From the IMG/VR virus record IMGVR_UViG_2885360797_000005: a DNA stretch of 64,000 bases; one strand, given 5' to 3'. Shown one piece after another: positions 1 through 64,000 of this stretch. A program made the position numbers and the translations under genes. Positions within the stretch are counted from its first letter, which is position 1, and each line of letters begins with the position of its first letter. Source of the stretch: a virus. Taxonomy: Duplodnaviria > Caudoviricetes. The notes under the pieces were generated by a model that was given only the letters and a program-made list of their open reading frames with translations, was not told the origin of the DNA and ran no database searches.

Positions 1-2581
1 TGCTGACGTTGTTTTCAAACTTATACATCGGCAGGCTCTTCTCGCGTCCTCCTGCTTCAAGAGCGGTGGCGGCTGAGTAGTTAAGTGCCTGCACACAGGT
101 ACACGTCACGTCAACGGCGGTAACGCTGATTACACGAGTGCGCTCGTTGCCGTCCGCGTCAGTGGCTTTGATTTTGTAGTCCTTGCTCGATGCCCCGGTT
201 ATGAACTCGGTAAAGTCAAATTCAAATTTGAGGTCATTGGCTGATGTTGAGGACGGCTGATTGACAACCTCACTCCACAACTCTATATTGGTGGTCGGGT
301 CGATGATACTCAGTGAGCGGATTGTTCCCAGTACCTCATCTTCGCCGTCATAACTTACGCTCTTGATGGCGGCCGACAAAACGATTTTACCACCATACGC
401 GCCCCATACGGCAGAGTCGCAGTAGATGGTGAGTGTGCTTCCGCTCTGACCGCCACCGCCGTTGCTCTTGGGTATCTTCACGGAATCGCCGAGAGGTTCG
501 CCTGCTTTAGTTACGGCTTGTATGATATAATCCGATGGGGCGGGTTCTATCTGCAAGCCTCCGAATGAGCGTTGTTCCATATCGTACGCGCCGCCGGTTG
601 ACAATGCTTTAGTGCCGTTTACCTCTGGCTCGTTGCCGAGTTCAAAAGTAGAGCCACCGCCACCGCCGAAGTCTGGCCATAGGTCATCGCCGTTTGTCGC
701 GGATATATCCTGCACCTGCCCACGGAACTGCTTTGTCTCCCATGCATGGGGCGTTTTGGAAGAATCCCTGCGGTAGGTTATGACAAGTCCGGATTTGAGA
801 TAGTTTACCCCGGTGGTGTCGCGCAGGTCAATGAGTGCCTGTATGGCAAGCGACATGGTGTAGTCTTTATCTTCGCACACCTCATTGACATTCACGATGG
901 CTTCTGCGCCTGCGCTCATGCCTGCGAGATCGAGCCAGTTTTCACTGCTCAAAACATCTTCCTTTTCAAGTGTCGCGCCGACATACTGGTATATCTTCCA
1001 CGCACCGTGAGCAACGGCAAAGGTAATCTGCAAGCCGAAACCTGCCTTTCCCTGCTCATAGACTATCGCTGGAGCATAATACTTGGTGTCGGTCGGGTCG
1101 TTCAATTGATAGAACAACTTGTCGGGGTCGCTTGTGGGTATTTCCGATGTGAGGTTGAACGTATTGCCGACTGAAGCCCCTCCGACCATTGTCAGTTTAT
1201 CGTTGATAATGCGGTATAGTCCGTCTGCCATACGATATAGACAGCCGGAATTATACGTCATGTCAGAGTTATATTCTTCTTCAGGGAGGTCATAAAAATT
1301 GGTGTTGCCAAAACTGCGGAAATACCAACCGCCCTCTTCATTCGGACAAAGCCATACACCACTTTTAGGTGTAGTGCCGGTTCCATCCCATTGACCGTCA
1401 CAAAGCAGAATCCCTAAGTTGCGCAATCGGTTGGCTGTGTTTTTTAGATTTTTCTGCAACTGCGCTCCTTCATCGCCGGGGAACGCCGTGTTTGCTGTAC
1501 GACCCAGTGCAAGGTCATTACCAATGATGACAAGTTGTGTGCCACTCCAACGATAGGTTTTATTATCTGAGGTAGAAATATACACCTTGCCACCTTCGGG
1601 GATTCTACCTTTTGCGTCACCTTCACCAAAGGAGCCACCGTCAAGCCAGTTGTTGTAGTAGGTGAATTTTGATGTGATGAGTGAGGCTGTTCCGTCCGTA
1701 AGTTCCCAGTAATCCACAACGTTCAATAGAGGCAACGCCTCAACGCTCTCTGCGGTGGCGGTGGCAGGAGTGTTGAGTGTCTTTATCGGGCGCAATATCT
1801 GCTCTCTCCATTGTGTACGCTGTTCATCGGGTATGGCCAAATGCGACACTGCAAGAATAAATCGGTTGCGGTCGCTGTCATAAACCACCATACAACCGGC
1901 ATCAGTTGATTTTTTGTTCGCTGATTGTGCAAGCGGTGTTATGTCGGAGACTATGGCATTGAACTCTACGACATCATCAACGAAGCCGGGAAGCTGCGCT
2001 GACGGAACTTTGCCGTTTGCGTCAAGAGAGGCCAGGCCGTTAGCCTTGCCCTTGCTGTTGTTGATGCTCTGAATGCTTGTCTCAGCATTGGTCACGCGAG
2101 TTTTCAGGCCGGACACATCGGTCGTGAGCGTATTGACCGAACTGCCGATAGTGTTTATCTGCGTGCGTATCTGCTCAATGCTCTGTGCGTTTGCCGATAC
2201 ATCTTTCGCCAGTTCTTTCAAATCAGCGTCAAGGGCCGCAACGGCATCGTTGTACTGTTGGCTGTCAATGGTCGGGTTGCCTGCCGATTCGCCGGTCGCT
2301 ACCCATGCACCGCCGTCTGCGATGTATAGGGGCGCAGGCAGGGTGTTGCCGACTAATGCCCACCAACCGTCATGCGGTAACGGATATGCCTCACGGAGTT
2401 TAGTCACGTCAAGGAAGATACCTTTGTTGGGGCCTTTGATGTTTCGGGCATCAAGCCATCCCTCAACTTTCAGATTCTTCTTGACAGTCGTATTCCCCTG
2501 TATGGTCGCGTTACCGCCTGCGGTGACGTGTCTGCCGATAGCCACATCACCCTCAATTTCGGTTGTCTTTATCTGACTCAT
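1..2581 (-). CDS. Large tail fibre / structural protein, 3' end outside the window (absent from the ORF track)
   Basis: Manual translation from ATG 2581 (ATGA overlap with the upstream stop): MSQIKTTEIEGDVAIGRHV...; coiled-coil segment, GLASLDANGKVPSAQLP fibre motif, Gly-rich linkers; no stop seen down to position 1. Confidence 0.75.
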   Translation of the reverse strand, partial: MSQIKTTEIEGDVAIGRHVTAGGNATIQGNTTVKKNLKVEGWLDARNIKGPNKGIFLDVTKLREAYPLPHDGWWALVGNTLPAPLYIADGGAWVATGESAGNPTIDSQQYNDAVAALDADLKELAKDVSANAQSIEQIRTQINTIGSSVNTLTTDVSGLKTRVTNAETSIQSINNSKGKANGLASLDANGKVPSAQLPGFVDDVVEFNAIVSDITPLAQSANKKSTDAGCMVVYDSDRNRFILAVSHLAIPDEQRTQWREQILRPIKTLNTPATATAESVEALPLLNVVDYWELTDGTASLITSKFTYYNNWLDGGSFGEGDAKGRIPEGGKVYISTSDNKTYRWSGTQLVIIGNDLALGRTANTAFPGDEGAQLQKNLKNTANRLRNLGILLCDGQWDGTGTTPKSGVWLCPNEEGGWYFRSFGNTNFYDLPEEEYNSDMTYNSGCLYRMADGLYRIINDKLTMVGGASVGNTFNLTSEIPTSDPDKLFYQLNDPTDTKYYAPAIVYEQGKAGFGLQITFAVAHGAWKIYQYVGATLEKEDVLSSENWLDLAGMSAGAEAIVNVNEVCEDKDYTMSLAIQALIDLRDTTGVNYLKSGLVITYRRDSSKTPHAWETKQFRGQVQDISATNGDDLWPDFGGGGGSTFELGNEPEVNGTKALSTGGAYDMEQRSFGGLQIEPAPSDYIIQAVTKAGEPLGDSVKIPKSNGGGGQSGSTLTIYCDSAVWGAYGGKIVLSAAIKSVSYDGEDEVLGTIRSLSIIDPTTNIELWSEVVNQPSSTSANDLKFEFDFTEFITGASSKDYKIKATDADGNERTRVISVTAVDVTCTCVQALNYSAATALEAGGREKSLPMYKFENNVS

Positions 2582-3213
2582 ACTAAAAGTTGTTTGCTAA
2601 GTTCTGACATTACTGAGGATAGTTCGCTCTGACCGATTGTGGCAAGTACAAGCGAGGCGGCTTGATAGACCACCGACATATAGCACCGCTCCGGGATTTC
2701 GATACCGCCGTCACAATCCACTTTCGGTAGAGGGATATAGACGGCCTGCTCAACGGTCGCGGTCTTGTCCTTGCAGGAGAATAATTCCAGCGCACGGCCC
2801 TCGGCTCGGCTGACAATAGCCACAACTGGTTTCTGCGGATTTCCTCGCAGTCCCTTGTAGCGTGAGAATTGCAGCTGATACTGAGGGTCGGCGGCTGTGA
2901 TTGGTTCATACACTGGTCGCTCCCAATCACTCATTTTGAAGATTAATAGGCGCATGAAATCTTCGGGCAGGAGTGTCCAGCCCGAACCTTTGCTTCGCCA
3001 AAAGACGGCATCGCCGAATGGCAGACCGCCGTCAAGCAGGTGCGTGGGTGCTTCGGTCACAACCCTGCGCACAGCCTCGACAATCTTGGAGCGCACAATA
3101 TCGTTCAGCGACAGGGTGTCAATATCCTCATCGGCTACCAGTTGTTCGCTCGTCTTGTTTTCGTCTATGGCGATACGCACGTCACGCGCGATTTGCAGGA
3201 TTTTATACACCAT
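2578..3213 (-). CDS. Putative head-tail adaptor / head completion protein
   Basis: Size and position between capsid genes and tail fibre; helical N- and C-termini typical of adaptors. Confidence 0.55.
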   Translation of the reverse strand: MVYKILQIARDVRIAIDENKTSEQLVADEDIDTLSLNDIVRSKIVEAVRRVVTEAPTHLLDGGLPFGDAVFWRSKGSGWTLLPEDFMRLLIFKMSDWERPVYEPITAADPQYQLQFSRYKGLRGNPQKPVVAIVSRAEGRALELFSCKDKTATVEQAVYIPLPKVDCDGGIEIPERCYMSVVYQAASLVLATIGQSELSSVMSELSKQLLV

Positions 3214-3225
3214 ATCGCCGGACGT

Positions 3226-3789
3226 TTACACGAAGATTATTTCTACGTTGTGGACCTTGCCTGCGTTGATGATGTCCTCGCGGTTGCGCAGCTTGCTACG
3301 GACGTAGCCGAAAGTCTGCTCAAGGTAGTCCTTTGCATCATCGTTGCAGGAAAACTCCACCTGCGTGAGCGGTGCGGTCGGCGCGGATTCTTCGGGCTGT
3401 TCCTCGGATGTCGCGCCGTCCTCGGCGTTGACCTCGGCGGCCTCTGCTTCCTCGGTAGGTTCGGGGACTTTCTCGGCTTCTGCCGTGGGCGTGGGCGCAG
3501 GATTGCGCCGCTCTGCGATTGCAGTAGCAGGCTTGGGTCGCTCGATGTGGATTTCTTCATCCAGTTCTATGGTTCGGACAATGCGGATGCGTCCGCGCTT
3601 GAACTCGTTGCTGTTCTCTATTGCCTGCTGAATGAGGAAACTACTTGTGGTATATGTGGCAGGTGTCACGCCGATGGCATTCATACTGCCTCCAGTAAAT
3701 GTAACCTTGAGGGTATTCTTACCGAAGCGGATGATGCTCTGATATTCCATCATGCCCGACACGCCGTAGGTTATTCTCTTTTTTTTCAT
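3226..3789 (-). CDS. Hypothetical phage protein with acidic Pro/Ala linker
   Basis: ORF in the structural operon directly after the capsid terminator. Confidence 0.7.
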   Translation of the reverse strand: MKKKRITYGVSGMMEYQSIIRFGKNTLKVTFTGGSMNAIGVTPATYTTSSFLIQQAIENSNEFKRGRIRIVRTIELDEEIHIERPKPATAIAERRNPAPTPTAEAEKVPEPTEEAEAAEVNAEDGATSEEQPEESAPTAPLTQVEFSCNDDAKDYLEQTFGYVRSKLRNREDIINAGKVHNVEIIFV

Positions 3790-3802
3790 TGTTGTGGCAT
3801 TT

Positions 3803-3841
3803 ATTAAAAGAGGCGGACGGCATTTCTACCAGTCCGCCTCT
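3803..3841 (-). terminator. Intrinsic terminator after the major capsid gene
   Basis: Stem AGAGGCGGAC/GTCCGCCTCT (3809-3818 / 3832-3841) followed by T-run on the minus strand. Confidence 0.7.
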
Positions 3842-3868
3842 CTGTTGTTTACTTAGTCTTGATGGGCC

Positions 3869-5446
3869 TTAGACGCTGATTACATCGCCAACCTCATACT
3901 CGCTCCACGTTGTTGTGGTCTTGGTGGTCGCGGAAGCACCCTCACCTGTGGTAGTGGTGGTGTTCTTGGCACGCCAAAGCGTACCCTTGACAGCGGTGGC
4001 TGCGATACCGGGGCAGTCGCTCAGCAGGTAGTAGATACCGCCGTCAACCGGGGATTCGGGGGCAGTAGAGCCTTCGTAGAACAGATAGTGGGCTGCGTCC
4101 TCGTTGACGTTGTCGTTGGCGGTGGTGTCCTCGCCGTTGATCCATAAGTGGCAAGAACCTTTGAGGGCGATTGCATCCCATGTGAGAATGCTCTCGCGTG
4201 TTGCCTCTTCGCCCTCCACGCGGTCAGACGATGAGTGTTCCGCGGCGAGAACGTAACGCACAAGGCGGTCGGGCGAAAGCAAGAATGCCGAATTGCTCCA
4301 GCCGAGGCGGTCAAAGGTCGGCTCACGCTTGAACTCGATGTCGCCGAACACGGTGTGAATGGCGGTGACGGTCCATCCGAACTTGTTGGTCTTGACGTCA
4401 ATCTTGACCTCCGGGTGCTTCGAGAAGTCGATGCACTGGATGTTCTCAAGGAAGTTCTTGCCGCAGAGGGCCAGGCCACTGCTCGGAACATCCTCGCCGG
4501 TGAAGAACATCTTGGCAAGGGCGATGAACTCTTCGTAAGTCCACTTGCCGATGTGCTGAATCTCTTTCTTCACCTGATAGCGCACGCCCTCGGAGAAGTA
4601 GATGTCCTGCACGCCGACTTCGGGTGTGTTCACCTTAATCTTGCCCTTACGTCCGGCAAGCAGGGAGCGGTTGGTGTCGCACTTGAACTTGGTAAGTGCG
4701 GCCTCGGCGATGATTGCCTTGGTGAACGGGATGCGTTTCTTGACGGCATCGAAGTAGTCCGACACGATGCGGTTCATGCCACGCTTCTGCAAGAACACGC
4801 GAGTGGGCTGCGGAACAAAGAGGTCGGGGTCAACTTTCTTCTGCGTTTCATAGAGCGCGTTGCCGAGCAGAATGAGTTTCGTTCCGGCAGGAATTGCAGG
4901 CGTAGTGCAATACTCAGCATCAGTGGTTGACTTGGGACCGTTCACGGCGCGACAGATGGGATTGCCTGTTGTGGGGTCGTGACCGACAACAAACAGCATG
5001 AGGTCTTTGCCGGGCGTTGCCTTGCTTCCGTCCTCGGTATAGCCGTCAACGCCAACGGCAAGCAACGTGCCGTAGGGGCGCGGAATCTGCTGGTCGTCGC
5101 CGTCAAGGGAAACTACGAACTGATTGCTTGTGCCTTTGGCAACGGCGGCGGTTGTGGTCACGCAGGTGCGAGGCTCGTCAATCATGTAGTGGTCAACTTC
5201 GGGCGATGTTACCTTGACACGCTTTGCTTTCAGCGCAATCTGCATGAGGGGTGTGTCATCGCCCTTAAACTTGTAGAGTTCTTCGTCAAGGTCGGGCTGC
5301 ACGAGGTTTCCACCGTCAATGCCGCCAGTTGCCCCTGCGAGATTGCTCACAGTAGCGGCTGCTCCGCTTACCTGCGAACTGACTCCGGCTGAGCCGGGGG
5401 TCGGGGTGGGATTTGTACCACCAACAATTACTGTTTCTCCGTCCAT
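3869..5446 (-). CDS. Major capsid protein with C-terminal extra domain
   Basis: 525 aa, follows scaffold, followed by a terminator; DTPL near the N-terminus and T.I.T.FG.I..K.E motif as in HK97-fold capsids; strongly biased codons. Confidence 0.8.
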   Translation of the reverse strand: MDGETVIVGGTNPTPTPGSAGVSSQVSGAAATVSNLAGATGGIDGGNLVQPDLDEELYKFKGDDTPLMQIALKAKRVKVTSPEVDHYMIDEPRTCVTTTAAVAKGTSNQFVVSLDGDDQQIPRPYGTLLAVGVDGYTEDGSKATPGKDLMLFVVGHDPTTGNPICRAVNGPKSTTDAEYCTTPAIPAGTKLILLGNALYETQKKVDPDLFVPQPTRVFLQKRGMNRIVSDYFDAVKKRIPFTKAIIAEAALTKFKCDTNRSLLAGRKGKIKVNTPEVGVQDIYFSEGVRYQVKKEIQHIGKWTYEEFIALAKMFFTGEDVPSSGLALCGKNFLENIQCIDFSKHPEVKIDVKTNKFGWTVTAIHTVFGDIEFKREPTFDRLGWSNSAFLLSPDRLVRYVLAAEHSSSDRVEGEEATRESILTWDAIALKGSCHLWINGEDTTANDNVNEDAAHYLFYEGSTAPESPVDGGIYYLLSDCPGIAATAVKGTLWRAKNTTTTTGEGASATTKTTTTWSEYEVGDVISV

Positions 5447-5473
5447 GGTTGGAAAAATTTTGTGATTAAAGAT

Positions 5474-5644
5474 TTATTTATTGTCGTTTTCAATGAAATT
5501 GCCTTTGCCTATTCCACCAGTCGCGGATGCAAGATTGCTGACTGACGCGGTCGCGCCTGCAACATGACTGCGGATTCCTGCCGACCCTTTTGTCGGTGTG
5601 ACCTTATAGCCCTCATCGGGGCAGTGTACCACAACGCCGTCCAT
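5474..5644 (-). CDS. 56-aa small protein paralogous to the capsid N-terminus (not in the ORF track)
   Basis: MDGVVVHCPDEGYKVTPTKGSAGIRSHVAGATASVSNLASATGGIGKGNFIENDNK*; starts 2 nt after the scaffold stop and aligns with capsid residues ~1-52. Confidence 0.8.
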   Translation of the reverse strand: MDGVVVHCPDEGYKVTPTKGSAGIRSHVAGATASVSNLASATGGIGKGNFIENDNK

Positions 5645-5646
5645 GA

Positions 5647-6387
5647 CTACATGGCTTCGCTGGCGAGGTCAAACATAGACTGCTCTTTGCGTGTCGGAGC
5701 TGCGCCCTGTCCGTTCTTGCCGCCGATTGGGGCTGTGCCGTCACCTTTCTTGCTCTTGCGCAGTTTCTCCACAACTTTTGCGTTGCGTCCTGCTATCTCG
5801 CCCTCTTCACCTGCGGCCGCTACATCGGCATCGTAGTTGAGGGCCTTGCTGGCCATGTCAAGAGTTTCGGTGCTGAACTTGCCCATAACGCCGTCACGGA
5901 CTATGCCGAGGAGGAGTTCAACGAGTTTGTCAATCTGCTCATCGCTCATGCCGCGCTCGGCCTGGAACTGACGGAGAGTTTCAAGAGTGGTGTCCATGTT
6001 CTTCTCATACTCTTCGTCCAGTTTCTTGGAGTTGGCTACGCGCTCGACATAATCCTTATTGGCTTCGGCAATCTTGTCCTGCATTTCGGGGTCGTCAAGC
6101 ACGTCCTTGATTTCCACGCCGAAGTTGCGCACAAGACCGAGAACCGGGTCAGTGCCGTTATGCATATCGGTGAGGAACTGCGCACTGCGAGGGTCGGCCG
6201 CGAACATATCCGACAGAGATTTCTCCCTGCCGCGATACCCCTCCAACTCTGCCTCGTAATTGTCGTAATCATCGGAAATCTGTCCGTAGATTTCCTCATC
6301 GTCCTCGAATTTCTTTTCGGGGTATTTCTTGCGCAGCCGTTCAAGGTGTTGGTCGCGCCTGCTCTTAACTTCGTTAGTATCAGCCAT
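5647..6387 (-). CDS. Putative capsid scaffolding protein
   Basis: Acidic, helical 246 aa upstream of the capsid gene; Gly/Pro linker and short C-terminal helix. Confidence 0.65.
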   Translation of the reverse strand: MADTNEVKSRRDQHLERLRKKYPEKKFEDDEEIYGQISDDYDNYEAELEGYRGREKSLSDMFAADPRSAQFLTDMHNGTDPVLGLVRNFGVEIKDVLDDPEMQDKIAEANKDYVERVANSKKLDEEYEKNMDTTLETLRQFQAERGMSDEQIDKLVELLLGIVRDGVMGKFSTETLDMASKALNYDADVAAAGEEGEIAGRNAKVVEKLRKSKKGDGTAPIGGKNGQGAAPTRKEQSMFDLASEAM

Positions 6388-6423
6388 TATTTTGAAAATC
6401 TTATGGTTGGGTCATTATCTATG

Positions 6424-6468
6424 CGCAAAAATAAGTCTATAAATTCGGGCGCGACTTTTAAGTTTTGT
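6424..6468 (-). promoter_or_regulatory. Putative late promoter for the scaffold-capsid operon
   Basis: Minus strand ACAAAACTTAAAAGTCGC-N17-TATTTTTG (Bacteroidetes -7 consensus TAnnTTTG). Confidence 0.65.
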
Positions 6469-6481
6469 GACGTGAATTGGT

Positions 6482-6489
6482 TAACTTTG
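6482..6489 (+). promoter_or_regulatory. -7 promoter element for the regulator-terL operon
   Basis: TAACTTTG 35 nt upstream of ATG 6525. Confidence 0.55.
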
Positions 6490-6524
6490 CATAGGAACTA
6501 CCAATCAACATCGCAATGGAATAG

Positions 6525-6971
6525 ATGGCTAAACATTTCGGCTCTATAATGGATTTCACGAGCCAACGCAATGATGACCTCATGCGTGCATATCGTGAAC
6601 AACTCGCCTTGGCGAATTACATTATTATGCCCGAAATTTTTGAGAAGGTGGCTGAATCACCTGCAAGACGCTTCTGGGTTTCCGAAGAGCGGGCCACCGT
6701 GGAGGTGGCGCGTATGTTGGTTGGAAAGCCGTTTTCGCGTATGCGTCAGAACAAACGCGAGATGTTTGAAGAGATATTTCGCAGGTACTTGGCTCTCCGC
6801 GATTTGCACCCCGACAAATCACTCTTTGAACTGGTGTCAAGGGTTGTCCATCAGCCTGCTCCGAAATTCTATCTTACACCTCGCACAGTAGGAGAATTCA
6901 TATACCGCATTAAGAATGGTTGGTATGACAAGCAGTTTGACCGATATAGACAAGATATTGACGGAGAATGA
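6525..6971 (+). CDS. Putative DNA-binding late transcription regulator (Mor/C-like HTH)
   Basis: Internal duplication (SPARRFWVSEERA / QPAPKFYLTPRTV) resembling HTH recognition segments; divergent from the capsid operon. Confidence 0.45.
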   Translation: MAKHFGSIMDFTSQRNDDLMRAYREQLALANYIIMPEIFEKVAESPARRFWVSEERATVEVARMLVGKPFSRMRQNKREMFEEIFRRYLALRDLHPDKSLFELVSRVVHQPAPKFYLTPRTVGEFIYRIKNGWYDKQFDRYRQDIDGE

Positions 6972-9036
6972 CCGCCGTAATGAGGTGATGTATGCTTCGT
7001 TCAACCCGATTACTGGAGAGGGTTCTATTGGGGAAAGGGTCAAGGTGTCTATCTCCGACTTCGTCATGCCGGTCCAGTGGTTGCCTGATGAAATGATGTC
7101 TATCCCTTTTGTCAGCAAACTGGTTAAGGCAGGCTCTATTGACAGATTCCTTTCGGATGTCCTGCACGTTGAGCCGAACGATACAGACCATGACAAGGTT
7201 TCCGAGAAGTTCATACGCCTGCGCTATCGGCACGATTTCGCTTTTTGGGCCGCAACCCTTGTGTGGATTCACAACAAGGATGCAGGCTCTGACGTGCTGT
7301 TCCGGCTACGCTATCCGCAACGCATACTGGTGTCGCGCTTTGAAGAGAAGCGAAAGGCAGGCTTGCCTATACGTCTTATCCTGCTGAAAGCACGTCAGTG
7401 GGGCGGCTCCACTACGACCCAGTTGTATATGGCATGGTTGCAGTTCTTTCACAAGCGAGGGCTGAACTCCCTTATCATCGCACATCAAGGCACGGCATCC
7501 GATGAAATCAAGGATATGTTCGACACGATGATAAAGGAATACCCGATTGAATTGCTCTACGACATGGGCGCGTCATACGACCGCAATGCCCCAAAGATGG
7601 TAGGTGTCGGTAAGTCCGGGTCAACATCGCGCGTACCACAGCGCAACTGCAAGATTAAGATTGGTACTGCCGAACGTCCTGACGGTTGCCGTGGCGGTGC
7701 TTATTCGCTCGTCCATCTCTCCGAGGTCGGGATATGGAAAAAGACTGACGGCAAATCTCCCGAAGATATTGTGCGCTCTGCCTGTTCGGGTATTCTCCTG
7801 CGTCCGCTCACAATGATTGTGATGGAATCAACTGCAAATGGTACTGGCAATTTCTTCCACACCGAATATTCTGCGGCCGTTGACCCTAATACTCCATCCC
7901 AGTTTGAGGCGTTGTTTATAGCATGGTTTCAGATCGAGCAATACTCTCTGCCGTTTGAGAGTGGCGAGGAGTTGCGAGATTTCGCAAAGTGGCTCTATGA
8001 TAACCGGGAAAATGACAATGTGCTGTCATCGCGTGAAGAGTGCGGAAAGTATCTTTGGTGGCTGTGGGAAAAGGGTGCGTCACTGGAAGCAATCAACTGG
8101 TACATCAAGGAGCGTAGCGGTAAGAACGACCACGGCATCATGGCTTCCGAGTTCCCCTCGGATGATGTTGAGGCTTTCGTTCATTCCGGAACAATGGTGT
8201 TCGACAAATATCAAGTCGAAGAATTTGAGAACGCCTGCCGTCCTCCGCGCTACATCGGCGATGTATATGCGGATAGTGATGAGGGCGAAAAGGCTCTTGA
8301 GAACCTGCGCTTCCATGAGGACAGGCAGGGGCAGTTCTGCATTTGGGTAAAGCCCGAAGATGATGACGAGGTGGAAATAACCGACCGATACCTCACTGTC
8401 GTTGACGTGGGCGGTCGCTCGGCAAAAGCCGACTGGTCTGTGATTCTTGTTATCGACCGTCTGAATATGATAGAGGGCGGTCGCCCGGCTGTTGTAGCCC
8501 AGTGGTACGGACATTGCGATATTGACCGCCTCGCGTGGAAAGCTGCGCAGGTGGCGGCTTACTACAATGAATCGCTCCTTGTCATAGAGAGCAACACACT
8601 GGAAACACATGACCGAGAAAGGCAGGTTGAGGGTGGCGACCAGTCGCAATATATCCTCAATCAGATTTCAACCATCTATCCCAACCTCTATGCACGCCGT
8701 CAGTCCGAGGACGAGATTAGGCAGGGCGTTCCGCGCAAATATGGCTTCCACACCAACATTGCCACAAAGCCGATGATTATCTCAACGCTCGTCAAAGTCA
8801 TACGCGAACACCTCTACACGGAACGCGACAAGCGGTGTCTTGATGAATATCTGACCTATGAGCGTAAGCAGAACGGCGCGTATGGGGCTATCATCGGCAA
8901 ACATGATGACTTGCTCATGACACGCGCCATCGGTATGCACATCTGCTTCTATGAAATGGATATGCCTCGGATTATTCCCAAACAGCATGGCCCGGCGAAA
9001 AAAAGAAAAGGCCCCGTTTCCGAGGCCGTTTTCTGA
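6916..9036 (+). CDS. terL: Terminase large subunit
   Basis: Walker A KARQWGGST, Walker B VHLSE, ESTANG coupling motif, RNase H-like VVDVGG and HDDLLM. Confidence 0.92.
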   Translation: MVGMTSSLTDIDKILTENDRRNEVMYASFNPITGEGSIGERVKVSISDFVMPVQWLPDEMMSIPFVSKLVKAGSIDRFLSDVLHVEPNDTDHDKVSEKFIRLRYRHDFAFWAATLVWIHNKDAGSDVLFRLRYPQRILVSRFEEKRKAGLPIRLILLKARQWGGSTTTQLYMAWLQFFHKRGLNSLIIAHQGTASDEIKDMFDTMIKEYPIELLYDMGASYDRNAPKMVGVGKSGSTSRVPQRNCKIKIGTAERPDGCRGGAYSLVHLSEVGIWKKTDGKSPEDIVRSACSGILLRPLTMIVMESTANGTGNFFHTEYSAAVDPNTPSQFEALFIAWFQIEQYSLPFESGEELRDFAKWLYDNRENDNVLSSREECGKYLWWLWEKGASLEAINWYIKERSGKNDHGIMASEFPSDDVEAFVHSGTMVFDKYQVEEFENACRPPRYIGDVYADSDEGEKALENLRFHEDRQGQFCIWVKPEDDDEVEITDRYLTVVDVGGRSAKADWSVILVIDRLNMIEGGRPAVVAQWYGHCDIDRLAWKAAQVAAYYNESLLVIESNTLETHDRERQVEGGDQSQYILNQISTIYPNLYARRQSEDEIRQGVPRKYGFHTNIATKPMIISTLVKVIREHLYTERDKRCLDEYLTYERKQNGAYGAIIGKHDDLLMTRAIGMHICFYEMDMPRIIPKQHGPAKKRKGPVSEAVF
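8998..9027 (-). terminator. Intrinsic terminator for the portal transcript, embedded in the terL 3' end
   Basis: Minus strand GGCCTCG-GAAA-CGGGGCC followed by TTTTCTTTTTTT. Confidence 0.8.
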
Positions 9037-9053
9037 TTGGTGTACTGGGGTTG

Positions 9054-11006
9054 TTATGCTGCAAGCATACGCTGTGCCTGCTGTGCGGCTTGCATATTCG
9101 CGCCCTGCTGTGCCTGCTGTGCCAGTTCGGGCGAAATCCCTTCGGGCATCTGACCCTGCTCCAGTTGTTCGCGTTGGCTCTTGATGCTCTGCAAAAGTCC
9201 GTCCGCAAATGGGAAGTCACCGTGTTCAAGCAACTGCTCTATGGAGATTGCCTGCGCTTTCCACAACTCCATCAGCATATCGTTCACAATTGCGCGGTAT
9301 GCAGGCGTTGACGTGCTTTCTACAATAGACAGGTCAAACTCAACGTCACGGATTTTCCGTGGGTCATACTCAACGATAGCCGAGTTCTTGCCTGCGATGT
9401 TGAACACTCTCGGAGTTTCGTAGTATTGCTGAATGTTCTTGACATCCTTTGTCGCGCCATCTCTGATGAACGAAGAGAACGTATCGAGCAGGTCAAGCAA
9501 CGAGGTTGTTGCGTTCTGCGCCTGCTGATTGTAGAGGCTTGCTGACATTCCCGAATAGCCAGGCTTGCCCTGCAATGCGCCGTTCACGCCCGATATGTCC
9601 TCAAAGAATTTCAGCTGCATATTCAGCAACTCGGTTATGCCTATCTGCGTGCAGTTGTTGGCAACCTGCTGTGGCAGGGCCGTGCCTGCCTTTGGCTGTC
9701 TTATCATTATCACGCCGTTGAACCGCGCCCACTCGTCTGCAATATCTTCTATTGTCATTCCTTTTGGCAGGCAGTCCTCCGGGAAGAGAAGCACACCCTT
9801 TGCACTCGCACGCATAATCCAGTCGTACATCGTGATGAGGCGGTTGGTGTATCGCTGTTGGTCGATCACGTTGCTGACTAAAGAATGAATTTCTCCGTCA
9901 ATGAACGGATACGCCTTGAAAACGTATGGGTGGCTCTTGTGTTCGTAGGGCGTTTCTCCCTCTTCCAGTATGTCGCCGAAAGGAGAGAGCAGATAATAAT
10001 ACCAGTAGGAGTCCATGAACCATTCGCACTGAATCAGAGGAACGTCACTCTCGTCCATGCCCAATTCCTGCGCCTCGCGCTTTCGCTCTCGGTTCACACT
10101 GCCGACAAATTCCTCATAGTCCTCCAGTTCGATTTTGAACACATCGCCGTTGTTTATATCGTGACAGCGGTAGCGAGGCTTGCTCTCCTTGCGCCACACC
10201 TCAATCACACGGCATCGGGTAATGTCGCGTGGAACGAGGAAATCATAGTATCCCTGCAACGGATGACCGAAAGATTCAAATGCCGCGCCCAATGCATTCT
10301 TGTCACGGGCATCTTTGTATATGTCCGCAAGACGTTTGTAGTCTGCCGGATTATGCGCGAACCGCTCACACAATTCTTCAAACGATACGTCATGCACCTC
10401 TCCGAGGCAGGACACGTCCCATCCTCGGAAGTCGCGCATATTGTTATCTATAAAGAAATTGTTAGGCTGAACATAGTCCGTCCAACAATCCAGTTTATCA
10501 TTGCGCCAGCCATACCACTTGCGCTGTACGACAAAGCCGGAGATTAAGAACTCTTCCATGCATCGGGCGTTAATCTCGGTCATGCGGTTGAGCTGCATAT
10601 TGCATTGCAGGACGGTTGACATGGTTTCGCCGTATTTCTGCTCGTCGCGGTCACGCGCCGTGCAGGTCGGCTCTTTGGCCTGACTGCGGTACACGCCCAG
10701 TACAGCCTGCACCATTCGGCGGATAAGGTTGTTCTTCAGTGCGACATTGCCCTGCGACTTGATGTAGTCCTCTTCCCTCATCATCTTGCCGTCAACGCAT
10801 ATCAAGTCATCCCACTGCCTGCCGTAGGTATAGTTCTTGTTGCGCTCTCGGTCTTGACGGAATGTCTCCATTGCCTGCCAATATTGTTGCGCTTCCCATA
10901 GAACATCAAAGGCTCGGTTGCGCCCCGTACTCTTGGCGCGTGCCACGCTGTCCAGTTCACTCTTGGGCATTACGCGGCTTGCTTTATGTAATTTCTTCTT
11001 TGCCAT
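9054..11006 (-). CDS. Portal protein (P22-like); start revised to MAKKK at 11006
   Basis: Y.GRQW, NNLI...V..V.G, IDQQRYTN, EDISGVN..LQG motifs and Gln-rich tail; -7 element lies just upstream of the revised start. Confidence 0.85.
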   Translation of the reverse strand: MAKKKLHKASRVMPKSELDSVARAKSTGRNRAFDVLWEAQQYWQAMETFRQDRERNKNYTYGRQWDDLICVDGKMMREEDYIKSQGNVALKNNLIRRMVQAVLGVYRSQAKEPTCTARDRDEQKYGETMSTVLQCNMQLNRMTEINARCMEEFLISGFVVQRKWYGWRNDKLDCWTDYVQPNNFFIDNNMRDFRGWDVSCLGEVHDVSFEELCERFAHNPADYKRLADIYKDARDKNALGAAFESFGHPLQGYYDFLVPRDITRCRVIEVWRKESKPRYRCHDINNGDVFKIELEDYEEFVGSVNRERKREAQELGMDESDVPLIQCEWFMDSYWYYYLLSPFGDILEEGETPYEHKSHPYVFKAYPFIDGEIHSLVSNVIDQQRYTNRLITMYDWIMRASAKGVLLFPEDCLPKGMTIEDIADEWARFNGVIMIRQPKAGTALPQQVANNCTQIGITELLNMQLKFFEDISGVNGALQGKPGYSGMSASLYNQQAQNATTSLLDLLDTFSSFIRDGATKDVKNIQQYYETPRVFNIAGKNSAIVEYDPRKIRDVEFDLSIVESTSTPAYRAIVNDMLMELWKAQAISIEQLLEHGDFPFADGLLQSIKSQREQLEQGQMPEGISPELAQQAQQGANMQAAQQAQRMLAA

Positions 11007-11031
11007 TGTAATTGGTATATTATGGACGGTG

Positions 11032-11074
11032 CAAAGATAACACTCTGCATCGTCCACAATCATTTAACTATTGC
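11032..11074 (-). promoter_or_regulatory. Putative late promoter for the portal gene
   Basis: Minus strand GCAATAGTTAAATGATTG-N17-TATCTTTG; overlaps an imperfect inverted repeat at 11024-11055. Confidence 0.55.
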
Positions 11075-14000
11075 TGTATGTATTCCTCTGCGAATCGTTC
11101 CTTCATTTTGTTGACCTGCACAGAATCATGAGCGACTTTCATAAGTGATACAACCTCCCGTTTGAGCCTGCGCATTTCTTCCTCGTATGTCGCCCGTTCT
11201 TCATCGGCGATTTCAGAGTCTTTTGTCGCTCTGTTCAACCAGTTGTAATCGGTTATATACTCATCCATCACATCATGCCTTGCTCCGTCTCTCGAATGTT
11301 TCAGAGCATCAAGAAAAATACTGTACCTGTCTGAGCCTCGCTCTGCCTCGTCCTCGTATTTACGCAAAAGGGTGTGAGTGCGTCTGTATTCCTCAAGATA
11401 TTTGAAGAAGTCCGAGTTTATTTTTTTCTCGGCGGTTCGTTCGTCTCCCATCTTGACAAGCCTGTTCACCAGAAGGATGCTGCTCGGGTCATACTCCCGC
11501 TCTCCGAGCATCGTCTCGCCGGTCTTGACCATCTTGTTGATTACATTTGAGTAGCCGCCGAAGTAACCGTTAAGAAGGTACTCCAGCTGCGCGGGGTTGA
11601 AATTCGCCCATCCTGCGGCATAGTTGTTCCCTCCGCTTGCCTCGTTAGCCCATCGGGATAGTTCAACGAGCTGAGTGTTGGTGCGTGGATATGCTTTTGT
11701 CCATTCGGGCATATTCTTGTTGAACGGAGTGTTTTTGTAGATGGGCAATCCTGTCCATGATGTATTTGTAGCTGTTTCCACCATGGGTTTAAACGCACTC
11801 GGAACGAATGCATGCAGTCCGCCTCCTCCCTCCATGAAGTCAAGAGGAAGCAGTTGCGAGAGTTGGGATGCTGTCTCTTTCGCCAGTTCTGCGTCTGAAT
11901 ACTCTTCCCTTCCTGATGTCACACTGTAAGCGAGTTCTCCAAGACCATAAATTGCCCGGTATTCAACCGGTAGTGGAATTGTTAGCCATTGTTCGCCGAA
12001 GCGGAACATCAGATTCGAACGGCGCGTGTACTTCGGTACGTTATAATATCCATTCTTATCCTCATCATCTCCGTCATCCGCCAGTAACGCCATTATATAA
12101 CCCAACAGCAAAAGTGAGGTTGCGGCTGTGATAGACTTGACAGGGTGCTTGCGGAATGCCTTGCCGAAGTTCGCCGTGCCTTGTATGGCAGCATTCCAGA
12201 ACACATAGAAACTCCTGCCGAGACCGGAAGTGAATCCGGCAGCTTTGCCTGCAAAAGTCTGTCCCGTTGCATCCATGAATTTGCTGCCAGCTCCCTTCTT
12301 GTTGAAATTGACGGATATTTCCTTTGCATCATACGCAGACCTCTGTACGTCTCTTCCGACCTCTCGCGATGTTATGAAGGCCGCGAATCGCGCACTGTTC
12401 TCCACTGCCCGGTTTATCTGGTCGAGGTTGTTGCCGATAAGACCAAGAATACTCATCGGATTCAGCTGCCCCCTGCGGGCCTCTTTCATTATTTTTGATA
12501 CAAGCTTCTTCTCCTGTTCAAGATTCCGCTGCAAGGTATAGCCGGTCTCACCACCCCAATGCATGAACTCATAGAACATTCTGTGCATTGGATTGCGCAT
12601 ATCAAGTTTATTCGCCTCATATAGGTGCAGAAGCTCGACCATGCGTATGGGATTGACCTTGGCGTGGTTCTTGTGGAATCTCATCGCATAACCTTGATTC
12701 TCCTTCACATGTACCATCGTGTTGGAATATATCAGGTCTCGGATAAAGTTCGACACAACAAAGTCGGGGTTTCGTGTGGTGTAGAGCTGGCTTAACTCCC
12801 GGTTGACGGTTGAGGCTATATTGAACACTTTGCCGATAGCACCGTTGAGGTCATTGTCGGGATTGGTAAGCCCGTTGACTGCCTGAGCAGCCCTCGGATT
12901 GCCGTTGATGGTGATGACATAACTCTCGCCGTTGCGTTTCACTACCACTTGATGTTCTTTGATATTGCCGTCAACAATACGATACGGTATGCCGATAGCG
13001 TCTCGTCCTCGCTTATACTTGTCCGGTTCCGATTGCGACAACGACTCCATGCGCTCCTCGAAATCCATCACAACTTTGTCTATCTCATCCGGTGTCATGT
13101 TTTCGTCCACATCGGCAAAGACAGGCTTCCATGTATCCGTAATTTCGTCATGGACCAGCCATAGTTTATTCACGCTTGCAAGGTCGCTCGGATGATTCTG
13201 AACATATGTGAGGAATTTCTGCTTCATGACGTTGCGGTTACCTTGTATGATACTGTTCTGCGCCATATAGGCAATCGTGGCCAGTGGGTCATCCGCCTTA
13301 GATTTTCGCCCTTCCGCTTTCTTTATTGGACTGCTGAACGCACCCTTTTTGCTTGTCAGATAGCCATACACATCATCGCTCGTCTTCTCGTCAAAGCCTT
13401 GCAGTGGAATGTAGAAGTTATACATATCTCGAATCTTCTCATACTGCGCCTTGCTTATCAAACCGCAATTATAGATTTTCTGCAAAGATGTTTTGGTAGC
13501 TTTGTTTACTGCACTCCACAATGCAGGGATATCTGTTGAATGCGCCGCCTCGTAATCGTCAACCATTTGCTGCGCCACGATTTCAGCGTTCTGCCAGTCC
13601 GTCTCTCCGGTCAGACCGCATAACCCGGCAAAGTCTCGCTCTGATTCTTCTCCATTGGCAATAGCTTCATTACGCATATAGGCATTACGCTCCAGTCCAT
13701 GCTTGGCCATCATATAGTCCAACAGCTCTTCACGTCCTCTTTTATCACCGGACATGCGAGCGGCTATATCAAGGAGAGGGCGCAGGATGCGATGTTCATA
13801 CTCGTCCATTTCAGCATGGCTCTTACTGCTCATAAGGTTTTCTGCTATGTATGCGTTCTCAAAACTTGACACATCCTCTATGTCGCGTTTTGCACCTTGA
13901 CTTTCCACGGCTTTGTAGAATTCCATAAGTCCTCGCATGGAATCCTGCATAGCCTCGGTAAACTGGTACATACTTGACTGTATCTGCTTCTCATACATGG

Positions 14001-17000
14001 CACGAGCCATCACCGGGACGCGCTCCACATAGTCAGCCCCGTCTCTGAATCTCACATCTTCGTCTCCGTCAAATGTCGGATTCTCAAAAGTTTTTATTAC
14101 CTTTGCAACATCTTCCAAGTCAAGATAGTCAACGTCAGCGAGAATCGTTCGCTGTTTGTCTATTAAGGCTTGGATTTTTTGTTTGTCTGCATAAAGCAGC
14201 TTCCCTTGCGAAATCCAGTTCAGCCATTCGGCGTTGTGCTTGGGGAATACATTTCTTACGCTGTTTATCTCCAGCGCTTTGCCATTGACAATCGGATTTA
14301 GGGAAAGTCCTACGATAAATTGCTTGCCATTGCTTTCAATTCCCACAATAATATTCTGCATCTTCCCCTTGTTGCCGTAGGCGAATACTGCCATAGGGGT
14401 CTGCAGTTCCTTCACAAGATTCCGTATCTCCGCCAAATCAAAATCATGCCCATATTCGGTTGCTTTGGCACGTAGTCTTGTGGCAGACATCTGAATAGGC
14501 AGATTGGGAACACCGGTGGAGCGTAAAATGTTACTTGGCATTCCTAACTGATAAATATGGCCGTCAGGAAGATTCCCATCAACCTGCCGCTGTAATTCTT
14601 TATTGAAACGATTGTTGGCGTCCTCAATTTTGGCAGATTCGCTCAACATAGCCTCGCCCCATCCCGTACGGTGACGCATAACGGCATCCTCGGCATCGGC
14701 GAACACGCCGCCTTTGCCCTGTTTATCGCGCATATTCTTCCATGACTTGAAGAGGATATATGAAAGGTCTTTATCGTTGAGGCGTATGCTCTTGGCAATT
14801 TTTAAACCGCTCAGGAATTTGTCCAGGAACGATTGAACCTTTGCCTTGATTTTACCCCAGAGCGTCAGTTCGTCACGGCTCATCTTCTCAAAACCCTCGC
14901 TGCCGATACGACCGGCGAGATCTGCCATATATTCCTCAGTGGCTTCCTTGCGGAAATCCTTGCGCTTTGCTTCGGCCTCAACTCGCGCCTCTGCCATGTC
15001 GGTGTAGTAATTGGCGTTCACATCTTTCCCGGCTCGCTCGTGTGCCTGTGCCTTGCGAGTGCGCAGGCGGTCGGCTTCCTCGCTCACCATTCTGTCGGTC
15101 ATCTTGTCAATGACTTTGCGGATGGGATTTGAGGCATGGTCGTAAATCTCGCCGAGGAATTCATCGAAGCGTTCCTCTCCTACGAGCGCACGCAGGCCCT
15201 TGTGTCCTGCAACTTCATGGACAAACGTATTGTCCACATCGGCTACATTGACGTTGTTAGGCAGGACGATGACAACCTCATCATCCTTTGCGCTCCACCA
15301 GCCTTTGGCACGCCTCTCTCTGCGAGTGGGGAGTGCATCGGCCTCTTCCTGCGTCCTTACAATACGGACTGGGGTGTTGGCTCTTGCCGACAGGTCGGCG
15401 ACACGCGCTTCTTTGGCTTCGGTCGATGATTCGTAAGCGTCAAGGTAGGCGCGTGCCTTTTCAAGACCTGCGTCCCATTCGCCTGCGTTCACTCGATCGC
15501 GCAGCTCATTGAGCATGGGTATGTCGGCTTCTGCCACGCTTCCGCTGATGTCACCGAACTTTGCGCCACGTTTGGCGAGTTCGGCACGGAGCATCGGGGG
15601 AACGGCATTTATGGGGAACGTAATCTTTTGGTTGCCCACGCGCTCCATGATGAGGTCTGCAACCTCGCTCCACGGAACAATGCGCCCCGGCTTGAAATAG
15701 CGCGACAGCATGGTCTGAACCTTGGTGTCATCGCTCAACTGACCGTTGACGCTTCCGCTGTGCCAGTCCATAAGACCTACGGAATCCTTTGCGCCCTCGG
15801 CCTGATAGCCGCTCGTTTCCTCGCTTTCGGGATAGTAACCCTCGACAACAAGAAGTTCGGGTCGGTCGTAGGCGGCTGTGAACTGGTCGTTGAGCGGAGA
15901 GGTACGGATATGGAAATATGGATTGTAGGCCACATCCCCGGTGGTGCGTCCGTTACCCTGCACAAGGTCGGCTTTGCCGTTCTCCTTGCGCATACCCTCT
16001 TCGCTCTGCTCCCAACGGCTGAATATCATCGGCGCACGCCATTCTCCGTTCTGCTTGGCGGTCATGGGTGGCAATACGCCCATGTTCGCCCACTGCGAGT
16101 AGCGGTAGCCTTTCTTCAGCGGCTGTGCGTCAAGGAAGTCAAGCAGTTCACGCTCGGCGACAAGGCGATACTTATTGCCGTCCCCTGTGGTCGGGGTGTC
16201 AGTGCTGTCCTCATCGGTCAGAGTGATGTCCGAAGCGGTTTCTACCGATTTGTCAAGTTCGGCATACTTGGCTTCTTTCTCTGCCAATTCTTTCTTCATG
16301 GCTTCCTCATACTTGGCAAGACGCTCTTTGGCTTCTGCCAGTTCCTGCTTGTGTGGGAACTCACGGCCGTTGCGCTGTTCAAGTTGGGTTCGTTCCTCGG
16401 TGTAATGAGCGAGTTGCTGTTGACCCCTGCTAAGGAGTTCACGGCTCTCTCTGCCAGTCACAATGTCCTCGGCGATTTTCTGCATTATGTTCTTTAGACG
16501 GTTGCCCTTGATGGCTTGGTCTTTAATGCCGAGTTCCTCGCAGGAATATGTGACATTGCGCTCCGGCTCAAACGTCAGAGTACCCTGACCCTTGCTGTCA
16601 ACGGTTCGGCTGACGGTCGTTGTGACCTCAAATTTCAAGCCGTCAACATCGACCACAAGTTTACTGGTGTAGTTGTCAGCACCCTCACGGACATTCTCGG
16701 CCGCCTCGTTCATCTTGGCATTCTGCTCTTTGAAGAAATCATCCATAGCAGCCACGCTGTCGAATGTGAGTTTGCCGATGGTTATCTTCTTGATAGTGCC
16801 GTCGGGGAAGTGTGAACCGATTATTTCAAGGTTCTTGGTTTCAATCTCGATGCGGCGTTCAGCACCTTTGATGAAGCCCTCAACCTTTGGCAACTGGTTG
16901 TGAACATAAATCTGATCGAGGTCGTGACCTTTCTGCTTGGCGGTAAGATTACGAACCTCGCGCTCGGCTTGATTCTTCAGTATGGCATACTCACTGCCCG

Positions 17001-20000
17001 AAAGTTGCGCGGTCATGTCGCCGAAAGAATCTTCTTCCTCTTCCAGTACGCGGTTTTCCATTGAGTTCTGCATCATCTTTGAGCCGTTCATGATTGAATC
17101 GGCTATCGCGCCTTTGGTTTTAAGACGCTGATATGCGGTTACGTCAAGGCTGTCCTCAACACCGAAACGGATAATGCGGACCGGTATGTCCATATCCTTG
17201 TGCAGGTTGCCCTGTCGCAGGGCGCGTCCGTTGCGCTGTGTGTAGTCCATCGGGCGGTTGGGCGCGTCCACATGGATGAGGGTGTGCAGGCGTTCCTGTA
17301 TGTTCACGCCAGTACCGAGAGTAAAGGTTGAACCCATGATGACACGGATTTCACCTGCGTTGACTTTCTCGAAGATGTCCAGTTTCCTCTTGACAGTCAT
17401 ACCCGGCTTGATGACAACTATCTGCTCGGCAGGAACGCCCTCGGCTATGAGTTTCTTGCGAATGTCCTCATAGAGGTTGAATCCGCTCTGCTTATTCTGA
17501 TAGTTGTCGGAGAAGATTGCGACTGTGCCTTTGTATTTCTCGCTGTCGCGGAGTGAGCGCAAGGTTTCGCGCACGGTCGCATTGGTCTTGCTGTTGGGGT
17601 CATCTTCGGCGTTGGGAACGACAAGGCGCACGTCAACGGCGGCTGCCTTTGCAATGCCGTACATCGTGAGCGGAATATGGCTGTTCTCTTTCTTCTCCTT
17701 GCCAGTCATATTGTCGTAGCGGTCAAGTTCTGCCTTGACGTACTTCATGACACTGCGCATGGCGCGGGTTTGCGGCAGGTAGATGTCCTGTGGCTTACCG
17801 CCTTCCATATCGGGAATCTTGTCGCTTACACCGCCTGCCTCGCGTGTGAGGACAGTATCGGCGACACTGCTCCATATACGCACGAGTTCGGGCAGGTTCA
17901 CATATCCGGCGAAGCGGTTGTTCTCTTTGAACTTGCCGTTGGTCGAGAACTCTACCATCTGCGCGATGTTGCCGAAGTTGCGGACAAAATCGTCAAAGTA
18001 GTAGATGCCGTAGGATTTCATCGTGTCAACTGGCATGAGATAACGCATGAACGTCCATATCTCGGCGGCTGTGTTGGAGATAGGCGTACCAGTCGCAAAC
18101 ACTACGTTGCGTCCGTTATTGCGCTCCATGACAGCCTGCGCCTTTAGGAACACACCCTGCGACTTCTTGCTGTATGAGGGGTCAACGCCTTTCACACCGC
18201 GTTGCATGGCGGTGGCGAAGCCGAGGTGCTTGTATTCGTGGGCCTCGTCCACAAGTATGGCGTCAATGCCCATATCGTCAAAGTTCTCCACATCGTCAAC
18301 CTCGCGGTCGAGCATTTCCAGTGCGCGAACCTCGGCGTTCTGACGAGTGGTGGCCTCGCGCTTCTCATCGCGTTTCTTCTTCTTGCCCTGCATGGTTTCG
18401 GTCAGTTCGGCAAGTCGCGCTTCCTGCTCGGCAAGTTCCCTTTCGGCTTGGCGAACAATCAAACTGCGACCGTCTGAATCAGCCTCGCGCATGGCTTCAA
18501 GAACTTTCATCTTCTCTTCGATGATGTCCTTGACGTATGCCATTTCGCGCTCCTCGCTGTCGGGGATGCGCTCAAATACGGACTGGGGAACGACAATCAT
18601 GTCCCAGTCGTTGTACTTGATTTTAGCATAGAAGTTCTTGCGGCCCTCGGCTGTGCGGTCGGCTTCCTCAATCGTCAGCACCTTTGCATTTGGATAGATT
18701 TCCTTTGCGCTCTCCACAAACTGACCGACTGTCGCGTTCTGAACGACAATCATAGGCTTGCGTGCTGTGCCGAGTCTGCGCATTTCCATAGCCGTGGTGA
18801 TGAGTGTATAGGTCTTGCCAGTACCTACCTCATGTGCAAGCAGGATAGGTTCGGTAGTTCCTCTTACCACGGCTCTGCCTTGATGAGGACGCAGGGCAAA
18901 GGGATTGCCGTGCAGCTCGCTTACTTGACCGCCGAAGTGCTGGGGAACGAACTCGTCCGGGATAGACATAGGCACATAGTTGTTGAACTGGTCGTTGTAG
19001 GTTTGCTCGATGCGTGCCGACATTGCAGGGTCAGCCTGCATATGCTCACGCGCCCAGTCCTTGAACTCTGCGCGTATCTCGTCAACTTTGGTGCCGCACT
19101 CGGCGGTGGCCGCCTTGTCGGTTATCGTTTTGGTTGAGCCGTCATAGTGCTTCTCGGTCTTGCTGACGGTTATCTGCCTGTTGGTGATGGCGGCTTCAAT
19201 GAGTTCGTGACCCATGATTGTCTTGTCACACATCTTGCTGACAACAGCCATAGCGCGGTTCTTCTCGTTGAATGTACTCCACGGAGTTTTCATGAACCAT
19301 GTACCGCCTGCGTTGGTGAGAGTGACGCGCAGACCAGTCTTTTCAAACACGAAGTCCTCATATAGTTTCGGCTCGATCCACGATGAACCCAACGAGAACT
19401 CAATGAGGTGCGCAGGTATGGTCATCGGCATAACTCCCTCAAGAGCCTTGATATTCGCGTCATACCTGCCGTCAGCATTATTCTCCTGCGCAATATGCAA
19501 TTTCTCGCGCACATTTCCCGAAAGGTATTTGTACGATACCTCCATTGTGCCGGTCGACGGATTTTCAAAGCCGGGTCCGCTTGACACGATTTCGCGCTTC
19601 ACCTCCTCGGTCGGTTTGCCGAGGGCCTGGCCGATATATTCAACATCAACACCGCCACTCTTGTATAGGCTTGCGAGGATAGCGTCTTTGATGGTGGTAG
19701 GCTGTGGCTCTTTCTCGGTGTCAATAACTCGGTGGCTGAAGATGTCAGTCTTGCCGACCTTGACAACCTTGTTGCCCTTCTTATCGCCTTTCTCGGAATA
19801 AGTTTCCAGTGCAAGGATGCTTGAGAAGTCAACATCGTTGCGCAGGAATGAGATTGCGGTGTTCTTATGCAGGTTGCCGTAGGTGCGTGTGAATGTGTCA
19901 AAGGCGCGGTTCAACTCTTTCAGAAGAGGTGCAAGTCCCTCGTCACCCTCATTGCTCGACTGGTATTCAAGCACATCAGACAACGCTTTCTTGATAGCCG

Positions 20001-23000
20001 AGTATGCTTTGAAACACTCCGCTTTGGTGTGACCCTTGACCTTGTTTTTGTTCAGTCCGAGGGGAACAGCCTCGCCCATTCGTGCCATGCAGAGTTCGCC
20101 CTGCGAGTTCAGCACCATGCTTCCCTCCTTGACACCCTCGCCGAGTTGCTCATTGATTCGGGTTATCTCATCTTCGACTTTCGGCGCGGCTGTGGCTTCC
20201 TCTTCCATGTCGGCGAAACTGCTTGCCCATTCGGACAACATCTTCGACTGTTCCTTTTCCTTGACTGGGAAGAGGGCGCGACTGGTCGGGAAGCGTGTTT
20301 CACCACGCTCAAAGTTGAACATCATCTCGCCTGCCATATTCTCCGGATGTTCCGCAAAATATTTGTTGTACATCATGCTGTACTGCTTGATGACGGGAAT
20401 TTCCTGACCTTTGACCTTGCGAGTGTCGCCAGTATCATAGTCAGCCACGCGCACACCTATTGCATCCGTCACGTCTATGGCATTAGGTGAGGGCTTGCCG
20501 TTGACGCGCTTGCGCACAACGATGATGTCCGAGGTTGCCCCGGTGCCTCCGAATGTCTTGTTGTGCATACGGAAAGCACCTACAACGTCAGCATTACCCT
20601 CGCCGATAATCCAAAGGCGAAGTTCCTTTGAGTTGTCCATCGTGCCGCTTGACGTGATGAATATGCCAATACCGCCCTCGCGGAGTTTGCGGATATTCTT
20701 CGCAATGCAGAAATCGTGGATGTCATGGAATTTCTTGGAGAGGTCTTTGTCGCCTGTCTCGTCAAACACTTTCGCACCAGTTATGAAAGGCACGTTGGTA
20801 ATGGCGAGGTCAACGGTGCCGTTCTGCACTCGCGTTTTCTCAAAGCCTTGTATCTCCACCTTGGCATCCGGGTAGAGCAACGAGAGGATTCCGCCAGTGG
20901 TGCGGTCAATCTCAACGGCATGGATTGAGCTGCGCTCACTCATGTCGGTAGGCATAAGTCCGATGATATTGCCGATACCTGCTGACCCCTCAAGCACGTT
21001 GCCGCCCTTGAAGCCCATAGCGCGTGCTACATCCCACATGGTGTCTATGACCTCGGCAGGAGTGTAGTAAGCGGAACGGCGGCTGTCCACAGCGTCTTGA
21101 TAGCCGTCCTCGCCCAGTAGTTCTTTCAGACGTTTGGCAATCGGGTTCGGAGTATAGCCCTGCTCATTGAAAGCCTTGCCCAGTCCACCCCAACCGCTGA
21201 ACTTACGGAGTACGGCCATCTGTTCGGGTGTGGCGGTTTCGCCTGCGTCAAGCAGTCGCTTGGCAAGTTCGATCGCTTCCATATTGGCCTTGATGCGTGC
21301 GTCCTCGCCTTTGGGGGCATAGTCAACGCCACGCTCGGCATGGTTGTTGCGGACATTCTTCCGCTCCGATTCGGGGACCGGCTCAATTACTGGTTGGCTC
21401 TTAGGCTTTCGAGGTACGCCTGCGCCTCGCTCTCCGTCAGACATAGGATTGACGCTACTACGTCCACCCATTCCTCGTCCGTCAGTTCCTTTAACTTCAT
21501 TCCGTTGGCTCTCTCCCAACGGTTCATGCGATTGAGGTTCGTGTCCTCTTTCTCGCTCGGCAGTGCCGGGGCGAGGTTGTACGTCAGTTTCTTCATGATT
21601 GCTTGAGTTTTGAGTGTTATCGAATAGGCCGCCGAACAAATCTCCGACAGGTTGTTCCGGCTTCAAAGTTACATCTTTTTTGCGAGAACTTCGCTTCTTC
21701 TCCTGTGCGGCTCTTGCTACACGCTTTGCCTCGCCGAAGATTCCATCGGCAGGCTTGACGCGGCTCCAGTCTCCCTTTTCTGACATGACATCCTTGACAG
21801 CCTCAAAGATAGGCCCACCGTCAGTGTCAAAATCTTCTATCTTGACTTTCTCCCAATTGCCGTTGCCGTAACGGTCCCACATGACCTCATCGCCGACCTT
21901 GTAGCCGTTGTGAGTCACGTCTACTTTTCGCTCTTCGGCAAGCTGCGCTTCAACTTCGGGAGTGATGGTATATGGAGATTCGCCACGTTCTGCCATATCA
22001 GACCATTCATGCCAAAGCTCATCTACAGACTTTTCTTTAGGAAGATAGTCGCGTGTAATCTCTTTTACCCTGCGCAGAAAATCGGCATAGGTTGATTCAA
22101 CCGGGGCATACATATTGTAGCCCCAACGTTCCATACCGCTCCCATTCGGATTTTCCACCCGGTATAGTATCCGCTCAACGGCAAGATTGTCACCACGTCT
22201 ACGTGTGCCTCTTTCTGCAACTGGTTCAAGACCGATATAGATGGCGAGTATTCTTCCCTCGTTGAGAGGGAGATTTACAATTACGTCACCACCTGCCGGG
22301 GCGATGTTCGCTCTTACCGCAGTGCCTTTCTTGACTCTCTTGCGGCCGAGCGTGGTCGCACTCGTGACTTTAATGTCAATGCCGAGGTCGTTTACCAACT
22401 GCTTTGCAAGTTTTGTAGCATCTGCCACGGCTTTTTTCTCTGCTGTGAGCATATAGCCGTAACTCTCATGGAACTTTGAATCGTCCTCAACGGCTTCATA
22501 GTAGCCGAGGACTGCCAGTTGGTCGTTGATCTCGTCAAGTGTTTGGTCAATCAGTTCTGAGGCTCGGTTGAGTTCGCCTGCGTCTGCTGAAGTTTCTGCG
22601 ATACTTTCTGCCTCGCCTGCAACAGCCTCTGCTTTTTCTGCAAGAGCTGCTGTATCTGCTTCTGTCTGCTTGTCATTTTCTCTTCGGTTTTTGTTTCGGG
22701 TTTCGGTAAGTTCTTTCTGCGCCTGCGCGGATGCGGTTGAGGCTTTGCGCTCTTCCACAATCATAGCCGCCTGCGCGATTGGGTCAGCCTGCTTCTTGTC
22801 GAAGTTCTGCACGTCAAACGTGGCAACCTGCTCGGTCGGTGTAAAGGTATATTTGTCATAGCCGGGTGTCCAGCGTGCGCCCTCATAGAACGATTTGAGC
22901 CACGGACGTATCTTGTCGCCCAACAATCCCACCATCTTGGTGGCATAGTCGGGGAATGCCGTTGTGCCTCGCTCGATAAGACCCATAGCAAGACGGATGC

Positions 23001-26000
23001 CTGCGGACTGGATGCGCTGACGCTCCTGCGCTGTCAGTTCGCCGGGGTCGCGGAACTTGATGTTGGTGTCGCCCTCGTCATCGCCTATGCCCAACAGGTC
23101 GCGCAACTCGTCAGCCAAAGACTTCATTTCGTCATCGCTGATTTCGTGCTGTTGCTCCGGCTCTGCCTTGACTGGTTCGGCGTGGTCGCTCAACTTGGTT
23201 TCTCCTTTGGTCGACAGGTCGGTCATCACATCTTCAAGGCTGACGCGGTTGATAGGTGCTTTCTTCGGCTTCCGTGCAGGCTTCTTCTCCGCAGGAGCCG
23301 CAGGAGCGACAGCCTCACGGAGTTCCTCGGCGGTCATTGGCTGTGCGTCCGCAACCGCTTCTTCGTTGCCAATCATCTCGGCGAGTTGGCGTGCGGCTTC
23401 CTCACTGCGCATCATGTAACCGCCCTGCTTGCGGTCATACCAACCGCGAGAGGTTTTCTTACCCTCGGTGAGAGGCTCACGCGCGAATGTGTCAAGAGCC
23501 GCCTTTTGCTCGGCGGTCAGTTCGCGGTTGAACTTGACAAGGTGAACATCGCTCGTCTTGCCTTTCTTGTTGGTGTAGGTTGTCGGCGTAATGGTGTACG
23601 GTTCAGAACTTTCCGCGCTCTCCGTTTGTTTATCTGCTGACAAAGTATTAACTTTGCGGTCAGAAGGCGAGTCGAGCGTAGGGCCGGAAAGGGCACCGGC
23701 CTCCTCCGAAGATTCGGAGGGCAGTATGAGGGATTGCCCGTCCTCACGCTCTTTCCCCTTAACATTATTGTCGGACGTAGGAACAAGGTCCGGTCCCTCC
23801 GATTCACTCGGAGCCTCGGTTAAGTACCTTTCAGAACTGGGGGACAAACTTTCAGAGAGATGTAGAATTTTACCATTCTGCATCTCTTTCTTTATTGCTT
23901 TACCCTCGGCTTCATGGCTGCTTATTGATACCTCCATGCCGTCACGCTGAACGGTTACAGATTCAAAATGCACAAGACGGCTTCCATCGGATTTGATGAA
24001 CGTCTTTACAAACAGATATTTGCTGTCTCGCTCTGCACCTTCAGCAGGTGCGTTTTTCTCAATGATGACATCGGGAGTGTTGAGTGTAGGATGTATCATG
24101 CTGAAATACTCTGTCCTTTTCAGTGAGTAGAGTTTCAGCAACTGGTTTGCACCCATCTTGACAATGCCTATGGGAGTTTCAACAGTGCCGTCCTCTCCGA
24201 ACTGGGCAATCCAGTTTTCGGGCGTGAGTTCAATTGAGGGAGCGACTTCGGCGGTTGCTTCCATTCGTGCAATCAACTCCGTTGCTTCCTGCTCGGTGAG
24301 TGAGCGTCCAATCATGCCGTTGCCCTCAATAGCCTTGACGCTCTTGTACTCGGCAAAGGGCTTGGTCTTACGTCTGCTCGACTGAATCCACTTCTTGAAC
24401 TCTTCCTTGCTGACGTGGGTAATCGCGCCGAGACCGGTCCAACCCGGCTCATAGTTGGAGAGGTATGCGTAACGCGCGGCCTGCTCCGTGGGGAAGCCGT
24501 ACATAACCTTATGCTCGTCAAACGAGCCGTCCTCGTTCACTTGGTCAACGACAAACACATCGCCCTCTTCGGGAGTGTCGGAAAGGAACACGTCAATGTG
24601 GTCGCCGTCCACGCCCTCAGTCCCACGGATATATCCGTAGTCGTTCTGCATGGTAGTTTCCCACGGCTTGCCGTCCGCTCCAGTACCTCGGCGTACACTA
24701 CCTTTGGCGTTCTCAATGCTGACGTTGTAGCCGTCAACCTTGCGATGTTCCATCTTGTAGTTGCCTGCGGCTTTCTGCGCCTCAGTCGGTTCGGACTGCA
24801 TACCTCCGTCAACCTTTAGCTCGGCGGACGGATGTCCATCAATATACTGGGCAATCTCGGCGATGTCGCCAAAACGCTTGCCGTCAAATTCAAAGTATGA
24901 GCCTGTGTAGTGTCCGTCCTCATTGGGTGCGTCAACTTGCGTAACTATGTGAGTGCCGTCAATGATGATTTCACACTTATAAGTGGGCTTGTCACTGTCA
25001 CCCTCTTCCCAGTCGTTTTCAGTAATCTCAACACGGGCCGCGAGTGCCTGCTCTTCGGGAGTCAGTTCCTCGCGAGTGCCTGCTACTGGCTGTTGAGGCT
25101 CTGCACTGCGTTCAACATCATTCGGAGTTTGTTCACTTTCTTGGTCTCGTCCAAGCTGTTCTGCTTCTGCTCTGCGCTTGCGTTCCGCAATGGCAGCTTC
25201 CACGAGTGCCTGCTGTTCTTTGGGGGTTGCATTTCTGAAATGTTCGTTTACATTGGTGAGTATTTCTTCTTTTGAGGGGATCGAGCCTGAAAACATGTCA
25301 AGTTGACCGCCCGAAGCTTGTGCAGCCTCGTTGTTGTATGAGGTCAGCACCTTGCGCAGGTCGCTCGGCTTACCGCTGTTGAGAATGTCTGCAAGCAGGA
25401 GTGCGGTCGCGTCAGTCACACGGCTGTCTCCAAACTCATCATCAAACAATCCCTGCATACGTCCGAAGGGCGACACTGGCATTCCATCGGTATATACGTC
25501 CGGCATAGCGGCCTTGGCGCGAGTAACAAGGTCTACAGCCTTTGCAAGTTCCTCGCTGATGTCGTAGCCGTTTCGGGCAAGAGTGCGGTTATTGGCAATC
25601 TCATTCAATCCCATAACGATTGACTGGCGAAGTGTCGGCATAGAGATTATCTGACGCACTGCATCGGGCGAGGTTTGGAACACCTTGCCGATAAGAGTGT
25701 TTTCGATAAGTTCCTTTCCTGCGGCCGACAACGCCGTGCCTGTCCGCAGTTCGGGCATCTGCATATCGTTGATGACTCCTGCCTGCATGAGTGCGCCCAG
25801 TGCGTGAGCTACGGCTTTCTCGTCAGCATAGTAGTCCGAGAGGCGGTCGTAACGGCTGATGTCGTTGACAATGACGTTGAACACATTGTCGGGGACAATC
25901 TTTCCGAGTTTCACGGCGGCTTCGGGCTTGCCCTGCGATTTCTTCTCCTGCGCGTTGAACCGAGCAAAGGTTGTGGCATCGTAAGGAAGAGCCTCGTCCG

Positions 26001-29000
26001 GCACGAACACCACGCGCGGATTCTTCATACTTGCCACCTGCTCCGGGGTAAAGCCGTATTTCTTGTGTCCGAACTGCGCGAGGTAGTCATTGTATGCCCT
26101 ATCTGTGCCTTGACGCGCTGCGAGGTCGCCCGACATGGTGCGATTGTTGCCCGACAGCACCACGCCGTCCTTGCTCACTATTACTGGGTCTTGCAGGGCG
26201 CGGTTGTCATAGTTGCCTGCCATACCCTCAACTTTCTGCTGTGCGTCCTTATCACGCTGATAGTCGCGGTCGTTGACGCTTTGGCCGTTCTCATCAATCG
26301 GGAAACCCTCGGTGGGTGCATAAGCATTGTTCACATCATGGCTCGGCGAGGCGGCTCCTGCCTCGGTCAGAATGTATCTGCCGGAGATAGTAGAGCCGTC
26401 GGGCAGGGTCAGAGCGTCCTCGTTACCCTCCACCTTAGGAGCGGACTCCCAACGCTCGCGTATCTTCGGATTGACGGCATGAACGCCGATGCGCTCCTGC
26501 TCGGCCTGCTTCTCTGCCTTGATGCGCTGTTCCTCTTCAAATCGGGCGACAGCCTTATCATGGGCGATTGCGTCACGCTGACGGCGTTCCTCTTCCTGCT
26601 GACGGCGCAGCTCGGCTTTGCGCGTGTTGTGGACGGCAACAATGCCGTTCCATGCGTCAATGCGTGCCTGCGCCTCGGCAATCTGCTGATTGTACAGGGC
26701 GAGGTCGTTCTGATACTGCTCGGCTGCCTTGCGCTTGGCTTCTGCCATGGCCATGGGCGAACCTTTCAGTTTGGGGGCCTTCATTGTCGGCGGCTTCTTA
26801 TTGAGAGCTTCGAGGTCGGCGGTCGCCTGCTGAACCTGCGCCAAAGCGATTTCAACGGCATCATCCTCACCGCCGACAGCCTCAACAAGACCATCCCAGG
26901 CCGTTTCCTTATCCACGGCTTCAAAACTCGGCTCTCCTTTCTCGTTGAGAGGAATGCGCGAGAGTGCGGTCTGCTGTCCGTTTTCTACACTTGGGACCGT
27001 TTCGGGCGCGGTTTCTGCGTCTGAAACTGGGTTTTCCGTAGGATTGGGAACGCTTTCGGGCATTTCGGGAACGCTCTGCGCTTCCATAGCCCTGTTCTGC
27101 TGTTCGTATTCGTAAGCCTCAAGCAGACCACGTCCGAAGTCAGTCAGACGGTTGGAATCGGCGCGGAGGTTCTCAATCTCGGCGTTTAGTTTGACATCAT
27201 CGAAATTCTTTGCATCGTTCAGTCCGCTTTCATAGCCTCGGTCATACGCCTCGGTGTCGGCGGTCGCAGGTGCTTCCGCTTCGGGCTGGGCAAATGGGTC
27301 TATATCGTCCTGCTGTGGCTCTTCTCCCTCGGCAGATTCTTCGGGGGCAACGGCATTGTCGCCAAAGATATTCATCTGCTCCTGCTCGATCACCGACAAA
27401 GCGGTGTCCAGTTCGTCCTGCGGATTGACAGCCTCGGACACTTTGAAGATTTGGTCGGGGGATGTAAACTGATATTCCCCGGTCTGCGCGTCCATGACAA
27501 CGACACTCTCCGAAGAGTTGTGTACGTCAACGGCTGTGCCATCGGGGAACATTACAACATCACCCTTGACAATATAGACCGGTCGGTCATCCACTTTCAT
27601 GGTGGCAGGAATAATCACGCCATTGTCCTTGTGGGTGCGCTTGGCAACACTTTCCTCAACCTCGGCACGCTTGCGGTCGGCAACCTCGTTGGATGCGTCC
27701 ATAACGCCGTCAAGAGCCGCCTTCGCATTGATGTAGTAGAGGACAGCGTCTTTCTGCTCAATAGTCAGTTCGGGGTCATTGACCAACGCCCACGGATTTT
27801 CATTCACATGGAACATATAGTATTCGGCTTCAGAACCGAAAGCGTCCTCAACCGCTTGGTATGCTTCCTGCATACGCAGGGCGATAGCGTCCACGTCTGC
27901 CTGCACGGTCGGGTCGCCCTCTTCAAAGCGTCCGAACAACTCACGGCCCTGCTCATATTGGCTTTGCGCCTCTGCCTGCTCCGCAGTAGGCTCTGCGGCC
28001 TGCTGACGTACCTCTTCGGGAAAGAGCCGTTCAAGATACGTCTTGACGGCATCCTGCTCCGCTTTGGTGCGCTTGCTTGGCATCTTGCGCAGGACTGCAT
28101 CTACATCAATGCCAGTTTCCTCTTTCAGAGCCTCGCGGATTGCTTCGGGGCGATAGCGGTCGGCAATGTCGCGGTTGCGCTCCATAGCATCATCAAGGAA
28201 CTCAACCAACTGCTTCTGTGATTCGGTCACGTCCTTGTTACCGGCCTTGACTTCGCGATAGATTCTCTTGATGGTTGCAGGGTCGGCACCGGGCGACACC
28301 TCGCTGATAGCGGCATCAAGCACCATGTCATCGGCAACGGCCTCCTTGTACCGCTCACCAACGTCCACCGAGTTGAGTTCTGCCTGACGCATGATGTTGT
28401 CGGTTTCCTGCTTGGCTTCCTGCTCGTTCTTGAACGTGCGACTGGTAACGACCTCGCCATTGGCGGCTATGGAGTTGACGGTCACACGTCCGTCAGCGTC
28501 CGTGTTGGTGGTGTAACCAGTAACGGAAGCCATCGGAAGTCTGCGCCCAGTAAGTATGTAGTAGGCTTTTGCGCGTGCGGACTGGCTCACATTGCCGTCC
28601 TGCATGAGTTCTTCCATTGAGGAATAGCCGTCAAATTCGGGATTACGGCTGATTGTTTCAGCCTCAACGCGCTCTGCTCTCAACTCAATCGCTCCCTCGG
28701 TAGGGTTTGGTTGAGATACTTCCTGCACTCGGTCACGGCTGAACAGGTCGGCGAGTTCGCCATAGCCTGCCCTGCGCAGCTCTTCGCGCTCATCGGTGGT
28801 AAACCGCATTGCCTCTGCTACACGTCCGGCATCGTCAGCCCCTGTGAGATTGTTTATGTTGGCAGGGTCAAGAGCCTTGCGGATTCTCTCCTCGAAGTCC
28901 ATGCGGTTGTGGTTGCGCTCTGCCTGCGTCAGCGGTCGGCCGTTGACTGGCTTGACTGGGCGCAAACTGGCGATAACTCGCGGTGCGCTCTTGAGTCCGT

Positions 29001-30909
29001 GCTGTGCCTTGAAGCCTAACATCATCGCCATATTGTCAGTCCACACGTCCATTGCATCGGCATCGCCGTTTATCCATTCGGGAACGGAGAATATTGTACC
29101 CTCGGCAAGGGTCGATACTGCAACCTCGCCGAGGCGCACGCCTGCCTTGCCTGCTGTGGAGGTGGTTGCCTTGACAGTTTTGTCAGCGACATTGCCGATG
29201 ACTGGCGACAATGTGCCAGTCACGCTACCGAGTATGAGGCCATGACCGCCTGCGCTCAACACCGCTCCTGCTGAATAGCCCTCGTTCTCTCCAGTTTCGG
29301 GGTTGATGTGACCGCCGTGCAGGAACTGGCTCTCGCCCTCTTTCAGCATTTCGTATGTGGCGAAGTTGCCACCGCCTGCGGCTGCCCCGGTGATGATACG
29401 ACCAGTTAGCGAGGACGAGAAGAGGCGTGAGCCTACCTGCGTACTCATTGACGTGGCGGCTCTGCCTGCTACGATACGACCGCCGATGTTGATTGCTCCT
29501 TTGCCTGCGAGTGAGCCGACACCGCCCGACACCCATGTCACGGGGTCAACCGCCATGCCAGTAACGGTGCCTGCAATCTGTGCCACGTAGTGATTCTTGC
29601 CGTACTCGCCCATAGCGGCCTCGTAAGCTGCAAGGTCGCCACTCGTTCCTGCTTGGCTTCGGGCAAGACCTTTGCTGATTGAGTTAATCACGTTCATGTC
29701 GGCGACTATCCGACCGAAGTATTCCAATGTGCTTTTGGGCGTGTTCTGCTGAACGGCATACTGATACACGGCATTGTCGGTCAACTGGCGTGCCATCTGC
29801 GATGCGGTTGTCTGCAATTCCTCTTCGGATGCGTCAGGATATTGCTGACGCAGGCGGTTGTAGCAGTTGGCGGTAACCTTTGAGCCTGCACGCGCCCACG
29901 CATTGTCCATCATCTTCTGAAGGTCAAAGCGTGTCATGTGGGAAATATTATCGGCATGGCGGTTCATAGACGTTGTAACGATACGCATTTCACGTCCACC
30001 GCCCATAGCCGCATAATTGCTCCATTCGCGGTCGGCATTGCGCTCTTTGTCTGCCTTGTGCTTTTCCTCGGCTTCCTGCCAAAGTTCTGCTACGGCATCA
30101 TAGGCAGGAGCCTGTGCGTCATACTGCGCCTGCATTTCAACATCTTCGGGCTTGGCAGGGTCAAGTCCATTCTGCTTCATGCGGTTCTCGAACTGGTGGC
30201 GCAGGCGATTTTTACGAGCGGTATCCTCGGCGCGGTCAGCCGCGAACTGGCTTGTGGTCAGACTGCCATCGGGCATGAGCCACTGGGTTACTGGCTTGCC
30301 GTCAACATACTCCACTCCATAAGGCTGTGGCGAACCGCCGTCATAAATTTGACCAGATGGAACATTAAGACCCAATCCTGCGGTCGTTTTAGTCCCTGCG
30401 AGTTGTGCTTGGAACTTTTTGGCGGCTCTCTTCTTCCTGCCCTCGGGTGTGAACGGCTCGGTCATGCGCTGAACCTGCGCGATGCGTGCCTTTGACTTCT
30501 GATTGAAGTCGTTGAGCATTGTGTGAATCTGATACGACATCCGTATCTTATCCTGCTCGGTGGGATGCCATGCAGCCTGTTCGGGTTGAGACTGGACCGG
30601 TGCCTGCTCTTGCTCTTCCGCAGTTGCCGAAGCAGGTACGGAAGTAGGGGCTGCGGTCGCGGCAGGTTGAGCCTGCTGTTGTGGTGTCGGGGCGGTGGGC
30701 GCAGGCGCAGGTGTAGGTGCGCCAAATCCGATATTGCTCTCAAAGTCGGCGAACGGTTCCATGTTGTAGCCGTCAGCAACAAGAGCGTCATAAGCGGCTT
30801 TGCGCTTCTTGGGGTCTTTGAGGTTCTCGCGGAACTGCGCCTCTGGCTCCATCGCATAGCCGTTCTTGACAAATGCGTTATATAGATTGGTTACTTTATC
30901 TTCTGCCAT
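11068..30909 (-). CDS. Giant DarB-like polyvalent virion protein (6613 aa)
   Basis: Approximate domains by motif: DdrB/ParB-like (~26430-25300, VLSGNNR); inorganic pyrophosphatase-like (~24790-24330, DGDHIDVF, FDEHK); PBECR-like RNase (~24270-23860); adenine MTase (~21330-20250, FSGWGG, LEGSAGIG, NVPF); SNF2 helicase (~18900-17100, HEVGTGKT, DEAH, TGTP, QRNGR); zincin (~15360-14720, HEVAGH); MuF-C-like RNase (~14620-14180); LPD38-like C-terminus. Confidence 0.88.
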   Translation of the reverse strand: MAEDKVTNLYNAFVKNGYAMEPEAQFRENLKDPKKRKAAYDALVADGYNMEPFADFESNIGFGAPTPAPAPTAPTPQQQAQPAATAAPTSVPASATAEEQEQAPVQSQPEQAAWHPTEQDKIRMSYQIHTMLNDFNQKSKARIAQVQRMTEPFTPEGRKKRAAKKFQAQLAGTKTTAGLGLNVPSGQIYDGGSPQPYGVEYVDGKPVTQWLMPDGSLTTSQFAADRAEDTARKNRLRHQFENRMKQNGLDPAKPEDVEMQAQYDAQAPAYDAVAELWQEAEEKHKADKERNADREWSNYAAMGGGREMRIVTTSMNRHADNISHMTRFDLQKMMDNAWARAGSKVTANCYNRLRQQYPDASEEELQTTASQMARQLTDNAVYQYAVQQNTPKSTLEYFGRIVADMNVINSISKGLARSQAGTSGDLAAYEAAMGEYGKNHYVAQIAGTVTGMAVDPVTWVSGGVGSLAGKGAINIGGRIVAGRAATSMSTQVGSRLFSSSLTGRIITGAAAGGGNFATYEMLKEGESQFLHGGHINPETGENEGYSAGAVLSAGGHGLILGSVTGTLSPVIGNVADKTVKATTSTAGKAGVRLGEVAVSTLAEGTIFSVPEWINGDADAMDVWTDNMAMMLGFKAQHGLKSAPRVIASLRPVKPVNGRPLTQAERNHNRMDFEERIRKALDPANINNLTGADDAGRVAEAMRFTTDEREELRRAGYGELADLFSRDRVQEVSQPNPTEGAIELRAERVEAETISRNPEFDGYSSMEELMQDGNVSQSARAKAYYILTGRRLPMASVTGYTTNTDADGRVTVNSIAANGEVVTSRTFKNEQEAKQETDNIMRQAELNSVDVGERYKEAVADDMVLDAAISEVSPGADPATIKRIYREVKAGNKDVTESQKQLVEFLDDAMERNRDIADRYRPEAIREALKEETGIDVDAVLRKMPSKRTKAEQDAVKTYLERLFPEEVRQQAAEPTAEQAEAQSQYEQGRELFGRFEEGDPTVQADVDAIALRMQEAYQAVEDAFGSEAEYYMFHVNENPWALVNDPELTIEQKDAVLYYINAKAALDGVMDASNEVADRKRAEVEESVAKRTHKDNGVIIPATMKVDDRPVYIVKGDVVMFPDGTAVDVHNSSESVVVMDAQTGEYQFTSPDQIFKVSEAVNPQDELDTALSVIEQEQMNIFGDNAVAPEESAEGEEPQQDDIDPFAQPEAEAPATADTEAYDRGYESGLNDAKNFDDVKLNAEIENLRADSNRLTDFGRGLLEAYEYEQQNRAMEAQSVPEMPESVPNPTENPVSDAETAPETVPSVENGQQTALSRIPLNEKGEPSFEAVDKETAWDGLVEAVGGEDDAVEIALAQVQQATADLEALNKKPPTMKAPKLKGSPMAMAEAKRKAAEQYQNDLALYNQQIAEAQARIDAWNGIVAVHNTRKAELRRQQEEERRQRDAIAHDKAVARFEEEQRIKAEKQAEQERIGVHAVNPKIRERWESAPKVEGNEDALTLPDGSTISGRYILTEAGAASPSHDVNNAYAPTEGFPIDENGQSVNDRDYQRDKDAQQKVEGMAGNYDNRALQDPVIVSKDGVVLSGNNRTMSGDLAARQGTDRAYNDYLAQFGHKKYGFTPEQVASMKNPRVVFVPDEALPYDATTFARFNAQEKKSQGKPEAAVKLGKIVPDNVFNVIVNDISRYDRLSDYYADEKAVAHALGALMQAGVINDMQMPELRTGTALSAAGKELIENTLIGKVFQTSPDAVRQIISMPTLRQSIVMGLNEIANNRTLARNGYDISEELAKAVDLVTRAKAAMPDVYTDGMPVSPFGRMQGLFDDEFGDSRVTDATALLLADILNSGKPSDLRKVLTSYNNEAAQASGGQLDMFSGSIPSKEEILTNVNEHFRNATPKEQQALVEAAIAERKRRAEAEQLGRDQESEQTPNDVERSAEPQQPVAGTREELTPEEQALAARVEITENDWEEGDSDKPTYKCEIIIDGTHIVTQVDAPNEDGHYTGSYFEFDGKRFGDIAEIAQYIDGHPSAELKVDGGMQSEPTEAQKAAGNYKMEHRKVDGYNVSIENAKGSVRRGTGADGKPWETTMQNDYGYIRGTEGVDGDHIDVFLSDTPEEGDVFVVDQVNEDGSFDEHKVMYGFPTEQAARYAYLSNYEPGWTGLGAITHVSKEEFKKWIQSSRRKTKPFAEYKSVKAIEGNGMIGRSLTEQEATELIARMEATAEVAPSIELTPENWIAQFGEDGTVETPIGIVKMGANQLLKLYSLKRTEYFSMIHPTLNTPDVIIEKNAPAEGAERDSKYLFVKTFIKSDGSRLVHFESVTVQRDGMEVSISSHEAEGKAIKKEMQNGKILHLSESLSPSSERYLTEAPSESEGPDLVPTSDNNVKGKEREDGQSLILPSESSEEAGALSGPTLDSPSDRKVNTLSADKQTESAESSEPYTITPTTYTNKKGKTSDVHLVKFNRELTAEQKAALDTFAREPLTEGKKTSRGWYDRKQGGYMMRSEEAARQLAEMIGNEEAVADAQPMTAEELREAVAPAAPAEKKPARKPKKAPINRVSLEDVMTDLSTKGETKLSDHAEPVKAEPEQQHEISDDEMKSLADELRDLLGIGDDEGDTNIKFRDPGELTAQERQRIQSAGIRLAMGLIERGTTAFPDYATKMVGLLGDKIRPWLKSFYEGARWTPGYDKYTFTPTEQVATFDVQNFDKKQADPIAQAAMIVEERKASTASAQAQKELTETRNKNRRENDKQTEADTAALAEKAEAVAGEAESIAETSADAGELNRASELIDQTLDEINDQLAVLGYYEAVEDDSKFHESYGYMLTAEKKAVADATKLAKQLVNDLGIDIKVTSATTLGRKRVKKGTAVRANIAPAGGDVIVNLPLNEGRILAIYIGLEPVAERGTRRRGDNLAVERILYRVENPNGSGMERWGYNMYAPVESTYADFLRRVKEITRDYLPKEKSVDELWHEWSDMAERGESPYTITPEVEAQLAEERKVDVTHNGYKVGDEVMWDRYGNGNWEKVKIEDFDTDGGPIFEAVKDVMSEKGDWSRVKPADGIFGEAKRVARAAQEKKRSSRKKDVTLKPEQPVGDLFGGLFDNTQNSSNHEETDVQPRPGTAERERGHEPQSHEPLGESQRNEVKGTDGRGMGGRSSVNPMSDGERGAGVPRKPKSQPVIEPVPESERKNVRNNHAERGVDYAPKGEDARIKANMEAIELAKRLLDAGETATPEQMAVLRKFSGWGGLGKAFNEQGYTPNPIAKRLKELLGEDGYQDAVDSRRSAYYTPAEVIDTMWDVARAMGFKGGNVLEGSAGIGNIIGLMPTDMSERSSIHAVEIDRTTGGILSLLYPDAKVEIQGFEKTRVQNGTVDLAITNVPFITGAKVFDETGDKDLSKKFHDIHDFCIAKNIRKLREGGIGIFITSSGTMDNSKELRLWIIGEGNADVVGAFRMHNKTFGGTGATSDIIVVRKRVNGKPSPNAIDVTDAIGVRVADYDTGDTRKVKGQEIPVIKQYSMMYNKYFAEHPENMAGEMMFNFERGETRFPTSRALFPVKEKEQSKMLSEWASSFADMEEEATAAPKVEDEITRINEQLGEGVKEGSMVLNSQGELCMARMGEAVPLGLNKNKVKGHTKAECFKAYSAIKKALSDVLEYQSSNEGDEGLAPLLKELNRAFDTFTRTYGNLHKNTAISFLRNDVDFSSILALETYSEKGDKKGNKVVKVGKTDIFSHRVIDTEKEPQPTTIKDAILASLYKSGGVDVEYIGQALGKPTEEVKREIVSSGPGFENPSTGTMEVSYKYLSGNVREKLHIAQENNADGRYDANIKALEGVMPMTIPAHLIEFSLGSSWIEPKLYEDFVFEKTGLRVTLTNAGGTWFMKTPWSTFNEKNRAMAVVSKMCDKTIMGHELIEAAITNRQITVSKTEKHYDGSTKTITDKAATAECGTKVDEIRAEFKDWAREHMQADPAMSARIEQTYNDQFNNYVPMSIPDEFVPQHFGGQVSELHGNPFALRPHQGRAVVRGTTEPILLAHEVGTGKTYTLITTAMEMRRLGTARKPMIVVQNATVGQFVESAKEIYPNAKVLTIEEADRTAEGRKNFYAKIKYNDWDMIVVPQSVFERIPDSEEREMAYVKDIIEEKMKVLEAMREADSDGRSLIVRQAERELAEQEARLAELTETMQGKKKKRDEKREATTRQNAEVRALEMLDREVDDVENFDDMGIDAILVDEAHEYKHLGFATAMQRGVKGVDPSYSKKSQGVFLKAQAVMERNNGRNVVFATGTPISNTAAEIWTFMRYLMPVDTMKSYGIYYFDDFVRNFGNIAQMVEFSTNGKFKENNRFAGYVNLPELVRIWSSVADTVLTREAGGVSDKIPDMEGGKPQDIYLPQTRAMRSVMKYVKAELDRYDNMTGKEKKENSHIPLTMYGIAKAAAVDVRLVVPNAEDDPNSKTNATVRETLRSLRDSEKYKGTVAIFSDNYQNKQSGFNLYEDIRKKLIAEGVPAEQIVVIKPGMTVKRKLDIFEKVNAGEIRVIMGSTFTLGTGVNIQERLHTLIHVDAPNRPMDYTQRNGRALRQGNLHKDMDIPVRIIRFGVEDSLDVTAYQRLKTKGAIADSIMNGSKMMQNSMENRVLEEEEDSFGDMTAQLSGSEYAILKNQAEREVRNLTAKQKGHDLDQIYVHNQLPKVEGFIKGAERRIEIETKNLEIIGSHFPDGTIKKITIGKLTFDSVAAMDDFFKEQNAKMNEAAENVREGADNYTSKLVVDVDGLKFEVTTTVSRTVDSKGQGTLTFEPERNVTYSCEELGIKDQAIKGNRLKNIMQKIAEDIVTGRESRELLSRGQQQLAHYTEERTQLEQRNGREFPHKQELAEAKERLAKYEEAMKKELAEKEAKYAELDKSVETASDITLTDEDSTDTPTTGDGNKYRLVAERELLDFLDAQPLKKGYRYSQWANMGVLPPMTAKQNGEWRAPMIFSRWEQSEEGMRKENGKADLVQGNGRTTGDVAYNPYFHIRTSPLNDQFTAAYDRPELLVVEGYYPESEETSGYQAEGAKDSVGLMDWHSGSVNGQLSDDTKVQTMLSRYFKPGRIVPWSEVADLIMERVGNQKITFPINAVPPMLRAELAKRGAKFGDISGSVAEADIPMLNELRDRVNAGEWDAGLEKARAYLDAYESSTEAKEARVADLSARANTPVRIVRTQEEADALPTRRERRAKGWWSAKDDEVVIVLPNNVNVADVDNTFVHEVAGHKGLRALVGEERFDEFLGEIYDHASNPIRKVIDKMTDRMVSEEADRLRTRKAQAHERAGKDVNANYYTDMAEARVEAEAKRKDFRKEATEEYMADLAGRIGSEGFEKMSRDELTLWGKIKAKVQSFLDKFLSGLKIAKSIRLNDKDLSYILFKSWKNMRDKQGKGGVFADAEDAVMRHRTGWGEAMLSESAKIEDANNRFNKELQRQVDGNLPDGHIYQLGMPSNILRSTGVPNLPIQMSATRLRAKATEYGHDFDLAEIRNLVKELQTPMAVFAYGNKGKMQNIIVGIESNGKQFIVGLSLNPIVNGKALEINSVRNVFPKHNAEWLNWISQGKLLYADKQKIQALIDKQRTILADVDYLDLEDVAKVIKTFENPTFDGDEDVRFRDGADYVERVPVMARAMYEKQIQSSMYQFTEAMQDSMRGLMEFYKAVESQGAKRDIEDVSSFENAYIAENLMSSKSHAEMDEYEHRILRPLLDIAARMSGDKRGREELLDYMMAKHGLERNAYMRNEAIANGEESERDFAGLCGLTGETDWQNAEIVAQQMVDDYEAAHSTDIPALWSAVNKATKTSLQKIYNCGLISKAQYEKIRDMYNFYIPLQGFDEKTSDDVYGYLTSKKGAFSSPIKKAEGRKSKADDPLATIAYMAQNSIIQGNRNVMKQKFLTYVQNHPSDLASVNKLWLVHDEITDTWKPVFADVDENMTPDEIDKVVMDFEERMESLSQSEPDKYKRGRDAIGIPYRIVDGNIKEHQVVVKRNGESYVITINGNPRAAQAVNGLTNPDNDLNGAIGKVFNIASTVNRELSQLYTTRNPDFVVSNFIRDLIYSNTMVHVKENQGYAMRFHKNHAKVNPIRMVELLHLYEANKLDMRNPMHRMFYEFMHWGGETGYTLQRNLEQEKKLVSKIMKEARRGQLNPMSILGLIGNNLDQINRAVENSARFAAFITSREVGRDVQRSAYDAKEISVNFNKKGAGSKFMDATGQTFAGKAAGFTSGLGRSFYVFWNAAIQGTANFGKAFRKHPVKSITAATSLLLLGYIMALLADDGDDEDKNGYYNVPKYTRRSNLMFRFGEQWLTIPLPVEYRAIYGLGELAYSVTSGREEYSDAELAKETASQLSQLLPLDFMEGGGGLHAFVPSAFKPMVETATNTSWTGLPIYKNTPFNKNMPEWTKAYPRTNTQLVELSRWANEASGGNNYAAGWANFNPAQLEYLLNGYFGGYSNVINKMVKTGETMLGEREYDPSSILLVNRLVKMGDERTAEKKINSDFFKYLEEYRRTHTLLRKYEDEAERGSDRYSIFLDALKHSRDGARHDVMDEYITDYNWLNRATKDSEIADEERATYEEEMRRLKREVVSLMKVAHDSVQVNKMKERFAEEYIQQ
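14098..14181 (+). ncRNA. Putative antisense hairpin sRNA with promoter motif, nested at the end of the MuF-C-like domain
   Basis: TACCTTTG (14098-14105), then hairpin TCCAAGTC/GGCTTGGA, GATAGTCAA/TTGTCTATT, CAGCGA-GAATCGT-TCGCTG, then T6. Confidence 0.55.
21387..21596 (-). CDS. Overprinted 69-aa ORF in an alternative frame of the giant gene
   Basis: A-rich leader AAAACTCAAGCAATC-ATG; protein looks helical and globular while the host frame is a disordered linker. Confidence 0.55.
   Translation of the reverse strand: MKKLTYNLAPALPSEKEDTNLNRMNRWERANGMKLKELTDEEWVDVVASILCLTESEAQAYLESLRANQ
23625..23850 (+). ncRNA. Putative antisense structured RNA (two cloverleaf-like units) with consensus promoter, nested at the end of the PBECR-like domain
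   Basis: TTTG-N20-TAACTTTG (23625-23656); multi-hairpin units at 23674-23751 and 23769-23846. Confidence 0.55.
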
Positions 30910-30921
30910 AGTGGATTATGA

Positions 30922-32091
30922 TTATGCGGTTGGAGATTGTCTGCCGGTGGGGCTGGGTTTGCCTGCATGACCGCCTTTCGTGGTCTTGGTCGATGTACGC
31001 TTTTGAGGCTTGGATTCGGGCGTGCGCCTTGTTTCGGTTGTCGTTGTTTCCGTTTCGTCCTCTTCTTTCCATGTGCCGTGCTGTTTGGCATAGGCTTCTG
31101 CGGCTTCTCTTGTGCGAAACTTATGCTCGTTGCCATGCTCATCCCATGCAGAGAACTCATTTTGATTGGAGCGGCCGTGTGCAGCCGCAGAGGCGCGAGA
31201 GTTGGCGGCCGAAGCGTCCAAACTGCCTTTTCTCGCTTTTTCGGTGGCGATTTTAGCCCGCTGGAGTTCGGGAGCTGCCTCGGCTTCTGCTTTCGCTGTG
31301 ATAGCTTCCTGCTCGGCTCGGTTGGCCTTGCCTGCCTGCTCACGCTGTTTGTCAGGTTGCAGAACAGCCGCCCAACCGTGCGCCTCAGCTTCACGCTGAG
31401 CCTTTTCGCGTGCCAGTTTCTGACGCTCCTGCTGTGCTTCCAGTTCGCGCAAGGTCTTGGCACGCTCATTTTCAAGGTCTCCGAGTTTGAGCGAGAATTG
31501 CAGATACTTGTCGGCATTCTTCTCACGCTCCGCTTTCAGACGTTCAAGGCGTGCGTCAACGGCATTAGTCATGCTCCCTTTCTCATGGTTGTACATATCG
31601 GGAGCATACTGCGATGTAAAATACAGATTGCTCAACGCCGATATGCCGTCACTGACAGCAGCGATAATACGCTTGGATTTCTCCCTGCGCTCACGCTTCT
31701 TTCGCTCTTCCTCGGTTTCGGGGCGGTTGCCCTCCGCGTCCATCCAGTCTTGAATGGTCTTGATTTGTCGGTCAGTACCTGCGGTAGCGTCCACGCGCTG
31801 TTGCTGTTCGGGAGAAACAGCAGGCGTTTGGTGTTCCGTGTCGGTTGAAGCCGCAGGGGAATCCGCAGGTGGCGGTGGTGTGGGCGTAGTGGATGCACCG
31901 CCAGTCGGAGGAGTGACGGTCTGCTGTGCTTCGTAAGCCTCTAATGTGCCGGGGGCAGGGTTGGGTGTCGGTGTCAGTTCGGGTGCGTTGTCACCGCTAT
32001 TCTGCGCGGCCCAGTCCGCTGAACCTCTTGGGGGGTCAACTGGGGTGGCAGCTTGGCTCTGCTCATATTGTTCTTCAGTATATCCTGCCAT
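30922..32091 (-). CDS. Putative internal virion / DNA ejection protein
   Basis: Pro/Thr-rich disordered N-terminus, amphipathic segment IIAAVSDGISALSNL, coiled coil; upstream of the giant gene. Confidence 0.55.
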   Translation of the reverse strand: MAGYTEEQYEQSQAATPVDPPRGSADWAAQNSGDNAPELTPTPNPAPGTLEAYEAQQTVTPPTGGASTTPTPPPPADSPAASTDTEHQTPAVSPEQQQRVDATAGTDRQIKTIQDWMDAEGNRPETEEERKKRERREKSKRIIAAVSDGISALSNLYFTSQYAPDMYNHEKGSMTNAVDARLERLKAEREKNADKYLQFSLKLGDLENERAKTLRELEAQQERQKLAREKAQREAEAHGWAAVLQPDKQREQAGKANRAEQEAITAKAEAEAAPELQRAKIATEKARKGSLDASAANSRASAAAHGRSNQNEFSAWDEHGNEHKFRTREAAEAYAKQHGTWKEEDETETTTTETRRTPESKPQKRTSTKTTKGGHAGKPSPTGRQSPTA

Positions 32092-32104
32092 ATGTCACAA
32101 AGGA

Positions 32105-32596
32105 TTAGAAAGCACCTGCTATGCCTGCGCCTGCCTGTGCCACACCCTGCACGGCTGACGAGATAGCCTCGGCCTTTTTCATTTCAAAATTGTTGAGCGC
32201 GTCATTAATCTGCGCGTCACGTTGCTGATACGTTTGCTCGATCTGGTCTTTGCGTGCCTCTGCATTGACGGCAATCTGCGATGTGGCATCGGCGAGAGCC
32301 TGATTGTTGGCGGCTTTGGCGGCCGCAACACTCTCTTCCGTTCCACCCATCACAGCCTGCGCTCCGGCGGCTTGTCGGTTGCGGTTACGGATTGATTCCT
32401 CGGTTTTGGTTAGGATACGCTGTGCGTCCGCACGCTGGGTCGCGTCCTCATTATATCGGCGGTCATACCAGTCTTGGTTCGCCTGCTTCTGCTGTTGCAG
32501 ATTCTTCTTGACCTTTTTCATTGCTTTGCTTGCCGAGATACCGCCGAAAATGCTCCCGACAGCCGACAAACCTGCGCCTACTAAACTTCCTATCAT
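32105..32596 (-). CDS. Putative DNA ejection / pilot protein (P22 gp7-like)
   Basis: Gly/Ala hydrophobic termini (MIGSLVGAGLSAVGSIFGG) around a Gln/Ala coiled coil. Confidence 0.6.
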   Translation of the reverse strand: MIGSLVGAGLSAVGSIFGGISASKAMKKVKKNLQQQKQANQDWYDRRYNEDATQRADAQRILTKTEESIRNRNRQAAGAQAVMGGTEESVAAAKAANNQALADATSQIAVNAEARKDQIEQTYQQRDAQINDALNNFEMKKAEAISSAVQGVAQAGAGIAGAF

Positions 32597-32608
32597 GATA
32601 GCGATGTT

Positions 32609-32672
32609 TCAAAAGTTATAATTCGTGCGCTAATTTACAGCACTATCTTTGCAGGCAACTTTTAAGTTTTGT
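32609..32672. promoter_or_regulatory. Overlapping divergent putative late promoters (ejection operon and terS)
   Basis: Plus: TCAAAAGTTATAATTCGT-N17-TATCTTTG; minus: ACAAAACTTAAAAGTTGC-N17-TAAATTAG. Confidence 0.6.
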
Positions 32673-32675
32673 ATC

Positions 32676-33104
32676 ATGGCAAAAGGTAAGAAAACAGGTG
32701 GGCGACAAAAAGGTACGCCCAACAAGGAAAACCCTCTCAAAGGGTATCTTCGCGCTCATAGCCTCGCATACTTTGAGCCGCGTGTACAGACCGACCCCGT
32801 AACTGGAGGATTGCGTGAGATTCAGCGTCAACGCCTCACGCAGGACGCCGAGGGAAATGTTTACAAGGTCATCGACCTTATTCCACTTACTGACTCCAAA
32901 GGCAACCCTGTCACGATGTCAGACTTCGAGGCCGACATGATTGCGCTCAATCCCAACGAGCGTGTCAGCGCGGAACTGCGCCTGCTTGAGTTCCATACGC
33001 CGAAGATGAAAGCCGTTGAGGTGGATATGGAAGTACACTCGGCAGTCACCATTGAGGACAGATTGCGCGAACTCTGCGGAGAAACTGACGAGGAAGAGGA
33101 CTGA
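32676..33104 (+). CDS. Putative terminase small subunit
   Basis: N-terminal MAKGKKTGGRQKGTPNK motif and C-terminal PK.KAVEV; start revised to 32676. Confidence 0.6.
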   Translation: MAKGKKTGGRQKGTPNKENPLKGYLRAHSLAYFEPRVQTDPVTGGLREIQRQRLTQDAEGNVYKVIDLIPLTDSKGNPVTMSDFEADMIALNPNERVSAELRLLEFHTPKMKAVEVDMEVHSAVTIEDRLRELCGETDEEED

Positions 33105-33190
33105 CGCGCCCGGCCGTCTATCCAATCTACTTTTAGACACAACCATAGGTTTTTGCTCATAGTGAATAACGTGAATAATTAATAAACTCG

Positions 33191-33226
33191 AAAGCGACCC
33201 GTCCGTGAGGATATGTCGCTTTTTTC
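33191..33226 (+). terminator. Intrinsic terminator downstream of terS
   Basis: AAAGCGAC...GTCCGTGAGGAT...GTCGCTTT followed by T-run. Confidence 0.7.
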
Positions 33227-33381
33227 TTCCACCGACACCGCCATTTCAATAACCGAGATAGAACCAAACGAAAACCAAAAGCAAACCAAAGTGTAACCAA
33301 ACACAAACCAAAACCTAACCAAAATATAACCTATGGTTTCCACCGACACCGCCATTTCAATAACCGAGATAGAACCAAACG
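33227..33381. repeat. 44-bp direct repeat flanking ~11-bp periodic AACCAAA units (ori-like)
   Basis: TTCCACCGACACCGCCATTTCAATAACCGAGATAGAACCAAACG at 33227-33270 and 33338-33381. Confidence 0.9.
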
Positions 33382-33763
33382 CATACCTTCACGCGCGCGC
33401 GTGGGAATATCCTTTATGGAATTCCTCTATGGATTAGGACGTATATATTAAGTCGAATATATACTATGGATGTAGAAGAAAAATTTAAATCAAAATTTTT
33501 CTATGGAGTAGGAGTCGGAATATAGTTCGCTTCGCTCCGACGACGCCGACATTAAAAAATTTTTTTTGAAGATTTTTTTCTTTTGGCTGACGCGCCATAA
33601 CCTGCTCCGCAGAAAAGAGAAAAAGAAAAAAGTTCCGCGCAAAAAGAAAAAGAGAAAGCCCGGCTCTGCTGTGAAACAAAGTCGGGCGAAAAACAAAAGT
33701 TAAAAGGCAAGGGGGCCGGGGTGCGTGCTATCTTTGCAGGTGAAATTTCAAAATCATATAGCG

Positions 33764-33991
33764 ATGAATAGAAACTACAACTCAATCAAGGCTCTTGTTG
33801 GCGTAACCAACATCATCATCACTTCCGAACTTAGATACTCGGAGTTGCACGCCCTCGTTGAAAAATCTGCTGTCCTCGAAAATGGCATTCTCACAATCAA
33901 GGTCAAGGAATGCACCCTCGGCACTGAAGAGATAAACGCCCTTGCAAAACTGGGAGGAAAATATGTCGCATTTGATTTGACCGAATGCTAA
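33764..33991 (+). CDS. Small hypothetical (moron-like) protein, 75 aa
   Basis: Own -7 element TATCTTTG at 33729 and A-rich leader; convergent with the integrase. Confidence 0.65.
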   Translation: MNRNYNSIKALVGVTNIIITSELRYSELHALVEKSAVLENGILTIKVKECTLGTEEINALAKLGGKYVAFDLTEC

Positions 33992-35481
33992 AACCCTTTC
34001 CCTTTCGTGCGCTCATACACCGCCTCGCGGTCAGCGTCCACGTCCTTTATGCGAAACTGCACGGCACACCCGGTCGGGATTGTGTCGGGCAACTGCCCGG
34101 CAAGCCGGGCGATGACCTCATCAACGGTCCCGAAGCCGATGTCGCTGACCTCGGAAAGAACCTCTCCGCGAAAGTAGGCACGGGCATAGACCATCCGCTT
34201 GGGAGAAAGCCTGAACAACTTGTCGGCAGGCTCATCGACCCCTCGCGCCATTCCCTGCTTGCTCTTTGCCGTGGAGAAAAAGATAAAGTCAATCACTTTG
34301 GCATTCAACTCCCAGGCCGGAGTGAAATCAATCTTGATGTAGCCTCGCGTTATCGTATGCCCATGCGAATGATTCATACCAAACGCCACCTCCGCAATGC
34401 TCGCGCCACAGTCGTTCTGCGCCACAGTACCCCAAGTGTGACGGAACGTGTATGCGCTGTACCAACGCTCCTTCGGTATCCCCATGCTCTTGCAGAGCTG
34501 CTTTATGCCATTGTTCACATTCGCGTTGAACGAGTCCGAGGACGTGAACCGCTTGTGAAAGTTCAGCAAGTAGGGGTCGTCAGCCTCGGCCAGATATTTC
34601 TCAACTAAAGGCTGAATGATAGGCTCGACACGAATCTCAAAGTAAGCGTCATCGGCGCGGAACTTCTTCGTCTTGGCTCTCTTGTAGCAGATACAGCCGT
34701 TTCGGTAATCCTCCTTGCGCAGCTCGTAGATGTCGACCGTGTTCATGCCTGCGAGACACAGCACCATCTTCGCCACATCGCGCCCCAGTTCGGGCAACGG
34801 ATCGACCATGCGTGTATCCGGGAGAGGTGCGGTAAAGAACAGCCTGCAATCCTCCGGGCTAATAGCTTTCTTGACCGTGCGGTCACTCTGTGGAATCTTT
34901 ACCTTTCCCCACGGATTGACCTTTATGCGCAGATTGCCGTTGTCATAGTCATTGTACTCCTCAACCGCAGCCTTGAACACCTGCCTCATACACACCGGGT
35001 ACATCTCCTTTGCCCTGTGCGTATGCTCCAGCGACTGAATCCACCTCGTTATCTGCGTTGAGGTAAGTTGCGCGAACATGATTTTGTTCGTGCCATAGAA
35101 CCGCTCCATGTGTCCGAGAGCCTGCCGATAGTTCTGCGCCGTGCGCAACTGGTACCGGTCCACCATGCGGTCGATATGGTGGCGTGCGTAGTCGCTGAAG
35201 CAGATGTCAGCGTCACCTTGTGTCACATACTCGATAATCTGACGTACTGTCCACTTTGCGCAATCCTTGCGGTTGAGTTTGTCAGTATAGAGCAATATCA
35301 TTCTCGCACAATACTCGTTCACGAAAGGGTCATTGATATTGCCGTGCTTGTCCACCATCTGCTTGGTGACAATCTTGTCGGTCTTGATATATCCCGGCTT
35401 GGTGTTCTGTGTCACCCGAATATAGACCTGATAGAACCCGTCCTTGCGCGGAGTTCTTACAACTGCTTTGAATGTTGCCAT
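33988..35481 (-). CDS. int: Prophage tyrosine integrase with C-terminal extension
   Basis: Arm-binding N-terminus, SAM-like region, AGMNTVD / RAKT / YTFRH / MNH / Y motifs of Bacteroidetes integrases. Confidence 0.9.
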   Translation of the reverse strand: MATFKAVVRTPRKDGFYQVYIRVTQNTKPGYIKTDKIVTKQMVDKHGNINDPFVNEYCARMILLYTDKLNRKDCAKWTVRQIIEYVTQGDADICFSDYARHHIDRMVDRYQLRTAQNYRQALGHMERFYGTNKIMFAQLTSTQITRWIQSLEHTHRAKEMYPVCMRQVFKAAVEEYNDYDNGNLRIKVNPWGKVKIPQSDRTVKKAISPEDCRLFFTAPLPDTRMVDPLPELGRDVAKMVLCLAGMNTVDIYELRKEDYRNGCICYKRAKTKKFRADDAYFEIRVEPIIQPLVEKYLAEADDPYLLNFHKRFTSSDSFNANVNNGIKQLCKSMGIPKERWYSAYTFRHTWGTVAQNDCGASIAEVAFGMNHSHGHTITRGYIKIDFTPAWELNAKVIDFIFFSTAKSKQGMARGVDEPADKLFRLSPKRMVYARAYFRGEVLSEVSDIGFGTVDEVIARLAGQLPDTIPTGCAVQFRIKDVDADREAVYERTKGKGF

Positions 35482-35607
35482 TTACGTTTGTAATTATGTT
35501 TGTAAATTCTTGTAAGTGCCTTGCTCGAATGATATAGCCGATTTTGTAAGTTTTGCCGACACATTCTGCATGATTATCGTGCAGAATGTACGAATCTCCC
35601 AAGCGCA

Positions 35608-35652
35608 ACTTAGGCGGTAAGCTCCTTTTTATCGGAGCGTTACCGCCTAAGT
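35608..35652. terminator. Hairpin following the duplicated gene end
   Basis: ACTTAGGCGGTAA-GCTCC...GGAGC-G-TTACCGCCTAAGT inverted repeat. Confidence 0.65.
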
Positions 35653-35674
35653 ATCGGATTACGTTAAGTTACGC

Positions 35675-35698
35675 TTACTCTTCGATGGCAGCCTGCGC
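35675..35698 (-). other. att junction: stranded 3' end of a host gene, probably pyruvate phosphate dikinase
   Basis: GCGCAGGCTGCCATCGAAGAGTAA = AQAAIEE*, matching the PPDK C-terminus (..RLAAAQAA..); no upstream ORF; TGTAAG/TGTAAA arm-like repeats on both sides. Confidence 0.6.
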
Positions 35699-36003
35699 CC
35701 TTTCGATATAAACTTAACAATCAAACACTTGACTTTTTGGTGTAAGCCTACAGTAAGCGAATATTTGTTTAATGTTTATCTAATTGAAGAACTTAATCTT
35801 CGAGGGCGGCTTGGGCCGCAGTAATATGGTACTAATATACAGAAACTTACATCTTATATGTAAGCGTTTTGTAAACACCACATAACAACAAAATCCCTTT
35901 GCATCTAAGAATGAAATGACGAGTTTAGTGCTAAAAAGACCCTGCTTTTTCGTCATTAAAGCGACTCATTCATCATTCAATGGCAACATTAATTTCTAAT
36001 TCT

Positions 36004-36465
36004 TTATCTCCTTTCTTTTAATAGTTCAATGATAGCGTCCTTATCCTTTAAGTTGGAGTCAAGACGATTTATTTGTGCATTAAGACTATCAATCTGCTCC
36101 TTCAAGAGCTTGATGGTCTCTTTTAGATTTTCTGTATTTGATTGTTCTTTCTCCAGTTGAACTGCAAGTTCTGCATTACCTATTATATTATGGGCGTTTC
36201 CCTGTAATGAGACTGCCCCCCAATTAGCGGAAATCGGTTGCGGAATAGGACAGAACAAAGAGAAGAAATTACAATCCAAAGCCTCACTCACCTTGACGAG
36301 ACGGTTTGTTTCCATGGTCTCCCTCTCCAAGATGCGATTTACGTGCTGTTGTGGTACGCCAATCCTGCGCCCCAACTCGGATTTGGACAACCCAAGTTCG
36401 ACACGCCGTTTCTCGATTTCTGCACCCACATGCACGTGCTTGATGCTTATTTCCATAGGTTTCAA
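36004..36465 (-). CDS. XRE-family HTH repressor with C-terminal coiled coil
   Basis: LSKSELGRRIGVPQQHVNRI HTH; minus-strand TAACTTTG upstream. Confidence 0.85.
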   Translation of the reverse strand: MKPMEISIKHVHVGAEIEKRRVELGLSKSELGRRIGVPQQHVNRILERETMETNRLVKVSEALDCNFFSLFCPIPQPISANWGAVSLQGNAHNIIGNAELAVQLEKEQSNTENLKETIKLLKEQIDSLNAQINRLDSNLKDKDAIIELLKERR

Positions 36466-36601
36466 TCATTAAATAGAGATTAAACCAAAAAATATCAAAT
36501 ATTTATTTGGCTACCTAAACATTATTGTGTTACTTTGCAAGCGTTATACACTTGATTAGTATATGCAAAGTTAAACATTAAACATTAAACAACCAAGTAT
36601 T

Positions 36602-36793
36602 ATGGCAGAAATTATTGTAAAAATCCGTCCCGCCCTCACTGCGCTCAAAATTGGAGAGTCCATCACTTTCCCTATTTCCAAGTTGAAAAGTGTCCGCACC
36701 CAAGCCTCTGAACTGGGAGCCATTTACAACCGGCAGTACAAGACTCAGACCAACAGGGAGAATATGACTATCACCGTGAAGCGTATTGACTAG
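36602..36793 (+). CDS. Small DNA-binding protein
   Basis: 63 aa, basic, first gene divergent from the repressor. Confidence 0.7.
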   Translation: MAEIIVKIRPALTALKIGESITFPISKLKSVRTQASELGAIYNRQYKTQTNRENMTITVKRID

Positions 36794-36806
36794 CCGGTTT
36801 AATTAT

Positions 36807-37121
36807 ATGGATATTAAAATACTCCAAGTCTTAGACCGTTTGATTCCATACGACACCTTTCTGAATGACCTCGCGGCCAGAATTGTCAAGATGATGAAGG
36901 CTGACAACAACGACCCTGAATTTGTTAGCCAAAGAAAGGCATACGAGCTGTTTGGACGACGCAATGTAGAAAGATGGAAACGGCAAGGAAAAATAGAATC
37001 CTATAAAAGACCGGGAAAGGTGGAATACAGGACTTCCGACCTCCGCCTTTTGCAGCGTACCACCCAGGATTACTTCAAGACTCCTCCTTTAAAGAACAAC
37101 AGGAAGAACCCCGAAAAGTAA
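36807..37121 (+). CDS. HTH / excisionase-like protein
   Basis: VSQRKAYELFGRRNVERW..G.I winged-HTH pattern. Confidence 0.7.
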   Translation: MDIKILQVLDRLIPYDTFLNDLAARIVKMMKADNNDPEFVSQRKAYELFGRRNVERWKRQGKIESYKRPGKVEYRTSDLRLLQRTTQDYFKTPPLKNNRKNPEK

Positions 37122-37212
37122 ACACTATTATGGCTATATATAAGAAAAGCCCATATAATAATATCCATATTTGATATGGAACAATACAAATAAACTGATT
37201 GGTAAGCATATT

Positions 37213-37416
37213 ATGAAAGAAGTAATGCCAACTTGCAATCCTAACGGTGTTTATTCGGTAAAACGAACTTGTGCCGAACTGGGCATAAGCCATAAGACCC
37301 TTCATAAATATAGGAACAATGGTTATATCAAGCCATTGAATCCCCAAAACATTTACCGTCCCAAATACTCCGGCCAATCCATCATAGATTGCTGGAACCT
37401 CATGAAAACAATATGA
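37213..37416 (+). CDS. MerR/HTH_17-like excisionase protein
   Basis: YSVKRTCAELGISHKTLHKY; ATGA overlap with the primase. Confidence 0.75.
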   Translation: MKEVMPTCNPNGVYSVKRTCAELGISHKTLHKYRNNGYIKPLNPQNIYRPKYSGQSIIDCWNLMKTI

Positions 37417-40400
37417 TTAGCGACTCCACCATCAACCAGGTCAGGAATCTTACCATTGAGGATGTCCTTCGTCCATACGTCAAACTTTCAAGGAAAGGTT
37501 CGACATTGATGGGACTTTGCCCTTTTCATCAGGAAAAGACAGGCTCGTTTGCGGTTACGCCAGCCAAAAATCTATTCCATTGTTTCAGTTGCAACCGTGG
37601 TGGGGATGCCATCACTTTCATCATGGAGAAGGAGAACCTCTCCTTCATGGAAGCCGTGGAGTTCATCGCCAGGCACAATAACATTGCCATTGAATATGTC
37701 CGGGAAGAAAAGAATGAGGAGCAGATAGCCGAGGCCAGACACAGGGAATCCCTCCTTGTTATTCTCGACCACCTGCAAAACTATTTCACAGAAAACCTGA
37801 GAATGGCAGACAATGCGGAGTGCAGGATGGCACGTGACTATGCCTATGGAAGATGGCCGGAGGAGTTTTGTTCTGTAAGCGGTATCGGATATGCTCCAAA
37901 GAATGGCAGCGACTTTATAGAGTATTGCCGTAAGCTTTCGCTTAACGAGGAACTGTTATTCGAGTTGGGTATGCTCAAAAGGGCGGAAGATGGTAGCACA
38001 TACGCCATGTTTCGCCAACGAGTCATGATACCCATCCGCAATCGTTGGGGACGAATAATCGCTTACACCGCAAGATACATAGGAACTAATCCCCAAGCCC
38101 CCAAGTATATCAATTCATCCACAAGCATTGTTTATTCAAAAGGAGAGACCATCTTCGGCATAGACAGAGCCAGCCGCCAAAGGAACGCCGACTATTATAT
38201 AATAGTAGAAGGTGCACCGGACGTATTGAGAATGCAATCCGTTGGATTCGAGAACACCGTGGCGGCATTGGGCACCGTATGGACGGAAAGCCAGTTTGAG
38301 CAACTAAAGAAGTACACCAACTCCCTCTGCTTCATTCCGGATTCGGATATAACCGAGGGAAAAGCGTTTGGCCCGGGTTTTGAGGCCGTGATGGAGAATG
38401 GATCTGCTGCCCTCAAGAAGGGATTTCATGTGACGGTCAGGGAACTTCCATTTGCGACAGCACCCATAGAAGATGACGAAGGACTATCTGAACCGGATTC
38501 TGGTTACGAAACAGACTTAAAAGCGACAAAAGTCATCAAGAATGATGCGGACAGTTTCATTCGCTGCAAAGAAGATTACATCTCACTTGTAGAAAAACAT
38601 TTCATCACTTGGCTGGCTCAAAAACGATTCTATATCGCCTCTTCATTAGTTGAAGAACGTAAATGCGTTTCAGAGATAGCCGACCTCTTGCGCTATATCA
38701 AAGACCAGTTGGTATTTGACCAGTGCATCGAACAACTGGCCAAAATCCACGGCAAGGCAAAACTATGGAGGGATGCCGTAACACAGGCACGTGGCGAGGC
38801 AAGAAAAAGGAATGACCGTATCTCCTCCATGAACGACATGCAGCGTGAAGCGGAATTATTGCGCCAGTTCGGACTCTATATCCGTGAGAACTGCTATTAT
38901 TCCGTTGGTAATGAAGATGAAGACCCGTCCAGAATATCTAACTTCATCATGGAGCCATTATTCCACATTGAGGACGAGAACAACGGCACACGTATCTTCA
39001 GAATGCGTAATACTTATAATATCTGCAGAGTCATCGAACTCCGGGAATCTGAAATGTGCTCATTGAGCAACTTCCAGCAGAAGGTCGGCTCACTGGGCAA
39101 CTATGTATGGCTTGCCAAGATTGATAAGCTCAACCGGGTCAAGGAATACCTGTATTCCAAAACAGACACAGCCGAGCGCATCCGCAAGCTGGGCTGGAAC
39201 GGCAATGAGAATTTCTTTGCCTTCGGCAATGGGATTCTGACCGATGGAGTTTTTAAGGAAGTAAATGAATTGGGTATCGTAAAAAGCCCAAACGGAAAAG
39301 CATTTTATATTCCGGCCACCTCAAAAATATACATCCACAATCAGGAAATCTTCCAGTTCGATCGGTTGATGATACACGAGAACAGAAACGGAGTGAAGCT
39401 ACACGGCTTTGCATCCAAACTGATGGACGTGTTCGGTGAGAACGCTTCCATAGCCTTGTGCTACCTCTTCTCCACTCTTTTCCGTGACATCATTTTCAGA
39501 CGTACCCGGCATTTCCCGATACTCAACCTGTTCGGAGAGAAAGGAACGGGCAAGACCACCTTAGCCACTTCCCTCCAGTCCTTCTTCCTGCACGGAGTAG
39601 ATCCGCCAAACCTCGGTGTGACCTCCGTGCCGGCAATGAACGACCGGGTATCACAAGCCGTAAATACGCTTGTGGTACTTGACGAGTATAAGAACGACCT
39701 CGACATACGAAAGATAGCCTACCTCAAAGGACTATGGGGAGGTGGTGGCCAGACCAAGAAGAACACCAGTACGGACGGGATGGCTACCCAAACCATCGTG
39801 ACCACAGGCGTGGCACTTTGCGGGCAGGATAAGCCCACGCAAGATATGGCACTCTATACCCGTGTCATATTCCTGGCTTTCTCAAAGACCTCCTTCAATC
39901 AGACAGAGAAGAAACACTATGAGGATTTGGTATCACTCTGCAATTTAGGCCTAACACATCTGACAGTAGAGATACTGAATCACAGAGAACTCTTTGAGAA
40001 AAACTTTCCTGAAACATACGCCATCACCAAACGGGAACTGGCTACGAAGTTGGAGAACGAAACCATCCACGACCGCATCTTTGGGAACTGGGTCATACCA
40101 TTGGCCACGTTCCGCACGTTGGAAACGGTAGTAGATGTACCATTCAGTTATACCGAACTCTTTGAGACCGCCATCAAGGGAATACGCAATCAGAACGAGT
40201 TAGCCCAGGAAAGTTCAGAGATAGCCGACTTCTGGAATATACTCCAAGGCTTCCAGACATCAGGGAAATGTATTGACCGGGCGCATTACCGCATCCGCTA
40301 TATGAAGTCATTCCGTCCCATATCAGCCAAAGAGGACATCGAGTTTCAAGAAGCCCGACCTATCCTTTATCTGAATATGGCAGCCATATCTTCACTGTTC

Positions 40401-40721
40401 AACAGCCGGAACATGAATGCGACCGCCAACCGTTCCAACTGGTCCACCATCATGTCGTACTTGAAATCCCATTCTTCATACTTGGGATTGAAGCAAGACC
40501 GCTTTACTATCCTGCTGCCAACTGGCTTACCGGATTTTACCATTGAAGTGATAGGCAACAACCAAACTGTTAAGAAGGTCAAGGTCAATCGTCCAAAGGC
40601 GTTATGCTTTGATTATCTGCAACTGAAAGAGATGTTCGGATTGGATTTGGAAACAGAAATGGTAACGGATGATGTGGATTTTCAAGAGGAGAATACTGCA
40701 ACTCATAATAATCCCACTTAA
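37413..40721 (+). CDS. DnaG-type primase fused to a P-loop helicase
   Basis: CHC2 finger (CPFH...CFSC), PKYINS, TOPRIM (VEGAPD, PDSD), Walker A GEKGTGKT, Walker B VLDE. Confidence 0.9.
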   Translation: MISDSTINQVRNLTIEDVLRPYVKLSRKGSTLMGLCPFHQEKTGSFAVTPAKNLFHCFSCNRGGDAITFIMEKENLSFMEAVEFIARHNNIAIEYVREEKNEEQIAEARHRESLLVILDHLQNYFTENLRMADNAECRMARDYAYGRWPEEFCSVSGIGYAPKNGSDFIEYCRKLSLNEELLFELGMLKRAEDGSTYAMFRQRVMIPIRNRWGRIIAYTARYIGTNPQAPKYINSSTSIVYSKGETIFGIDRASRQRNADYYIIVEGAPDVLRMQSVGFENTVAALGTVWTESQFEQLKKYTNSLCFIPDSDITEGKAFGPGFEAVMENGSAALKKGFHVTVRELPFATAPIEDDEGLSEPDSGYETDLKATKVIKNDADSFIRCKEDYISLVEKHFITWLAQKRFYIASSLVEERKCVSEIADLLRYIKDQLVFDQCIEQLAKIHGKAKLWRDAVTQARGEARKRNDRISSMNDMQREAELLRQFGLYIRENCYYSVGNEDEDPSRISNFIMEPLFHIEDENNGTRIFRMRNTYNICRVIELRESEMCSLSNFQQKVGSLGNYVWLAKIDKLNRVKEYLYSKTDTAERIRKLGWNGNENFFAFGNGILTDGVFKEVNELGIVKSPNGKAFYIPATSKIYIHNQEIFQFDRLMIHENRNGVKLHGFASKLMDVFGENASIALCYLFSTLFRDIIFRRTRHFPILNLFGEKGTGKTTLATSLQSFFLHGVDPPNLGVTSVPAMNDRVSQAVNTLVVLDEYKNDLDIRKIAYLKGLWGGGGQTKKNTSTDGMATQTIVTTGVALCGQDKPTQDMALYTRVIFLAFSKTSFNQTEKKHYEDLVSLCNLGLTHLTVEILNHRELFEKNFPETYAITKRELATKLENETIHDRIFGNWVIPLATFRTLETVVDVPFSYTELFETAIKGIRNQNELAQESSEIADFWNILQGFQTSGKCIDRAHYRIRYMKSFRPISAKEDIEFQEARPILYLNMAAISSLFNSRNMNATANRSNWSTIMSYLKSHSSYLGLKQDRFTILLPTGLPDFTIEVIGNNQTVKKVKVNRPKALCFDYLQLKEMFGLDLETEMVTDDVDFQEENTATHNNPT

Positions 40722-40867
40722 AAATGCCAATTCTAAGCAAAAACGCCAAACCAATAGCCACTAAACATCATATTAGCTTTGCAAATACGCATTTCTTATG
40801 TAAATATCACAATCTAATAGATGAAATACCGTTTATTTTATGTAACTTTGCCTCAAAAGTAAATGAC

Positions 40868-42076
40868 ATGATAGCTGAAATTAAGTTTAAGAACATGTAC
40901 TCATTCAAGAATGAGACTATTCTAAGTTTTGAGGCCGACAAGAGTGAAGATATGGCATCCTACCACGTAGTTGAGCTAGCTCCTGACGTGAGGCTGCTCA
41001 AAGTAGCTATTGTATATGGAGCCAATGCTTCGGGCAAAAGCAATATTGTGAAGGTGTGCGATTTCATCAAATCGTTCATCACACACACACCGCTCAACAA
41101 AGCAGAGCAAGTAGGTGTAGTGCCTTTTTTGTTGAATAAGACAACTCCGTCCCAATTATCGGAGTTCTCTATCTCATTCTACATTGTCCAAGACGACAAA
41201 GCTGTACACTATGTTTACAGCGCATCGCTGGATAGAGCCCATGTAGCCAATGAATCCTTGATATTTTATCCAAGCCAGCAACCGGCTACAATTTTTGAGC
41301 GTACCACAGAAAACAATGTGTCCGCTATCAAATTTGGTCAGAAATTAAAGGTAAGCAACGCTGTTAAAGAAGAAATCACCCTAAAATGTCTGCCCAATAT
41401 GTCTGTGTTCTCAGCATATATGCAGGTAAACACGAGCATCAAGGAGATTGAAACGGTGCTGAACTATCTGAATGAACGTATGATGTCAGCCGTTACTCCC
41501 ATGGTATCACTAAATGCTTTTGCAGAGAAGTCTATCAAGGAAGAGGTGGCTAAGGATTATATTTTACGTTATTTGCAAGAAGCAGATTTCAATATTTCCA
41601 ATATTTCCACCAAAGAGCAAGAGACAAAGAAAGGAATGATAAACTACACCCTGTTTCAGCACAAGGTTTCAGACCAGGCAGGAGAATCGAATTTTTACGA
41701 TTTCCCAGAAATGTTTGAGTCCGATGGCACATTGCGCACCTTTGGCATGGCAGCGCATATCCAGCATATTTTGAGACAGAATGCGTTTTTGGCTATTGAT
41801 GAAGTGGATAATTCGCTACACCCAAAATTGATAGAGTACATCATTGAGCGTTTCTTGAAAGAATCCCAACAAGCACAACTACTACTTACAACCCACTATG
41901 ATGGTTTGTTGGGCGAAGAAGACCTGCTTAGAAAGGACACCATCTGGTTCACAGAGAAAGGACCTGAAGGTGTTAGCGAGCTTTACCCTCTAACCGATTT
42001 CAAGGGTCTCAACAGAATCAGCTCGCTACAGAAAGCCTATAAGTTCGGGAAATTCGGTGCGGTTCCTAACCTCTAA
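40868..42076 (+). CDS. ABC/AAA_21-type ATPase (RloA-like); start revised to 40868
   Basis: YGANASGKS, ESDGT, IDEVDNSLHP, TTH, Y..GKFGAVP; TAACTTTG at 40843. Confidence 0.9.
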   Translation: MIAEIKFKNMYSFKNETILSFEADKSEDMASYHVVELAPDVRLLKVAIVYGANASGKSNIVKVCDFIKSFITHTPLNKAEQVGVVPFLLNKTTPSQLSEFSISFYIVQDDKAVHYVYSASLDRAHVANESLIFYPSQQPATIFERTTENNVSAIKFGQKLKVSNAVKEEITLKCLPNMSVFSAYMQVNTSIKEIETVLNYLNERMMSAVTPMVSLNAFAEKSIKEEVAKDYILRYLQEADFNISNISTKEQETKKGMINYTLFQHKVSDQAGESNFYDFPEMFESDGTLRTFGMAAHIQHILRQNAFLAIDEVDNSLHPKLIEYIIERFLKESQQAQLLLTTHYDGLLGEEDLLRKDTIWFTEKGPEGVSELYPLTDFKGLNRISSLQKAYKFGKFGAVPNL

Positions 42077-42087
42077 ACTAGAATAAT

Positions 42088-42660
42088 ATGAGAACAGCAA
42101 GAAAAAATGTTGCGACCAGACAGGTCATACATATTGTTGGTGAGGGACTGACCGAGTTATTCTATTTCAGCCACCTGAAGAAACTTCTAGGTTATCGGTA
42201 TGCTATATCTCCACGTCTGTTTGAGAACAACAGCATAGAGAAGATTGAGAAGAAGATAAAGGAACTTCTGAGTGAAGACGTCTTTGTCATCTGCGTATTT
42301 GATGCGGATGTAAGCCGTCGTTCCGATACCGAGAATCGAAAGATGGCAGCCTTGAAGAAGCGCTACGAAAAGAATCAGAATGTCATTCTTTGCGATAGCT
42401 TGCAATCTATAGAATACTGGTTCTTGCTTCATTACGAAGATACTTGCCGTCATTTCCAAGACTCTGCCGCCACAGAAAAGGCTCTAAAGAAATATGTTCC
42501 GTCATACGACAAATCCCGGAAGTATCTGGAAAAAGAGAAATGGGTGGCAGACATGATTTCAGATGACAAAATGAAGAATGCCTGTAATCTGGCAGAAAAA
42601 TACCAAGGCAGAGATTCGTATAGTGAAATATACAAGGCAATCCGAAAAATCGAAGAATAA
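42088..42660 (+). CDS. rloB: RloB-like TOPRIM-fold protein
   Basis: VGEGLTE..YF, VFDAD, IEYWFLLHY motifs; follows the ATPase. Confidence 0.85.
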   Translation: MRTARKNVATRQVIHIVGEGLTELFYFSHLKKLLGYRYAISPRLFENNSIEKIEKKIKELLSEDVFVICVFDADVSRRSDTENRKMAALKKRYEKNQNVILCDSLQSIEYWFLLHYEDTCRHFQDSAATEKALKKYVPSYDKSRKYLEKEKWVADMISDDKMKNACNLAEKYQGRDSYSEIYKAIRKIEE

Positions 42661-42672
42661 GACCAAATCGCC

Positions 42673-43389
42673 ATGGTACAGAAATTTTTGCAACAATACA
42701 AAGAAGCCTTCGGGGATGCAGCCCCACTTCCAATAGTTTTCGGCTATAGCCATGCGGCAGCCACGGAAGTACACAAAGTGCCACGCTGTATGATTGGTGC
42801 CATCCGTAAGGTTTGCAACGGAGAAGCTTTGACCTTGACCGCCGACAATGTACTTTGCGGTGGTGGAAGTCTATACACAAGATTTGCCCCCATGCAGGAG
42901 CGAATACCTATGTTCGTCTCTGAAACGGAGCGCTACAAACAGACCCCCGAACAAGTAAAAGAGTACATACGGAATCTGAATATAAGCCTTGTAAAGAAGC
43001 CATACCTCAATTTCATCAGAATGGATCAGCTTGCCACTCTTGATGAAATGGAAGGCATCTTGTTTTTCGCTACCCCGGATATGCTATCCGGTTTATGCTC
43101 ATGGGCATTTTATGACAACAATGCGTATGATGCCGTATGCACAAAGTTCGCATCAGGATGTTGCAGCATCGTGACCTTTGCCGTACAAGAGAATCAGAAA
43201 CAAGGGCGAAGCTGCTTCATCGGAATGCTTGACCCCTCTGCTCGTCCGTTAGTCCCTGCCAATGAACTGACGTTTGTAATCCCAATCAACCGTTTCCAAG
43301 AAATGTCGGAGACTATGGAACATTCCGCATTATTCCGCAAAGCATACTCCATCGTTAAGAAACGAATAAACGGAGAGATAGGGAAATAA
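42673..43389 (+). CDS. DUF169-family protein
   Basis: RC, LCGGG, ATPD.LSGL, SGC, D.SAR, NEL.F.IP motifs. Confidence 0.75.
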   Translation: MVQKFLQQYKEAFGDAAPLPIVFGYSHAAATEVHKVPRCMIGAIRKVCNGEALTLTADNVLCGGGSLYTRFAPMQERIPMFVSETERYKQTPEQVKEYIRNLNISLVKKPYLNFIRMDQLATLDEMEGILFFATPDMLSGLCSWAFYDNNAYDAVCTKFASGCCSIVTFAVQENQKQGRSCFIGMLDPSARPLVPANELTFVIPINRFQEMSETMEHSALFRKAYSIVKKRINGEIGK

Positions 43390-43416
43390 AAAAGCTCACC
43401 ATTTTATACCTATAAT

Positions 43417-43448
43417 AGAGGTCATCTTCCCGGATGGCCTTTATTTTT
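43417..43448 (+). terminator. Terminator of the ATPase-RloB-DUF169 operon
   Basis: GAGGTCATC-TTCCCG-GATGGCCTT followed by TATTTTT. Confidence 0.6.
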
Positions 43449-43550
43449 CACACCTTAATCTTGATAACAGATAACTCCATTTTCTTATCCTTATTCAGGG
43501 TTTACTATTGTTCTTCAAAAAATAATATGTACACATTTTAAAGGTGACGG

Positions 43551-43794
43551 CGTTGACAAGACCTAATCCTTTATGCTGCAACAATATCGTTTCAAGATGT
43601 TGCGTTGACAAACGTTGACAAAGGTAGCCACTTTTTGAAATCTCAAAAAAATTGGAGCCAACCGTTGACAAATCACGAACTTCTATATATTATTCTCTTT
43701 TTAGAAGAAAAAAGATAAAGTATTGTATTATAGAGCATTCTCACGCACCTCCTTCTTCATTTTTGGCGTTGGCTTCGTTGTCAACGCTGTCAAC
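43551..43794. repeat. Iteron array / putative replication origin
   Basis: CGTTGACAA at 43551, 43603, 43613, 43663; inverted copies at 43778 and 43788; AT-rich core 43681-43732. Confidence 0.75.
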
Positions 43795-43979
43795 CTCCAA
43801 ATATATGCCTTTCTTATTCTTGGGAAAATGCTATTCCACCAACAGATGTCCATCGCATAAGCCAAGTATTTGTAGCGAGTCCAACAAACTTCGATATAAT
43901 CCAATGAATTACAGATTGTTCCCATATTTAACATCTTGTGGCATTATCGTTATCCGCCTACCTTTACGGAAAAACAACT

Positions 43980-44225
43980 ATGATGAAGCACAAAGATTTC
44001 ACAGGAATAATCCCGGAGCAGACCTATTCGGTGAGTGAGGCGGCACGATACTTCGGTGTTCACCGCTGTACTGTCTATGCCTATATCAACCATCCCACAA
44101 AACCTTTGCCATTCGTGAGGTTGCCCGATAAAATCAAGACTGTCTTCCGTGGGATTGATTTGATTGCTTACAAAGCAGCCGGTCTCCCGAAGAGAGGACG
44201 CAAACGACAAGGGGACACCCATTGA
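43980..44225 (+). CDS. HTH_17 excisionase-like protein
   Basis: YSVSEAARYFGVHRCTVYAYI. Confidence 0.8.
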   Translation: MMKHKDFTGIIPEQTYSVSEAARYFGVHRCTVYAYINHPTKPLPFVRLPDKIKTVFRGIDLIAYKAAGLPKRGRKRQGDTH

Positions 44226-44249
44226 TAAGCATCCCCGGTAACCTTCCAT

Positions 44250-44630
44250 TCAGTTAAGTCCATTCTTGGTGAATGCTGATCGGAAGGGCTTTTTACCCGA
44301 CAACTCGGACAAGTCGCAAGCCAACAGCCACGCCTTGTTTCTTATATCTTCCATATCCGCTACAGCTTGCAGATACCAGGACGAGTCCATCGCCCCGGAT
44401 TTTATCATCCATTCTTTAGCACACGTGGCGGGATTGATGGCATCCACAAAAGAAACGACCTCATTCGTAAGGCTGCAAATCTTATCATCCTTGACCTCAG
44501 CGGTGAAACTGAAAGGCACACCACTGAGGGTTTTCCGATGGAAGTCATAACAGCGGATGCCGTTCTTTATACTTACAAACACATTCCAGCCATTCTTGGT
44601 TGCAATACCATAGATTTTACTTTCTACCAT
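44250..44630 (-). CDS. Hypothetical protein, paralog of 44650-45024
   Basis: Shares NGW.V, F...T..G..FSF.A..KDD...SL and DME motifs; start revised to 44630. Confidence 0.7.
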   Translation of the reverse strand: MVESKIYGIATKNGWNVFVSIKNGIRCYDFHRKTLSGVPFSFTAEVKDDKICSLTNEVVSFVDAINPATCAKEWMIKSGAMDSSWYLQAVADMEDIRNKAWLLACDLSELSGKKPFRSAFTKNGLN

Positions 44631-44649
44631 TAGTCTCTTCTTTAGTGGT

Positions 44650-45024
44650 TCATTCTTCATCAATTTCTCTGATGGCATCAAGCAAACTTTCAATGTTTCT
44701 CTCTGCCGCCTCCATATCTTCAAGCACATCCCTCATACGATATGGCGCACCATTTGTTCCGTGCCCGTTATCGTCAAGCCATAGATAGGCTTCCGAATCC
44801 ACATCAAAGCCTTCATAGTATTCTTCCATATCAGCCACCAAAGAGTCAAGGCTATCATCCTTCATCCTTGCCGAAAAGGAGAAGTCTTGCCCTGCAGGAG
44901 TGTATTTGGAAAACTCAAAAACGACAATGCCTTTCTCTTGGTCGGTGTCAGAACTCACACTCCATCCGTTGCTTTCGGCACATTCAGTTATCTTATCAAT
45001 GATATTATGCTTGTTCATATTCAT
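44650..45024 (-). CDS. Acidic hypothetical protein (leading-region type)
   Basis: 124 aa, strongly acidic, SPAGQDF-like motif (TPAGQDF). Confidence 0.75.
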   Translation of the reverse strand: MNMNKHNIIDKITECAESNGWSVSSDTDQEKGIVVFEFSKYTPAGQDFSFSARMKDDSLDSLVADMEEYYEGFDVDSEAYLWLDDNGHGTNGAPYRMRDVLEDMEAAERNIESLLDAIREIDEE

Positions 45025-45079
45025 ATATATAATGGTTATGTCAGCCGTAACGGGGTAGCTACGGCTGACGAATTAGTTG

Positions 45080-45448
45080 TTATTCGAGGTTGGCAAGAAA
45101 GCGTTGCAACCTATTGTCCTTCAACTGGCTCAACTTGGTAGGTTGGAAATTCTCCTGTTGCCGGACTTGCAGCTTGCCGAAGCCTTGTGCCGTATAGTCA
45201 AGCTCCACCTCCGAAAGCTCGTTCAGTGAAATGTAGCCGTATTCATCTTCCATCATTCCGATAACGATACCAAAGAGAATGGTGTCCTTTCCATCTGTTT
45301 CTCCTTCAAGAATGTACCACCGGATTGAGCCGAGAGCGAATATCGCGCGACAAACTGCTTCTTTTCCTTTGCCATCCTGGGAATAAAGCGGAAAATCTTT
45401 TAAGGTTTCCGCTAATTGGGGTGTCATTAACCTGCACATCTCAATCAA
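45080..45448 (-). CDS. DUF2958-like protein
   Basis: PLYSQDG, WYILEG, LFGIV.G..EYGYISLNEL. Confidence 0.75.
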   Translation of the reverse strand: MIEMCRLMTPQLAETLKDFPLYSQDGKGKEAVCRAIFALGSIRWYILEGETDGKDTILFGIVIGMMEDEYGYISLNELSEVELDYTAQGFGKLQVRQQENFQPTKLSQLKDNRLQRFLANLE

Positions 45449-45608
45449 ATTCTATTTCGTCCTCATAAACATCTATCTCTGCGCCACTGCTGAACTGCAC
45501 AGTAAAACCTTTTGCAGTCTTGGCTACTATCGTACCACGATGATAACCACGCCATGGGGTTATCAGCTCGCATTGCCGCCCGTATTCCGGAAAATCTTTC
45601 TCGTCCAT
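45441..45608 (-). CDS. Small SH3-like hypothetical protein (55 aa)
   Basis: MDEKDFPEYGRQCELITPWRGYHRGTIV...; starts 1 nt after the upstream stop. Confidence 0.6.
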   Translation of the reverse strand: MDEKDFPEYGRQCELITPWRGYHRGTIVAKTAKGFTVQFSSGAEIDVYEDEIEFD

Positions 45609-45609
45609 A

Positions 45610-45930
45610 TCAACCAACTTTAGGGTTAGTAAATTCGGGGTCATAGATAAGCTCACACTCAACCAAATGTCCGTATGCCTCGGATGCAAGTTTGGATGCC
45701 CACTCGTTCCGTTGGTCATAACATCCTTTTTGATAGTTGTATGCCAACTGGCGCATAAAGCCAAGGAACACCTTGAACATCTGTTGCTGAAGGTAACGGT
45801 GCGCTCTGGTCATTTCTCTGCCTGTCTGGTTGGCTGACACCATAACACCATTCGTAAAGTTCGCAAATTGCTTGGCGAACTCTTTGTCTCTCTCGGAGGT
45901 CATAGCTCCTGATAATTCTTGATAGTCCAT
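45610..45930 (-). CDS. Hypothetical protein, first gene of the leading-region operon
   Basis: HRYLQQ and D.RNEWA motifs; A-rich leader. Confidence 0.7.
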   Translation of the reverse strand: MDYQELSGAMTSERDKEFAKQFANFTNGVMVSANQTGREMTRAHRYLQQQMFKVFLGFMRQLAYNYQKGCYDQRNEWASKLASEAYGHLVECELIYDPEFTNPKVG

Positions 45931-45985
45931 AATCCTTTATATTTTTAAGTCTCAATTCTTTTCCCTTTTGTTTGAAGCCTTTTGG

Positions 45986-46208
45986 CTTCTTGGTCGGGAG
46001 AACCGTTTTTCGTGCGGTAATCCCTGCGGACAACAGGGAGGATTAGGCAAGTGTGAGGTCAGAGAGCGCGACGGAATACCCAAATTTTGGAGGCACGAGA
46101 AAATTTGTGGAAGGCTGCCGGAAAGCCCTCCGACTGAAAGCGAAGCGTCACTTGACGTTCCTCCTGTCCGCAGTACCTTTGCACGGGAAAATGGTCCTGA
46201 CCAAGAAG
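45986..46208 (-). promoter_or_regulatory. Putative Frpo-like single-stranded DNA promoter hairpin
   Basis: Nested complementary arms CTTCTTGGTC/GACCAAGAAG, CGTGC/GCACG, CTGCGGACA/TGTCCGCAG, CAAGTG/CACTTG, CAAATTT/AAATTTG; TACCTTTG only in the 3' arm. Confidence 0.7.
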
Positions 46209-46941
46209 AGCAAAACGAGCAATCGACAATAGAAAAAGATTTTTCCGTAAGGAACGGAACAGACGTTTTCAGATTAGACTACAAAGAAAAACAGTGATTC
46301 TGCTATTGCAAGTGAAACCTGCAACAGAAAAATCACCGACTAATATTCTCAGACTAACAAGTTTTCTAAAAATCCGATGTTGATGTGAAAGCCTTTGAAG
46401 TGGAACTTGTGTAGCCTCAAAGGATTTCTCTTTAACATCGGAATGGAGTTATCCACAAATAGCATGAACCTATCGGCTGAACTTACTTGGTGTAGTATAC
46501 ACGGAGGAAGTTAGACGGGATGTAGAACTGATTCATAGTCAGTTCATAAATAAACTATTTGTAACAAAATTATCATTGGCCTATAATTTTATATTCCTGA
46601 TATTATTGCAATAAGACCAACTGAGATACTTGCCAGTATATAAATCTTCATACATGCAAAGTTATGAATTATCATTCGAATATGACAGCGGAATTTATCT
46701 TAACCTCCTTGAAAAACAGCCCCATCCAGACTTTTATAACGAAATGGGGCAATATAAGCAAAGTTCCAGTAAAAACAAAAGGAATTCCGAAAGAATATTT
46801 GTATCTTTGCAAATGAATGGTAACTGCATTAAAATGACCTAATAGAGAAAATAAAACGATACATTAAACTCCTTTGCTGTCTTTATAGGCTTGGTCAGCC
46901 TTGCAGGGACTGCTAGGAGTTTTTTTTGTTTATTATAGAAT

Positions 46942-48480
46942 ATGGCAAAGAAAAAAACAACGGACATAGTAAAGAAAACCATTGAGCAAACGCTATGGGA
47001 TTCGGCAAATGAGTTGCGAGGTAATCTTGATGCTGCCGAGTATAAAAGTGTGGTGCTTGGACTGGTATTCCTAAAATACATCAACGACTGCTTCAAAGTT
47101 AAGCACGATGAACTTGTGGCTGAAGGCGAAGGCTTTGAGGAAGACCCTGACGAATATATTGGCGATAACATATTCTTTGTTCCTGTCGATGCTCGTTGGG
47201 AAAAGGTTGTCAATGCCTCTCTTACTGCCGAAATCGGAGTTGTCGTTGATGCGGCAATGGAAGCATTGGAGAAAGAGAACAAGCAACTCAAAGGCATTCT
47301 TCCCAAAAACTATGCTCGCCCGGAACTTGATAAACGCCGCTTAGGTAACGTAATTGATATTTTTGAAAACAACCTCCACTTTACAGGTTCGGAAGCTCGT
47401 GATGTGCTTGGACGTGTATATGAATATTTCCTTGGAGAATTTGCCCGTGAAGAAGGCAAGAAAGGTGGTGAGTTCTATACTCCTTCATGTGTTGTTCGCA
47501 CCATAGTCGAAGTTATCCAACCCTACAAAGGAAAAATCTTTGACCCCGCTTGCGGTTCGGGTGGTATGTTTGTGCAGAGTAGTAAGTTTATAGAACGTCA
47601 TCAAGGTAATATCAATAAAATATCCGTCTATGGTCAGGAACTTAACAGCAATACGTGGAAATTAGCGCAAATGAACCTTGCCATTTGTGGAATTGAAGCA
47701 AATTTTGGCGACAGCTTCGGAGATTCTTTTCACGATGACAAACATCCATTTTTGAAAGCGGATTTCGTAATGGCAAATCCACCGTTCAACATTTCCAAAT
47801 GGGGCGGTGACCAATTACGTGATGACCCACGTTGGCAATATGGCATACCGCCGGAGGGAAACGCCAACTTTGCATGGATGCAACACATGTTATATCACCT
47901 GGCAGACAATGGACGCATCGGTTTGGTTCTTGCCAATGGCTCGTTATCCTCACAACAAGGCACAGAAGGGAATATTCGTGAAAACATCGTCAAAGCCGAT
48001 TTGGTGGAAGGTATTATCGCCATGCCATCCCAACTGTTCTATAATGTGCAGATTCCATGCTGCTTATGGTTCTTAACAAAGAGCAAAGCACAACCGGGCA
48101 AGACGCTTTTCATAGATGCTCGTAACATGGGCTATATGAAAGACCGTACACACCGTGAACTCTCTTGTGGGGAAGAAACGGAGGATCATGGCAACGACAT
48201 AGCACGTATCGCTGATACTTTCGAGCAGTTCCGTGCAGGAACGCTTGAAACCGAAAAGGGATTCTCTGCGATTGCCACGATTGAGGATATAGAGAAACAA
48301 GACTTTATCCTCACTCCAGGACGTTACGTTGGAATTGCCGAGGTTGAGGAAGACGGTGAACCTTTCCAAGAAAAGATGGAGCGTCTTACTTCCGAACTTT
48401 CTGATTTGTTCGCACAGTCACACACGCTCGAAGACGAAATACGCAAGCAATTGGCAAAGATTGGTTTTACCGTCAAGTGA
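46942..48480 (+). CDS. hsdM: Type I R-M methyltransferase subunit
   Basis: GEFYTP, DPACGSGG, NPPFN motifs. Confidence 0.95.
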   Translation: MAKKKTTDIVKKTIEQTLWDSANELRGNLDAAEYKSVVLGLVFLKYINDCFKVKHDELVAEGEGFEEDPDEYIGDNIFFVPVDARWEKVVNASLTAEIGVVVDAAMEALEKENKQLKGILPKNYARPELDKRRLGNVIDIFENNLHFTGSEARDVLGRVYEYFLGEFAREEGKKGGEFYTPSCVVRTIVEVIQPYKGKIFDPACGSGGMFVQSSKFIERHQGNINKISVYGQELNSNTWKLAQMNLAICGIEANFGDSFGDSFHDDKHPFLKADFVMANPPFNISKWGGDQLRDDPRWQYGIPPEGNANFAWMQHMLYHLADNGRIGLVLANGSLSSQQGTEGNIRENIVKADLVEGIIAMPSQLFYNVQIPCCLWFLTKSKAQPGKTLFIDARNMGYMKDRTHRELSCGEETEDHGNDIARIADTFEQFRAGTLETEKGFSAIATIEDIEKQDFILTPGRYVGIAEVEEDGEPFQEKMERLTSELSDLFAQSHTLEDEIRKQLAKIGFTVK

Positions 48481-48526
48481 TATGACTTCTACTCTTCGTT
48501 AGGTTCACCATATAATAACGAAGAAT

Positions 48527-49519
48527 ATGAAAGAAAAATTAATTCAAGAAATCAGCACCGCAATGGCAGAAGTGTTAAGTTTTGAACAAGTAGCTCACCT
48601 TAATAGCGTATTGCTTCAAGTCGTAAGCCAATACACTATTACCGAAGATGGCGAGACGCTGCACGAAAATGCAGCGTCTAACGACCGTCTGCTTGACATA
48701 TTCCTGTCTGCAAAACAAGTGGAGGGTTGCACAACTCCGACAATCAAATACTATGGTTCAACCATTCGGCAGTTATTCAAGAAGATGCCTAAAAAGGTCA
48801 CCGACTATACTACAGAGGATATCAGAGCCTACCTTGCTGTATTTCAGCGAAAAAACAAATCAAGCAAAGTTACCATTGATAATATTCGTCGGATATTTTC
48901 TTCGTTCTTTGCTTGGCTTGAAGAGGAGGACTACATCGTCAAAAGCCCTGTCCGCAGAATACATAAGGTGAAAACAGGAACACAGGTCAAGGAGGTGTTG
49001 AGTGATGAGAATATCGAGCAACTCCGTGATAGTTGCACTAAAATCCGTGACCTTGCCATTATCGACTTGTTGGCTTCAACCGGTATGCGTGTTGGTGAAT
49101 TGGTAAAACTCAATCGTGAAGACATTAACTTCACAGAGCGTGAATGTATCGTATTTGGTAAGGGCAACAAGGAACGTATAGTTTACTTCAATGCTCGCGC
49201 AAAGATTCATTTACAACAATACTTGTCTTCTCGCAAAGACCGAAACAAGGCTCTCTTTGTCTCTTTAGCTAAACCGCATAAACGCTTGGAAATTTCGGGC
49301 GTGGAAACTCGTTTGCGTAAAATTGGGCGCACTGCAAAGATTGTACGTGTTCATCCTCACAAGTTCCGCCGTACATTGGCAACAATGGCAATTGACAAAG
49401 GTATGCCTGTGGAACAAGTGCAACGCTTGCTTGGTCATGTCAAGATTGACACTACCATGCACTATGCAATGGTTAATCAAAACAATGTCAAACTCTCACA
49501 CCGTAAATTCATAAATTAA
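48527..49519 (+). CDS. Tyrosine recombinase of the hsdS shuffling locus
   Basis: TGMRVGEL, GKGNKER, HKFRRT, LGH, TTMHY; located between hsdM and the hsdS fragments. Confidence 0.92.
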   Translation: MKEKLIQEISTAMAEVLSFEQVAHLNSVLLQVVSQYTITEDGETLHENAASNDRLLDIFLSAKQVEGCTTPTIKYYGSTIRQLFKKMPKKVTDYTTEDIRAYLAVFQRKNKSSKVTIDNIRRIFSSFFAWLEEEDYIVKSPVRRIHKVKTGTQVKEVLSDENIEQLRDSCTKIRDLAIIDLLASTGMRVGELVKLNREDINFTERECIVFGKGNKERIVYFNARAKIHLQQYLSSRKDRNKALFVSLAKPHKRLEISGVETRLRKIGRTAKIVRVHPHKFRRTLATMAIDKGMPVEQVQRLLGHVKIDTTMHYAMVNQNNVKLSHRKFIN

Positions 49520-49576
49520 CATGTGGTATTGTTCGACATATAACAGTAGCTCATCTTTCCTCAAAAATAAACAAGG

Positions 49577-50165
49577 AAATGATAATTTAGAGCAGCAGGC
49601 GCAAGCGTTGTTCAAGTCTTGGTTTATTGAAAATGCCATATATTCAGGGGATAAAATAGCGGATTATTTTATGCCAATTAGAGGTAAAAATCTGCTAACA
49701 TCAGAAGCTACGGGTGGTAACGTTCCTGTAGTTGCAGGAGGCCTAAATCCTTCAGCTTATCATAATACAGCAAACACAGATGCTCCTGTAATCACAATAT
49801 CCGCTTCTGGTGCGAATGCTGGTTTCGTAAATCTTTGGGGAATTCCCGTATGGTCTGCTGATTCATCATATATAGATAGTTCCGTAACACCTTATGTGTA
49901 TTTTTGGTATAATCTATTGAAATATAAGCAAAAGAATATATTTGAGGCACAAACTGGTTCTGCACAACCCCACATTTATCCTAAGCATATTGGAGATATT
50001 GAAATTCCAAACTTAGATTTATCTCAAATACAGCTATACAATAATGTCGTTTCAACTTATTACCATAAGATTGATGAGAACAATACAGAAAACTGTCGTT
50101 TGGCTACATTAAGAGATACACTTCTCCCAAAACTTATGGCAGGGAATATAAGTCTTGATTATTAA
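49577..50165 (+). CDS. hsdS: Silent hsdS C-terminal half (TRD cassette)
   Basis: NDNLEQQAQALFKSWF conserved spacer, one TRD (GSAQPHI), LATLRDTLLPKLM end; lacks the N-terminal half. Confidence 0.85.
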
Positions 50166-50183
50166 TCATTTAGGCAAAACAAT

Positions 50184-50435
50184 ATGATTGAAAAGATAAT
50201 AAATAGGAATATAGGAAAGAGTCAAAAATGTAGGGTGAAATATGGAAACAACTCTGAATTTGATCTTTTGATTGTCAACATCAATGATGGCGAAAGGGTA
50301 CGCAAGTTCTCAATAGAAGCAAAACATCTTTCCTCTGAGAAAGATTCTATTTATTTCTATCCTGAGACAAAGAACGATGTGGTTACAATAAGATGGAATC
50401 ATGAGATTGAAAACTACATAAACGAAGTACAATAG
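50184..50435 (+). CDS. Hypothetical protein (83 aa)
   Basis: AT-rich ORF with A-rich leader inside the hsdS locus. Confidence 0.6.
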   Translation: MIEKIINRNIGKSQKCRVKYGNNSEFDLLIVNINDGERVRKFSIEAKHLSSEKDSIYFYPETKNDVVTIRWNHEIENYINEVQ

Positions 50436-50472
50436 GCTACGAACATTTGTAGTCAAACTACTATATTATGTT

Positions 50473-51561
50473 ATGAATGACTTTGAAGAATATATAAGAC
50501 AAGGTGAGCCTCAAAAAAGAGAAAAAGGCTATGCTTGGCAAACAGCCATCGGATTGCAGGCGGTGGATGCCTTGAAGCCCTCGGAATATCTGATACAAAC
50601 GGCACGTCAGCATATTGAGGGCGATATAACTATCGAAGAAGCCAAACAGCTTATAGATAGTTATTATCAATCAAAGACCGTTAGAGCAGACATCGAAGAC
50701 AGAACAGAAGAAGCCGATAAGGTTTCAGCACGTATTGCCGAAATATTATCGGAGAAGACGTTTACATTTTCGCCCGTTGAGTATATCACCATTCATCGCC
50801 GCCTGTTCCAAGGCATCTATAAATTTGCAGGAAAGGTCAGGGATTACAATATCACCAAAAAGGAATGGGTGCTGAAAGGCGAAACTGTACTTTATGCCAG
50901 TGCCGACAGTATACGTGAAACGCTTGATTTCGATTTCATGCAGGAAAAGAATTTTAGCTATAAGGATTTGAACATCAATGATGCTATCACACACATCGCT
51001 AAGTTTATTTCCGGAGTTTGGCAGATTCACGCTTTCGGTGAGGGAAATACCCGTACAACGGCAGTGTTTACAATCAAATACCTGCGCACGTTTGGCTTCG
51101 ACATCAGCAATGAAGCGTTTGCCAATCACTCTTGGTATTTTCGTAACGCTTTGGTTCGAGCAAATTATAACAACTTGAGCAAAGGTATTTACGCTACCAC
51201 CGAATATATCGAAGCGTTCTTTAGAAACCTTATTCTTTCCGAGCATAACGAACTAAAGAACCGAGCAATGCTTGTGCAAGAACTTTCTGCCCAAGACATT
51301 CAAAGTGCAAACACGATAAAAGAAGTCTCTCCAAAGTGCAATATTTGCACTTTAAATTGCACTTTAGAAGAAATTGCCGTACTGAACTTCTTGCGAGAAC
51401 AGCCTAAAGCCACGCAAAAAGAAATTGCAGCGCATATAGGCAAATCTGAGAGAACAGTGAAGACCATTACCGTAAATTTGACCGAAAAAGGTATCATAGA
51501 GCGCAAAAATGGTAAAAGAAATGGCTTTTGGGAGATTATAACGAATGATTTAAACAGCTAA
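50473..51561 (+). CDS. Fic-domain protein with N-terminal antitoxin-like helix and C-terminal HTH
   Basis: HAFGEGNTRT Fic motif; TAIGLQAVD N-terminus; TQKEIAAHIGKSERTV HTH. Confidence 0.9.
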   Translation: MNDFEEYIRQGEPQKREKGYAWQTAIGLQAVDALKPSEYLIQTARQHIEGDITIEEAKQLIDSYYQSKTVRADIEDRTEEADKVSARIAEILSEKTFTFSPVEYITIHRRLFQGIYKFAGKVRDYNITKKEWVLKGETVLYASADSIRETLDFDFMQEKNFSYKDLNINDAITHIAKFISGVWQIHAFGEGNTRTTAVFTIKYLRTFGFDISNEAFANHSWYFRNALVRANYNNLSKGIYATTEYIEAFFRNLILSEHNELKNRAMLVQELSAQDIQSANTIKEVSPKCNICTLNCTLEEIAVLNFLREQPKATQKEIAAHIGKSERTVKTITVNLTEKGIIERKNGKRNGFWEIITNDLNS

Positions 51562-51571
51562 ATTCTCATTT

Positions 51572-52774
51572 ATGGAACAGTGGAAAGAATATCAATTAAA
51601 GGATGTAACCACCATTTTAGGTGATGGTTTACATGGAACTCCAGAATATGACGAAAATGGAACTGTGTTTTTCATCAATGGTAATAATCTTGTTGATGGG
51701 AAAATTGAGATAAAAGATTCAACAAAGCGTGTTTCAGAAGAAGAAGCTAATAAGTATAGGAAAAATCTAACCCAGCGAACTATATTCGTTTCTATCAATG
51801 GAACAATCGGCAATGTTGCAAAATATAAAGGAGAAGCATGTATTTTGGGCAAAAGTGCTTGTTACTTTAATGTGGCTGAAAATTTCGACTTGAATTTTAT
51901 ATATTATGTTGTAGCCTCGCAACAATTTAAAGATGCAATAACACGTTTAGCTACAGGTACTACAATTAAAAATGTATCATTGGAAACAATGAGGAATTAT
52001 TCATTTATGGCACCAAGCATAAATGAACAAAAACGCATCTCGTCTATCCTTTCTTCTCTCGACTCTAAAATTGAGCTGAACCGCCGGATAAATGATAATT
52101 TAGAGCAGCAGGCACAAGCGTTGTTCAAGGCTTGGTTCGTGGAATTTGAACCATTTGGAGGCACAATGCCAAGCAATTGGGAGATTTGCGAAGCTCAAAA
52201 ATACTTCAATATAAATATAGGGAAAACTCCTCCACGGAATGAAATGCGATGGTTTAGCCAAAAATCAACAGATTGTAAATGGGCCTCTATTTCAGATCTT
52301 GGCAAATGTGGACTTTTCATTAACGATACGTCTGAATATCTGACTAAGGATGCGGTAGAAACTTTTAATATAATCGTTGTGCCAAAAGGTACTATCTTGT
52401 TAAGTTTCAAACTCACGCTTGGACGAGTTTCAATAACAACTTGTCCACTTACAACAAATGAAGCTATTGCTCGATTCTTGATTAATCACGATTATGAACG
52501 AGAGTATTTGTATTTGCTTCTAAAGCAATTCGATTATACGTCTCTGGGTAATACATCATCTATTGCTACTGCTGTTAATTCTAAAATAATAAGAAGTATG
52601 CCGATAATGATGCCAACAGTTGATGTTCTACAGCGATTCCATCATATTGTTAGTCCTATTTTTACAAGAATGCGTTTTTTGTCGGATGAAATAATGCAGC
52701 TTACAGATACTCGTAACACAGTTCTCCCACAACTGATGTCGGGCGGGCTAAAAATTAACAATTTAAACTGCTAA
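51572..52774 (+). CDS. hsdS: Complete Type I specificity subunit (two TRDs)
   Basis: TRD1, LDSKIELNRRINDNLEQQAQALF spacer, TRD2, RNTVLPQLMSG. Confidence 0.92.
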   Translation: MEQWKEYQLKDVTTILGDGLHGTPEYDENGTVFFINGNNLVDGKIEIKDSTKRVSEEEANKYRKNLTQRTIFVSINGTIGNVAKYKGEACILGKSACYFNVAENFDLNFIYYVVASQQFKDAITRLATGTTIKNVSLETMRNYSFMAPSINEQKRISSILSSLDSKIELNRRINDNLEQQAQALFKAWFVEFEPFGGTMPSNWEICEAQKYFNINIGKTPPRNEMRWFSQKSTDCKWASISDLGKCGLFINDTSEYLTKDAVETFNIIVVPKGTILLSFKLTLGRVSITTCPLTTNEAIARFLINHDYEREYLYLLLKQFDYTSLGNTSSIATAVNSKIIRSMPIMMPTVDVLQRFHHIVSPIFTRMRFLSDEIMQLTDTRNTVLPQLMSGGLKINNLNC

Positions 52775-52784
52775 ATTCTCATTT

Positions 52785-53366
52785 ATGGAACAGTGGAAAG
52801 AATATAAAATATCTGAAATAATAGAAGAAATCGCAATGGGGCCTTTTGGCTCAAATATCAAAGTCGATAACTTTATTGACTCTGGTATTCCTGTCCTTAA
52901 TGGCTCAAATTTGCAGGGTATCAAATTAAATGAGGATTCGTTTAACTACGTTTCTGAAGAAAAAGCGGATACTCTTGGTAGAGCTAATGCCTTCAGGGGA
53001 GATGTTGTTATTACCCATAGAGGTACATTGGGGCAAATAGTGTATATACCTCTTGATTCGAAGTATGAAAGATATGTTATATCGCAAAGTCAATTTAGAT
53101 TGAAACTCAATAAGGATATTATAAGACCGGATTTCTTTGTATATTTTTTTCACACACGTTTGGGGCAGCATAGATTGTTGGTGAATGCTTCTCAAGTGGG
53201 AGTACCTGCATTAGCAAGGCCAACTTCCACCTTTAAGGAAGTATTTATTCCCGTCCCACCAATGGAAATGCAAAATAAAGTAATGGGCGTACTCCATTCT
53301 ATCGACTCAAAAATCGAGCTGAACCGCCGTATAAATGATAATTTAATTCCAACCTATTATGCCTAA
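52785..53366 (+). CDS. hsdS: hsdS N-terminal half (TRD cassette)
   Basis: MEQWKEY start identical to the full hsdS; GPFGS TRD; homology stops at INDNL. Confidence 0.88.
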   Translation: MEQWKEYKISEIIEEIAMGPFGSNIKVDNFIDSGIPVLNGSNLQGIKLNEDSFNYVSEEKADTLGRANAFRGDVVITHRGTLGQIVYIPLDSKYERYVISQSQFRLKLNKDIIRPDFFVYFFHTRLGQHRLLVNASQVGVPALARPTSTFKEVFIPVPPMEMQNKVMGVLHSIDSKIELNRRINDNLIPTYYA

Positions 53367-56300
53367 AACGTTCCATTTTACAGAAGATTCATACGAGCAG
53401 TCGATTATCTCCTTGTTCAAGGATATGGGCTATGAATATCATTATGGCCCGGAACTCGAATCCGATACCTGTCGAGAACTCACTGATGCTACCATACCGG
53501 GAGCATTACGCAAAGCAATGTTGATTATCAATGGAACAGACAAAACTGGAGCCGTTGACGAAGCTATCCGACAAATCCGTGAACTATTCAGCCAGCCTTT
53601 GGTTAGCGCAAACGTGACCCTTACCGACTGGTTACAAAATGGTTTGGACGTTACATTCAAAACCGGGCAAGGAACATTGCGCAGTGACCATATCAAAATA
53701 ATAGACCCTGTTAATATAGACAACAACTCATTTGTAGTTGCCAATCAATGGACGGTTGTAAACGGTAACTCCACCAAACGTGCTGACATCGTGGTGTTCG
53801 TCAATGGTCTGCCTGTCTCAGTCATTGAGTTAAAATCTCCTTCCCGTGAAGTTACCAATTCGGAGGAAGCACACCAACAGTTGCAGAACTATATGCGTAT
53901 CGTTCCACAACTCTTTACTGCTTGTCAAATGCTTGTGATAAGCGATATGGCTGATACTCGTGTGGGTACTATTACAGCCCCTCTTGACCGATATATGGAG
54001 TGGAAAACCACAGATGGAAGTTACGAAAGCACTGCATTTGCTGACTTTGAGACTTTTTTCAATGGCATCTTCACCAAACATCGCTTCATTGATATTATGT
54101 CAGATTTCACTCTTACAATGGGAGTGGATAAAAAAGTCCGTATACTTGCAGGCTACCATCAATATTTTGCCGTTAAGAAAGCTCTTGACTGCACAAAACA
54201 AGCCTTACAACGTAATGACGGTAAAATTGGTGTATTTTGGCACACACAAGGTTCTGGCAAGAGTCTTTCAATGGTATTCTATGCCCATCAACTTTTGAAA
54301 AATCTGCTGAGTGCCACCTTACTTGTATTGACCGACCGCCTCGATTTGAACGACCAACTGCATAACACTTTTGCGGCTTGTAGCGATTACTTACGCCAAA
54401 CGCCTATAAAGGCTACTGATGGCGAACACTTGTATGAACTGCTTGAAAAGCGTAAAAGTCATGGTATCATCTTTGCCAACATCCAAAAATTCAAAGACCG
54501 TGACAAACTGATTACCAATCGTTCTGATGTAATTGTGATTAGTGATGAAGCCCATCGTACACAATCAAACACAAGAACAAAGGTAGATACAGAAACCGGT
54601 GAACTAAAACTTGGCTTTGCGGCTATCGTACGTAAACTTTTGCCTCATGCTGCGTTCATCGGTTTTACAGGTACACCTATCGAGCAAGACGATAACGATA
54701 CAAGAGAAGTATTCGGCAACTATATTGACATCTACGACATGACCCAAGCCGTGGAAGACGGTGCCACTGTTCCTGTCTATTATGAAAGTCGCTTGTTAAA
54801 ATTGGATTTGGATGCCGATACGCTTAAATTGCTGGATAACGAGTATGAAAAGCTTGCGGAAGAAGGAGCAGAGGAACAGGACATCAAACGCTCCAAGGAT
54901 GAAAACGCACGTATTCATGCCCTACTCTCAGCACCACAAACTATCGATACCCTGTGTAAAGACATCATAGGTCACTACGAGAACAACCGTGCCGATTTGC
55001 TTACGGGCAAGGCTTTGATTGTGGCGATAGACCGTGCTACCGGAATTGATATTTACAAAAAGCTGATAGAACTTCGTCCTCAGTGGAAAGACATTATTTG
55101 TGTTGTCATGACACAAGGAAACCAAGATCCAGTGGAATGGAATGACATTATTGGCTCTGGCGCACGAAAAGAGGAACTGGCTCGTCAGTTCAAAGACAAC
55201 AATTCACCATTGAAAATCGCTATTGTCGTGGATATGTGGCTCACAGGTTTTGATGTACCTTCGCTTGCCACGATGTACGTTTACAAGCCCATGAAGGGGC
55301 ATAATCTGATGCAGGCTATTGCCAGGGTAAATCGTGTTTTCCCGGAAAAGAGCGGTGGTTTGGTGGTAGATTATATTGGCATAGCCAAGGCTCTTAAAAA
55401 AGCCATGCACGACTATACAGGACGTGACAAGAAACGCTTTGGTGACCCGAATATCAAGACTACCGCTTATCAGCAATTTGTTGCTGCACTAAAGCGTTGC
55501 CGTGAATGTATGGATGACTACGACTATTCAGCGTTTGCAGACTGTTCCAACTTGCAACGAGCCAATCTTATAAGAGGTGGTGTAAACGTGCTGCTTGACA
55601 AGAACAATCTTGTTTCCTCTCAACCTACCACCCAGACTGATGAAAACGGCAACATTATTTTAGTGGACTCCGTTCCTGCCGAAGCACAAAAGGTATTTAT
55701 GGAAGAAAGCAAACGTCTGGCACAAGCTGCATCGCTTTGTCGTAGCCTGCTGACTCCAGCGGAACGTTATGAAGAAGCATACTTTGAAGCGGTTAGGACA
55801 TTGCTTTTGCGCCTTACGGGAAACAAAAATATTACTCGAAAAATTATAGACGAGCGTATTACACAGTTGCTCAAAGTGGCTATCAAGGCTGACGGCGTGG
55901 TGGAAATACTCAGCACCAAAGGGACTGAATTTTCTCTTTTTGACGAGAATTTTTTGAAAGAGATTGCCGAGATGAAAGAGAAAAATTTTGCGCTCGAACT
56001 TCTCAAACGTTTACTTGAAGAACATATCAGGAAACATGCTAAAAAGAGAATGGTAGAAGCCGAAAAGTTTAGTGAAATGCTTGATGCCCGACTTGCCGAA
56101 TACTTGCGTGGCTTGATTTCCAACGAGGAGGTGATAAAAGAGTTGCTAAAAATGGCGCAGGAGCTGAAAGCGAATGCAGAGCAAGCATCAGAATTGGGAC
56201 TGACAGAAGAAGAACAAGCATTTTACGATGCTTTGACAAAACCACAAGCCGTAAGGGATTTCTACGAAAACGACCAACTTGTTGCGATGGCAAAGGAACT

Positions 56301-56484
56301 GACCGAAGCCTTACGCAGTAGCAAAACGATTGACTGGCGGCAGAAAGAGTCGGCTCGTGCCAAGATGCGCTCTATGGTGAAACGATTGCTCAAAAAGTAC
56401 AAATACCCACCAGAAGAACAAGAAGCTGCACTTGAAACAGTTATTCGTCAGTGTGAACTCTATGCAGATTCAGACGAAGTATAA
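53359..56484 (+). CDS. hsdR: Type I R-M restriction subunit
   Basis: DIVVFVNGLP..VIELK, WHTQGSGKS, DEAHR, FTGTP, QAIARVNR. Confidence 0.95.
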   Translation: MPKTFHFTEDSYEQSIISLFKDMGYEYHYGPELESDTCRELTDATIPGALRKAMLIINGTDKTGAVDEAIRQIRELFSQPLVSANVTLTDWLQNGLDVTFKTGQGTLRSDHIKIIDPVNIDNNSFVVANQWTVVNGNSTKRADIVVFVNGLPVSVIELKSPSREVTNSEEAHQQLQNYMRIVPQLFTACQMLVISDMADTRVGTITAPLDRYMEWKTTDGSYESTAFADFETFFNGIFTKHRFIDIMSDFTLTMGVDKKVRILAGYHQYFAVKKALDCTKQALQRNDGKIGVFWHTQGSGKSLSMVFYAHQLLKNLLSATLLVLTDRLDLNDQLHNTFAACSDYLRQTPIKATDGEHLYELLEKRKSHGIIFANIQKFKDRDKLITNRSDVIVISDEAHRTQSNTRTKVDTETGELKLGFAAIVRKLLPHAAFIGFTGTPIEQDDNDTREVFGNYIDIYDMTQAVEDGATVPVYYESRLLKLDLDADTLKLLDNEYEKLAEEGAEEQDIKRSKDENARIHALLSAPQTIDTLCKDIIGHYENNRADLLTGKALIVAIDRATGIDIYKKLIELRPQWKDIICVVMTQGNQDPVEWNDIIGSGARKEELARQFKDNNSPLKIAIVVDMWLTGFDVPSLATMYVYKPMKGHNLMQAIARVNRVFPEKSGGLVVDYIGIAKALKKAMHDYTGRDKKRFGDPNIKTTAYQQFVAALKRCRECMDDYDYSAFADCSNLQRANLIRGGVNVLLDKNNLVSSQPTTQTDENGNIILVDSVPAEAQKVFMEESKRLAQAASLCRSLLTPAERYEEAYFEAVRTLLLRLTGNKNITRKIIDERITQLLKVAIKADGVVEILSTKGTEFSLFDENFLKEIAEMKEKNFALELLKRLLEEHIRKHAKKRMVEAEKFSEMLDARLAEYLRGLISNEEVIKELLKMAQELKANAEQASELGLTEEEQAFYDALTKPQAVRDFYENDQLVAMAKELTEALRSSKTIDWRQKESARAKMRSMVKRLLKKYKYPPEEQEAALETVIRQCELYADSDEV

Positions 56485-56499
56485 TCAAAATAGAATGGT

Positions 56500-58860
56500 A
56501 TGGAAGCTAAAGATAGAGAACAATTATATAACGATTTTCAAAAGGCATTCCCTCTAGAGAAATTGAAGGACATGACTTTGGAGCAATATACAAATTTGAA
56601 CAGGGAAGATTCATTTTGCTATTGGCTTGAATCAAAGACATCCGAATTAGGGTCAATATGGGGAGGTGCCGCCTATAAATTTGGTATATTCAAGTTCGAC
56701 AAATTTCCTAAGCAGGATAATGGGAAATATACACATGATGATAACTATTCTTGGAGTAGTCGTTTAGGCAGTACATCAGAAGAGGCATTTAACAATGTCA
56801 AGAATGCAATAGTGAAGATAGCTGAACACGCCAGTAATGCACAATGGAACGAAATTGAAAAGATAAACGAGTTGTGGCCTGTAACTACATGGAAGATTGC
56901 TTTCTTATATTCCAATATGTCCCTTGTCCCCATTTATAAACGGGATATGTTGGACACATTGGCAAGATATTTTAAGATAAACACCCTTAAAGGGAAAAAG
57001 ACATCTGACATACAGCAGTTCTTGATGAAGCAAAAAGGAGACAAAAACCTCTTTGTCTTCTATGGGGAACTTCTGAGTATTCTGGAAGCTGAAAATAAAA
57101 AGAAAACAGAAACAAAGCAGGAAATCAAATACTGGATTTGCGCACCGGGTGACCGTGCAAGTAAATGGGATTTATGCCAACAAGATAACATCATCAGTAT
57201 CGGATGGGACGAAATGGGCGATTATCGTCAATACCCATCTCTTGATGATGTAAAGAAACGTATGCAGACAATCTATGATAAGCCTGACGCATCATTTAAG
57301 AATGACAGTTTGGCCATTTGGCAATTCTGCAACGAAATGACCCCGGGAGATATAATATATGCCAAAGCCGGACAAAAGAAATTTGTCGGTCGTGGCATTG
57401 TGATGTCTGAATATATCTATAACGAAGATTATTCAGACTACATGAATGTCAGAAGGGTTAAATGGACGCATATTGGAGAATGGGAAGCTCCGCATAATAC
57501 AGTTCAAAAGACCCTGACTGACGTTACTCAATACACCAATTACGTTAGAACCTTGGAGGATATGTTTGAGGGTAAAGAATCCAGACGATATTGGTGGCTT
57601 GTGGCCAGTCCCAAAATATGGAGCTTTGACAAAATGAAAGTTGGTGAAGAACAAGATTATACGCTATATAATGATAATGGCAACCAACGACGGATATTTC
57701 AAAACTTTCTGGATGCTAAAGAAGGTGATTTGATAATAGGATATGAAGCCACTCCTACAAAGAAAATTGTAGCCTTAGCAGAAGTGTCAAAGGATACGGA
57801 TGACAAGTATTTCTATTTCAAAAAGACAGAAACATTGCTTTCTGCCATTGATTTCCTATCTATTAAGGAGAATCCTGTTTTTGCGGGGATGGAATTTTTC
57901 AAGAATATGAATGGTTCTTTATTCAAACTTTCCACAGATGAATACAAGGAACTGATGGATGTCATTCGGGAACAGAATCCAATTCGTACGGATGTAAAGT
58001 CGCAAAAGTATGAAAAAGAGAATTTCTTGTCTGACGTGTTCATGAACGAAGAGGAATACGACAAATTAACTATGCTTCTCAAAATGAAGAAGAATGTAAT
58101 TCTTCAAGGAGCACCCGGTGTGGGCAAGACTTATTCTGCCAAACGATTGGCTTATGCCCTAATGGGAGAAAAGGATGATTCCCGAATAGAATTTGTCCAG
58201 TTTCATCAGAACTACAGTTATGAAGATTTTATCATGGGCTACAAACCAAATGCAGAAGGAGGTTTTGAGTTGCGTAATGGTATTTTCTATAACTTCTGTA
58301 AGGTTGCTCAGAACAATCCAGAAAAGCAACATTTCTTTATTATTGATGAGATTAACCGTGGTAATCTGAGTAAAATCTTCGGAGAATTACTGATGCTGAT
58401 AGAAAGTGATTATCGCGATACAGAAATCAAATTGGCTTATAAGGACGAACTGTTTTCTGTCCCCAAAAATCTATACATCATCGGAATGATGAATACAGCT
58501 GATAGGAGTTTGGCTATGATAGACTACGCACTTCGTCGTCGTTTTAGCTTTTTCGAGATGAAACCCGGATTCGATTCTATAGGATTCATAAAGTACCAAA
58601 AAGAAGTTATAGGAGATACTTCTTTTGTTAAAGTCATAGATGGGATTAAGAACCTCAACGACACAATAGAAAAAGAGTTCGGAAGAGGATTCTGTATCGG
58701 GCACAGTTTTTTCTGTAAGCCTAATACAGAAACATATACCATTGCATGGCTGAAGAATGTGATAGAGTTTGACATTAAACCCATGATTCTTGAATATTGG
58801 TTCGACAATGAAAAGAAAGCCCAACAGGAGATTGACAAACTAACTCTTTTACTTCAATGA
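56500..58860 (+). CDS. mcrB: McrB-family GTPase with several N-terminal reader domains (EVE/PUA-like)
   Basis: GAPGVGKT, QFHQNYSYEDF, DEINRG, MNTADRS, ALRRRF; YWWLVASPKIW EVE-like segment. Confidence 0.9.
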   Translation: MEAKDREQLYNDFQKAFPLEKLKDMTLEQYTNLNREDSFCYWLESKTSELGSIWGGAAYKFGIFKFDKFPKQDNGKYTHDDNYSWSSRLGSTSEEAFNNVKNAIVKIAEHASNAQWNEIEKINELWPVTTWKIAFLYSNMSLVPIYKRDMLDTLARYFKINTLKGKKTSDIQQFLMKQKGDKNLFVFYGELLSILEAENKKKTETKQEIKYWICAPGDRASKWDLCQQDNIISIGWDEMGDYRQYPSLDDVKKRMQTIYDKPDASFKNDSLAIWQFCNEMTPGDIIYAKAGQKKFVGRGIVMSEYIYNEDYSDYMNVRRVKWTHIGEWEAPHNTVQKTLTDVTQYTNYVRTLEDMFEGKESRRYWWLVASPKIWSFDKMKVGEEQDYTLYNDNGNQRRIFQNFLDAKEGDLIIGYEATPTKKIVALAEVSKDTDDKYFYFKKTETLLSAIDFLSIKENPVFAGMEFFKNMNGSLFKLSTDEYKELMDVIREQNPIRTDVKSQKYEKENFLSDVFMNEEEYDKLTMLLKMKKNVILQGAPGVGKTYSAKRLAYALMGEKDDSRIEFVQFHQNYSYEDFIMGYKPNAEGGFELRNGIFYNFCKVAQNNPEKQHFFIIDEINRGNLSKIFGELLMLIESDYRDTEIKLAYKDELFSVPKNLYIIGMMNTADRSLAMIDYALRRRFSFFEMKPGFDSIGFIKYQKEVIGDTSFVKVIDGIKNLNDTIEKEFGRGFCIGHSFFCKPNTETYTIAWLKNVIEFDIKPMILEYWFDNEKKAQQEIDKLTLLLQ

Positions 58861-59903
58861 GTGTGAATAAGAACATATTCATCAAGAATATCTACTATAT
58901 GTTGGCATACGCTTTCCAAGAGTTGCAACGTAATCAGTATGAAGATATTCAGAGTGAGGATTTCGACGAGATACATCAATTGCTTGCCGAAATTCTCATT
59001 CATGGTGTATCGTTTCAGTTAAAAAAAGGTCTGCACAAGGAGTACATTTCTAAAACTGAATCTATAGCATCAGTGAAAGGGAAAATAGATATACCGGGCA
59101 CTGTGCAGCACCTTATGCAGAGAAAAATGCGTATATCATGCCAGTATGATGAATTGTCAGAAAATTGTCTATTTAACCAAATCATTAAAACAACATGTGA
59201 GATACTTTTATCACATCCATCTGTAAAGACTAGCCAGAAATTTACGATTAAACGTCTAATGCTTTTCTTTTCAGAAGTGAATGAAATACCCCCTCTTTCT
59301 ATTAAGTGGAACTTGTTGCGTTATGATAGAAACAGTAGAACATATCAAATGTTGCATTATATCTGCTTCTTCATTATTGACAATATGATACTGACAAGCC
59401 AAGAAGGGAAATTCAAAATGAGTCGCTTTTCTGATGAGCATATGTGCAGATTATATGAAAAGTTTGTCTTAGAGTATTATCGAAAGGAACATCCCGAAAC
59501 AAAAGCCCGTGCAGCTCAAATCAAATGGAATATTGACGAACAGCTATCAACAACGGATATATTACCCATACTCCAAACAGACATCTATCTTACACTAAAA
59601 GATAGAACACTTATAATTGATACGAAGTATTATAGTCAAACTATGCAGGAGCATTTTGATAAGGTAAGTATTCACAGTGCTAACCTTAACCAAATACTTG
59701 TCTATGTTTTAAATGAAGATGATAATATGCAGGGGAAAGTAGATGGAATGCTGCTATATGCAAAGACAGATGAAGATATTGTACCTGATGGTCAATTAAA
59801 ATGGAAGACTGGTAGCACTATATATTTCAGGACACTTGACTTAGGTGTTGATTTTAAGTATATTCGCAAACAACTGGATGATTTTTTAATCACTAAATCA
59901 TAG
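58857..59903 (+). CDS. mcrC: McrC-family nuclease subunit
   Basis: IKNIYYMLAY, LYEKFV, TD...IIDTKYY, GMLLYA; ATGA overlap with mcrB. Confidence 0.9.
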   Translation: MSVNKNIFIKNIYYMLAYAFQELQRNQYEDIQSEDFDEIHQLLAEILIHGVSFQLKKGLHKEYISKTESIASVKGKIDIPGTVQHLMQRKMRISCQYDELSENCLFNQIIKTTCEILLSHPSVKTSQKFTIKRLMLFFSEVNEIPPLSIKWNLLRYDRNSRTYQMLHYICFFIIDNMILTSQEGKFKMSRFSDEHMCRLYEKFVLEYYRKEHPETKARAAQIKWNIDEQLSTTDILPILQTDIYLTLKDRTLIIDTKYYSQTMQEHFDKVSIHSANLNQILVYVLNEDDNMQGKVDGMLLYAKTDEDIVPDGQLKWKTGSTIYFRTLDLGVDFKYIRKQLDDFLITKS

Positions 59904-59928
59904 TTTTAGATGAAACCAACAATCCATA

Positions 59929-60603
59929 ATGAAGAATAAAATGTCAAGAGCACCCATCTTTACCATCAGCAGGCTCCGTATGGGGACAGACGGACATGGA
60001 GTAACCACGCTTGTCGCTTTCATGGGGTGCCCACTCAAATGCAAGTATTGCCTGAATGAGAAATGCCATGAGCCGATATACGAAGATGATGGAAAGACTC
60101 TGAGGAATGGTATTATGCTGCTTACTCCAAGTGAGTTGTATGATTTGGTAAAGATTGACAACATCTATTTTCAAGCAACAGACGGAGGCATTTGTTTTGG
60201 AGGTGGAGAACCGACATTATATCCAGAGTTTATTGAGGAATTCTGTGACCTTTGTAACGAAAAATGGAAGATTACAATAGAAACTTCGTTGCGCTGTTCC
60301 GGTGAAACTATCAGGAAATTAAGCAAGGCAATAGATTACTGGATTGTGGATGTCAAATCTTTAGATTCGGATACATATTCTTCATACACACGTGTATCAT
60401 CTATGATAGAACAGCATTTGACGATACTGAAACGATGCGTTACGGATAAACAAGCAACGATTAAAGTGCCTATCATTCCCGGATTCAATAACGAAAGTGA
60501 AGCAGATAGAACCGCCGAAGACATCAAAAAAAGGTTTAGGTTTACCAATGTAGTTAAGATTAGATATATAACAAAATATTGTTGTCCAACAAAAATTGAT
60601 TAA
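59929..60603 (+). CDS. Radical SAM protein (PFL-activase-like)
   Basis: DGHG..T.V.F.GCPLKCKYCLN (CxxxCxxC), GGGEP, IETS, IIPGFN. Confidence 0.88.
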   Translation: MKNKMSRAPIFTISRLRMGTDGHGVTTLVAFMGCPLKCKYCLNEKCHEPIYEDDGKTLRNGIMLLTPSELYDLVKIDNIYFQATDGGICFGGGEPTLYPEFIEEFCDLCNEKWKITIETSLRCSGETIRKLSKAIDYWIVDVKSLDSDTYSSYTRVSSMIEQHLTILKRCVTDKQATIKVPIIPGFNNESEADRTAEDIKKRFRFTNVVKIRYITKYCCPTKID

Positions 60604-60648
60604 TGAAATAACTCCAGTTGCAACATAGGTTTACAAAATAATAGAAAT

Positions 60649-61527
60649 ATGACATCAAGAAAGAATAGCGATGAACACTATGTCATCGATTTATGCGATG
60701 AAGTTCTTGGTTTAAAAGCATCAAGGCAGCAGACTTTTGACTTTCTGCGTGGCGATGGGAATCCCGGAAAGAAACTTCCTGTTGATGCGTATTATCCCCA
60801 ATTAAAACTCGTTGTAGAATATAAGGAGCGGCAACACACAGAATCGGTGGCTTTCTTCAACAAGAAAACCACTGTGAGTGGTGTATGTCGCGACGAACAG
60901 CGACGTATTTATGACCAGCGACGCAGGGACGTTCTGCCCAAGCACGGTATTAAACTGATTGAAATATCATACACTGACTTTAAGTATGACAACCATAAAC
61001 GCCTCATTCGTAATCGACAAGCAGACATGGCTGAAATACGAAGAATACTTTCAAAGACTCAAAATGAAAATCAAAAAGTTGAACATAAAAATACAGATAA
61101 GCAGACAAAAAAAGATGAAAGAAACAATCTAAGGAGTAAAACACCTGTAAAAGATGGAAGACATACTTGGGTTTACTCTGCATATAGTAAGTTTGGCTGC
61201 CTGTTTATATTGGCAGTTGTCTTTTGTACACTATTGATTTCATCTTATCTCACTATATCTGTTTTCGATTTTAACGAAGGTTTATCATTAATAATTATGT
61301 TTTTCTCTTTATTTGTAGTATCATTCATTTTTCATCACTACACAACAGGGGTGGATGAAAAGTTGGATAAGGAAAAATATAAAAGAAAAGAAGTATCTTC
61401 TATTTATAGTAGTACGAACCATAATCCTGTCTGCTGTCCCCAATGTGGAAGTCATACTATAGGTCTGTCAGATAATGGAGGATTCGTCTGTATAGACTGT
61501 GGGGTGCAGTGGTATCAAACATATTAA
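60649..61527 (+). CDS. Vsr/DUF559-like nuclease domain + two TM helices + C-terminal Zn ribbon
   Basis: LPVDAY...VVEY.ERQH, YDQRR; hydrophobic segments; CPQCG...CIDCG. Confidence 0.65.
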   Translation: MTSRKNSDEHYVIDLCDEVLGLKASRQQTFDFLRGDGNPGKKLPVDAYYPQLKLVVEYKERQHTESVAFFNKKTTVSGVCRDEQRRIYDQRRRDVLPKHGIKLIEISYTDFKYDNHKRLIRNRQADMAEIRRILSKTQNENQKVEHKNTDKQTKKDERNNLRSKTPVKDGRHTWVYSAYSKFGCLFILAVVFCTLLISSYLTISVFDFNEGLSLIIMFFSLFVVSFIFHHYTTGVDEKLDKEKYKRKEVSSIYSSTNHNPVCCPQCGSHTIGLSDNGGFVCIDCGVQWYQTY

Positions 61528-61659
61528 CTATCATAGAAGAACTGTTTCGGGATTGTGGAGGGAGTCCGTTCCTTATCCAATTATGCCTCAAAATCATAAA
61601 TTTTCCACAAAAAAGTTTACCAGACAGCGATAATTACAGAACATTATAAAAATAAGGTC

Positions 61660-62805
61660 ATGAGTACAGGAAAAGAAAAATGCGAAATGCTAAAAGCAAT
61701 CAGAAAACAGATTGCAGAACGATACAACTTAGAGTACACACCATCAGAATGCACTCACAAAGGAAATTGCCTTGGTACATGCCCTAAATGCGATGCCGAA
61801 CTCCGTGACCTTCAAGAACAGTTAGAACGAAGAGGAATAACGGATATTGATTGGAATGTGGAAATTCCCGAAGAGGAAAGTAGTGTAGATCCAGAGGATT
61901 CTGCCCGCTCTATTCTGCAAGGTGATGTTGAATCACCGAAAGAGCCTGAATTGATAAAAGTAACAATGGGGATGCCCGCTCCTCCATACCTATATAGAGA
62001 TAAAAAACGCGTTCTCTACAAGGAGTGTCAGGTAGCAGGTATTACGTTCCATAACCTTGAAGAAGTTTGGGATGAGTTATATGAGGGGGCTGAACTTGCA
62101 TTAGTCAGAGAAAAAGACAACAAGCACGACAAATATGCTATTGCCGTAGCCTTGGCCGATGATTATGATGGGGAACCGGATGACTTTGATTTTGACTACA
62201 TCTTGGGATATGTACCTCGGTCGGATAATAAGGATTTGGCTGACATGATGGATATGGGTTGGGCAGAAGCTTTTGAATGTGAGCTTAGTCAGGTCAACGG
62301 TTCTAACCCCTATAAGGGAAGTCTGTGGATGAAGATATACATCGTCAGCAAAGACGAGGAAGAATATGAGAATACAGAACACCTGTTGCATGCCATGGAA
62401 CTGGATGATGAAGCATACGAAGAGTTTACCACTTGCATAGAAAATCATGGCTGTGCTTATTTTAGGTGGGGAGGTTTCCAACCGTGTGAATACCACAATT
62501 TCCCAAAGAAAGGCGATAAAGTTGTATTCATACACAAAGGAGAAAATATCTCAGAATTATATCTAATGTATTGCATAGCTGTAGGCGATGATAATGCAGC
62601 CTACTTCGTAGAGGACAAAACCTCATTACATGCTATTGATGACAGTTGCTATTATGTGTTCACTACCATTCACGGCCCACTAAAGGTAAGCAATAATCAA
62701 ATTTCTTTTCTTGAAGATGAGATTGTTTGCGATATTCAAGCTGATGAATACCTTTCAGAAAATGCTTCGACCAAACTACAACTATTATTTGATAGCAGGA
62801 AATAA
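61660..62805 (+). CDS. Cys-rich N-terminal domain fused to a HIRAN domain
   Basis: GKEKC..LK.IRKQIA...CTHKGNCLGTCPKCDAE; VAG..F, LVREKDNKHDKYAIAV, LGYVP HIRAN motifs. Confidence 0.8.
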   Translation: MSTGKEKCEMLKAIRKQIAERYNLEYTPSECTHKGNCLGTCPKCDAELRDLQEQLERRGITDIDWNVEIPEEESSVDPEDSARSILQGDVESPKEPELIKVTMGMPAPPYLYRDKKRVLYKECQVAGITFHNLEEVWDELYEGAELALVREKDNKHDKYAIAVALADDYDGEPDDFDFDYILGYVPRSDNKDLADMMDMGWAEAFECELSQVNGSNPYKGSLWMKIYIVSKDEEEYENTEHLLHAMELDDEAYEEFTTCIENHGCAYFRWGGFQPCEYHNFPKKGDKVVFIHKGENISELYLMYCIAVGDDNAAYFVEDKTSLHAIDDSCYYVFTTIHGPLKVSNNQISFLEDEIVCDIQADEYLSENASTKLQLLFDSRK

Positions 62806-62807
62806 AT

Positions 62808-64000
62808 ATGATAGGCACAATTATTGGTGATTTGGCGGCTTGGACGTATGAGAATGAGAGAGAAACATTTTGGAATCAACTCATATCATACAACTATGAT
62901 AAAGTTGAGTTGTCCCTATATGCTCATGCTTATTTGCAAGCAGTCAGCATAAATGTACTTAGTGTACCCAATCAAAATGTCAACATAGTAAGGAATACAG
63001 AATGGTCACCCGAAGAATGGCTAAGAGTTGGCGGACAGTGGTTGATGTGGCAACTTATGTGTGCTTGGAATGACAACTTGGTTTACCCGAATGGTAACGA
63101 GAAACTTCCTTCTGTAGAAAAGGAGGAATACTATGCTCGAATGTTTATGGTAGGACTTATCAGAAAACTCCGACATGGCTACACTAAAAGCGATGCTTAT
63201 CACTCTGACGAAATGTTTGTAGATTTTAGCAAACATTGGAAATGGAAACCTTGGCAAGAATCTATTTCAGAAAAAGATAATTATAGCATCCTTACCTGTG
63301 TGTTTCGTGCTTGGGACTCTTTCTATAGAGGCTTTGATTTCACCTCCTCCATTCATAACGCAATGAAATGGGAAGGAAATAGACATCTTATAGCTATGCT
63401 TACCGCTTCGTTTGCAAGTGCCATGTATGGTTGCCAATACAATCTTATCAAGAAGAAATTTGCGAAGAACGGACAAATAAGCCACTTGTTTGAATTGTAT
63501 TGCTTAGGCGAACATTTTGGCTATCATCATGCCTTATGTCACGAAATGATGGACGAAAACAACGGATTCAGGACATTTTACCCCAAGAATAGAGCTTTAA
63601 CAAACGTGGAACGTCATTTTTGGCAAAGTGTAGCAAACCCTTTTGACCGTCTTATATTTTCAGAATCAGATTATAAAAACATAATGAAGTGCTCACCGAC
63701 GGGATGGGATAACAGATATGGCTTATATTTGGATGATGGATGGTTCTATGTATATAGGAGTGGATGCCTAATAGGACGTTTCATGTTAATAGAAGAAGAT
63801 GGCTATTGGCTGATAAAGAACGTACAATTATCGGGCGAACAACCATGGAGAGAGTTTTGTAATGCCTTATTCTGTGCGTTGACAGAAAGCTGCAACTTAC
63901 GTGGATTTTCAGGAAAATATGAAGATTATGCTTCAATATTCAAGTATTATCAAGGAGAACTGACCTGTCCAGAAAAGTGGAAAAATAACGTATCAGGAAA
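62808..64000 (+). CDS. ADP-ribosylglycohydrolase-like protein (degenerate), 3' end outside the window (not in the ORF track)
   Basis: Manual translation MIGTIIGDLAAWTYE...FTSSIHNAMKWEGNRHLIAMLTASFASAMYG...; open to the window end. Confidence 0.6.
   Translation, partial: MIGTIIGDLAAWTYENERETFWNQLISYNYDKVELSLYAHAYLQAVSINVLSVPNQNVNIVRNTEWSPEEWLRVGGQWLMWQLMCAWNDNLVYPNGNEKLPSVEKEEYYARMFMVGLIRKLRHGYTKSDAYHSDEMFVDFSKHWKWKPWQESISEKDNYSILTCVFRAWDSFYRGFDFTSSIHNAMKWEGNRHLIAMLTASFASAMYGCQYNLIKKKFAKNGQISHLFELYCLGEHFGYHHALCHEMMDENNGFRTFYPKNRALTNVERHFWQSVANPFDRLIFSESDYKNIMKCSPTGWDNRYGLYLDDGWFYVYRSGCLIGRFMLIEEDGYWLIKNVQLSGEQPWREFCNALFCALTESCNLRGFSGKYEDYASIFKYYQGELTCPEKWKNNVSG

Follow-up and report, generated by a model that had tools for sequence, protein, structure and literature searches.

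The stretch of DNA analysed here, 64,000 nucleotides long and called the window throughout, harbours a gut Prevotellaceae prophage, from a phage of ∼64 kb, and forms part of contig C322 in a 2.88-Mb assembly that is 94%-complete. The head module of this phage lies on the minus strand and runs from the portal gene through a scaffold-like gene and an open reading frame of 56 amino acids to the gene for the major capsid protein (MCP). Coordinates are collected in Table 1. No head protease gene is evident in the window between the portal and MCP genes. The putative scaffold role of the protein encoded upstream of the small frame is read from the position of its gene and from its charged, helical composition only. 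For the MCP, an AlphaFold2 model built from 26 sequences is of moderate confidence (pLDDT 64) and retrieves HK97-fold capsids in Foldseek: the best match is 9in6, the capsid of Vibrio phage VP1 (E 1.9e-18), and crAss001 is also among them. A comparison of the MCP sequence and profile with PDB sequences gave no match.

Table 1. Genes and features of the head module, with their positions in the window
Feature	Position	Strand	Basis
P22-type portal	9054-11063	-	Pfam, E 1e-41
Large terminase		+	
Scaffold-like protein, 246 aa, charged	5647..6387	-	phrog_22323, E 1e-98; PHROG function unassigned
Small gene, 56 aa + TAA, paralogue of MCP residues 1-55	5474..5644	-	Open reading frame, MCP homology
A/T-rich spacer of 27 nt, small-gene TAA to MCP ATG	5447..5473	-	Sequence
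MCP, 525 aa, HK97 fold, SU10_MCP / DUF5309 type	3869..5446	-	Pfam PF17236, E 2.1e-10
MCP codons 1-55, source segment of the small-gene copy	5282..5446	-	Alignments

Two further genes flank this module. Upstream of the portal gene, a single reading frame of 6613 amino acids (11068-30909, minus strand) is open under the standard bacterial code, translation table 11, which argues that no stop codon is reassigned in this phage. Directly 3′ of the MCP gene (3226-3789, minus strand) a protein of 187 amino acids is encoded, whose N-terminal part (MKKKRITYGV...) is conserved and gives way to an Ala/Glu/Pro-rich linker. Every relative has this protein, a possible decoration or head-fibre protein.

Among cultured phages, the temperate BS-TP4 and BKO1-TP3 of Bacteroides come closest; the study that describes them (PMC12694917) includes no proteomics of the virions. 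Their capsid proteins are only ∼26% identical to the MCP of the window. As annotated, both capsids (BS-TP4 gp11, L046:4834, and BKO1-TP3 gp47, L047:4818) begin with a hydrophobic, signal-peptide-like stretch, MKKTMSFFCRITLMILAF..., which is absent from related capsids; the annotated start is probably too far upstream in the two cases.

The small frame is open from ATG to TAA, and in the window the TAG stop of the scaffold-like gene stands 2 nt ahead of its start codon. Its product had been described in the original prediction as a gapless match to the capsid N-terminus with a common MDG start, and this likeness is confirmed: residues 16-54 align by BLASTP with MCP residues 14-52 without a gap (25 of 39 positions identical, E 1e-13) and both proteins begin MDG. 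Profile–profile comparison extends the homology to the full length of the small protein, with residues 1-56 matching MCP residues 1 to about 56 (probability 99.4%, E 2.7e-21). Common to the two sequences are the initial MDG, a brief ‘E-V-V’ run, a link rich in Pro and Thr, and the series G-S-A-G ... Q-V-P-G ... T-V-S-x-x-A-x-A-T-G-G-I-x-x-G-N ... E-x-D, and the positions conserved within the small family are the same as those conserved in the MCP segment: G.AG, Q, G, TVS, A.A, TGGI, GN and E.D. The small protein ends one or two residues past the Asp of E-x-D, at the point where the first predicted helix of the MCP (residues 51-61) begins. At the DNA level, the two copies in the window agree at only ∼56% of positions, share no identical run beyond 8 nt and are saturated at synonymous sites (pS 0.72).

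Only the small frame and the MCP match a motif HMM, whether it is run on the window or on all 2.88 Mb of the assembly, and a targeting tag shared by several virion proteins was rejected on this ground. The eight motif matches in an 895-residue protein (P0152) are chance matches in a repetitive Ig-like protein, to which hhalign assigns a probability of 24%. With the scaffold-like protein, the small protein shares no sequence similarity according to hhalign of the family alignment A4 (probability 0.1%). The free-standing proteins have compositional traits of their own: at least one Cys, at varying positions, is present in 66% of them but missing from all 47 MCP N-termini compared, and Lys is the last residue in 58% of the small proteins.

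A survey of relatives through the MCP yielded 45 IMG/VR loci, of which 43 span the scaffold–MCP junction (L032 and L034 start inside the MCP gene). In all 40 of these 43 loci that encode an MCP at least 67% identical to that of the window, the small frame occupies the same place, starting 1-4 nt past the stop of the scaffold-like gene and ending 25-29 nt before the capsid ATG. It is intact in 39, with 56 codons and a TAA stop. The single disrupted copy, in L013, lacks one C from a run of eight within the small frame (L013:3990-4010 compared with L016:4038-4058), which is most likely an assembly or homopolymer error, a slippage-prone site being the alternative. The placement between scaffold-like and capsid genes that had been noted at the outset is therefore constant in relatives, and the frame, whose disruption or absence in relatives would have spoken against a functional gene, is kept in 39 of the 40.

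Among genome contigs, 14 of 16 contain the small gene. It remains syntenic down to 67% MCP identity, and the small proteins of related loci measure 52-56 amino acids and fall to 27% identity to that of the window. In most lineages the small gene overlaps the scaffold-like gene or is separated from it by 0-4 nt, irrespective of relative frame, and the distance from the small-gene stop to the MCP start is 21-32 nt in most loci and 65 nt in L051. All six divergent members examined lie between a scaffold-like gene of 244-284 codons (cut by the contig start in one case) and an SU10-type capsid gene; in five, the start codon overlaps the upstream stop or comes shortly after it, and in the sixth it comes 4 nt later.

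Rfam and RNA folding around the small frame revealed nothing, and the spacer RNA is weakly structured (-7.8 kcal/mol, z 0.66). Across the upstream junction (5640-5656, minus strand), the sequence CCAUG-UAGU-CAUGG, which joins the 3′ end of the scaffold-like frame to the beginning of the small one, can pair as a hairpin of 5 bp with the scaffold stop in its loop. The stem is 4 bp in clade B, and such an element would fit release of the start codon by a terminating ribosome. In the window and its closest relatives the small frame is moreover in frame with the MCP gene (5447-5644, minus strand), separated from it by one TAA and nine codons. This relation looks like chance; a single stop-codon mutation in the window would yield an MCP with a tandem N-terminal domain.

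The family extends far beyond these loci. A word-indexed search returned 27 clusters of 52-70 amino acids, and an exhaustive profile search of 1.8 billion representatives gave 107 matches: ∼80 are free-standing proteins of 42-70 amino acids, each of which stands for one 50%-identity cluster, and the rest are capsid N-termini. One variant alone is present in 495 blocks of the contig collection. A small protein 100% identical to that of the window is encoded in a Prevotellaceae MAG, and the same arrangement of genes is found in reference genomes of Prevotella, Prevotellamassilia timonensis Marseille-P2831T, Muribaculaceae (including the cultured Isolate-002) and Duncaniella. As the copy in P. 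timonensis lies inside a 1.23-Mb contig, it represents an integrated prophage. Four loci (L060, L061, L062 and L065) place a Bacteroidales-type head module in bins labelled Eggerthellaceae, Sphaerochaetaceae, Anaerovoracaceae and Oscillibacter, labels that are probably binning errors in the assemblies of one study. In one protein of 78 amino acids (P0155) part of the G-S-A-G-L motif region is repeated internally, the mark of a further duplication inside the small gene.

No Pfam, PHROG or NCBIfam model or name exists for the family, and the ESM Atlas offered no usable neighbour for the small protein. A literature search found no paper on the family, and a search of the phage collection found no cultured phage that carries the gene. 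The small gene is real, old, widespread and unnamed.

Substitution patterns testify to selection on the protein. In the annotated frame only, pN/pS lies between 0.15 and 0.41 (Fisher p down to 5e-6), as against at least 0.8 in the other two frames, which contain stops. Nei–Gojobori dN/dS, calculated for unsaturated pairs, is 0.10-0.38 for the small gene. In clade B, omega is 0.29-0.38 for the small protein and 0.12-0.18 for the MCP segment, so the former evolves somewhat faster. Over 13 lineages, the small gene and the MCP segment are ∼52-61% identical in DNA, with pS of 0.61-0.85 (saturated) and no identical run longer than 16 nt. The paralogues are nonetheless 43-56% identical in protein, and as synonymous sites are saturated this likeness must be held by selection; recent gene conversion, which the short identical runs and the saturation contradict, was rejected. 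The small frame is a working gene under purifying selection on its protein, not the scar of a duplication. Selection on the protein, which the original prediction had deduced from an intact frame in diverged DNA, is fully borne out by the kept frame, the pN/pS values, the saturated synonymous sites and the ∼80 diverged clusters, and dN/dS is not neutral.

The divergence of the small gene tracks the 3′ end of the scaffold-like gene and the 5′ end of the MCP gene equally (Spearman 0.69 and 0.65), with the consequence that recombination history singles out neither neighbour as a partner. The head module is itself a mosaic: between the window and L036 the capsid genes are near identical (dS 0.11) while the scaffold-like and small genes have diverged (dS 0.33-0.48), values that place a recombination junction near the boundary between the small gene and the capsid gene.

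Deeper relatives lack the small gene. These are L040-L042, with an MCP 49-56% identical to that of the window, and the phages BS-TP4 and BKO1-TP3. In L040-L042 the N-terminal motif of the MCP is kept and only 23-66 nt separate the scaffold-like and capsid genes; a relocated small gene was not found, each record giving a single match, the MCP itself. The complete genomes of BS-TP4 and BKO1-TP3 gave zero motif matches, and their capsid N-terminus is degenerate. In a tree of 102 small proteins and 47 capsid N-termini, which is weak as it is based on 55 columns only, the labels ‘small’ and ‘capsid’ require 5 changes, compared with ∼40 for shuffled labels, and a tree that keeps all small proteins together is not rejected (AU p 0.69). 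The simplest reading of these alignments would be one old duplication of the first ∼55 MCP codons inside the phage clade, a large group of temperate, podophage-like viruses of gut Bacteroidales in which the small gene has been kept as a separate cistron. The small protein is slightly more similar to the MCP N-terminus of its own phage than to those of other lineages (identity 0.514 versus 0.488, permutation p 0.0002, in 16 lineages that are not independent; 0.51 versus 0.46 when 8 lineages are compared). The effect is small and stems from few columns, and gives no more than a hint of co-variation between the small protein and its cognate MCP.

The N-terminal segment of the MCP is poorly resolved in the capsid model, in which residues 1-63 stay below pLDDT 50 and the first helix spans residues 51-61. 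The small protein, modelled with AlphaFold2 from 98 diverse family members, gives a mean pLDDT of 83 and a pTM of 0.53, with no residue below 50. Short strand pairs are predicted at about residues 18-19, 25-27, 45 and 51, and a helix at residues 35-42 covers the T-V-S-N-L-A-x-A-T motif. The confidence of this model makes it more likely that the copied segment is a small folded N-terminal domain than a purely extended arm, and the small protein is accordingly predicted, on modelling grounds, to be a compact mini-domain. The original prediction, which had spoken of a copy of the capsid N-terminal arm, thus stands as regards the copy, which comprises MCP residues 1-55; the notion of a mere floppy arm does not, as the deep-alignment model depicts a compact mini-domain that ends where the first MCP helix begins. 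Searches with the model against the PDB (Foldseek and VIA-align wide) and BFVD gave no structural match, which would be weak evidence of a novel fold for an irregular chain of 56 residues.

Taken as a whole, these observations point to a functional gene, derived from an old MCP duplication, whose product, a free-standing mimic of the MCP N-terminal domain, would act in head assembly; we give this reading a probability of roughly 0.5. The small protein appears to keep the contact residues of the MCP N-terminal domain and is devoid of the HK97 body that forms the shell, from which it would follow that it binds whatever the MCP domain binds. If the partner is the same, the small protein probably works in head assembly. 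The candidate favoured here is the scaffold-like protein, with which the small protein would be co-translated: the junction between the two genes is typical of translational coupling. In this version, the small protein would tune or cap the scaffold–capsid contact during procapsid assembly or scaffold release. The other putative partner would be a neighbouring capsid subunit, at the site where the N-terminal domain docks.

The arrangement of the start signals bears on both amount and partner. The start of the small gene is set in G+C-rich coding sequence and would depend on re-initiation. The MCP gene, by contrast, is provided with a separate start region, A/U-rich and unstructured, and the small protein is for this reason probably less abundant than the MCP. 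From the same arrangement, the amount of the small protein would seem to be tied to that of the scaffold-like protein. That this start adjoins the stop of the scaffold-like gene in most lineages and is separate from the MCP start region is also the argument, a weak one, for preferring the scaffold-like protein as partner. The small gene would not be essential to this type of capsid, since L040-L042 have the same MCP N-terminal segment and assemble without it. The Cys content and the terminal Lys are left unexplained by a role as an assembly mimic.

Alternatively, and as a tentative second choice, the small protein could be a minor component of the virion, a role put forward in the original prediction together with modulation of capsid assembly or size: the free N-terminal domain would fill sites in the shell at which the MCP domain is missing, for instance at the portal vertex, where a penton is replaced, and would there complete the local contacts. 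A contact motif identical to that of the MCP segment and a predicted fold that is autonomous are what such a component would need; low expression by re-initiation would fit a few copies per particle, and a homotypic contact between domains would be in keeping with the weak co-variation seen with the MCP N-terminus of the same phage. Against it, the small gene is absent from phages that share this MCP N-terminal segment and portal type, and a protein present at ∼5 copies has no obvious need of so tight a link to the scaffold-like gene.

Some bacterial systems, CapRel and Lit among them, are activated by major capsid proteins or their peptides. Capsid sensing of this kind lends some plausibility to an anti-defence decoy, in which the free domain would block a host sensor of the MCP or act on the assembly of a competing phage. 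Related lineages can do without the small gene, as is often the case for accessory counter-defence genes, and the small protein evolves faster than the MCP segment (the clade B omega values given above). We consider a decoy quite improbable all the same: the gene keeps to one place within the core of the head module, in a coupled arrangement with the scaffold-like gene and not in a variable accessory region, selection on it is purifying rather than diversifying, and no defence sensor is implicated.

Still less probable is a peptide devoid of function, either as a relic of the duplication or as a translated spacer that hands ribosomes on from the scaffold-like gene to the MCP gene. The coupling-like junction and the short spacer before the MCP start are what a ribosome relay would leave, but the amino acids are conserved while synonymous sites are saturated, the length is held over ∼80 diverged clusters (42-70 amino acids), the motif positions are conserved as they are in the MCP and the fold is predicted with confidence. 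The MCP, in addition, has its own unstructured A/U-rich start region. A non-coding element or a leader uORF was rejected on similar grounds, as the peptide is not free to vary. A recoded product, by read-through of the TAA into the MCP or by frameshifting from the scaffold-like gene, can be practically dismissed: in the window the small frame is in phase with the MCP gene, 198 nt from start to start with a single TAA between, but among relatives all three frame offsets to the MCP (0, 1 and 2) occur, which excludes a fusion by either route; in most of them the small gene overlaps the scaffold stop or begins 1-4 nt past it, with no fixed recoding event conserved, and the stop is always an efficient TAA.

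The small protein adds to the usual description of HK97-fold head assembly, which is given in terms of capsid, scaffold and portal and sometimes of a protease and decoration proteins. What is new is a conserved, small, partial capsid paralogue in phages that are common in human and animal gut Bacteroidales. Cultured strains carry the prophage, namely P. timonensis Marseille-P2831T (L067) and the Muribaculaceae Isolate-002 (L069), and render experiments feasible.

A true full-length homologue of the small protein is the N-terminal segment of its own MCP, residues 1-55, with the same conserved positions. The small protein differs from this segment in being a separate cistron without the shell-forming body, in containing Cys (66% versus 0%), in often ending in Lys and in evolving faster. 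To our knowledge, none of the head proteins described so far is a free duplicate of just the capsid N-terminal domain.

A comparable case emerged within the T4 genome. Residues 3-40 of gp61.1, a protein of 54 amino acids annotated as hypothetical, are 45% identical to residues 58-95 of the capsid protein gp23 (E 1.4e-5), a stretch that spans the propeptide cleavage site. Like the small protein, gp61.1 is a free-standing mini-protein resembling an N-terminal stretch of the MCP of its own phage; unlike it, gp61.1 is encoded near the primase gene, outside the head module, and the two are not homologous. A literature search found no paper that treats gp61.1 as a capsid mimic. The sequence likeness suggests that free copies of capsid N-termini arose more than once, and it makes the idea of a free capsid N-terminus testable in a model system as well as in inducible prophages. 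A bolder extension, which we regard as unlikely, is that the small family and gp61.1 exemplify a general, overlooked class of mini-genes for free capsid N-terminal domains; in its most far-reaching form, the free domain would not be a building block but a decoy for host capsid sensors or a checkpoint peptide for scaffold release.

Other head proteins resemble the small protein in one respect each. The T4 vertex protein gp24 is a head component that originated by duplication of the MCP gene: it is a paralogue of gp23 and a full HK97-fold subunit that forms the pentons. In gp24 a whole HK97 subunit has been duplicated, whereas in the small protein only the first ∼55 residues have been; at 56 amino acids, and ending before the first MCP helix, it is devoid of a complete HK97 fold. 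Decoration or cement proteins of the lambda gpD type are small head accessories that add to the contacts made by the N-arm and E-loop of the MCP. Neither gpD nor decoration proteins of the TW1/P74-26 type share a fold or a sequence family with the small protein, and decoration genes are not paralogues of MCP genes. For the proposed mode of action, the reuse of a contact motif from a head protein, the closest analogy is CpmB of SaPI1. This small protein of a parasitic element mimics the scaffold, namely the C-terminus of the 80alpha scaffold protein, and in doing so reuses a contact motif of capsid assembly. The small protein of the gut phages differs in that it mimics the capsid protein, is encoded by the phage itself and bears no similarity to the scaffold-like protein.

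Follow-up and report, generated by a model that had tools for sequence, protein, structure and literature searches.

A predicted antisense small-RNA gene embedded in the MuF_C module of a giant polyvalent protein gene

Introduction

RatA/TxpA and SR4/BsrG, located in prophage regions of Bacillus, represent the 3'-overlapping type I antitoxin RNAs, in which an RNA antisense in cis overlaps the toxin region at its 3' end on a mobile element, the toxins being small membrane peptides with genes of their own. In ToxI/ToxN, the ToxI RNA is a tandem repeat array that lies upstream of the toxin gene on the same strand. The type III toxin-antitoxin class has been described (PMC11980606). The OOP RNA of phage lambda is antisense to the 3' end of cII, and cleavage of the cII-O mRNA is RNase III-dependent, according to Krinke and Wulff (1987, 1990) as cited in PMC5869508. 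From Bacteroides thetaiotaomicron, 78 cis-antisense RNAs have been reported, 52% with a canonical sigma-ABfr promoter and many extensively folded; these RNAs are chromosomal, and many are found opposite polysaccharide-utilisation genes (PMC7366714). The sigma-ABfr promoter of Bacteroidetes combines a -7 box, TAnnTTTG, with a -33 TTTG approximately 19-21 nt upstream (PMC7366714).

Polyvalent proteins are thought to be injected arsenals of anti-defence and toxin functions (PMC5512222). MuF-C is counted among the PBECR domains (Iyer et al. [quoted passage not shown] Here we describe, within a 64-kb window (the whole stretch of DNA analysed, 64,000 nt), a promoter-hairpin-terminator unit opposite a MuF_C domain. 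This unit is very probably a small antisense RNA gene, one that is listed in no RNA database (Rfam was searched).

Results

Architecture of the antisense unit

The relevant features of the window are the following.

11068-30909, minus strand: polyvalent protein gene (6613 aa) of a prophage, with the portal gene immediately downstream
14050-14637, minus strand: conserved module of ~195 aa, a BECR-like core plus a C-terminal helix-loop-helix extension holding the predicted RNA unit
14170-14466, minus strand: MuF_C (PF18819), PBECR-type predicted RNase domain, Pfam 61.1 bits against a cut-off of 27.6
14098-14105, plus strand: -7 promoter box TACCTTTG (TAnnTTTG, Bacteroidetes type), antisense of Ala-Lys-Val codons
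14109-14112, plus strand: predicted transcription start zone, 4-7 nt past the box, for a box centred at -7 (spacing from PMC7366714)
14114-14174, plus strand: 61-nt hairpin, body of the predicted RNA and terminator stem
14136-14154, plus strand: apical 7-bp stem with its loop, where nucleotide conservation within the unit peaks (relative synonymous diversity 0.00-0.30, codons 105-112)
14176-14188, plus strand: T-run TTTTTTGTTTGTC, opening with T6 (14176-14181), antisense of conserved D-K-(E/Q)-K codons
23649-23889: unit at the PBECR2 tail

An earlier note, made from the letters of this DNA, had described a promoter box followed by a three-segment hairpin of ~60 nt and a T6 tract, and this succession was confirmed, the hairpin comprising helical segments of 8, 5+3 and 7 bp. 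The 7-nt apical loop given there, GAAUCGU, applies if the closing G-U pair is open; otherwise the loop is AAUCG closed by G-U, and no support emerged for the remark that it has the size of an anticodon loop. Since Pfam places MuF_C at 14170-14466, the unit is located at the tail of the MuF-C-like RNase domain, as had been stated. The sense strand reads ...DKQKIQALIDKQRTILADVDYLDLEDVAKVIKTFENP across this region, and the AKV of this peptide, part of the motif that the note had matched to the promoter, is indeed the reverse complement of the -7 box. In agreement with the same source, a -33 TTTG is absent in the window at 19-21 nt upstream of the box.

The hairpin has a predicted energy of -27.5 kcal/mol (z -5.95), equalled by none of 200 shuffles, and its fold ranks, after correction for composition, 12th among ~25,600 windows of 74 nt on both strands of the 64 kb. 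Within the giant gene it is one of the two strongest folds, the other being at 23836 (+). TAnnTTTG occurs nine times on the plus strand of this gene, and the copies at 11542, 12490, 13497, 18998, 22848, 24699 and 30344 are not accompanied by a comparable structure and T-run. Terminator-like patterns number 29, against 23 expected. Bare motifs are hence cheap, and the case is built on conservation rather than on pattern matches. A search of Rfam 15 yielded no match at gathering score in the window, the best at the site having an E-value of 0.45 to unrelated families, and a known Rfam family was accordingly rejected.

The module carrying the unit

The module has sharp borders, with homology extending from approximately aa 145 to approximately aa 330-344 (query 13570-15069, minus strand). 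The unit lies entirely inside it, 10-20 codons from the C-terminal homology border. In the AlphaFold model of the module (pLDDT 88.5), helix 152-163 is followed by a loop and helix 174-183. The strongest fold matches are to BrnT (Z 4.8), chain 7vd7_A of a toxin-antitoxin complex (Z 4.2), CdiA-CT, RelE and colicin D; every one has a Z below 5, yet together they dominate the list. H64 is invariant among 35 sequences, with a catalytic role that is predicted.

The family counts 2140 protein clusters (50% identity), and the relatives considered here are the best 150 of these, with the most distant relatives and other phyla lying outside the set. Among the matches listed, proteins of 151 to 6743 aa have the module at many positions and as 1 to 5 copies. 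DNA and protein searches of the phage collection returned no cultured-phage relatives. In phage Mu gp30, the MuF_C domain is a shorter one (profile positions 10-91, 21 bits) with no D-K-E-K tail, and is thus uninformative as a comparison.

Conservation of the fold and its strand

We compared 54 distinct homologous segments, which are akin to one another, so that the counts are not independent events. A long hairpin is present on the antisense strand in 54/54, directly followed by a T-run in 50/54. Lack of hairpin conservation had been named in the earlier note as grounds for abandoning the idea; instead, the hairpin was retained throughout. Subfamilies of 23-34% protein identity (L010, L064, L069, L071/72, L077, L080, L096-L102, L112 and L113) carry hairpins of unrelated sequence at the same site, opposite peptides that are likewise unrelated. 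When each protein was recoded 100 times without changing its sequence, the antisense energy was below that of all recodings in 46/54 segments and below that of at least 97 in all 54, hence the fold does not simply follow from the encoded protein. Across 41 sequences of the main subfamily, 93.7% of cells are paired (27-48% in slid controls; 0/500 shuffles as good), and nine pairs are altered on both sides, i.e. by compensatory change. In 24 of 41 loci, moreover, no other 80-nt window within 3.4 kb, whichever the strand, is as structured as the hairpin. Shuffles, recoding controls and conservation together rule out a chance hairpin.

Relative synonymous diversity is 0.37 within the unit versus 0.73 outside (Mann-Whitney p = 9e-9), and its minima fall exactly on the T-run, the apical stem and the -7 box. 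The comparison of relatives shows selection at the nucleotide level on box, stem and T-run. The antisense strand is favoured throughout: G-U pairs number 241 on it and 27 on the sense strand, the antisense-minus-sense energy is -8.0 kcal/mol as compared with -2.0 in recoded controls, and covariance model scores are ~100 bits for the antisense strand and ~18 bits for the sense strand.

Promoter box and codon choice

The exact TAnnTTTG box is found at the equivalent position in 41/54 segments and is missing in 13/54. Its codons are strongly skewed, with Ala as GCA in 62/64 (background 35%), Ile as ATA in 32/32 (32%), Val as GTA in 20/21 (28%) and Lys as AAG in 52/54, and so are those of the T-run, where Lys is AAA in 72/76 and 72/75 and Glu is GAA in 65/67. 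The peptides AKV, AKI, ANI, SNV and TKV are all written xCA-AAx-xTA, i.e. the box is kept beneath different amino acids. Synonymous codon choice holds it across five diverged subfamilies, and its spacing to the stem is constant. Protein-level selection could act on the D-K-E-K and A-K-V peptides as well, which would account for the residues and not for the codon choice. In some relatives the box is without its TA (TTTCTTTG, GACCTTTG), and the weakest hairpins belong to the subgroup with the degenerate box TTTCTTTG. A -33 TTTG at the right distance was seen in 22/63 relatives, showing no codon-level sign of selection, and a conserved -33 element was dropped as unsupported.

More than 50 diverged relatives thus keep the promoter-hairpin-terminator arrangement at the nucleotide level. 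The data support a single conserved antisense unit made of box, hairpin and T-run, and the view that these three constitute a complete small antisense unit, put forward in the earlier note, holds at the level of sequence.

Occurrence beyond the MuF_C tail

In the giant gene, TAnnTTTG combined with strong structure and a T-run occurs solely at two PBECR-type tails, at 14098 and 23649. The proposal that this layout follows the two predicted RNase domains and no others is therefore correct for the giant gene; it does not extend to relatives, in which the tails of LPD3 modules carry an analogous unit, so that annotated RNase domains are not its sole location. Matches of the LPD3 model to BECR-like folds are weak (best Z 5.7), and homology of this module to that of MuF_C was rejected (hhalign probability 0.3%). 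The enclosure of the unit in a recurring, sharply bordered module agrees with the idea of a portable cassette, though one not confined to annotated RNase domains.

Covariance model R1 recovers only MuF_C-type tails and a few remnants. In three cases (L122, L124 and L125), box, hairpin and T-run persist where the opposite MuF_C frame is absent or broken. We note that a second hairpin copy in G030 adjoins a run of N and probably reflects a scaffold join; repeats flanking the module, suggested by this copy, were dropped.

Discussion

On balance, we lean towards a cis-antisense small-RNA gene of the lambda OOP kind, embedded in the C-terminal extension of the MuF_C module and travelling with it. 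In the proposed mechanism, host RNA polymerase with the primary sigma factor would start a few bases past the -7 box TACCTTTG, giving a transcript of ~65-75 nt that would fold as a single long hairpin. Transcription would stop at the U-run directly after the hairpin, which would hence serve as RNA body and intrinsic terminator at once. At the tail of the RNase-like module, the RNA would be complementary to the giant mRNA at every base and presumably act in cis by pairing with it, in the manner of lambda OOP or of the type I antitoxin RNAs with a 3' overlap, and less of the toxin-bearing giant protein may be made when late transcription is weak, e.g. in the lysogen. We infer transcription, the transcript ends and a regulatory effect of the predicted RNA, and cis-repression is one among several possible roles.

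Alternatively, the RNA may be made and target protein, being bound or cut by the linked BECR-like RNase domain and acting as an antidote or decoy in the producing cell, in a type III-like manner. The position of the units at tails of BECR-type modules (MuF_C and PBECR2), their presence at tails of LPD3, itself with weak BECR-like fold matches, the free-standing copies, and hairpin sequences that vary between subfamilies as cognate pairs would, are all compatible with this proposal. We nevertheless consider it unlikely, as the subfamilies share just shape, box and T-run, and a cis-antisense RNA needs nothing further; moreover, neither the repeat array nor the same-strand layout of ToxI-type RNAs is seen, and MuF_C RNase activity is a prediction (PMC5512222; fold matches Z <= 4.8). 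Another reading takes TAnnTTTG for no working promoter, and hairpin and T-run for a terminator only, halting stray antisense transcription through the late operon. This would explain why hairpin with T-run (50/54) outnumbers the exact box (41/54), and why L002, L003, L080 and L113 have the hairpin without the box. It appears quite unlikely, however, in view of the synonymous codon choice that holds the box in five diverged subfamilies, the fixed box-stem distance and the association of the weakest stems with the degenerate box, and there is no evident reason for placing such a terminator at one fixed point of one protein module.

The structure could also work in the sense mRNA, for instance by making ribosomes pause at the edge of the domain, by marking a processing site or by stimulating a frameshift past the A-rich D-K-E-K codons. 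The sense fold does beat shuffles (-19.1 kcal/mol, z -3.67), and an A-run precedes the stem on that strand. Yet the antisense strand has nine times as many G-U pairs, each of which is an A-C mismatch in the mRNA, and the downstream conserved CAAAnnTA is left unexplained, which makes a role in the sense mRNA highly improbable. A -1 frameshift site in particular was rejected, since a slippery heptamer would need the A-run in another frame and no spacer separates the run from the stem. Finally, the conserved nucleotides and the palindrome might form a joint for module-shuffling recombination at the DNA level, with no RNA function, in line with the proximity of the unit to the C-terminal homology border, the identical hairpins with different flanks in G009 and G030, and the joining of the tail to another upstream part in L065-68 and L074/75. 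To this we give very little credence, because selection must act on a single strand to yield compensatory changes and the uneven distribution of wobble pairs between strands, and unrelated hairpins at one site are unusable as shared homology.

If the cis-antisense RNA gene is taken as the working model, ~90 nt are shaped together by a conserved protein tail and an antisense promoter-hairpin-terminator, in a module family of more than 2000 protein clusters. Overlapping constraints are seldom this clear, and codon-based analysis of such genes calls for caution. An embedded RNA for each RNase-like module represents a testable handle on how the producing cell copes with polyvalent proteins, and covariance model R1 enables searches for the unit in metagenomes and metatranscriptomes. 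More tentatively, every BECR-like module (MuF_C, PBECR2 and probably LPD3) might carry its own reverse-strand RNA gene, weapon and RNA control recombining as one cassette, and the free-standing copies in bacterial chromosomes or satellites might have been captured to silence or disarm incoming phages with the same module. We regard this extension as speculative; if true, conflicts of phages with hosts and with one another would be subject to a new and widespread layer of control by RNA.

Comparison with known systems

The unit resembles ToxI/ToxN in being a predicted structured RNA genetically linked to an endoRNase-type toxin, here a predicted one. It differs in being single and on the opposite strand, whereas a type III system has a tandem-repeat RNA upstream of the toxin gene on the same strand. 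As in RatA/TxpA and SR4/BsrG, a cis-antisense unit covers the 3' end of a toxin-type coding region on a mobile element, and the position corresponds to that of a type I antisense RNA overlapping a toxin mRNA. Type I toxins, however, are small, usually hydrophobic peptides with their own genes, whereas the partner here is one domain of a giant multidomain protein of 6613 aa. The unit shares promoter type, size class, strong structure and host phylum with the cis-antisense RNAs of B. thetaiotaomicron, of which none has been reported inside phage polyvalent protein genes (PMC7366714); with respect to sigma-ABfr promoters, the -7 box (TACCTTTG) is present and the -33 TTTG is not.

With lambda OOP, the unit has in common a short RNA, here a predicted one, in a temperate phage with its own, likewise predicted, promoter, a hairpin ending in an intrinsic terminator, and an antisense position that covers the 3' portion of a coding segment with a product that does harm in excess. 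Both ends are supported among the relatives, the antisense promoter by the box fixed in 41/54 segments and its codon choice, and the 3' end by the hairpin followed by the T-run in 50/54. Unlike OOP, the unit, whose expression and effect are predictions, has a -7 box of the Bacteroidetes type and coexists with a conserved peptide, and it is located in the middle of a 20-kb frame, in a domain module shared by more than 2000 protein clusters.

Results

An antisense unit within a giant prophage gene

The window forms part of a 2.9-Mb metagenome-assembled genome (G000, contig C322), and the closest public copy of its MuF_C module is found in a Prevotellaceae MAG. The unit described here, located on the opposite strand of a giant gene, consists of the following parts.

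11068-30909, - strand: giant gene, a single uninterrupted 6613-aa reading frame
9057-11063: portal gene, flanking the giant gene
14098-14105, + strand: -7 box TACCTTTG, antisense to the giant gene, complement of the A-K-V codons
14114-14174, + strand: 61-nt hairpin, antisense to the giant gene
14176-14181, + strand: T-run TTTTTT, complement of the D-K-Q-K codons

The reading frame carries ddrB-ParB, InPase, PBECR2, SNF2/ResIII helicase, MuF_C and LPD38 Pfam domains. Its location between the integrase-side region and the portal gene, with the large terminase gene on the opposite strand, identifies the predicted product as a prophage polyvalent protein, a class for which packaging and injection have been proposed (Iyer et al. 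2017, PMC5512222); the same work groups MuF-C with the PBECR domains, predicted BECR-fold RNases. As the Pfam match to MuF_C ends at nt 14170, the unit sits at the tail of this domain.

The folding energy is -27.5 kcal/mol for the antisense strand (z -5.95; equally good shuffles 0/200) and -19.1 kcal/mol for the sense strand (z -3.67). A composition-corrected scan covering both strands of the whole window places the hairpin 12th, the stronger windows being mostly intergenic, and within the giant gene its sole equal is at 23836 (+), in the PBECR2 tail. Plain pattern scans are uninformative, with nine occurrences of TAnnTTTG on the + strand of the giant gene and 29 terminator-like matches vs 23 expected, all 29 on the T-rich antisense strand. 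The top hairpin of the composition-corrected scan, at 35602-35675 just past the integrase gene, could represent a terminator or an attachment-site region.

Conservation of the hairpin and its polarity

The comparison drew on approximately 110 loci encoding relatives of the module, in genomes, metagenomes and 45-65 kb IMG/VR contigs, and the stretch from D-K-E-K to A-K-V was excised codon by codon, yielding 54 distinct nucleotide segments. A long antisense hairpin leading directly into the T-run is present in 54/54 segments (the T-run itself counted in 50/54), although, because the homologs share descent, independent events are fewer than such counts imply. The hairpin is also kept in subfamilies at 23-34% protein identity, in which neither the inter-anchor peptide nor the sequence of the hairpin is related to that of the window (-44 kcal/mol in locus L071, -48 kcal/mol in L077, a perfect 21-bp stem in L064). 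When each segment was recoded 100 times with the protein unchanged and the codon usage of the family, the real antisense energy was below all recodings in 46/54 segments and among the lowest three in 54/54. In the gapless alignment of the main subfamily (41 sequences), 93.7% of cells are paired and 9 of the 23 pairs have changed on both sides, values reached by 0/500 shuffles, and sliding the partners reduces pairing to 27-48%. The hairpin is the most structured 80-nt window within 3.4 kb, both strands considered, in 24 of 41 loci.

Predicted G-U pairs number 241 in the antisense and 27 in the sense structures. The antisense strand is the more stable in 53/54 segments, by a mean of 8.0 kcal/mol, compared to 2.0 kcal/mol in the recoded controls, a gauge of the bias due to composition. 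Scored with R1, a covariance model of the RNA, the antisense strand reaches about 100 bits and the sense strand about 18 bits, a difference partly expected since R1 was built on the antisense strand. Taken together, these comparisons argue that a single strand of antisense polarity is most likely the functional molecule.

In one relative (L003:1430-1530, genome G030, contig C126), the hairpin sequence occurs twice, on either side of an N run and with unlike flanks, which probably means that scaffolds were joined at a repeat or that strains differ at the module border.

Codon-level constraint on the box and T-run

Codons were counted in 76 non-identical homologs. Unlike their neighbours, the residues encoded opposite the T-run and the box are not free in synonymous choice; adjacent conserved residues vary freely (Phe TTT 53/TTC 19, Glu GAA 29/GAG 26), and Pro near the anchors uses all four codons.

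Codon choice at the anchor residues (residue, element: codon, count, background)
Lys 96, T-run: AAA, 72/76, 59%
Glu 97, T-run: GAA, 65/67, 64%
Lys 98, T-run: AAA, 72/75, 59%
Ala 122, box: GCA, 62/64, 35%
Lys 123, box: AAG, 52/54, 41%
Ile at 124, box: ATA, 32/32, 32%
Val at 124, box: GTA, 20/21, 28%

The peptides AKV, AKI, ANI, SNV and TKV share the spelling xCA-AAx-xTA, i.e. TAnnTTTG on the opposite strand, which at -7 is the consensus of the Bacteroidetes primary sigma factor; the -33 TTTG of these promoters is weaker and sometimes missing (PMC7366714). The latter is absent upstream of the box in the window but occurs in 22/63 relatives, in which no codon-level constraint on it was found. Relative synonymous diversity is 0.37 within the unit vs 0.73 outside (p = 9e-9), and is lowest over the T-run, apical stem and box. 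In the Lys-124 subgroup the box reads TTTCTTTG, and the hairpins are the weakest too. Two GC-richer relatives have TATAAT (L048:925-945) and TACACT (L046) exactly where others have TAnnTTTG, which hints at a sigma-70-type box in a different host.

The module and its protein

In most loci, homology to the window's protein extends from about residue 145 to about 330-344 of the query, delimiting a module some 195 aa long (nt about 14050-14637) that wholly contains the RNA unit. A profile search identified the module in 2140 protein clusters at 50% identity; among the best 150 of these, its position varies widely and its copy number ranges from 1 to 5, in proteins 151 to 6743 aa long. The AlphaFold model (pLDDT 88.5) has a helix-plus-sheet core whose best fold matches, albeit weak, are to RelE/BECR-type RNase toxins (BrnT Z 4.8, CdiA-CT, RelE, colicin D). 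The hairpin-bearing stretch codes for a C-terminal helix-loop-helix beyond this core, with the apical loop region of the RNA encoding the low-confidence protein loop; the unit-bearing tail is absent from phage Mu's own MuF_C. In L065-L068 and L074/L075, homology to the window is confined to the last 55-70 module residues, RNA unit included (R1 93-98 bits), and the upstream part is unlike the window's, a pattern that suggests recombination inside the module.

Related units in other tails

The earlier note remarked on the same layout after both predicted RNase domains, and this holds for the window, since the + strand of the giant gene has just two TAnnTTTG sites, at 14098 and 23649, with strong structure and a T-run after them.

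23649-23889, + strand: PBECR2-tail unit, TAACTTTG, about 200 nt of strong structure, 15-bp terminator-like hairpin

This unit, the first of the two that the earlier note had in mind, is antisense throughout to the low-complexity linker that follows PBECR2, and its box is predicted to drive an RNA of about 240 nt, longer than and different from that of the MuF_C tail. The arrangement is not confined to these two domains, as an analogous antisense unit occurs at LPD3 (PF18798) module tails in giant genes of relatives (L047:1039-1198, L020:3176-3335, L045, L021, L077, L034, L027), in which V-A-K/N-L-L codons give TAnnTTTG, T/Q-K-I-E codons give the T-run and the hairpins vary. Of the 8 distinct sequences, 7 are more stable on the antisense strand. 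Profile comparison of LPD3 with MuF_C found no similarity; the LPD3 model (pLDDT 61) weakly matches BECR-type toxins (best Z 5.7).

Copies without an intact MuF_C frame

R1 detects a single copy in the genome that contains the window, and matches 6/151 genomes of the order and 2/151 of the family, that genome counted in. Three matches (R1 47-53 bits) retain box, hairpin and T-run, with no intact MuF_C frame on the opposite strand.

L122:870-990 (G472, contig C44): TATATTTG, hairpin, T-run
L124/L125:1501-1585 (G521, contig C16): TATATTTG, hairpin, T-run

The sole ORF at the G472 copy is 61 aa, flanked by epimerase and DUF2442-like genes, and in G521 two identical copies lie 1.5 kb from each other. 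Such copies could be either remnants or free-standing RNA genes that were captured. A host intergenic palindrome of about 110 nt downstream of a TolC-like gene (L006:1477-1558; G012, contig C5; R1 36.8 bits) has an apex identical to the unit's apical stem-loop at 24/25 positions, a likeness that may be due to chance or convergence.

Discussion

The simplest reading of these sequences is that the unit constitutes an embedded cis-antisense small-RNA gene. Shape, box and T-run are common to all subfamilies and the hairpin sequence differs, as fits a cis antisense RNA, for which target complementarity comes free. We found no description of antisense RNAs in polyvalent protein genes in the literature, and no matching family in Rfam. 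The unit does not fit the family definition of either type I or type III toxin-antitoxin systems. A similar logic underlies the 3'-overlapping type I antitoxin RNAs, and the closest described analogue is the lambda OOP RNA.

What the first reader, a model, noticed from the sequence alone, without database searches (positions are those of the whole stretch)
23625..23850. Consensus antisense promoter driving two cloverleaf-like RNAs at the tail of a predicted RNase domain
Seen: a perfect Bacteroidetes promoter TTTG-N20-TAACTTTG on the + strand, antisense to the giant gene, just after the PBECR-like domain. Downstream are two related multi-arm units. Unit 1 closes with GAGCGT/ACGCTC and has arms GGCCGG/CCGGCC, CCTCCGA/TCGGAGG and GCAGT/ATTGC, with loop TGAGG able to pair with CCTCA. 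Unit 2 closes with TGTC/GACA and has arms CTCCGA/TCGGAG and CCTCGGTT/AACTGGGG, with a possible AAGGT/ACCTT loop-loop pair. Both begin GTCGRRCGTAGG. The overlapping protein is a low-complexity Ser/Pro/Glu linker. Established: the BECR fold includes tRNases and mRNases (colicin E5/D, RelE). Inference: a cis-encoded RNA antitoxin or tRNA decoy made in the lysogen neutralises the packaged nuclease, like a type III toxin-antitoxin pair inside one ORF. A newly infected cell would lack the RNA.
Basis: partly seen in the sequence, partly recalled or inferred. Interest (0 to 1): 0.92.

Follow-up and report, generated by a model that had tools for sequence, protein, structure and literature searches.

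The report
Antisense small-RNA gene inside phage gene
A complete small-RNA gene (promoter, cloverleaf-shaped RNA, terminator) is written backwards inside the flexible linker that follows an RNase-like domain of a 6613-residue injected phage protein. Relatives keep its shape through matching base changes, so it is a real and apparently undescribed RNA whose job is still open.

Summary
On the + strand, antisense to the 6613-aa polyvalent gene of a temperate Muribaculaceae prophage, lie three parts in order: a Bacteroidetes promoter (23625-23656), an 80-nt four-way junction ("Unit 2", 23768-23847) and a 15-bp hairpin with a U-rich tail (23854-23899).

- **Structure:** in 25 distinct relatives 98% of junction pairs are kept and 8 pairs show changes on both sides (0/500 shuffles).
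- **Strand:** G-U pairs outnumber A-C pairs 92 to 3, so the antisense strand is the folded one.
- **Promoter:** the -33 TTG, 20-nt spacer and -7 box persist across divergent relatives. In the related LPD13-tail family they persist even where the reading frame differs.
- **Unit 1** (23664-23761) is the leftover tail of a deleted LPD13 domain. It carries that family's own related antisense RNA.
- **Stand-alone copy:** one metagenomic copy lies in non-coding DNA.

All three domain families seen here with such units (PBECR2, LPD13, MuF-C) are BECR-type or BECR-like.

I favour an OOP-like or type-I-like antisense check on the module.

The scan found this design before on other DNA. I found nothing in Rfam or in the papers searched.

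The parts
23625..23628 (+). -33 element (TTTG) of a Bacteroidetes-type promoter
   Evidence: TTG sits exactly 20 nt upstream of the -7 box in 22 of the 24 distinct relatives listed, and the Gln codon underneath it is CAA in every relative whose codons I read.
23649..23656 (+). -7 box TAACTTTG (consensus TAnnTTTG)
   Evidence: It is kept in 24 of 31 distinct relatives. Variation falls on the two free 'nn' positions, giving V/D/G/I in the protein. In the related LPD13-tail family the box is kept in a different codon phase in four sequences.
23662..23662 (+). Predicted transcription start (inference only, about 5-8 nt after the box)
   Evidence: Inferred from the usual spacing of Bacteroides promoters (own knowledge). 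It also matches where the closing stem begins in the LPD13-tail family. Not measured.
23664..23761 (+). Unit 1: four-way junction inherited from an LPD13 domain tail. The LPD13 body and the original 3' stem with its U-tract are deleted here.
   Evidence: Fold. It is absent from most PBECR2 relatives. It is identical to the LPD13 tail of L012/L153 up to the breakpoint. In 20 LPD13 homologs the family has a 15-bp closing stem and an inner helix, with 13 of 22 pairs showing compensatory change. It scores only 7.5 bits against the Unit 2 model.
23768..23847 (+). Unit 2: 80-nt four-way junction. P1 is UUGUC/GACAA, P2 is GGAC/GUCC plus GGA/UCC, P3 is CUCCGA/UCGGAG, and P4 is CCUCGGUU/AACUGGGG.
   Evidence: 98.3% of cells paired, 8 pairs changed on both sides, 0/500 shuffles as good, slid controls 29-63%. 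Covariance model R1 scores 105.7 bits on + and 16.3 on -. Divergent members L011 and L152 keep P1, P2 and P3 and the inner half of P4 with different sequences; the three outer P4 pairs are unpaired there. The junction contains a 34-nt run (23768-23801) that never varies in 8 of 9 representatives (all but L011). That is the longest invariant run in a 4-kb codon alignment.
23854..23899 (+). Intrinsic terminator: 15-bp hairpin (23854-23889) and U-rich tail. It is encoded opposite the last residues of PBECR2.
   Evidence: In one search, 95.8% of cells are paired, 4 pairs changed on both sides, and slid controls give 36-56%. There are 45 G-U cells and no A-C cells. In most relatives the tail is a run of 6-7 T.
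23893..24213 (-). PBECR2 domain (residues 2233-2349) of the giant gene, the module the RNA gene abuts and partly overlaps
   Evidence: Pfam PF18810, 29.2-33 bits against a cut-off of 27.1.
11068..30909 (-). 6613-aa polyvalent protein gene that hosts the RNA gene on its antisense strand
   Evidence: Searches give ddrB-ParB, InPase, PBECR2, SNF2-type helicase, MuF_C and LPD38. It lies between integrase and portal genes.

Best explanation
Shown: 23625-23899 (+) carries every sequence feature of a small-RNA gene, nested antisense in the giant polyvalent gene. It has a host-type Bacteroidetes promoter, a body of about 234 nt and an intrinsic terminator. The body holds a remnant LPD13-tail junction (Unit 1) followed by a conserved 80-nt four-way junction (Unit 2). 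Selection acts on the RNA itself, not only on the overlapping protein.

Inferred: the host RNA polymerase transcribes the RNA while the late giant gene is silent, that is in the lysogen or early in infection. The RNA travels with the BECR-type RNase module it abuts and acts as that module's check. The most likely route is pairing with the complementary stretch of the giant mRNA, which would trigger cleavage or block synthesis. That is how lambda OOP RNA and type I antitoxin RNAs work. It would act on the phage's own leaky transcripts and on related superinfecting phages that share the invariant core.

The existence of the RNA gene is about 0.9 likely. The antisense-check mechanism is a guess at about 0.35-0.4.
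For: - **Junction structure:** 98.3% paired, 8 pairs with double-sided change, 0/500 shuffles as good, slid controls 29-63%.
- **Terminator structure:** 95.8% paired, 4 pairs compensatory.
- **Strand:** 92 G-U cells against 3 A-C cells. R1 scores 105.7 bits on + and 16.3 on -. The + strand folds 10 kcal/mol better.
- **Promoter:** the -33 TTG, 20-nt spacer and -7 box are conserved. In the LPD13-tail family the same geometry is kept in another reading frame.
- **Nucleotide-level constraint:** a 34-nt invariant run including synonymous sites.
- **Independence from the protein:** a free-standing copy in non-coding DNA keeps box, helices and terminator after the old frame is broken (L127).
- **Module link:** related units follow LPD13 and MuF-C. 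LPD13 looks BECR-like.
- **Lifestyle:** the phage is temperate, with an integrase and a repressor-like gene.
- **Host promoter type:** the -7 motif is enriched in the window, 61 matches against 39 expected, and Muribaculaceae use it (bioRxiv 10.64898/2026.10.27.762397).
Against: - No transcript evidence exists.
- A pure cis-antisense regulator does not need an invariant sequence, because the complement changes with it. The 34-nt invariant core and the elaborate four-way junction therefore hint at a trans partner, either protein or RNA.
- A strong constitutive antisense promoter would also oppose the late expression the phage needs.
- The site is far from the gene's start, an odd place from which to silence a 20-kb message.
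- The window's terminator tail is interrupted (UUUCUUUAUU).
- Many alignment rows are close kin, and part of the set was fished with the conserved core as bait.
Confidence: 0.4

Rival explanations
1. RNA antidote that acts on the protein. The folded RNA binds the BECR-type RNase domain and blocks it in the producing or lysogenic cell. A newly infected cell lacks the RNA, so the injected nuclease is active there. Orphan units would then protect against nucleases injected by other phages.
For: - Units sit at the tails of three BECR-type or BECR-like families, each with its own RNA family: PBECR2, LPD13 and MuF-C (MuF-C is a PBECR domain per PMC5512222).
- The elaborate junction and the invariant unpaired bases suit recognition by a protein.
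- Orphan copies exist: Unit 1 in the window, Unit 2 in L012, and stand-alone L127. They resemble orphan immunity genes.
- The phage must make the protein late in infection, and an inhibitor allows that where a silencer would not (inference).
Against: - No binding or toxicity data exist.
- The P3 loop, the anticodon-like position, varies in length and sequence, and no tRNA features were found.
- The nearly invariant junction sits behind PBECR2 domains only 45-55% identical to each other, and behind LPD13.
- The link between RNA family and domain family is partly forced, because the terminator overlaps the domain's coding end.
- The layout differs from every known type III pair.
- The BECR assignment of LPD13 rests on low Z scores (at most 6.0) and an hhalign probability of 3.5%.
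Confidence: 0.2
2. Trans-acting or protein-binding small RNA whose position is incidental. The phage needs this RNA for some other task, such as host or phage mRNA targets, a host factor, or immunity. The unconstrained linkers of a gene filling a third of the genome are simply the free space where it can be overprinted.
For: - The invariant 34-nt core and conserved loop ends go beyond what self-complementarity needs.
- A stand-alone copy works outside any ORF (L127).
- The promoter-plus-junction cassette moves between different neighbouring domains.
Against: - No complementary site for the conserved loop was found elsewhere in the window beyond chance: 3 matches against 3.6 expected.
- Three different RNA families all sit behind BECR-type domains, which is hard to call incidental.
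- The family is rare, found in 1 of 150 other Muribaculaceae genomes.
Confidence: 0.2
3. Not a functional RNA. The hairpins would be DNA-level features, such as recombination or template-switch quasi-palindromes that help shuffle domains at linkers, or by-products of a conserved protein linker motif. The promoter would be a chance match.
For: - The strict promoter pattern alone is at chance level in the window.
- S-E dipeptide codons (TCC GAx and TCG GAx) are self-complementary and explain part of P3.
- Mosaic breakpoints cluster near the cassette.
- The linker peptide is itself conserved.
Against: - The 92:3 G-U to A-C bias is not expected for double-stranded or template-switch palindromes.
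- Radical amino-acid changes accompany base-pair-preserving changes. For example, Pro to Phe is paired with a silent Glu change in L127.
- The promoter is kept in another reading frame.
- A U-tract follows the hairpin in nearly all members.
- Structure is retained in non-coding L127.
Confidence: 0.07

Closest known systems
Phage lambda OOP RNA
   Same: A short phage RNA with its own promoter and intrinsic terminator, on the strand opposite a protein gene, complementary to an internal or 3' part of that gene's message.
   Different: OOP is a 77-nt simple hairpin RNA against the small cII gene. This one is about 234 nt, or about 150 nt in most relatives, and carries a covarying four-way junction. 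It is nested wholly inside a linker of a 20-kb ORF and travels with one protein-domain module. Its target and its dependence on RNase III are unknown.
Type I toxin-antitoxin antisense RNAs of prophages, such as RalA/RalR, SR4/bsrG and Sok/hok (own knowledge)
   Same: A cis-encoded, structured antisense RNA overlapping the coding region of a toxic product, carried by prophages.
   Different: Type I toxins are small separate genes. Here the 'toxin' would be one domain of a 6613-aa virion protein. Neither toxicity nor rescue has been shown.
Type III toxin-antitoxin RNAs (ToxI/ToxN; own knowledge)
   Same: A folded RNA proposed to neutralise an endoribonuclease.
   Different: ToxI is a set of tandem 36-nt repeats upstream of the toxin on the same strand, and the toxin processes it. 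Here there are no tandem repeats, the RNA is on the opposite strand, and it lies inside the ORF.
Antisense small-RNA units in linkers of polyvalent protein genes, noted earlier by this scan in other phyla (e1-5288013, e1-5346763, e1-2822256, e1-444922, e1-946639)
   Same: The design is the same: promoter, folded RNA and terminator on the antisense strand of the linker after one domain of a giant injected-protein gene. Stand-alone leftover copies also exist.
   Different: This is the Bacteroidales version. It has a -33/-7 promoter instead of -35/-10 and a four-way junction instead of a single hairpin. Two related families are fused into one transcript in this window. Those notes are unchecked AI notes, not publications.
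tRNA and tRNA-like RNAs
   Same: Four helices around one junction in cloverleaf order, about 80 nt.
   Different: There are no linker bases at the junction, no T-loop or D-loop signatures and no 7-nt anticodon-type loop. ARAGORN and Rfam do not recognise it.

Membership tests
Bacteroidetes housekeeping promoter (-33 TTTG / -7 TAnnTTTG) | -7 motif TAnnTTTG | tested here: met
   TAACTTTG at 23649-23656. Kept in 24 of 31 relatives and in 19 of 21 LPD13-tail units.
Bacteroidetes housekeeping promoter (-33 TTTG / -7 TAnnTTTG) | -33 TTTG placed 19-21 nt upstream | tested here: met
   TTTG with a 20-nt spacer in the window. TTG at 20 nt in 22 of the 24 relatives listed, and at 19-20 nt in 17 of 19 LPD13-tail units.
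Bacteroidetes housekeeping promoter (-33 TTTG / -7 TAnnTTTG) | A mapped transcription start | not testable with these tools
Intrinsic (Rho-independent) terminator | Stable hairpin directly followed by a U-tract | tested here: met
   15-bp stem at 23854-23889 with a T-rich tail. It is conserved with covariation. Relatives have 6-7 T in a row, while the window's tail is interrupted.
cis-antisense regulatory RNA (lambda OOP-like or type I antitoxin-like) | Own promoter and terminator on the strand opposite the target gene, with full complementarity | tested here: met
   Complementarity follows from the position inside the giant ORF.
cis-antisense regulatory RNA (lambda OOP-like or type I antitoxin-like) | The RNA lowers the level or translation of the target message | not testable with these tools
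   Needs experiments.
Type I toxin-antitoxin system | The target is a small, separately encoded toxic protein | tested here: not met
   The overlapped gene encodes 6613 aa. The RNA covers a linker and the last 13 residues of PBECR2.
Type III toxin-antitoxin system (ToxIN-like) | Tandem direct RNA repeats upstream of the toxin gene, on the same strand | tested here: not met
   No repeat of the core in the window. No direct-repeat family at the site. Unit 1 scores 7.5 bits against the Unit 2 model. The RNA is on the opposite strand.
tRNA / tRNA-like | Recognised cloverleaf with a 7-nt anticodon loop and a T-loop | tested here: not met
   ARAGORN finds 0 genes. The P3 loop is 3-7 nt and variable, and no T-loop is present. 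Only the four-helix topology is shared.
Any Rfam 15 family | A match to a curated covariance model | tested here: not met
   The best match in the region is 18.9 bits against a gathering score of 80, at E 4.2, to a plant-virus element. No match at E up to 1 in five related loci.
PBECR2 (Pfam PF18810), the overlapped protein domain | Score above Pfam's gathering cut-off | tested here: met
   29.2 and 33.0 bits against 27.1, at residues 2233-2349.
BECR fold, for LPD13 (origin of Unit 1) | Structural similarity to solved BECR RNase toxins | tested here: inconclusive
   Model pLDDT 79.9. Foldseek gives nothing at E up to 0.001. The VIA-align top rows are CdiA-CT (Z 6.0), BrnT (5.1), colicin D (4.6) and RelE/ParE (3.5-4.1), all below the Z 8 caution line. 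hhalign against PBECR2 gives E 0.012 and probability 3.5%.
Polyvalent-linker antisense RNA units (earlier findings of this scan) | Promoter, folded RNA and terminator on the antisense strand of the linker after a domain of a polyvalent protein gene, conserved with that domain | tested here: met

The most novel reading that the evidence does not exclude
Giant injected 'polyvalent' phage proteins carry, behind each BECR-type RNase module, a private RNA antidote gene overprinted on the linker. This would be an RNA counterpart of the toxin-immunity gene pairs of polymorphic toxins. Module and RNA are shuffled together. Orphan or stand-alone RNA copies (Unit 1 here, L127) would let a lysogen disarm or silence the weapons of rival phages. 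The nucleotide-conserved RNA genes would also be the islands of homology at which domains are swapped, which would explain why 'linker motifs' are conserved.
Probability: 0.25. Interest if true: 0.9.

Novelty: new variant of a known kind. Interest (0 to 1): 0.8.

Why it matters
1. It shows that a conserved 'protein linker motif' in polyvalent proteins is largely the imprint of a promoter and a folded RNA on the other strand. That changes how such linkers, and synonymous-site conservation in giant phage genes, should be read.
2. Polyvalent proteins carry predicted RNases with no known immunity partner. A module-linked RNA offers a testable answer to how the producing cell or the lysogen copes with them.
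3. It adds a covariation-supported, four-way-junction RNA family from Bacteroidales phages that is not in Rfam. Few phage RNAs are known from this group.
4. A cultured carrier exists (Duncaniella muris DSM 103720, L081) and Muribaculaceae genetics have recently been reported. The question is therefore directly testable.

Tried and rejected
- **Known RNA families:** Rfam and ARAGORN gave no known family and no tRNA.
- **Promoter by statistics alone:** the strict promoter pattern is at chance level in the window, so the argument rests on conservation.
- **Hairpins as a coding by-product:** S-E codon pairs explain only part of P3. They do not explain P1, P2, P4, the terminator or the G-U bias.
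- **Recent gene conversion as the cause of the invariant 34-mer:** rejected, because the same block is invariant in 8 of 9 representatives while both flanks diverge.
- **Alternative P2 pairing** (CGGAC/GUCCG with an 11-nt loop): rejected in favour of GGAC/GUCC, where G-C changes to A-U in four lineages and L090 has two double changes.
- **An overprinted + strand protein:** one + frame is open in 26 of 31 relatives. However, long antisense ORFs abound in this gene, the ATG lies upstream of the predicted start, and five relatives have stops.
- **A trans target for the conserved loop:** none found in the window beyond chance.
- **More copies:** there is one copy in the genome, 1 of 150 other Muribaculaceae genomes has a match, and none was found in the cultured Bacteroides phage BKO1-TP3.
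- **Universality among PBECR2 tails:** PBECR2 relatives of the L018 type lack the unit, so it is not universal.
- **MuF-C tail homologs:** none were found in viral contigs or phage records. They were found only in Bacteroidales genomes.
- **Foldseek on the LPD13 model:** no clear match.
Full report
**Setting.** The window is part of a 2.9-Mb Muribaculaceae genome. It carries a temperate phage with an integrase at 33988-35481, a repressor-like gene at 36004-36465, a portal gene at 9054-11063 and a terminase gene at 6916-9036. One minus-strand ORF, 11068-30909, encodes 6613 residues. Its domains are ddrB-ParB, InPase, PBECR2 (residues 2233-2349), an SNF2-type helicase, MuF_C and LPD38. That makes it a polyvalent protein in the sense of Iyer et al. 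2017 (PMC5512222). The finding covers residues about 2353-2428, an S/P/E-rich linker just after PBECR2.

**The observation.** TTTG, 20 nt and TAACTTTG lie on the + strand at 23625-23656. This strict pattern occurs once in the window against 0.82 expected, so its presence alone proves nothing. The stretch 23662-23900 folds at -93.2 kcal/mol on + (z -4.1, 0/200 shuffles as good). On the minus strand it folds at -83.6 kcal/mol (z -2.6). That hairpin completes the layout of promoter, body and terminator.

**Relatives.**
- Protein-guided searches returned 78 viral and 34 genomic loci.
- A DNA pattern search returned 25 metagenomic loci.
- In a 4-kb codon alignment of nine representatives (57-87% protein identity), the longest run of invariant nucleotides is 34 nt at 23768-23801, inside the 'linker'. 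It is invariant in eight of the nine; L011 is the exception. The next longest runs are 22 and 11 nt.
- Codon identity at conserved residues is otherwise only about 0.55 for the most distant pairs. Something other than the protein therefore constrains this DNA.

**Unit 2 is a four-way junction.**
- On 31 sequences (25 distinct), P1 (5 bp), P2 (4 + 3 bp), P3 (6 bp) and P4 (8 bp) are paired in 98.3% of cells.
- Eight pairs show changes on both sides, against 2.9 ± 0.9 in shuffles (0/500 as good). Sliding the partners by 1-3 columns drops pairing to 29-63%.
- Examples of paired change: G-C to A-U at pair 10-33 in four lineages, C-G to U-A at pair 51-79 in seven, and A-U to C-G at the base of P3.
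- In L127 a Pro-to-Phe change on one strand of P4 is matched by a silent Glu change on the other.
- Distant members L011 and L152 (47-48 bits) keep P1, P2 and P3 and the inner half of P4 with different sequences. The three outer P4 pairs are unpaired there.

**The terminator hairpin.** It is paired in 95.8% of cells, with four compensatory pairs. Most relatives follow it with 6-7 T.

**Which strand folds.** G-U pairs on the + strand number 92, while A-C pairs, which would be G-U on the mRNA strand, number 3. The covariance model R1 scores 105.7 bits on + and 16.3 on -. The folded molecule is therefore the strand antisense to the giant ORF.

**The promoter is conserved as DNA.**
- In 22 of the 24 distinct relatives listed, TTG lies exactly 20 nt upstream of TAnnTTTG, including divergent ones such as L090, L128, L130 and L136.
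- The Gln codon under the -33 element is CAA in every relative whose codons I read. Variation in the -7 box falls on the two free positions, giving V, D, G or I in the protein.
- Muribaculaceae use this motif (bioRxiv 10.64898/2026.10.27.762397). It is enriched in the window, 61 matches against 39 expected.

**Unit 1 is a remnant from another module.**
- Most relatives lack 23673-23750.
- In L012 and L091 the same peptide and DNA form the C-terminal tail of an LPD13 domain (Pfam), placed before the Unit 2 peptide.
- In the window the LPD13 body is gone. The sequences are identical up to a breakpoint just after the last helix.
- Twenty LPD13 homologs (44-61% identity) carry an antisense unit of their own: a -7 box, a 15-bp closing stem that starts about 8 nt after the box, inner helices and a U-tract. 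Thirteen of 22 predicted pairs show compensatory change.
- In four of those sequences the box lies in a different codon phase with different residues. Three of the four still keep TTG 19-20 nt upstream.
- The window's RNA is therefore a chimera: promoter, LPD13-type junction that has lost its own terminator, PBECR2-type junction, then terminator.
- The two units share their first dozen bases and their architecture. Unit 1 still scores only 7.5 bits against R1.

**Independence from the protein.** In metagenomic locus L127 the unit (box, junction, terminator) stands in non-coding DNA next to a different polyvalent gene. A 4-nt deletion in the P3 loop has broken the old frame there. It still folds as predicted, with z -3.3.

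**Distribution.** There is one copy in this genome and a match in 1 of 150 other Muribaculaceae genomes. It has no match in Rfam or ARAGORN. I found no description in the papers searched.

**Link to BECR-type domains.**
- PBECR2 and MuF-C are PBECR domains (PMC5512222).
It has a -7 box, a 21-pair hairpin and a U-tract. Eight homologs from Bacteroidales genomes keep it, with 10 compensatory pairs.
- An AlphaFold model of LPD13 (pLDDT 79.9) finds no Foldseek match. By VIA-align its best rows are BECR toxins: CdiA-CT Z 6.0, BrnT 5.1, colicin D 4.6, RelE/ParE 3.5-4.1. The profile comparison with PBECR2 gives E 0.012 at low probability.
- All three domain families that carry such units here are therefore BECR-type or probably so. 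I did not survey the other domain tails systematically. A simple scan of this gene shows only these two sites with a box followed by a strong hairpin and a T-run.

**Function.** Nothing here measures it.
- The antisense position, host-type promoter and temperate lifestyle fit an OOP-like or type-I-like check on the giant gene or module.
- The invariant core and elaborate junction fit recognition by a trans partner better. Orphan copies resemble orphan immunity genes, so an RNA that acts on the RNase protein remains possible.
- Against a tRNA decoy: no tRNA signatures, and a variable loop where an anticodon would be.
- Against strict PBECR2 specificity: the same junction follows PBECR2 domains of only 45-55% identity, and follows LPD13.
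- A by-product worth noting is that the nucleotide-conserved cassette sits where mosaic blocks change and next to varying neighbours. It may serve as the homology at which domains are exchanged (inference).

**Earlier findings.** The scan has met the same design in other phyla. Those notes are unchecked leads. Here the design is confirmed independently for Bacteroidales, with a different promoter type and a four-way junction.

Noticed in passing
window 14098-14185 (+): A second antisense unit lies at the tail of the MuF_C (PBECR-type) domain: TACCTTTG, a 21-pair hairpin and a T6 tract. Eight homologs from Bacteroidales genomes keep the hairpin with 10 compensatory pairs, and 5 of the 8 keep the box.
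   Followed up: partly
L127 7918-8065 (+), metagenome contig Ga0065708_1039971: A stand-alone copy of the four-way-junction gene (box, junction, terminator) lies in non-coding DNA. A fragment of an LPD13-type unit follows at 8085-8150. Both sit beside a 2187-aa polyvalent ORF with PBECR3, ART, LPD3 and LPD13.
   Followed up: partly
L153-L177 (LPD13 homologs); window 23664-23761: LPD13, a Pfam domain of unknown function, models as two helices plus a four-stranded sheet. Its best structural rows are BECR RNase toxins (Z 4.6-6.0), and it has a weak profile match to PBECR2. It may be an unrecognised PBECR relative.
   Followed up: partly
window 22500-25500 and loci L002-L011: The giant genes are mosaics. 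Blocks with about 100% codon identity alternate with blocks at about 45%, and block changes fall near the linker cassette. The C-terminal third of this window's gene has no close relative in the viral collections.
   Followed up: no
L087, L088, L129/L148: Several relatives have frameshifts or stops in the giant ORF right next to the RNA unit. L087 and L088 hold a second, out-of-frame copy of the linker motif. L088 has lost the -7 box.
   Followed up: no
window 23880-23900 (- strand): The terminator's U-tract reads on the mRNA strand as an A-rich run directly before a conserved in-frame ATG (the Met of K-K-E-M-Q-N). That resembles a Bacteroidetes start context. It is probably a by-product, and an internal start was not tested.
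   Followed up: no
window 11068-30909 (+ strand): Long antisense ORFs are common across the giant gene, for example 449 aa at 25675-27024. All 29 terminator-like sites of the simple scan lie on the + strand. These are composition effects that make such scans uninformative on their own.
   Followed up: no
L014/L015 around the PBECR2 tail: A distant PBECR2 relative without the R1 junction still has TACCTTTG on the antisense strand, followed by a 10-bp long-range stem and a T-run. This may be a further RNA family.
   Followed up: no
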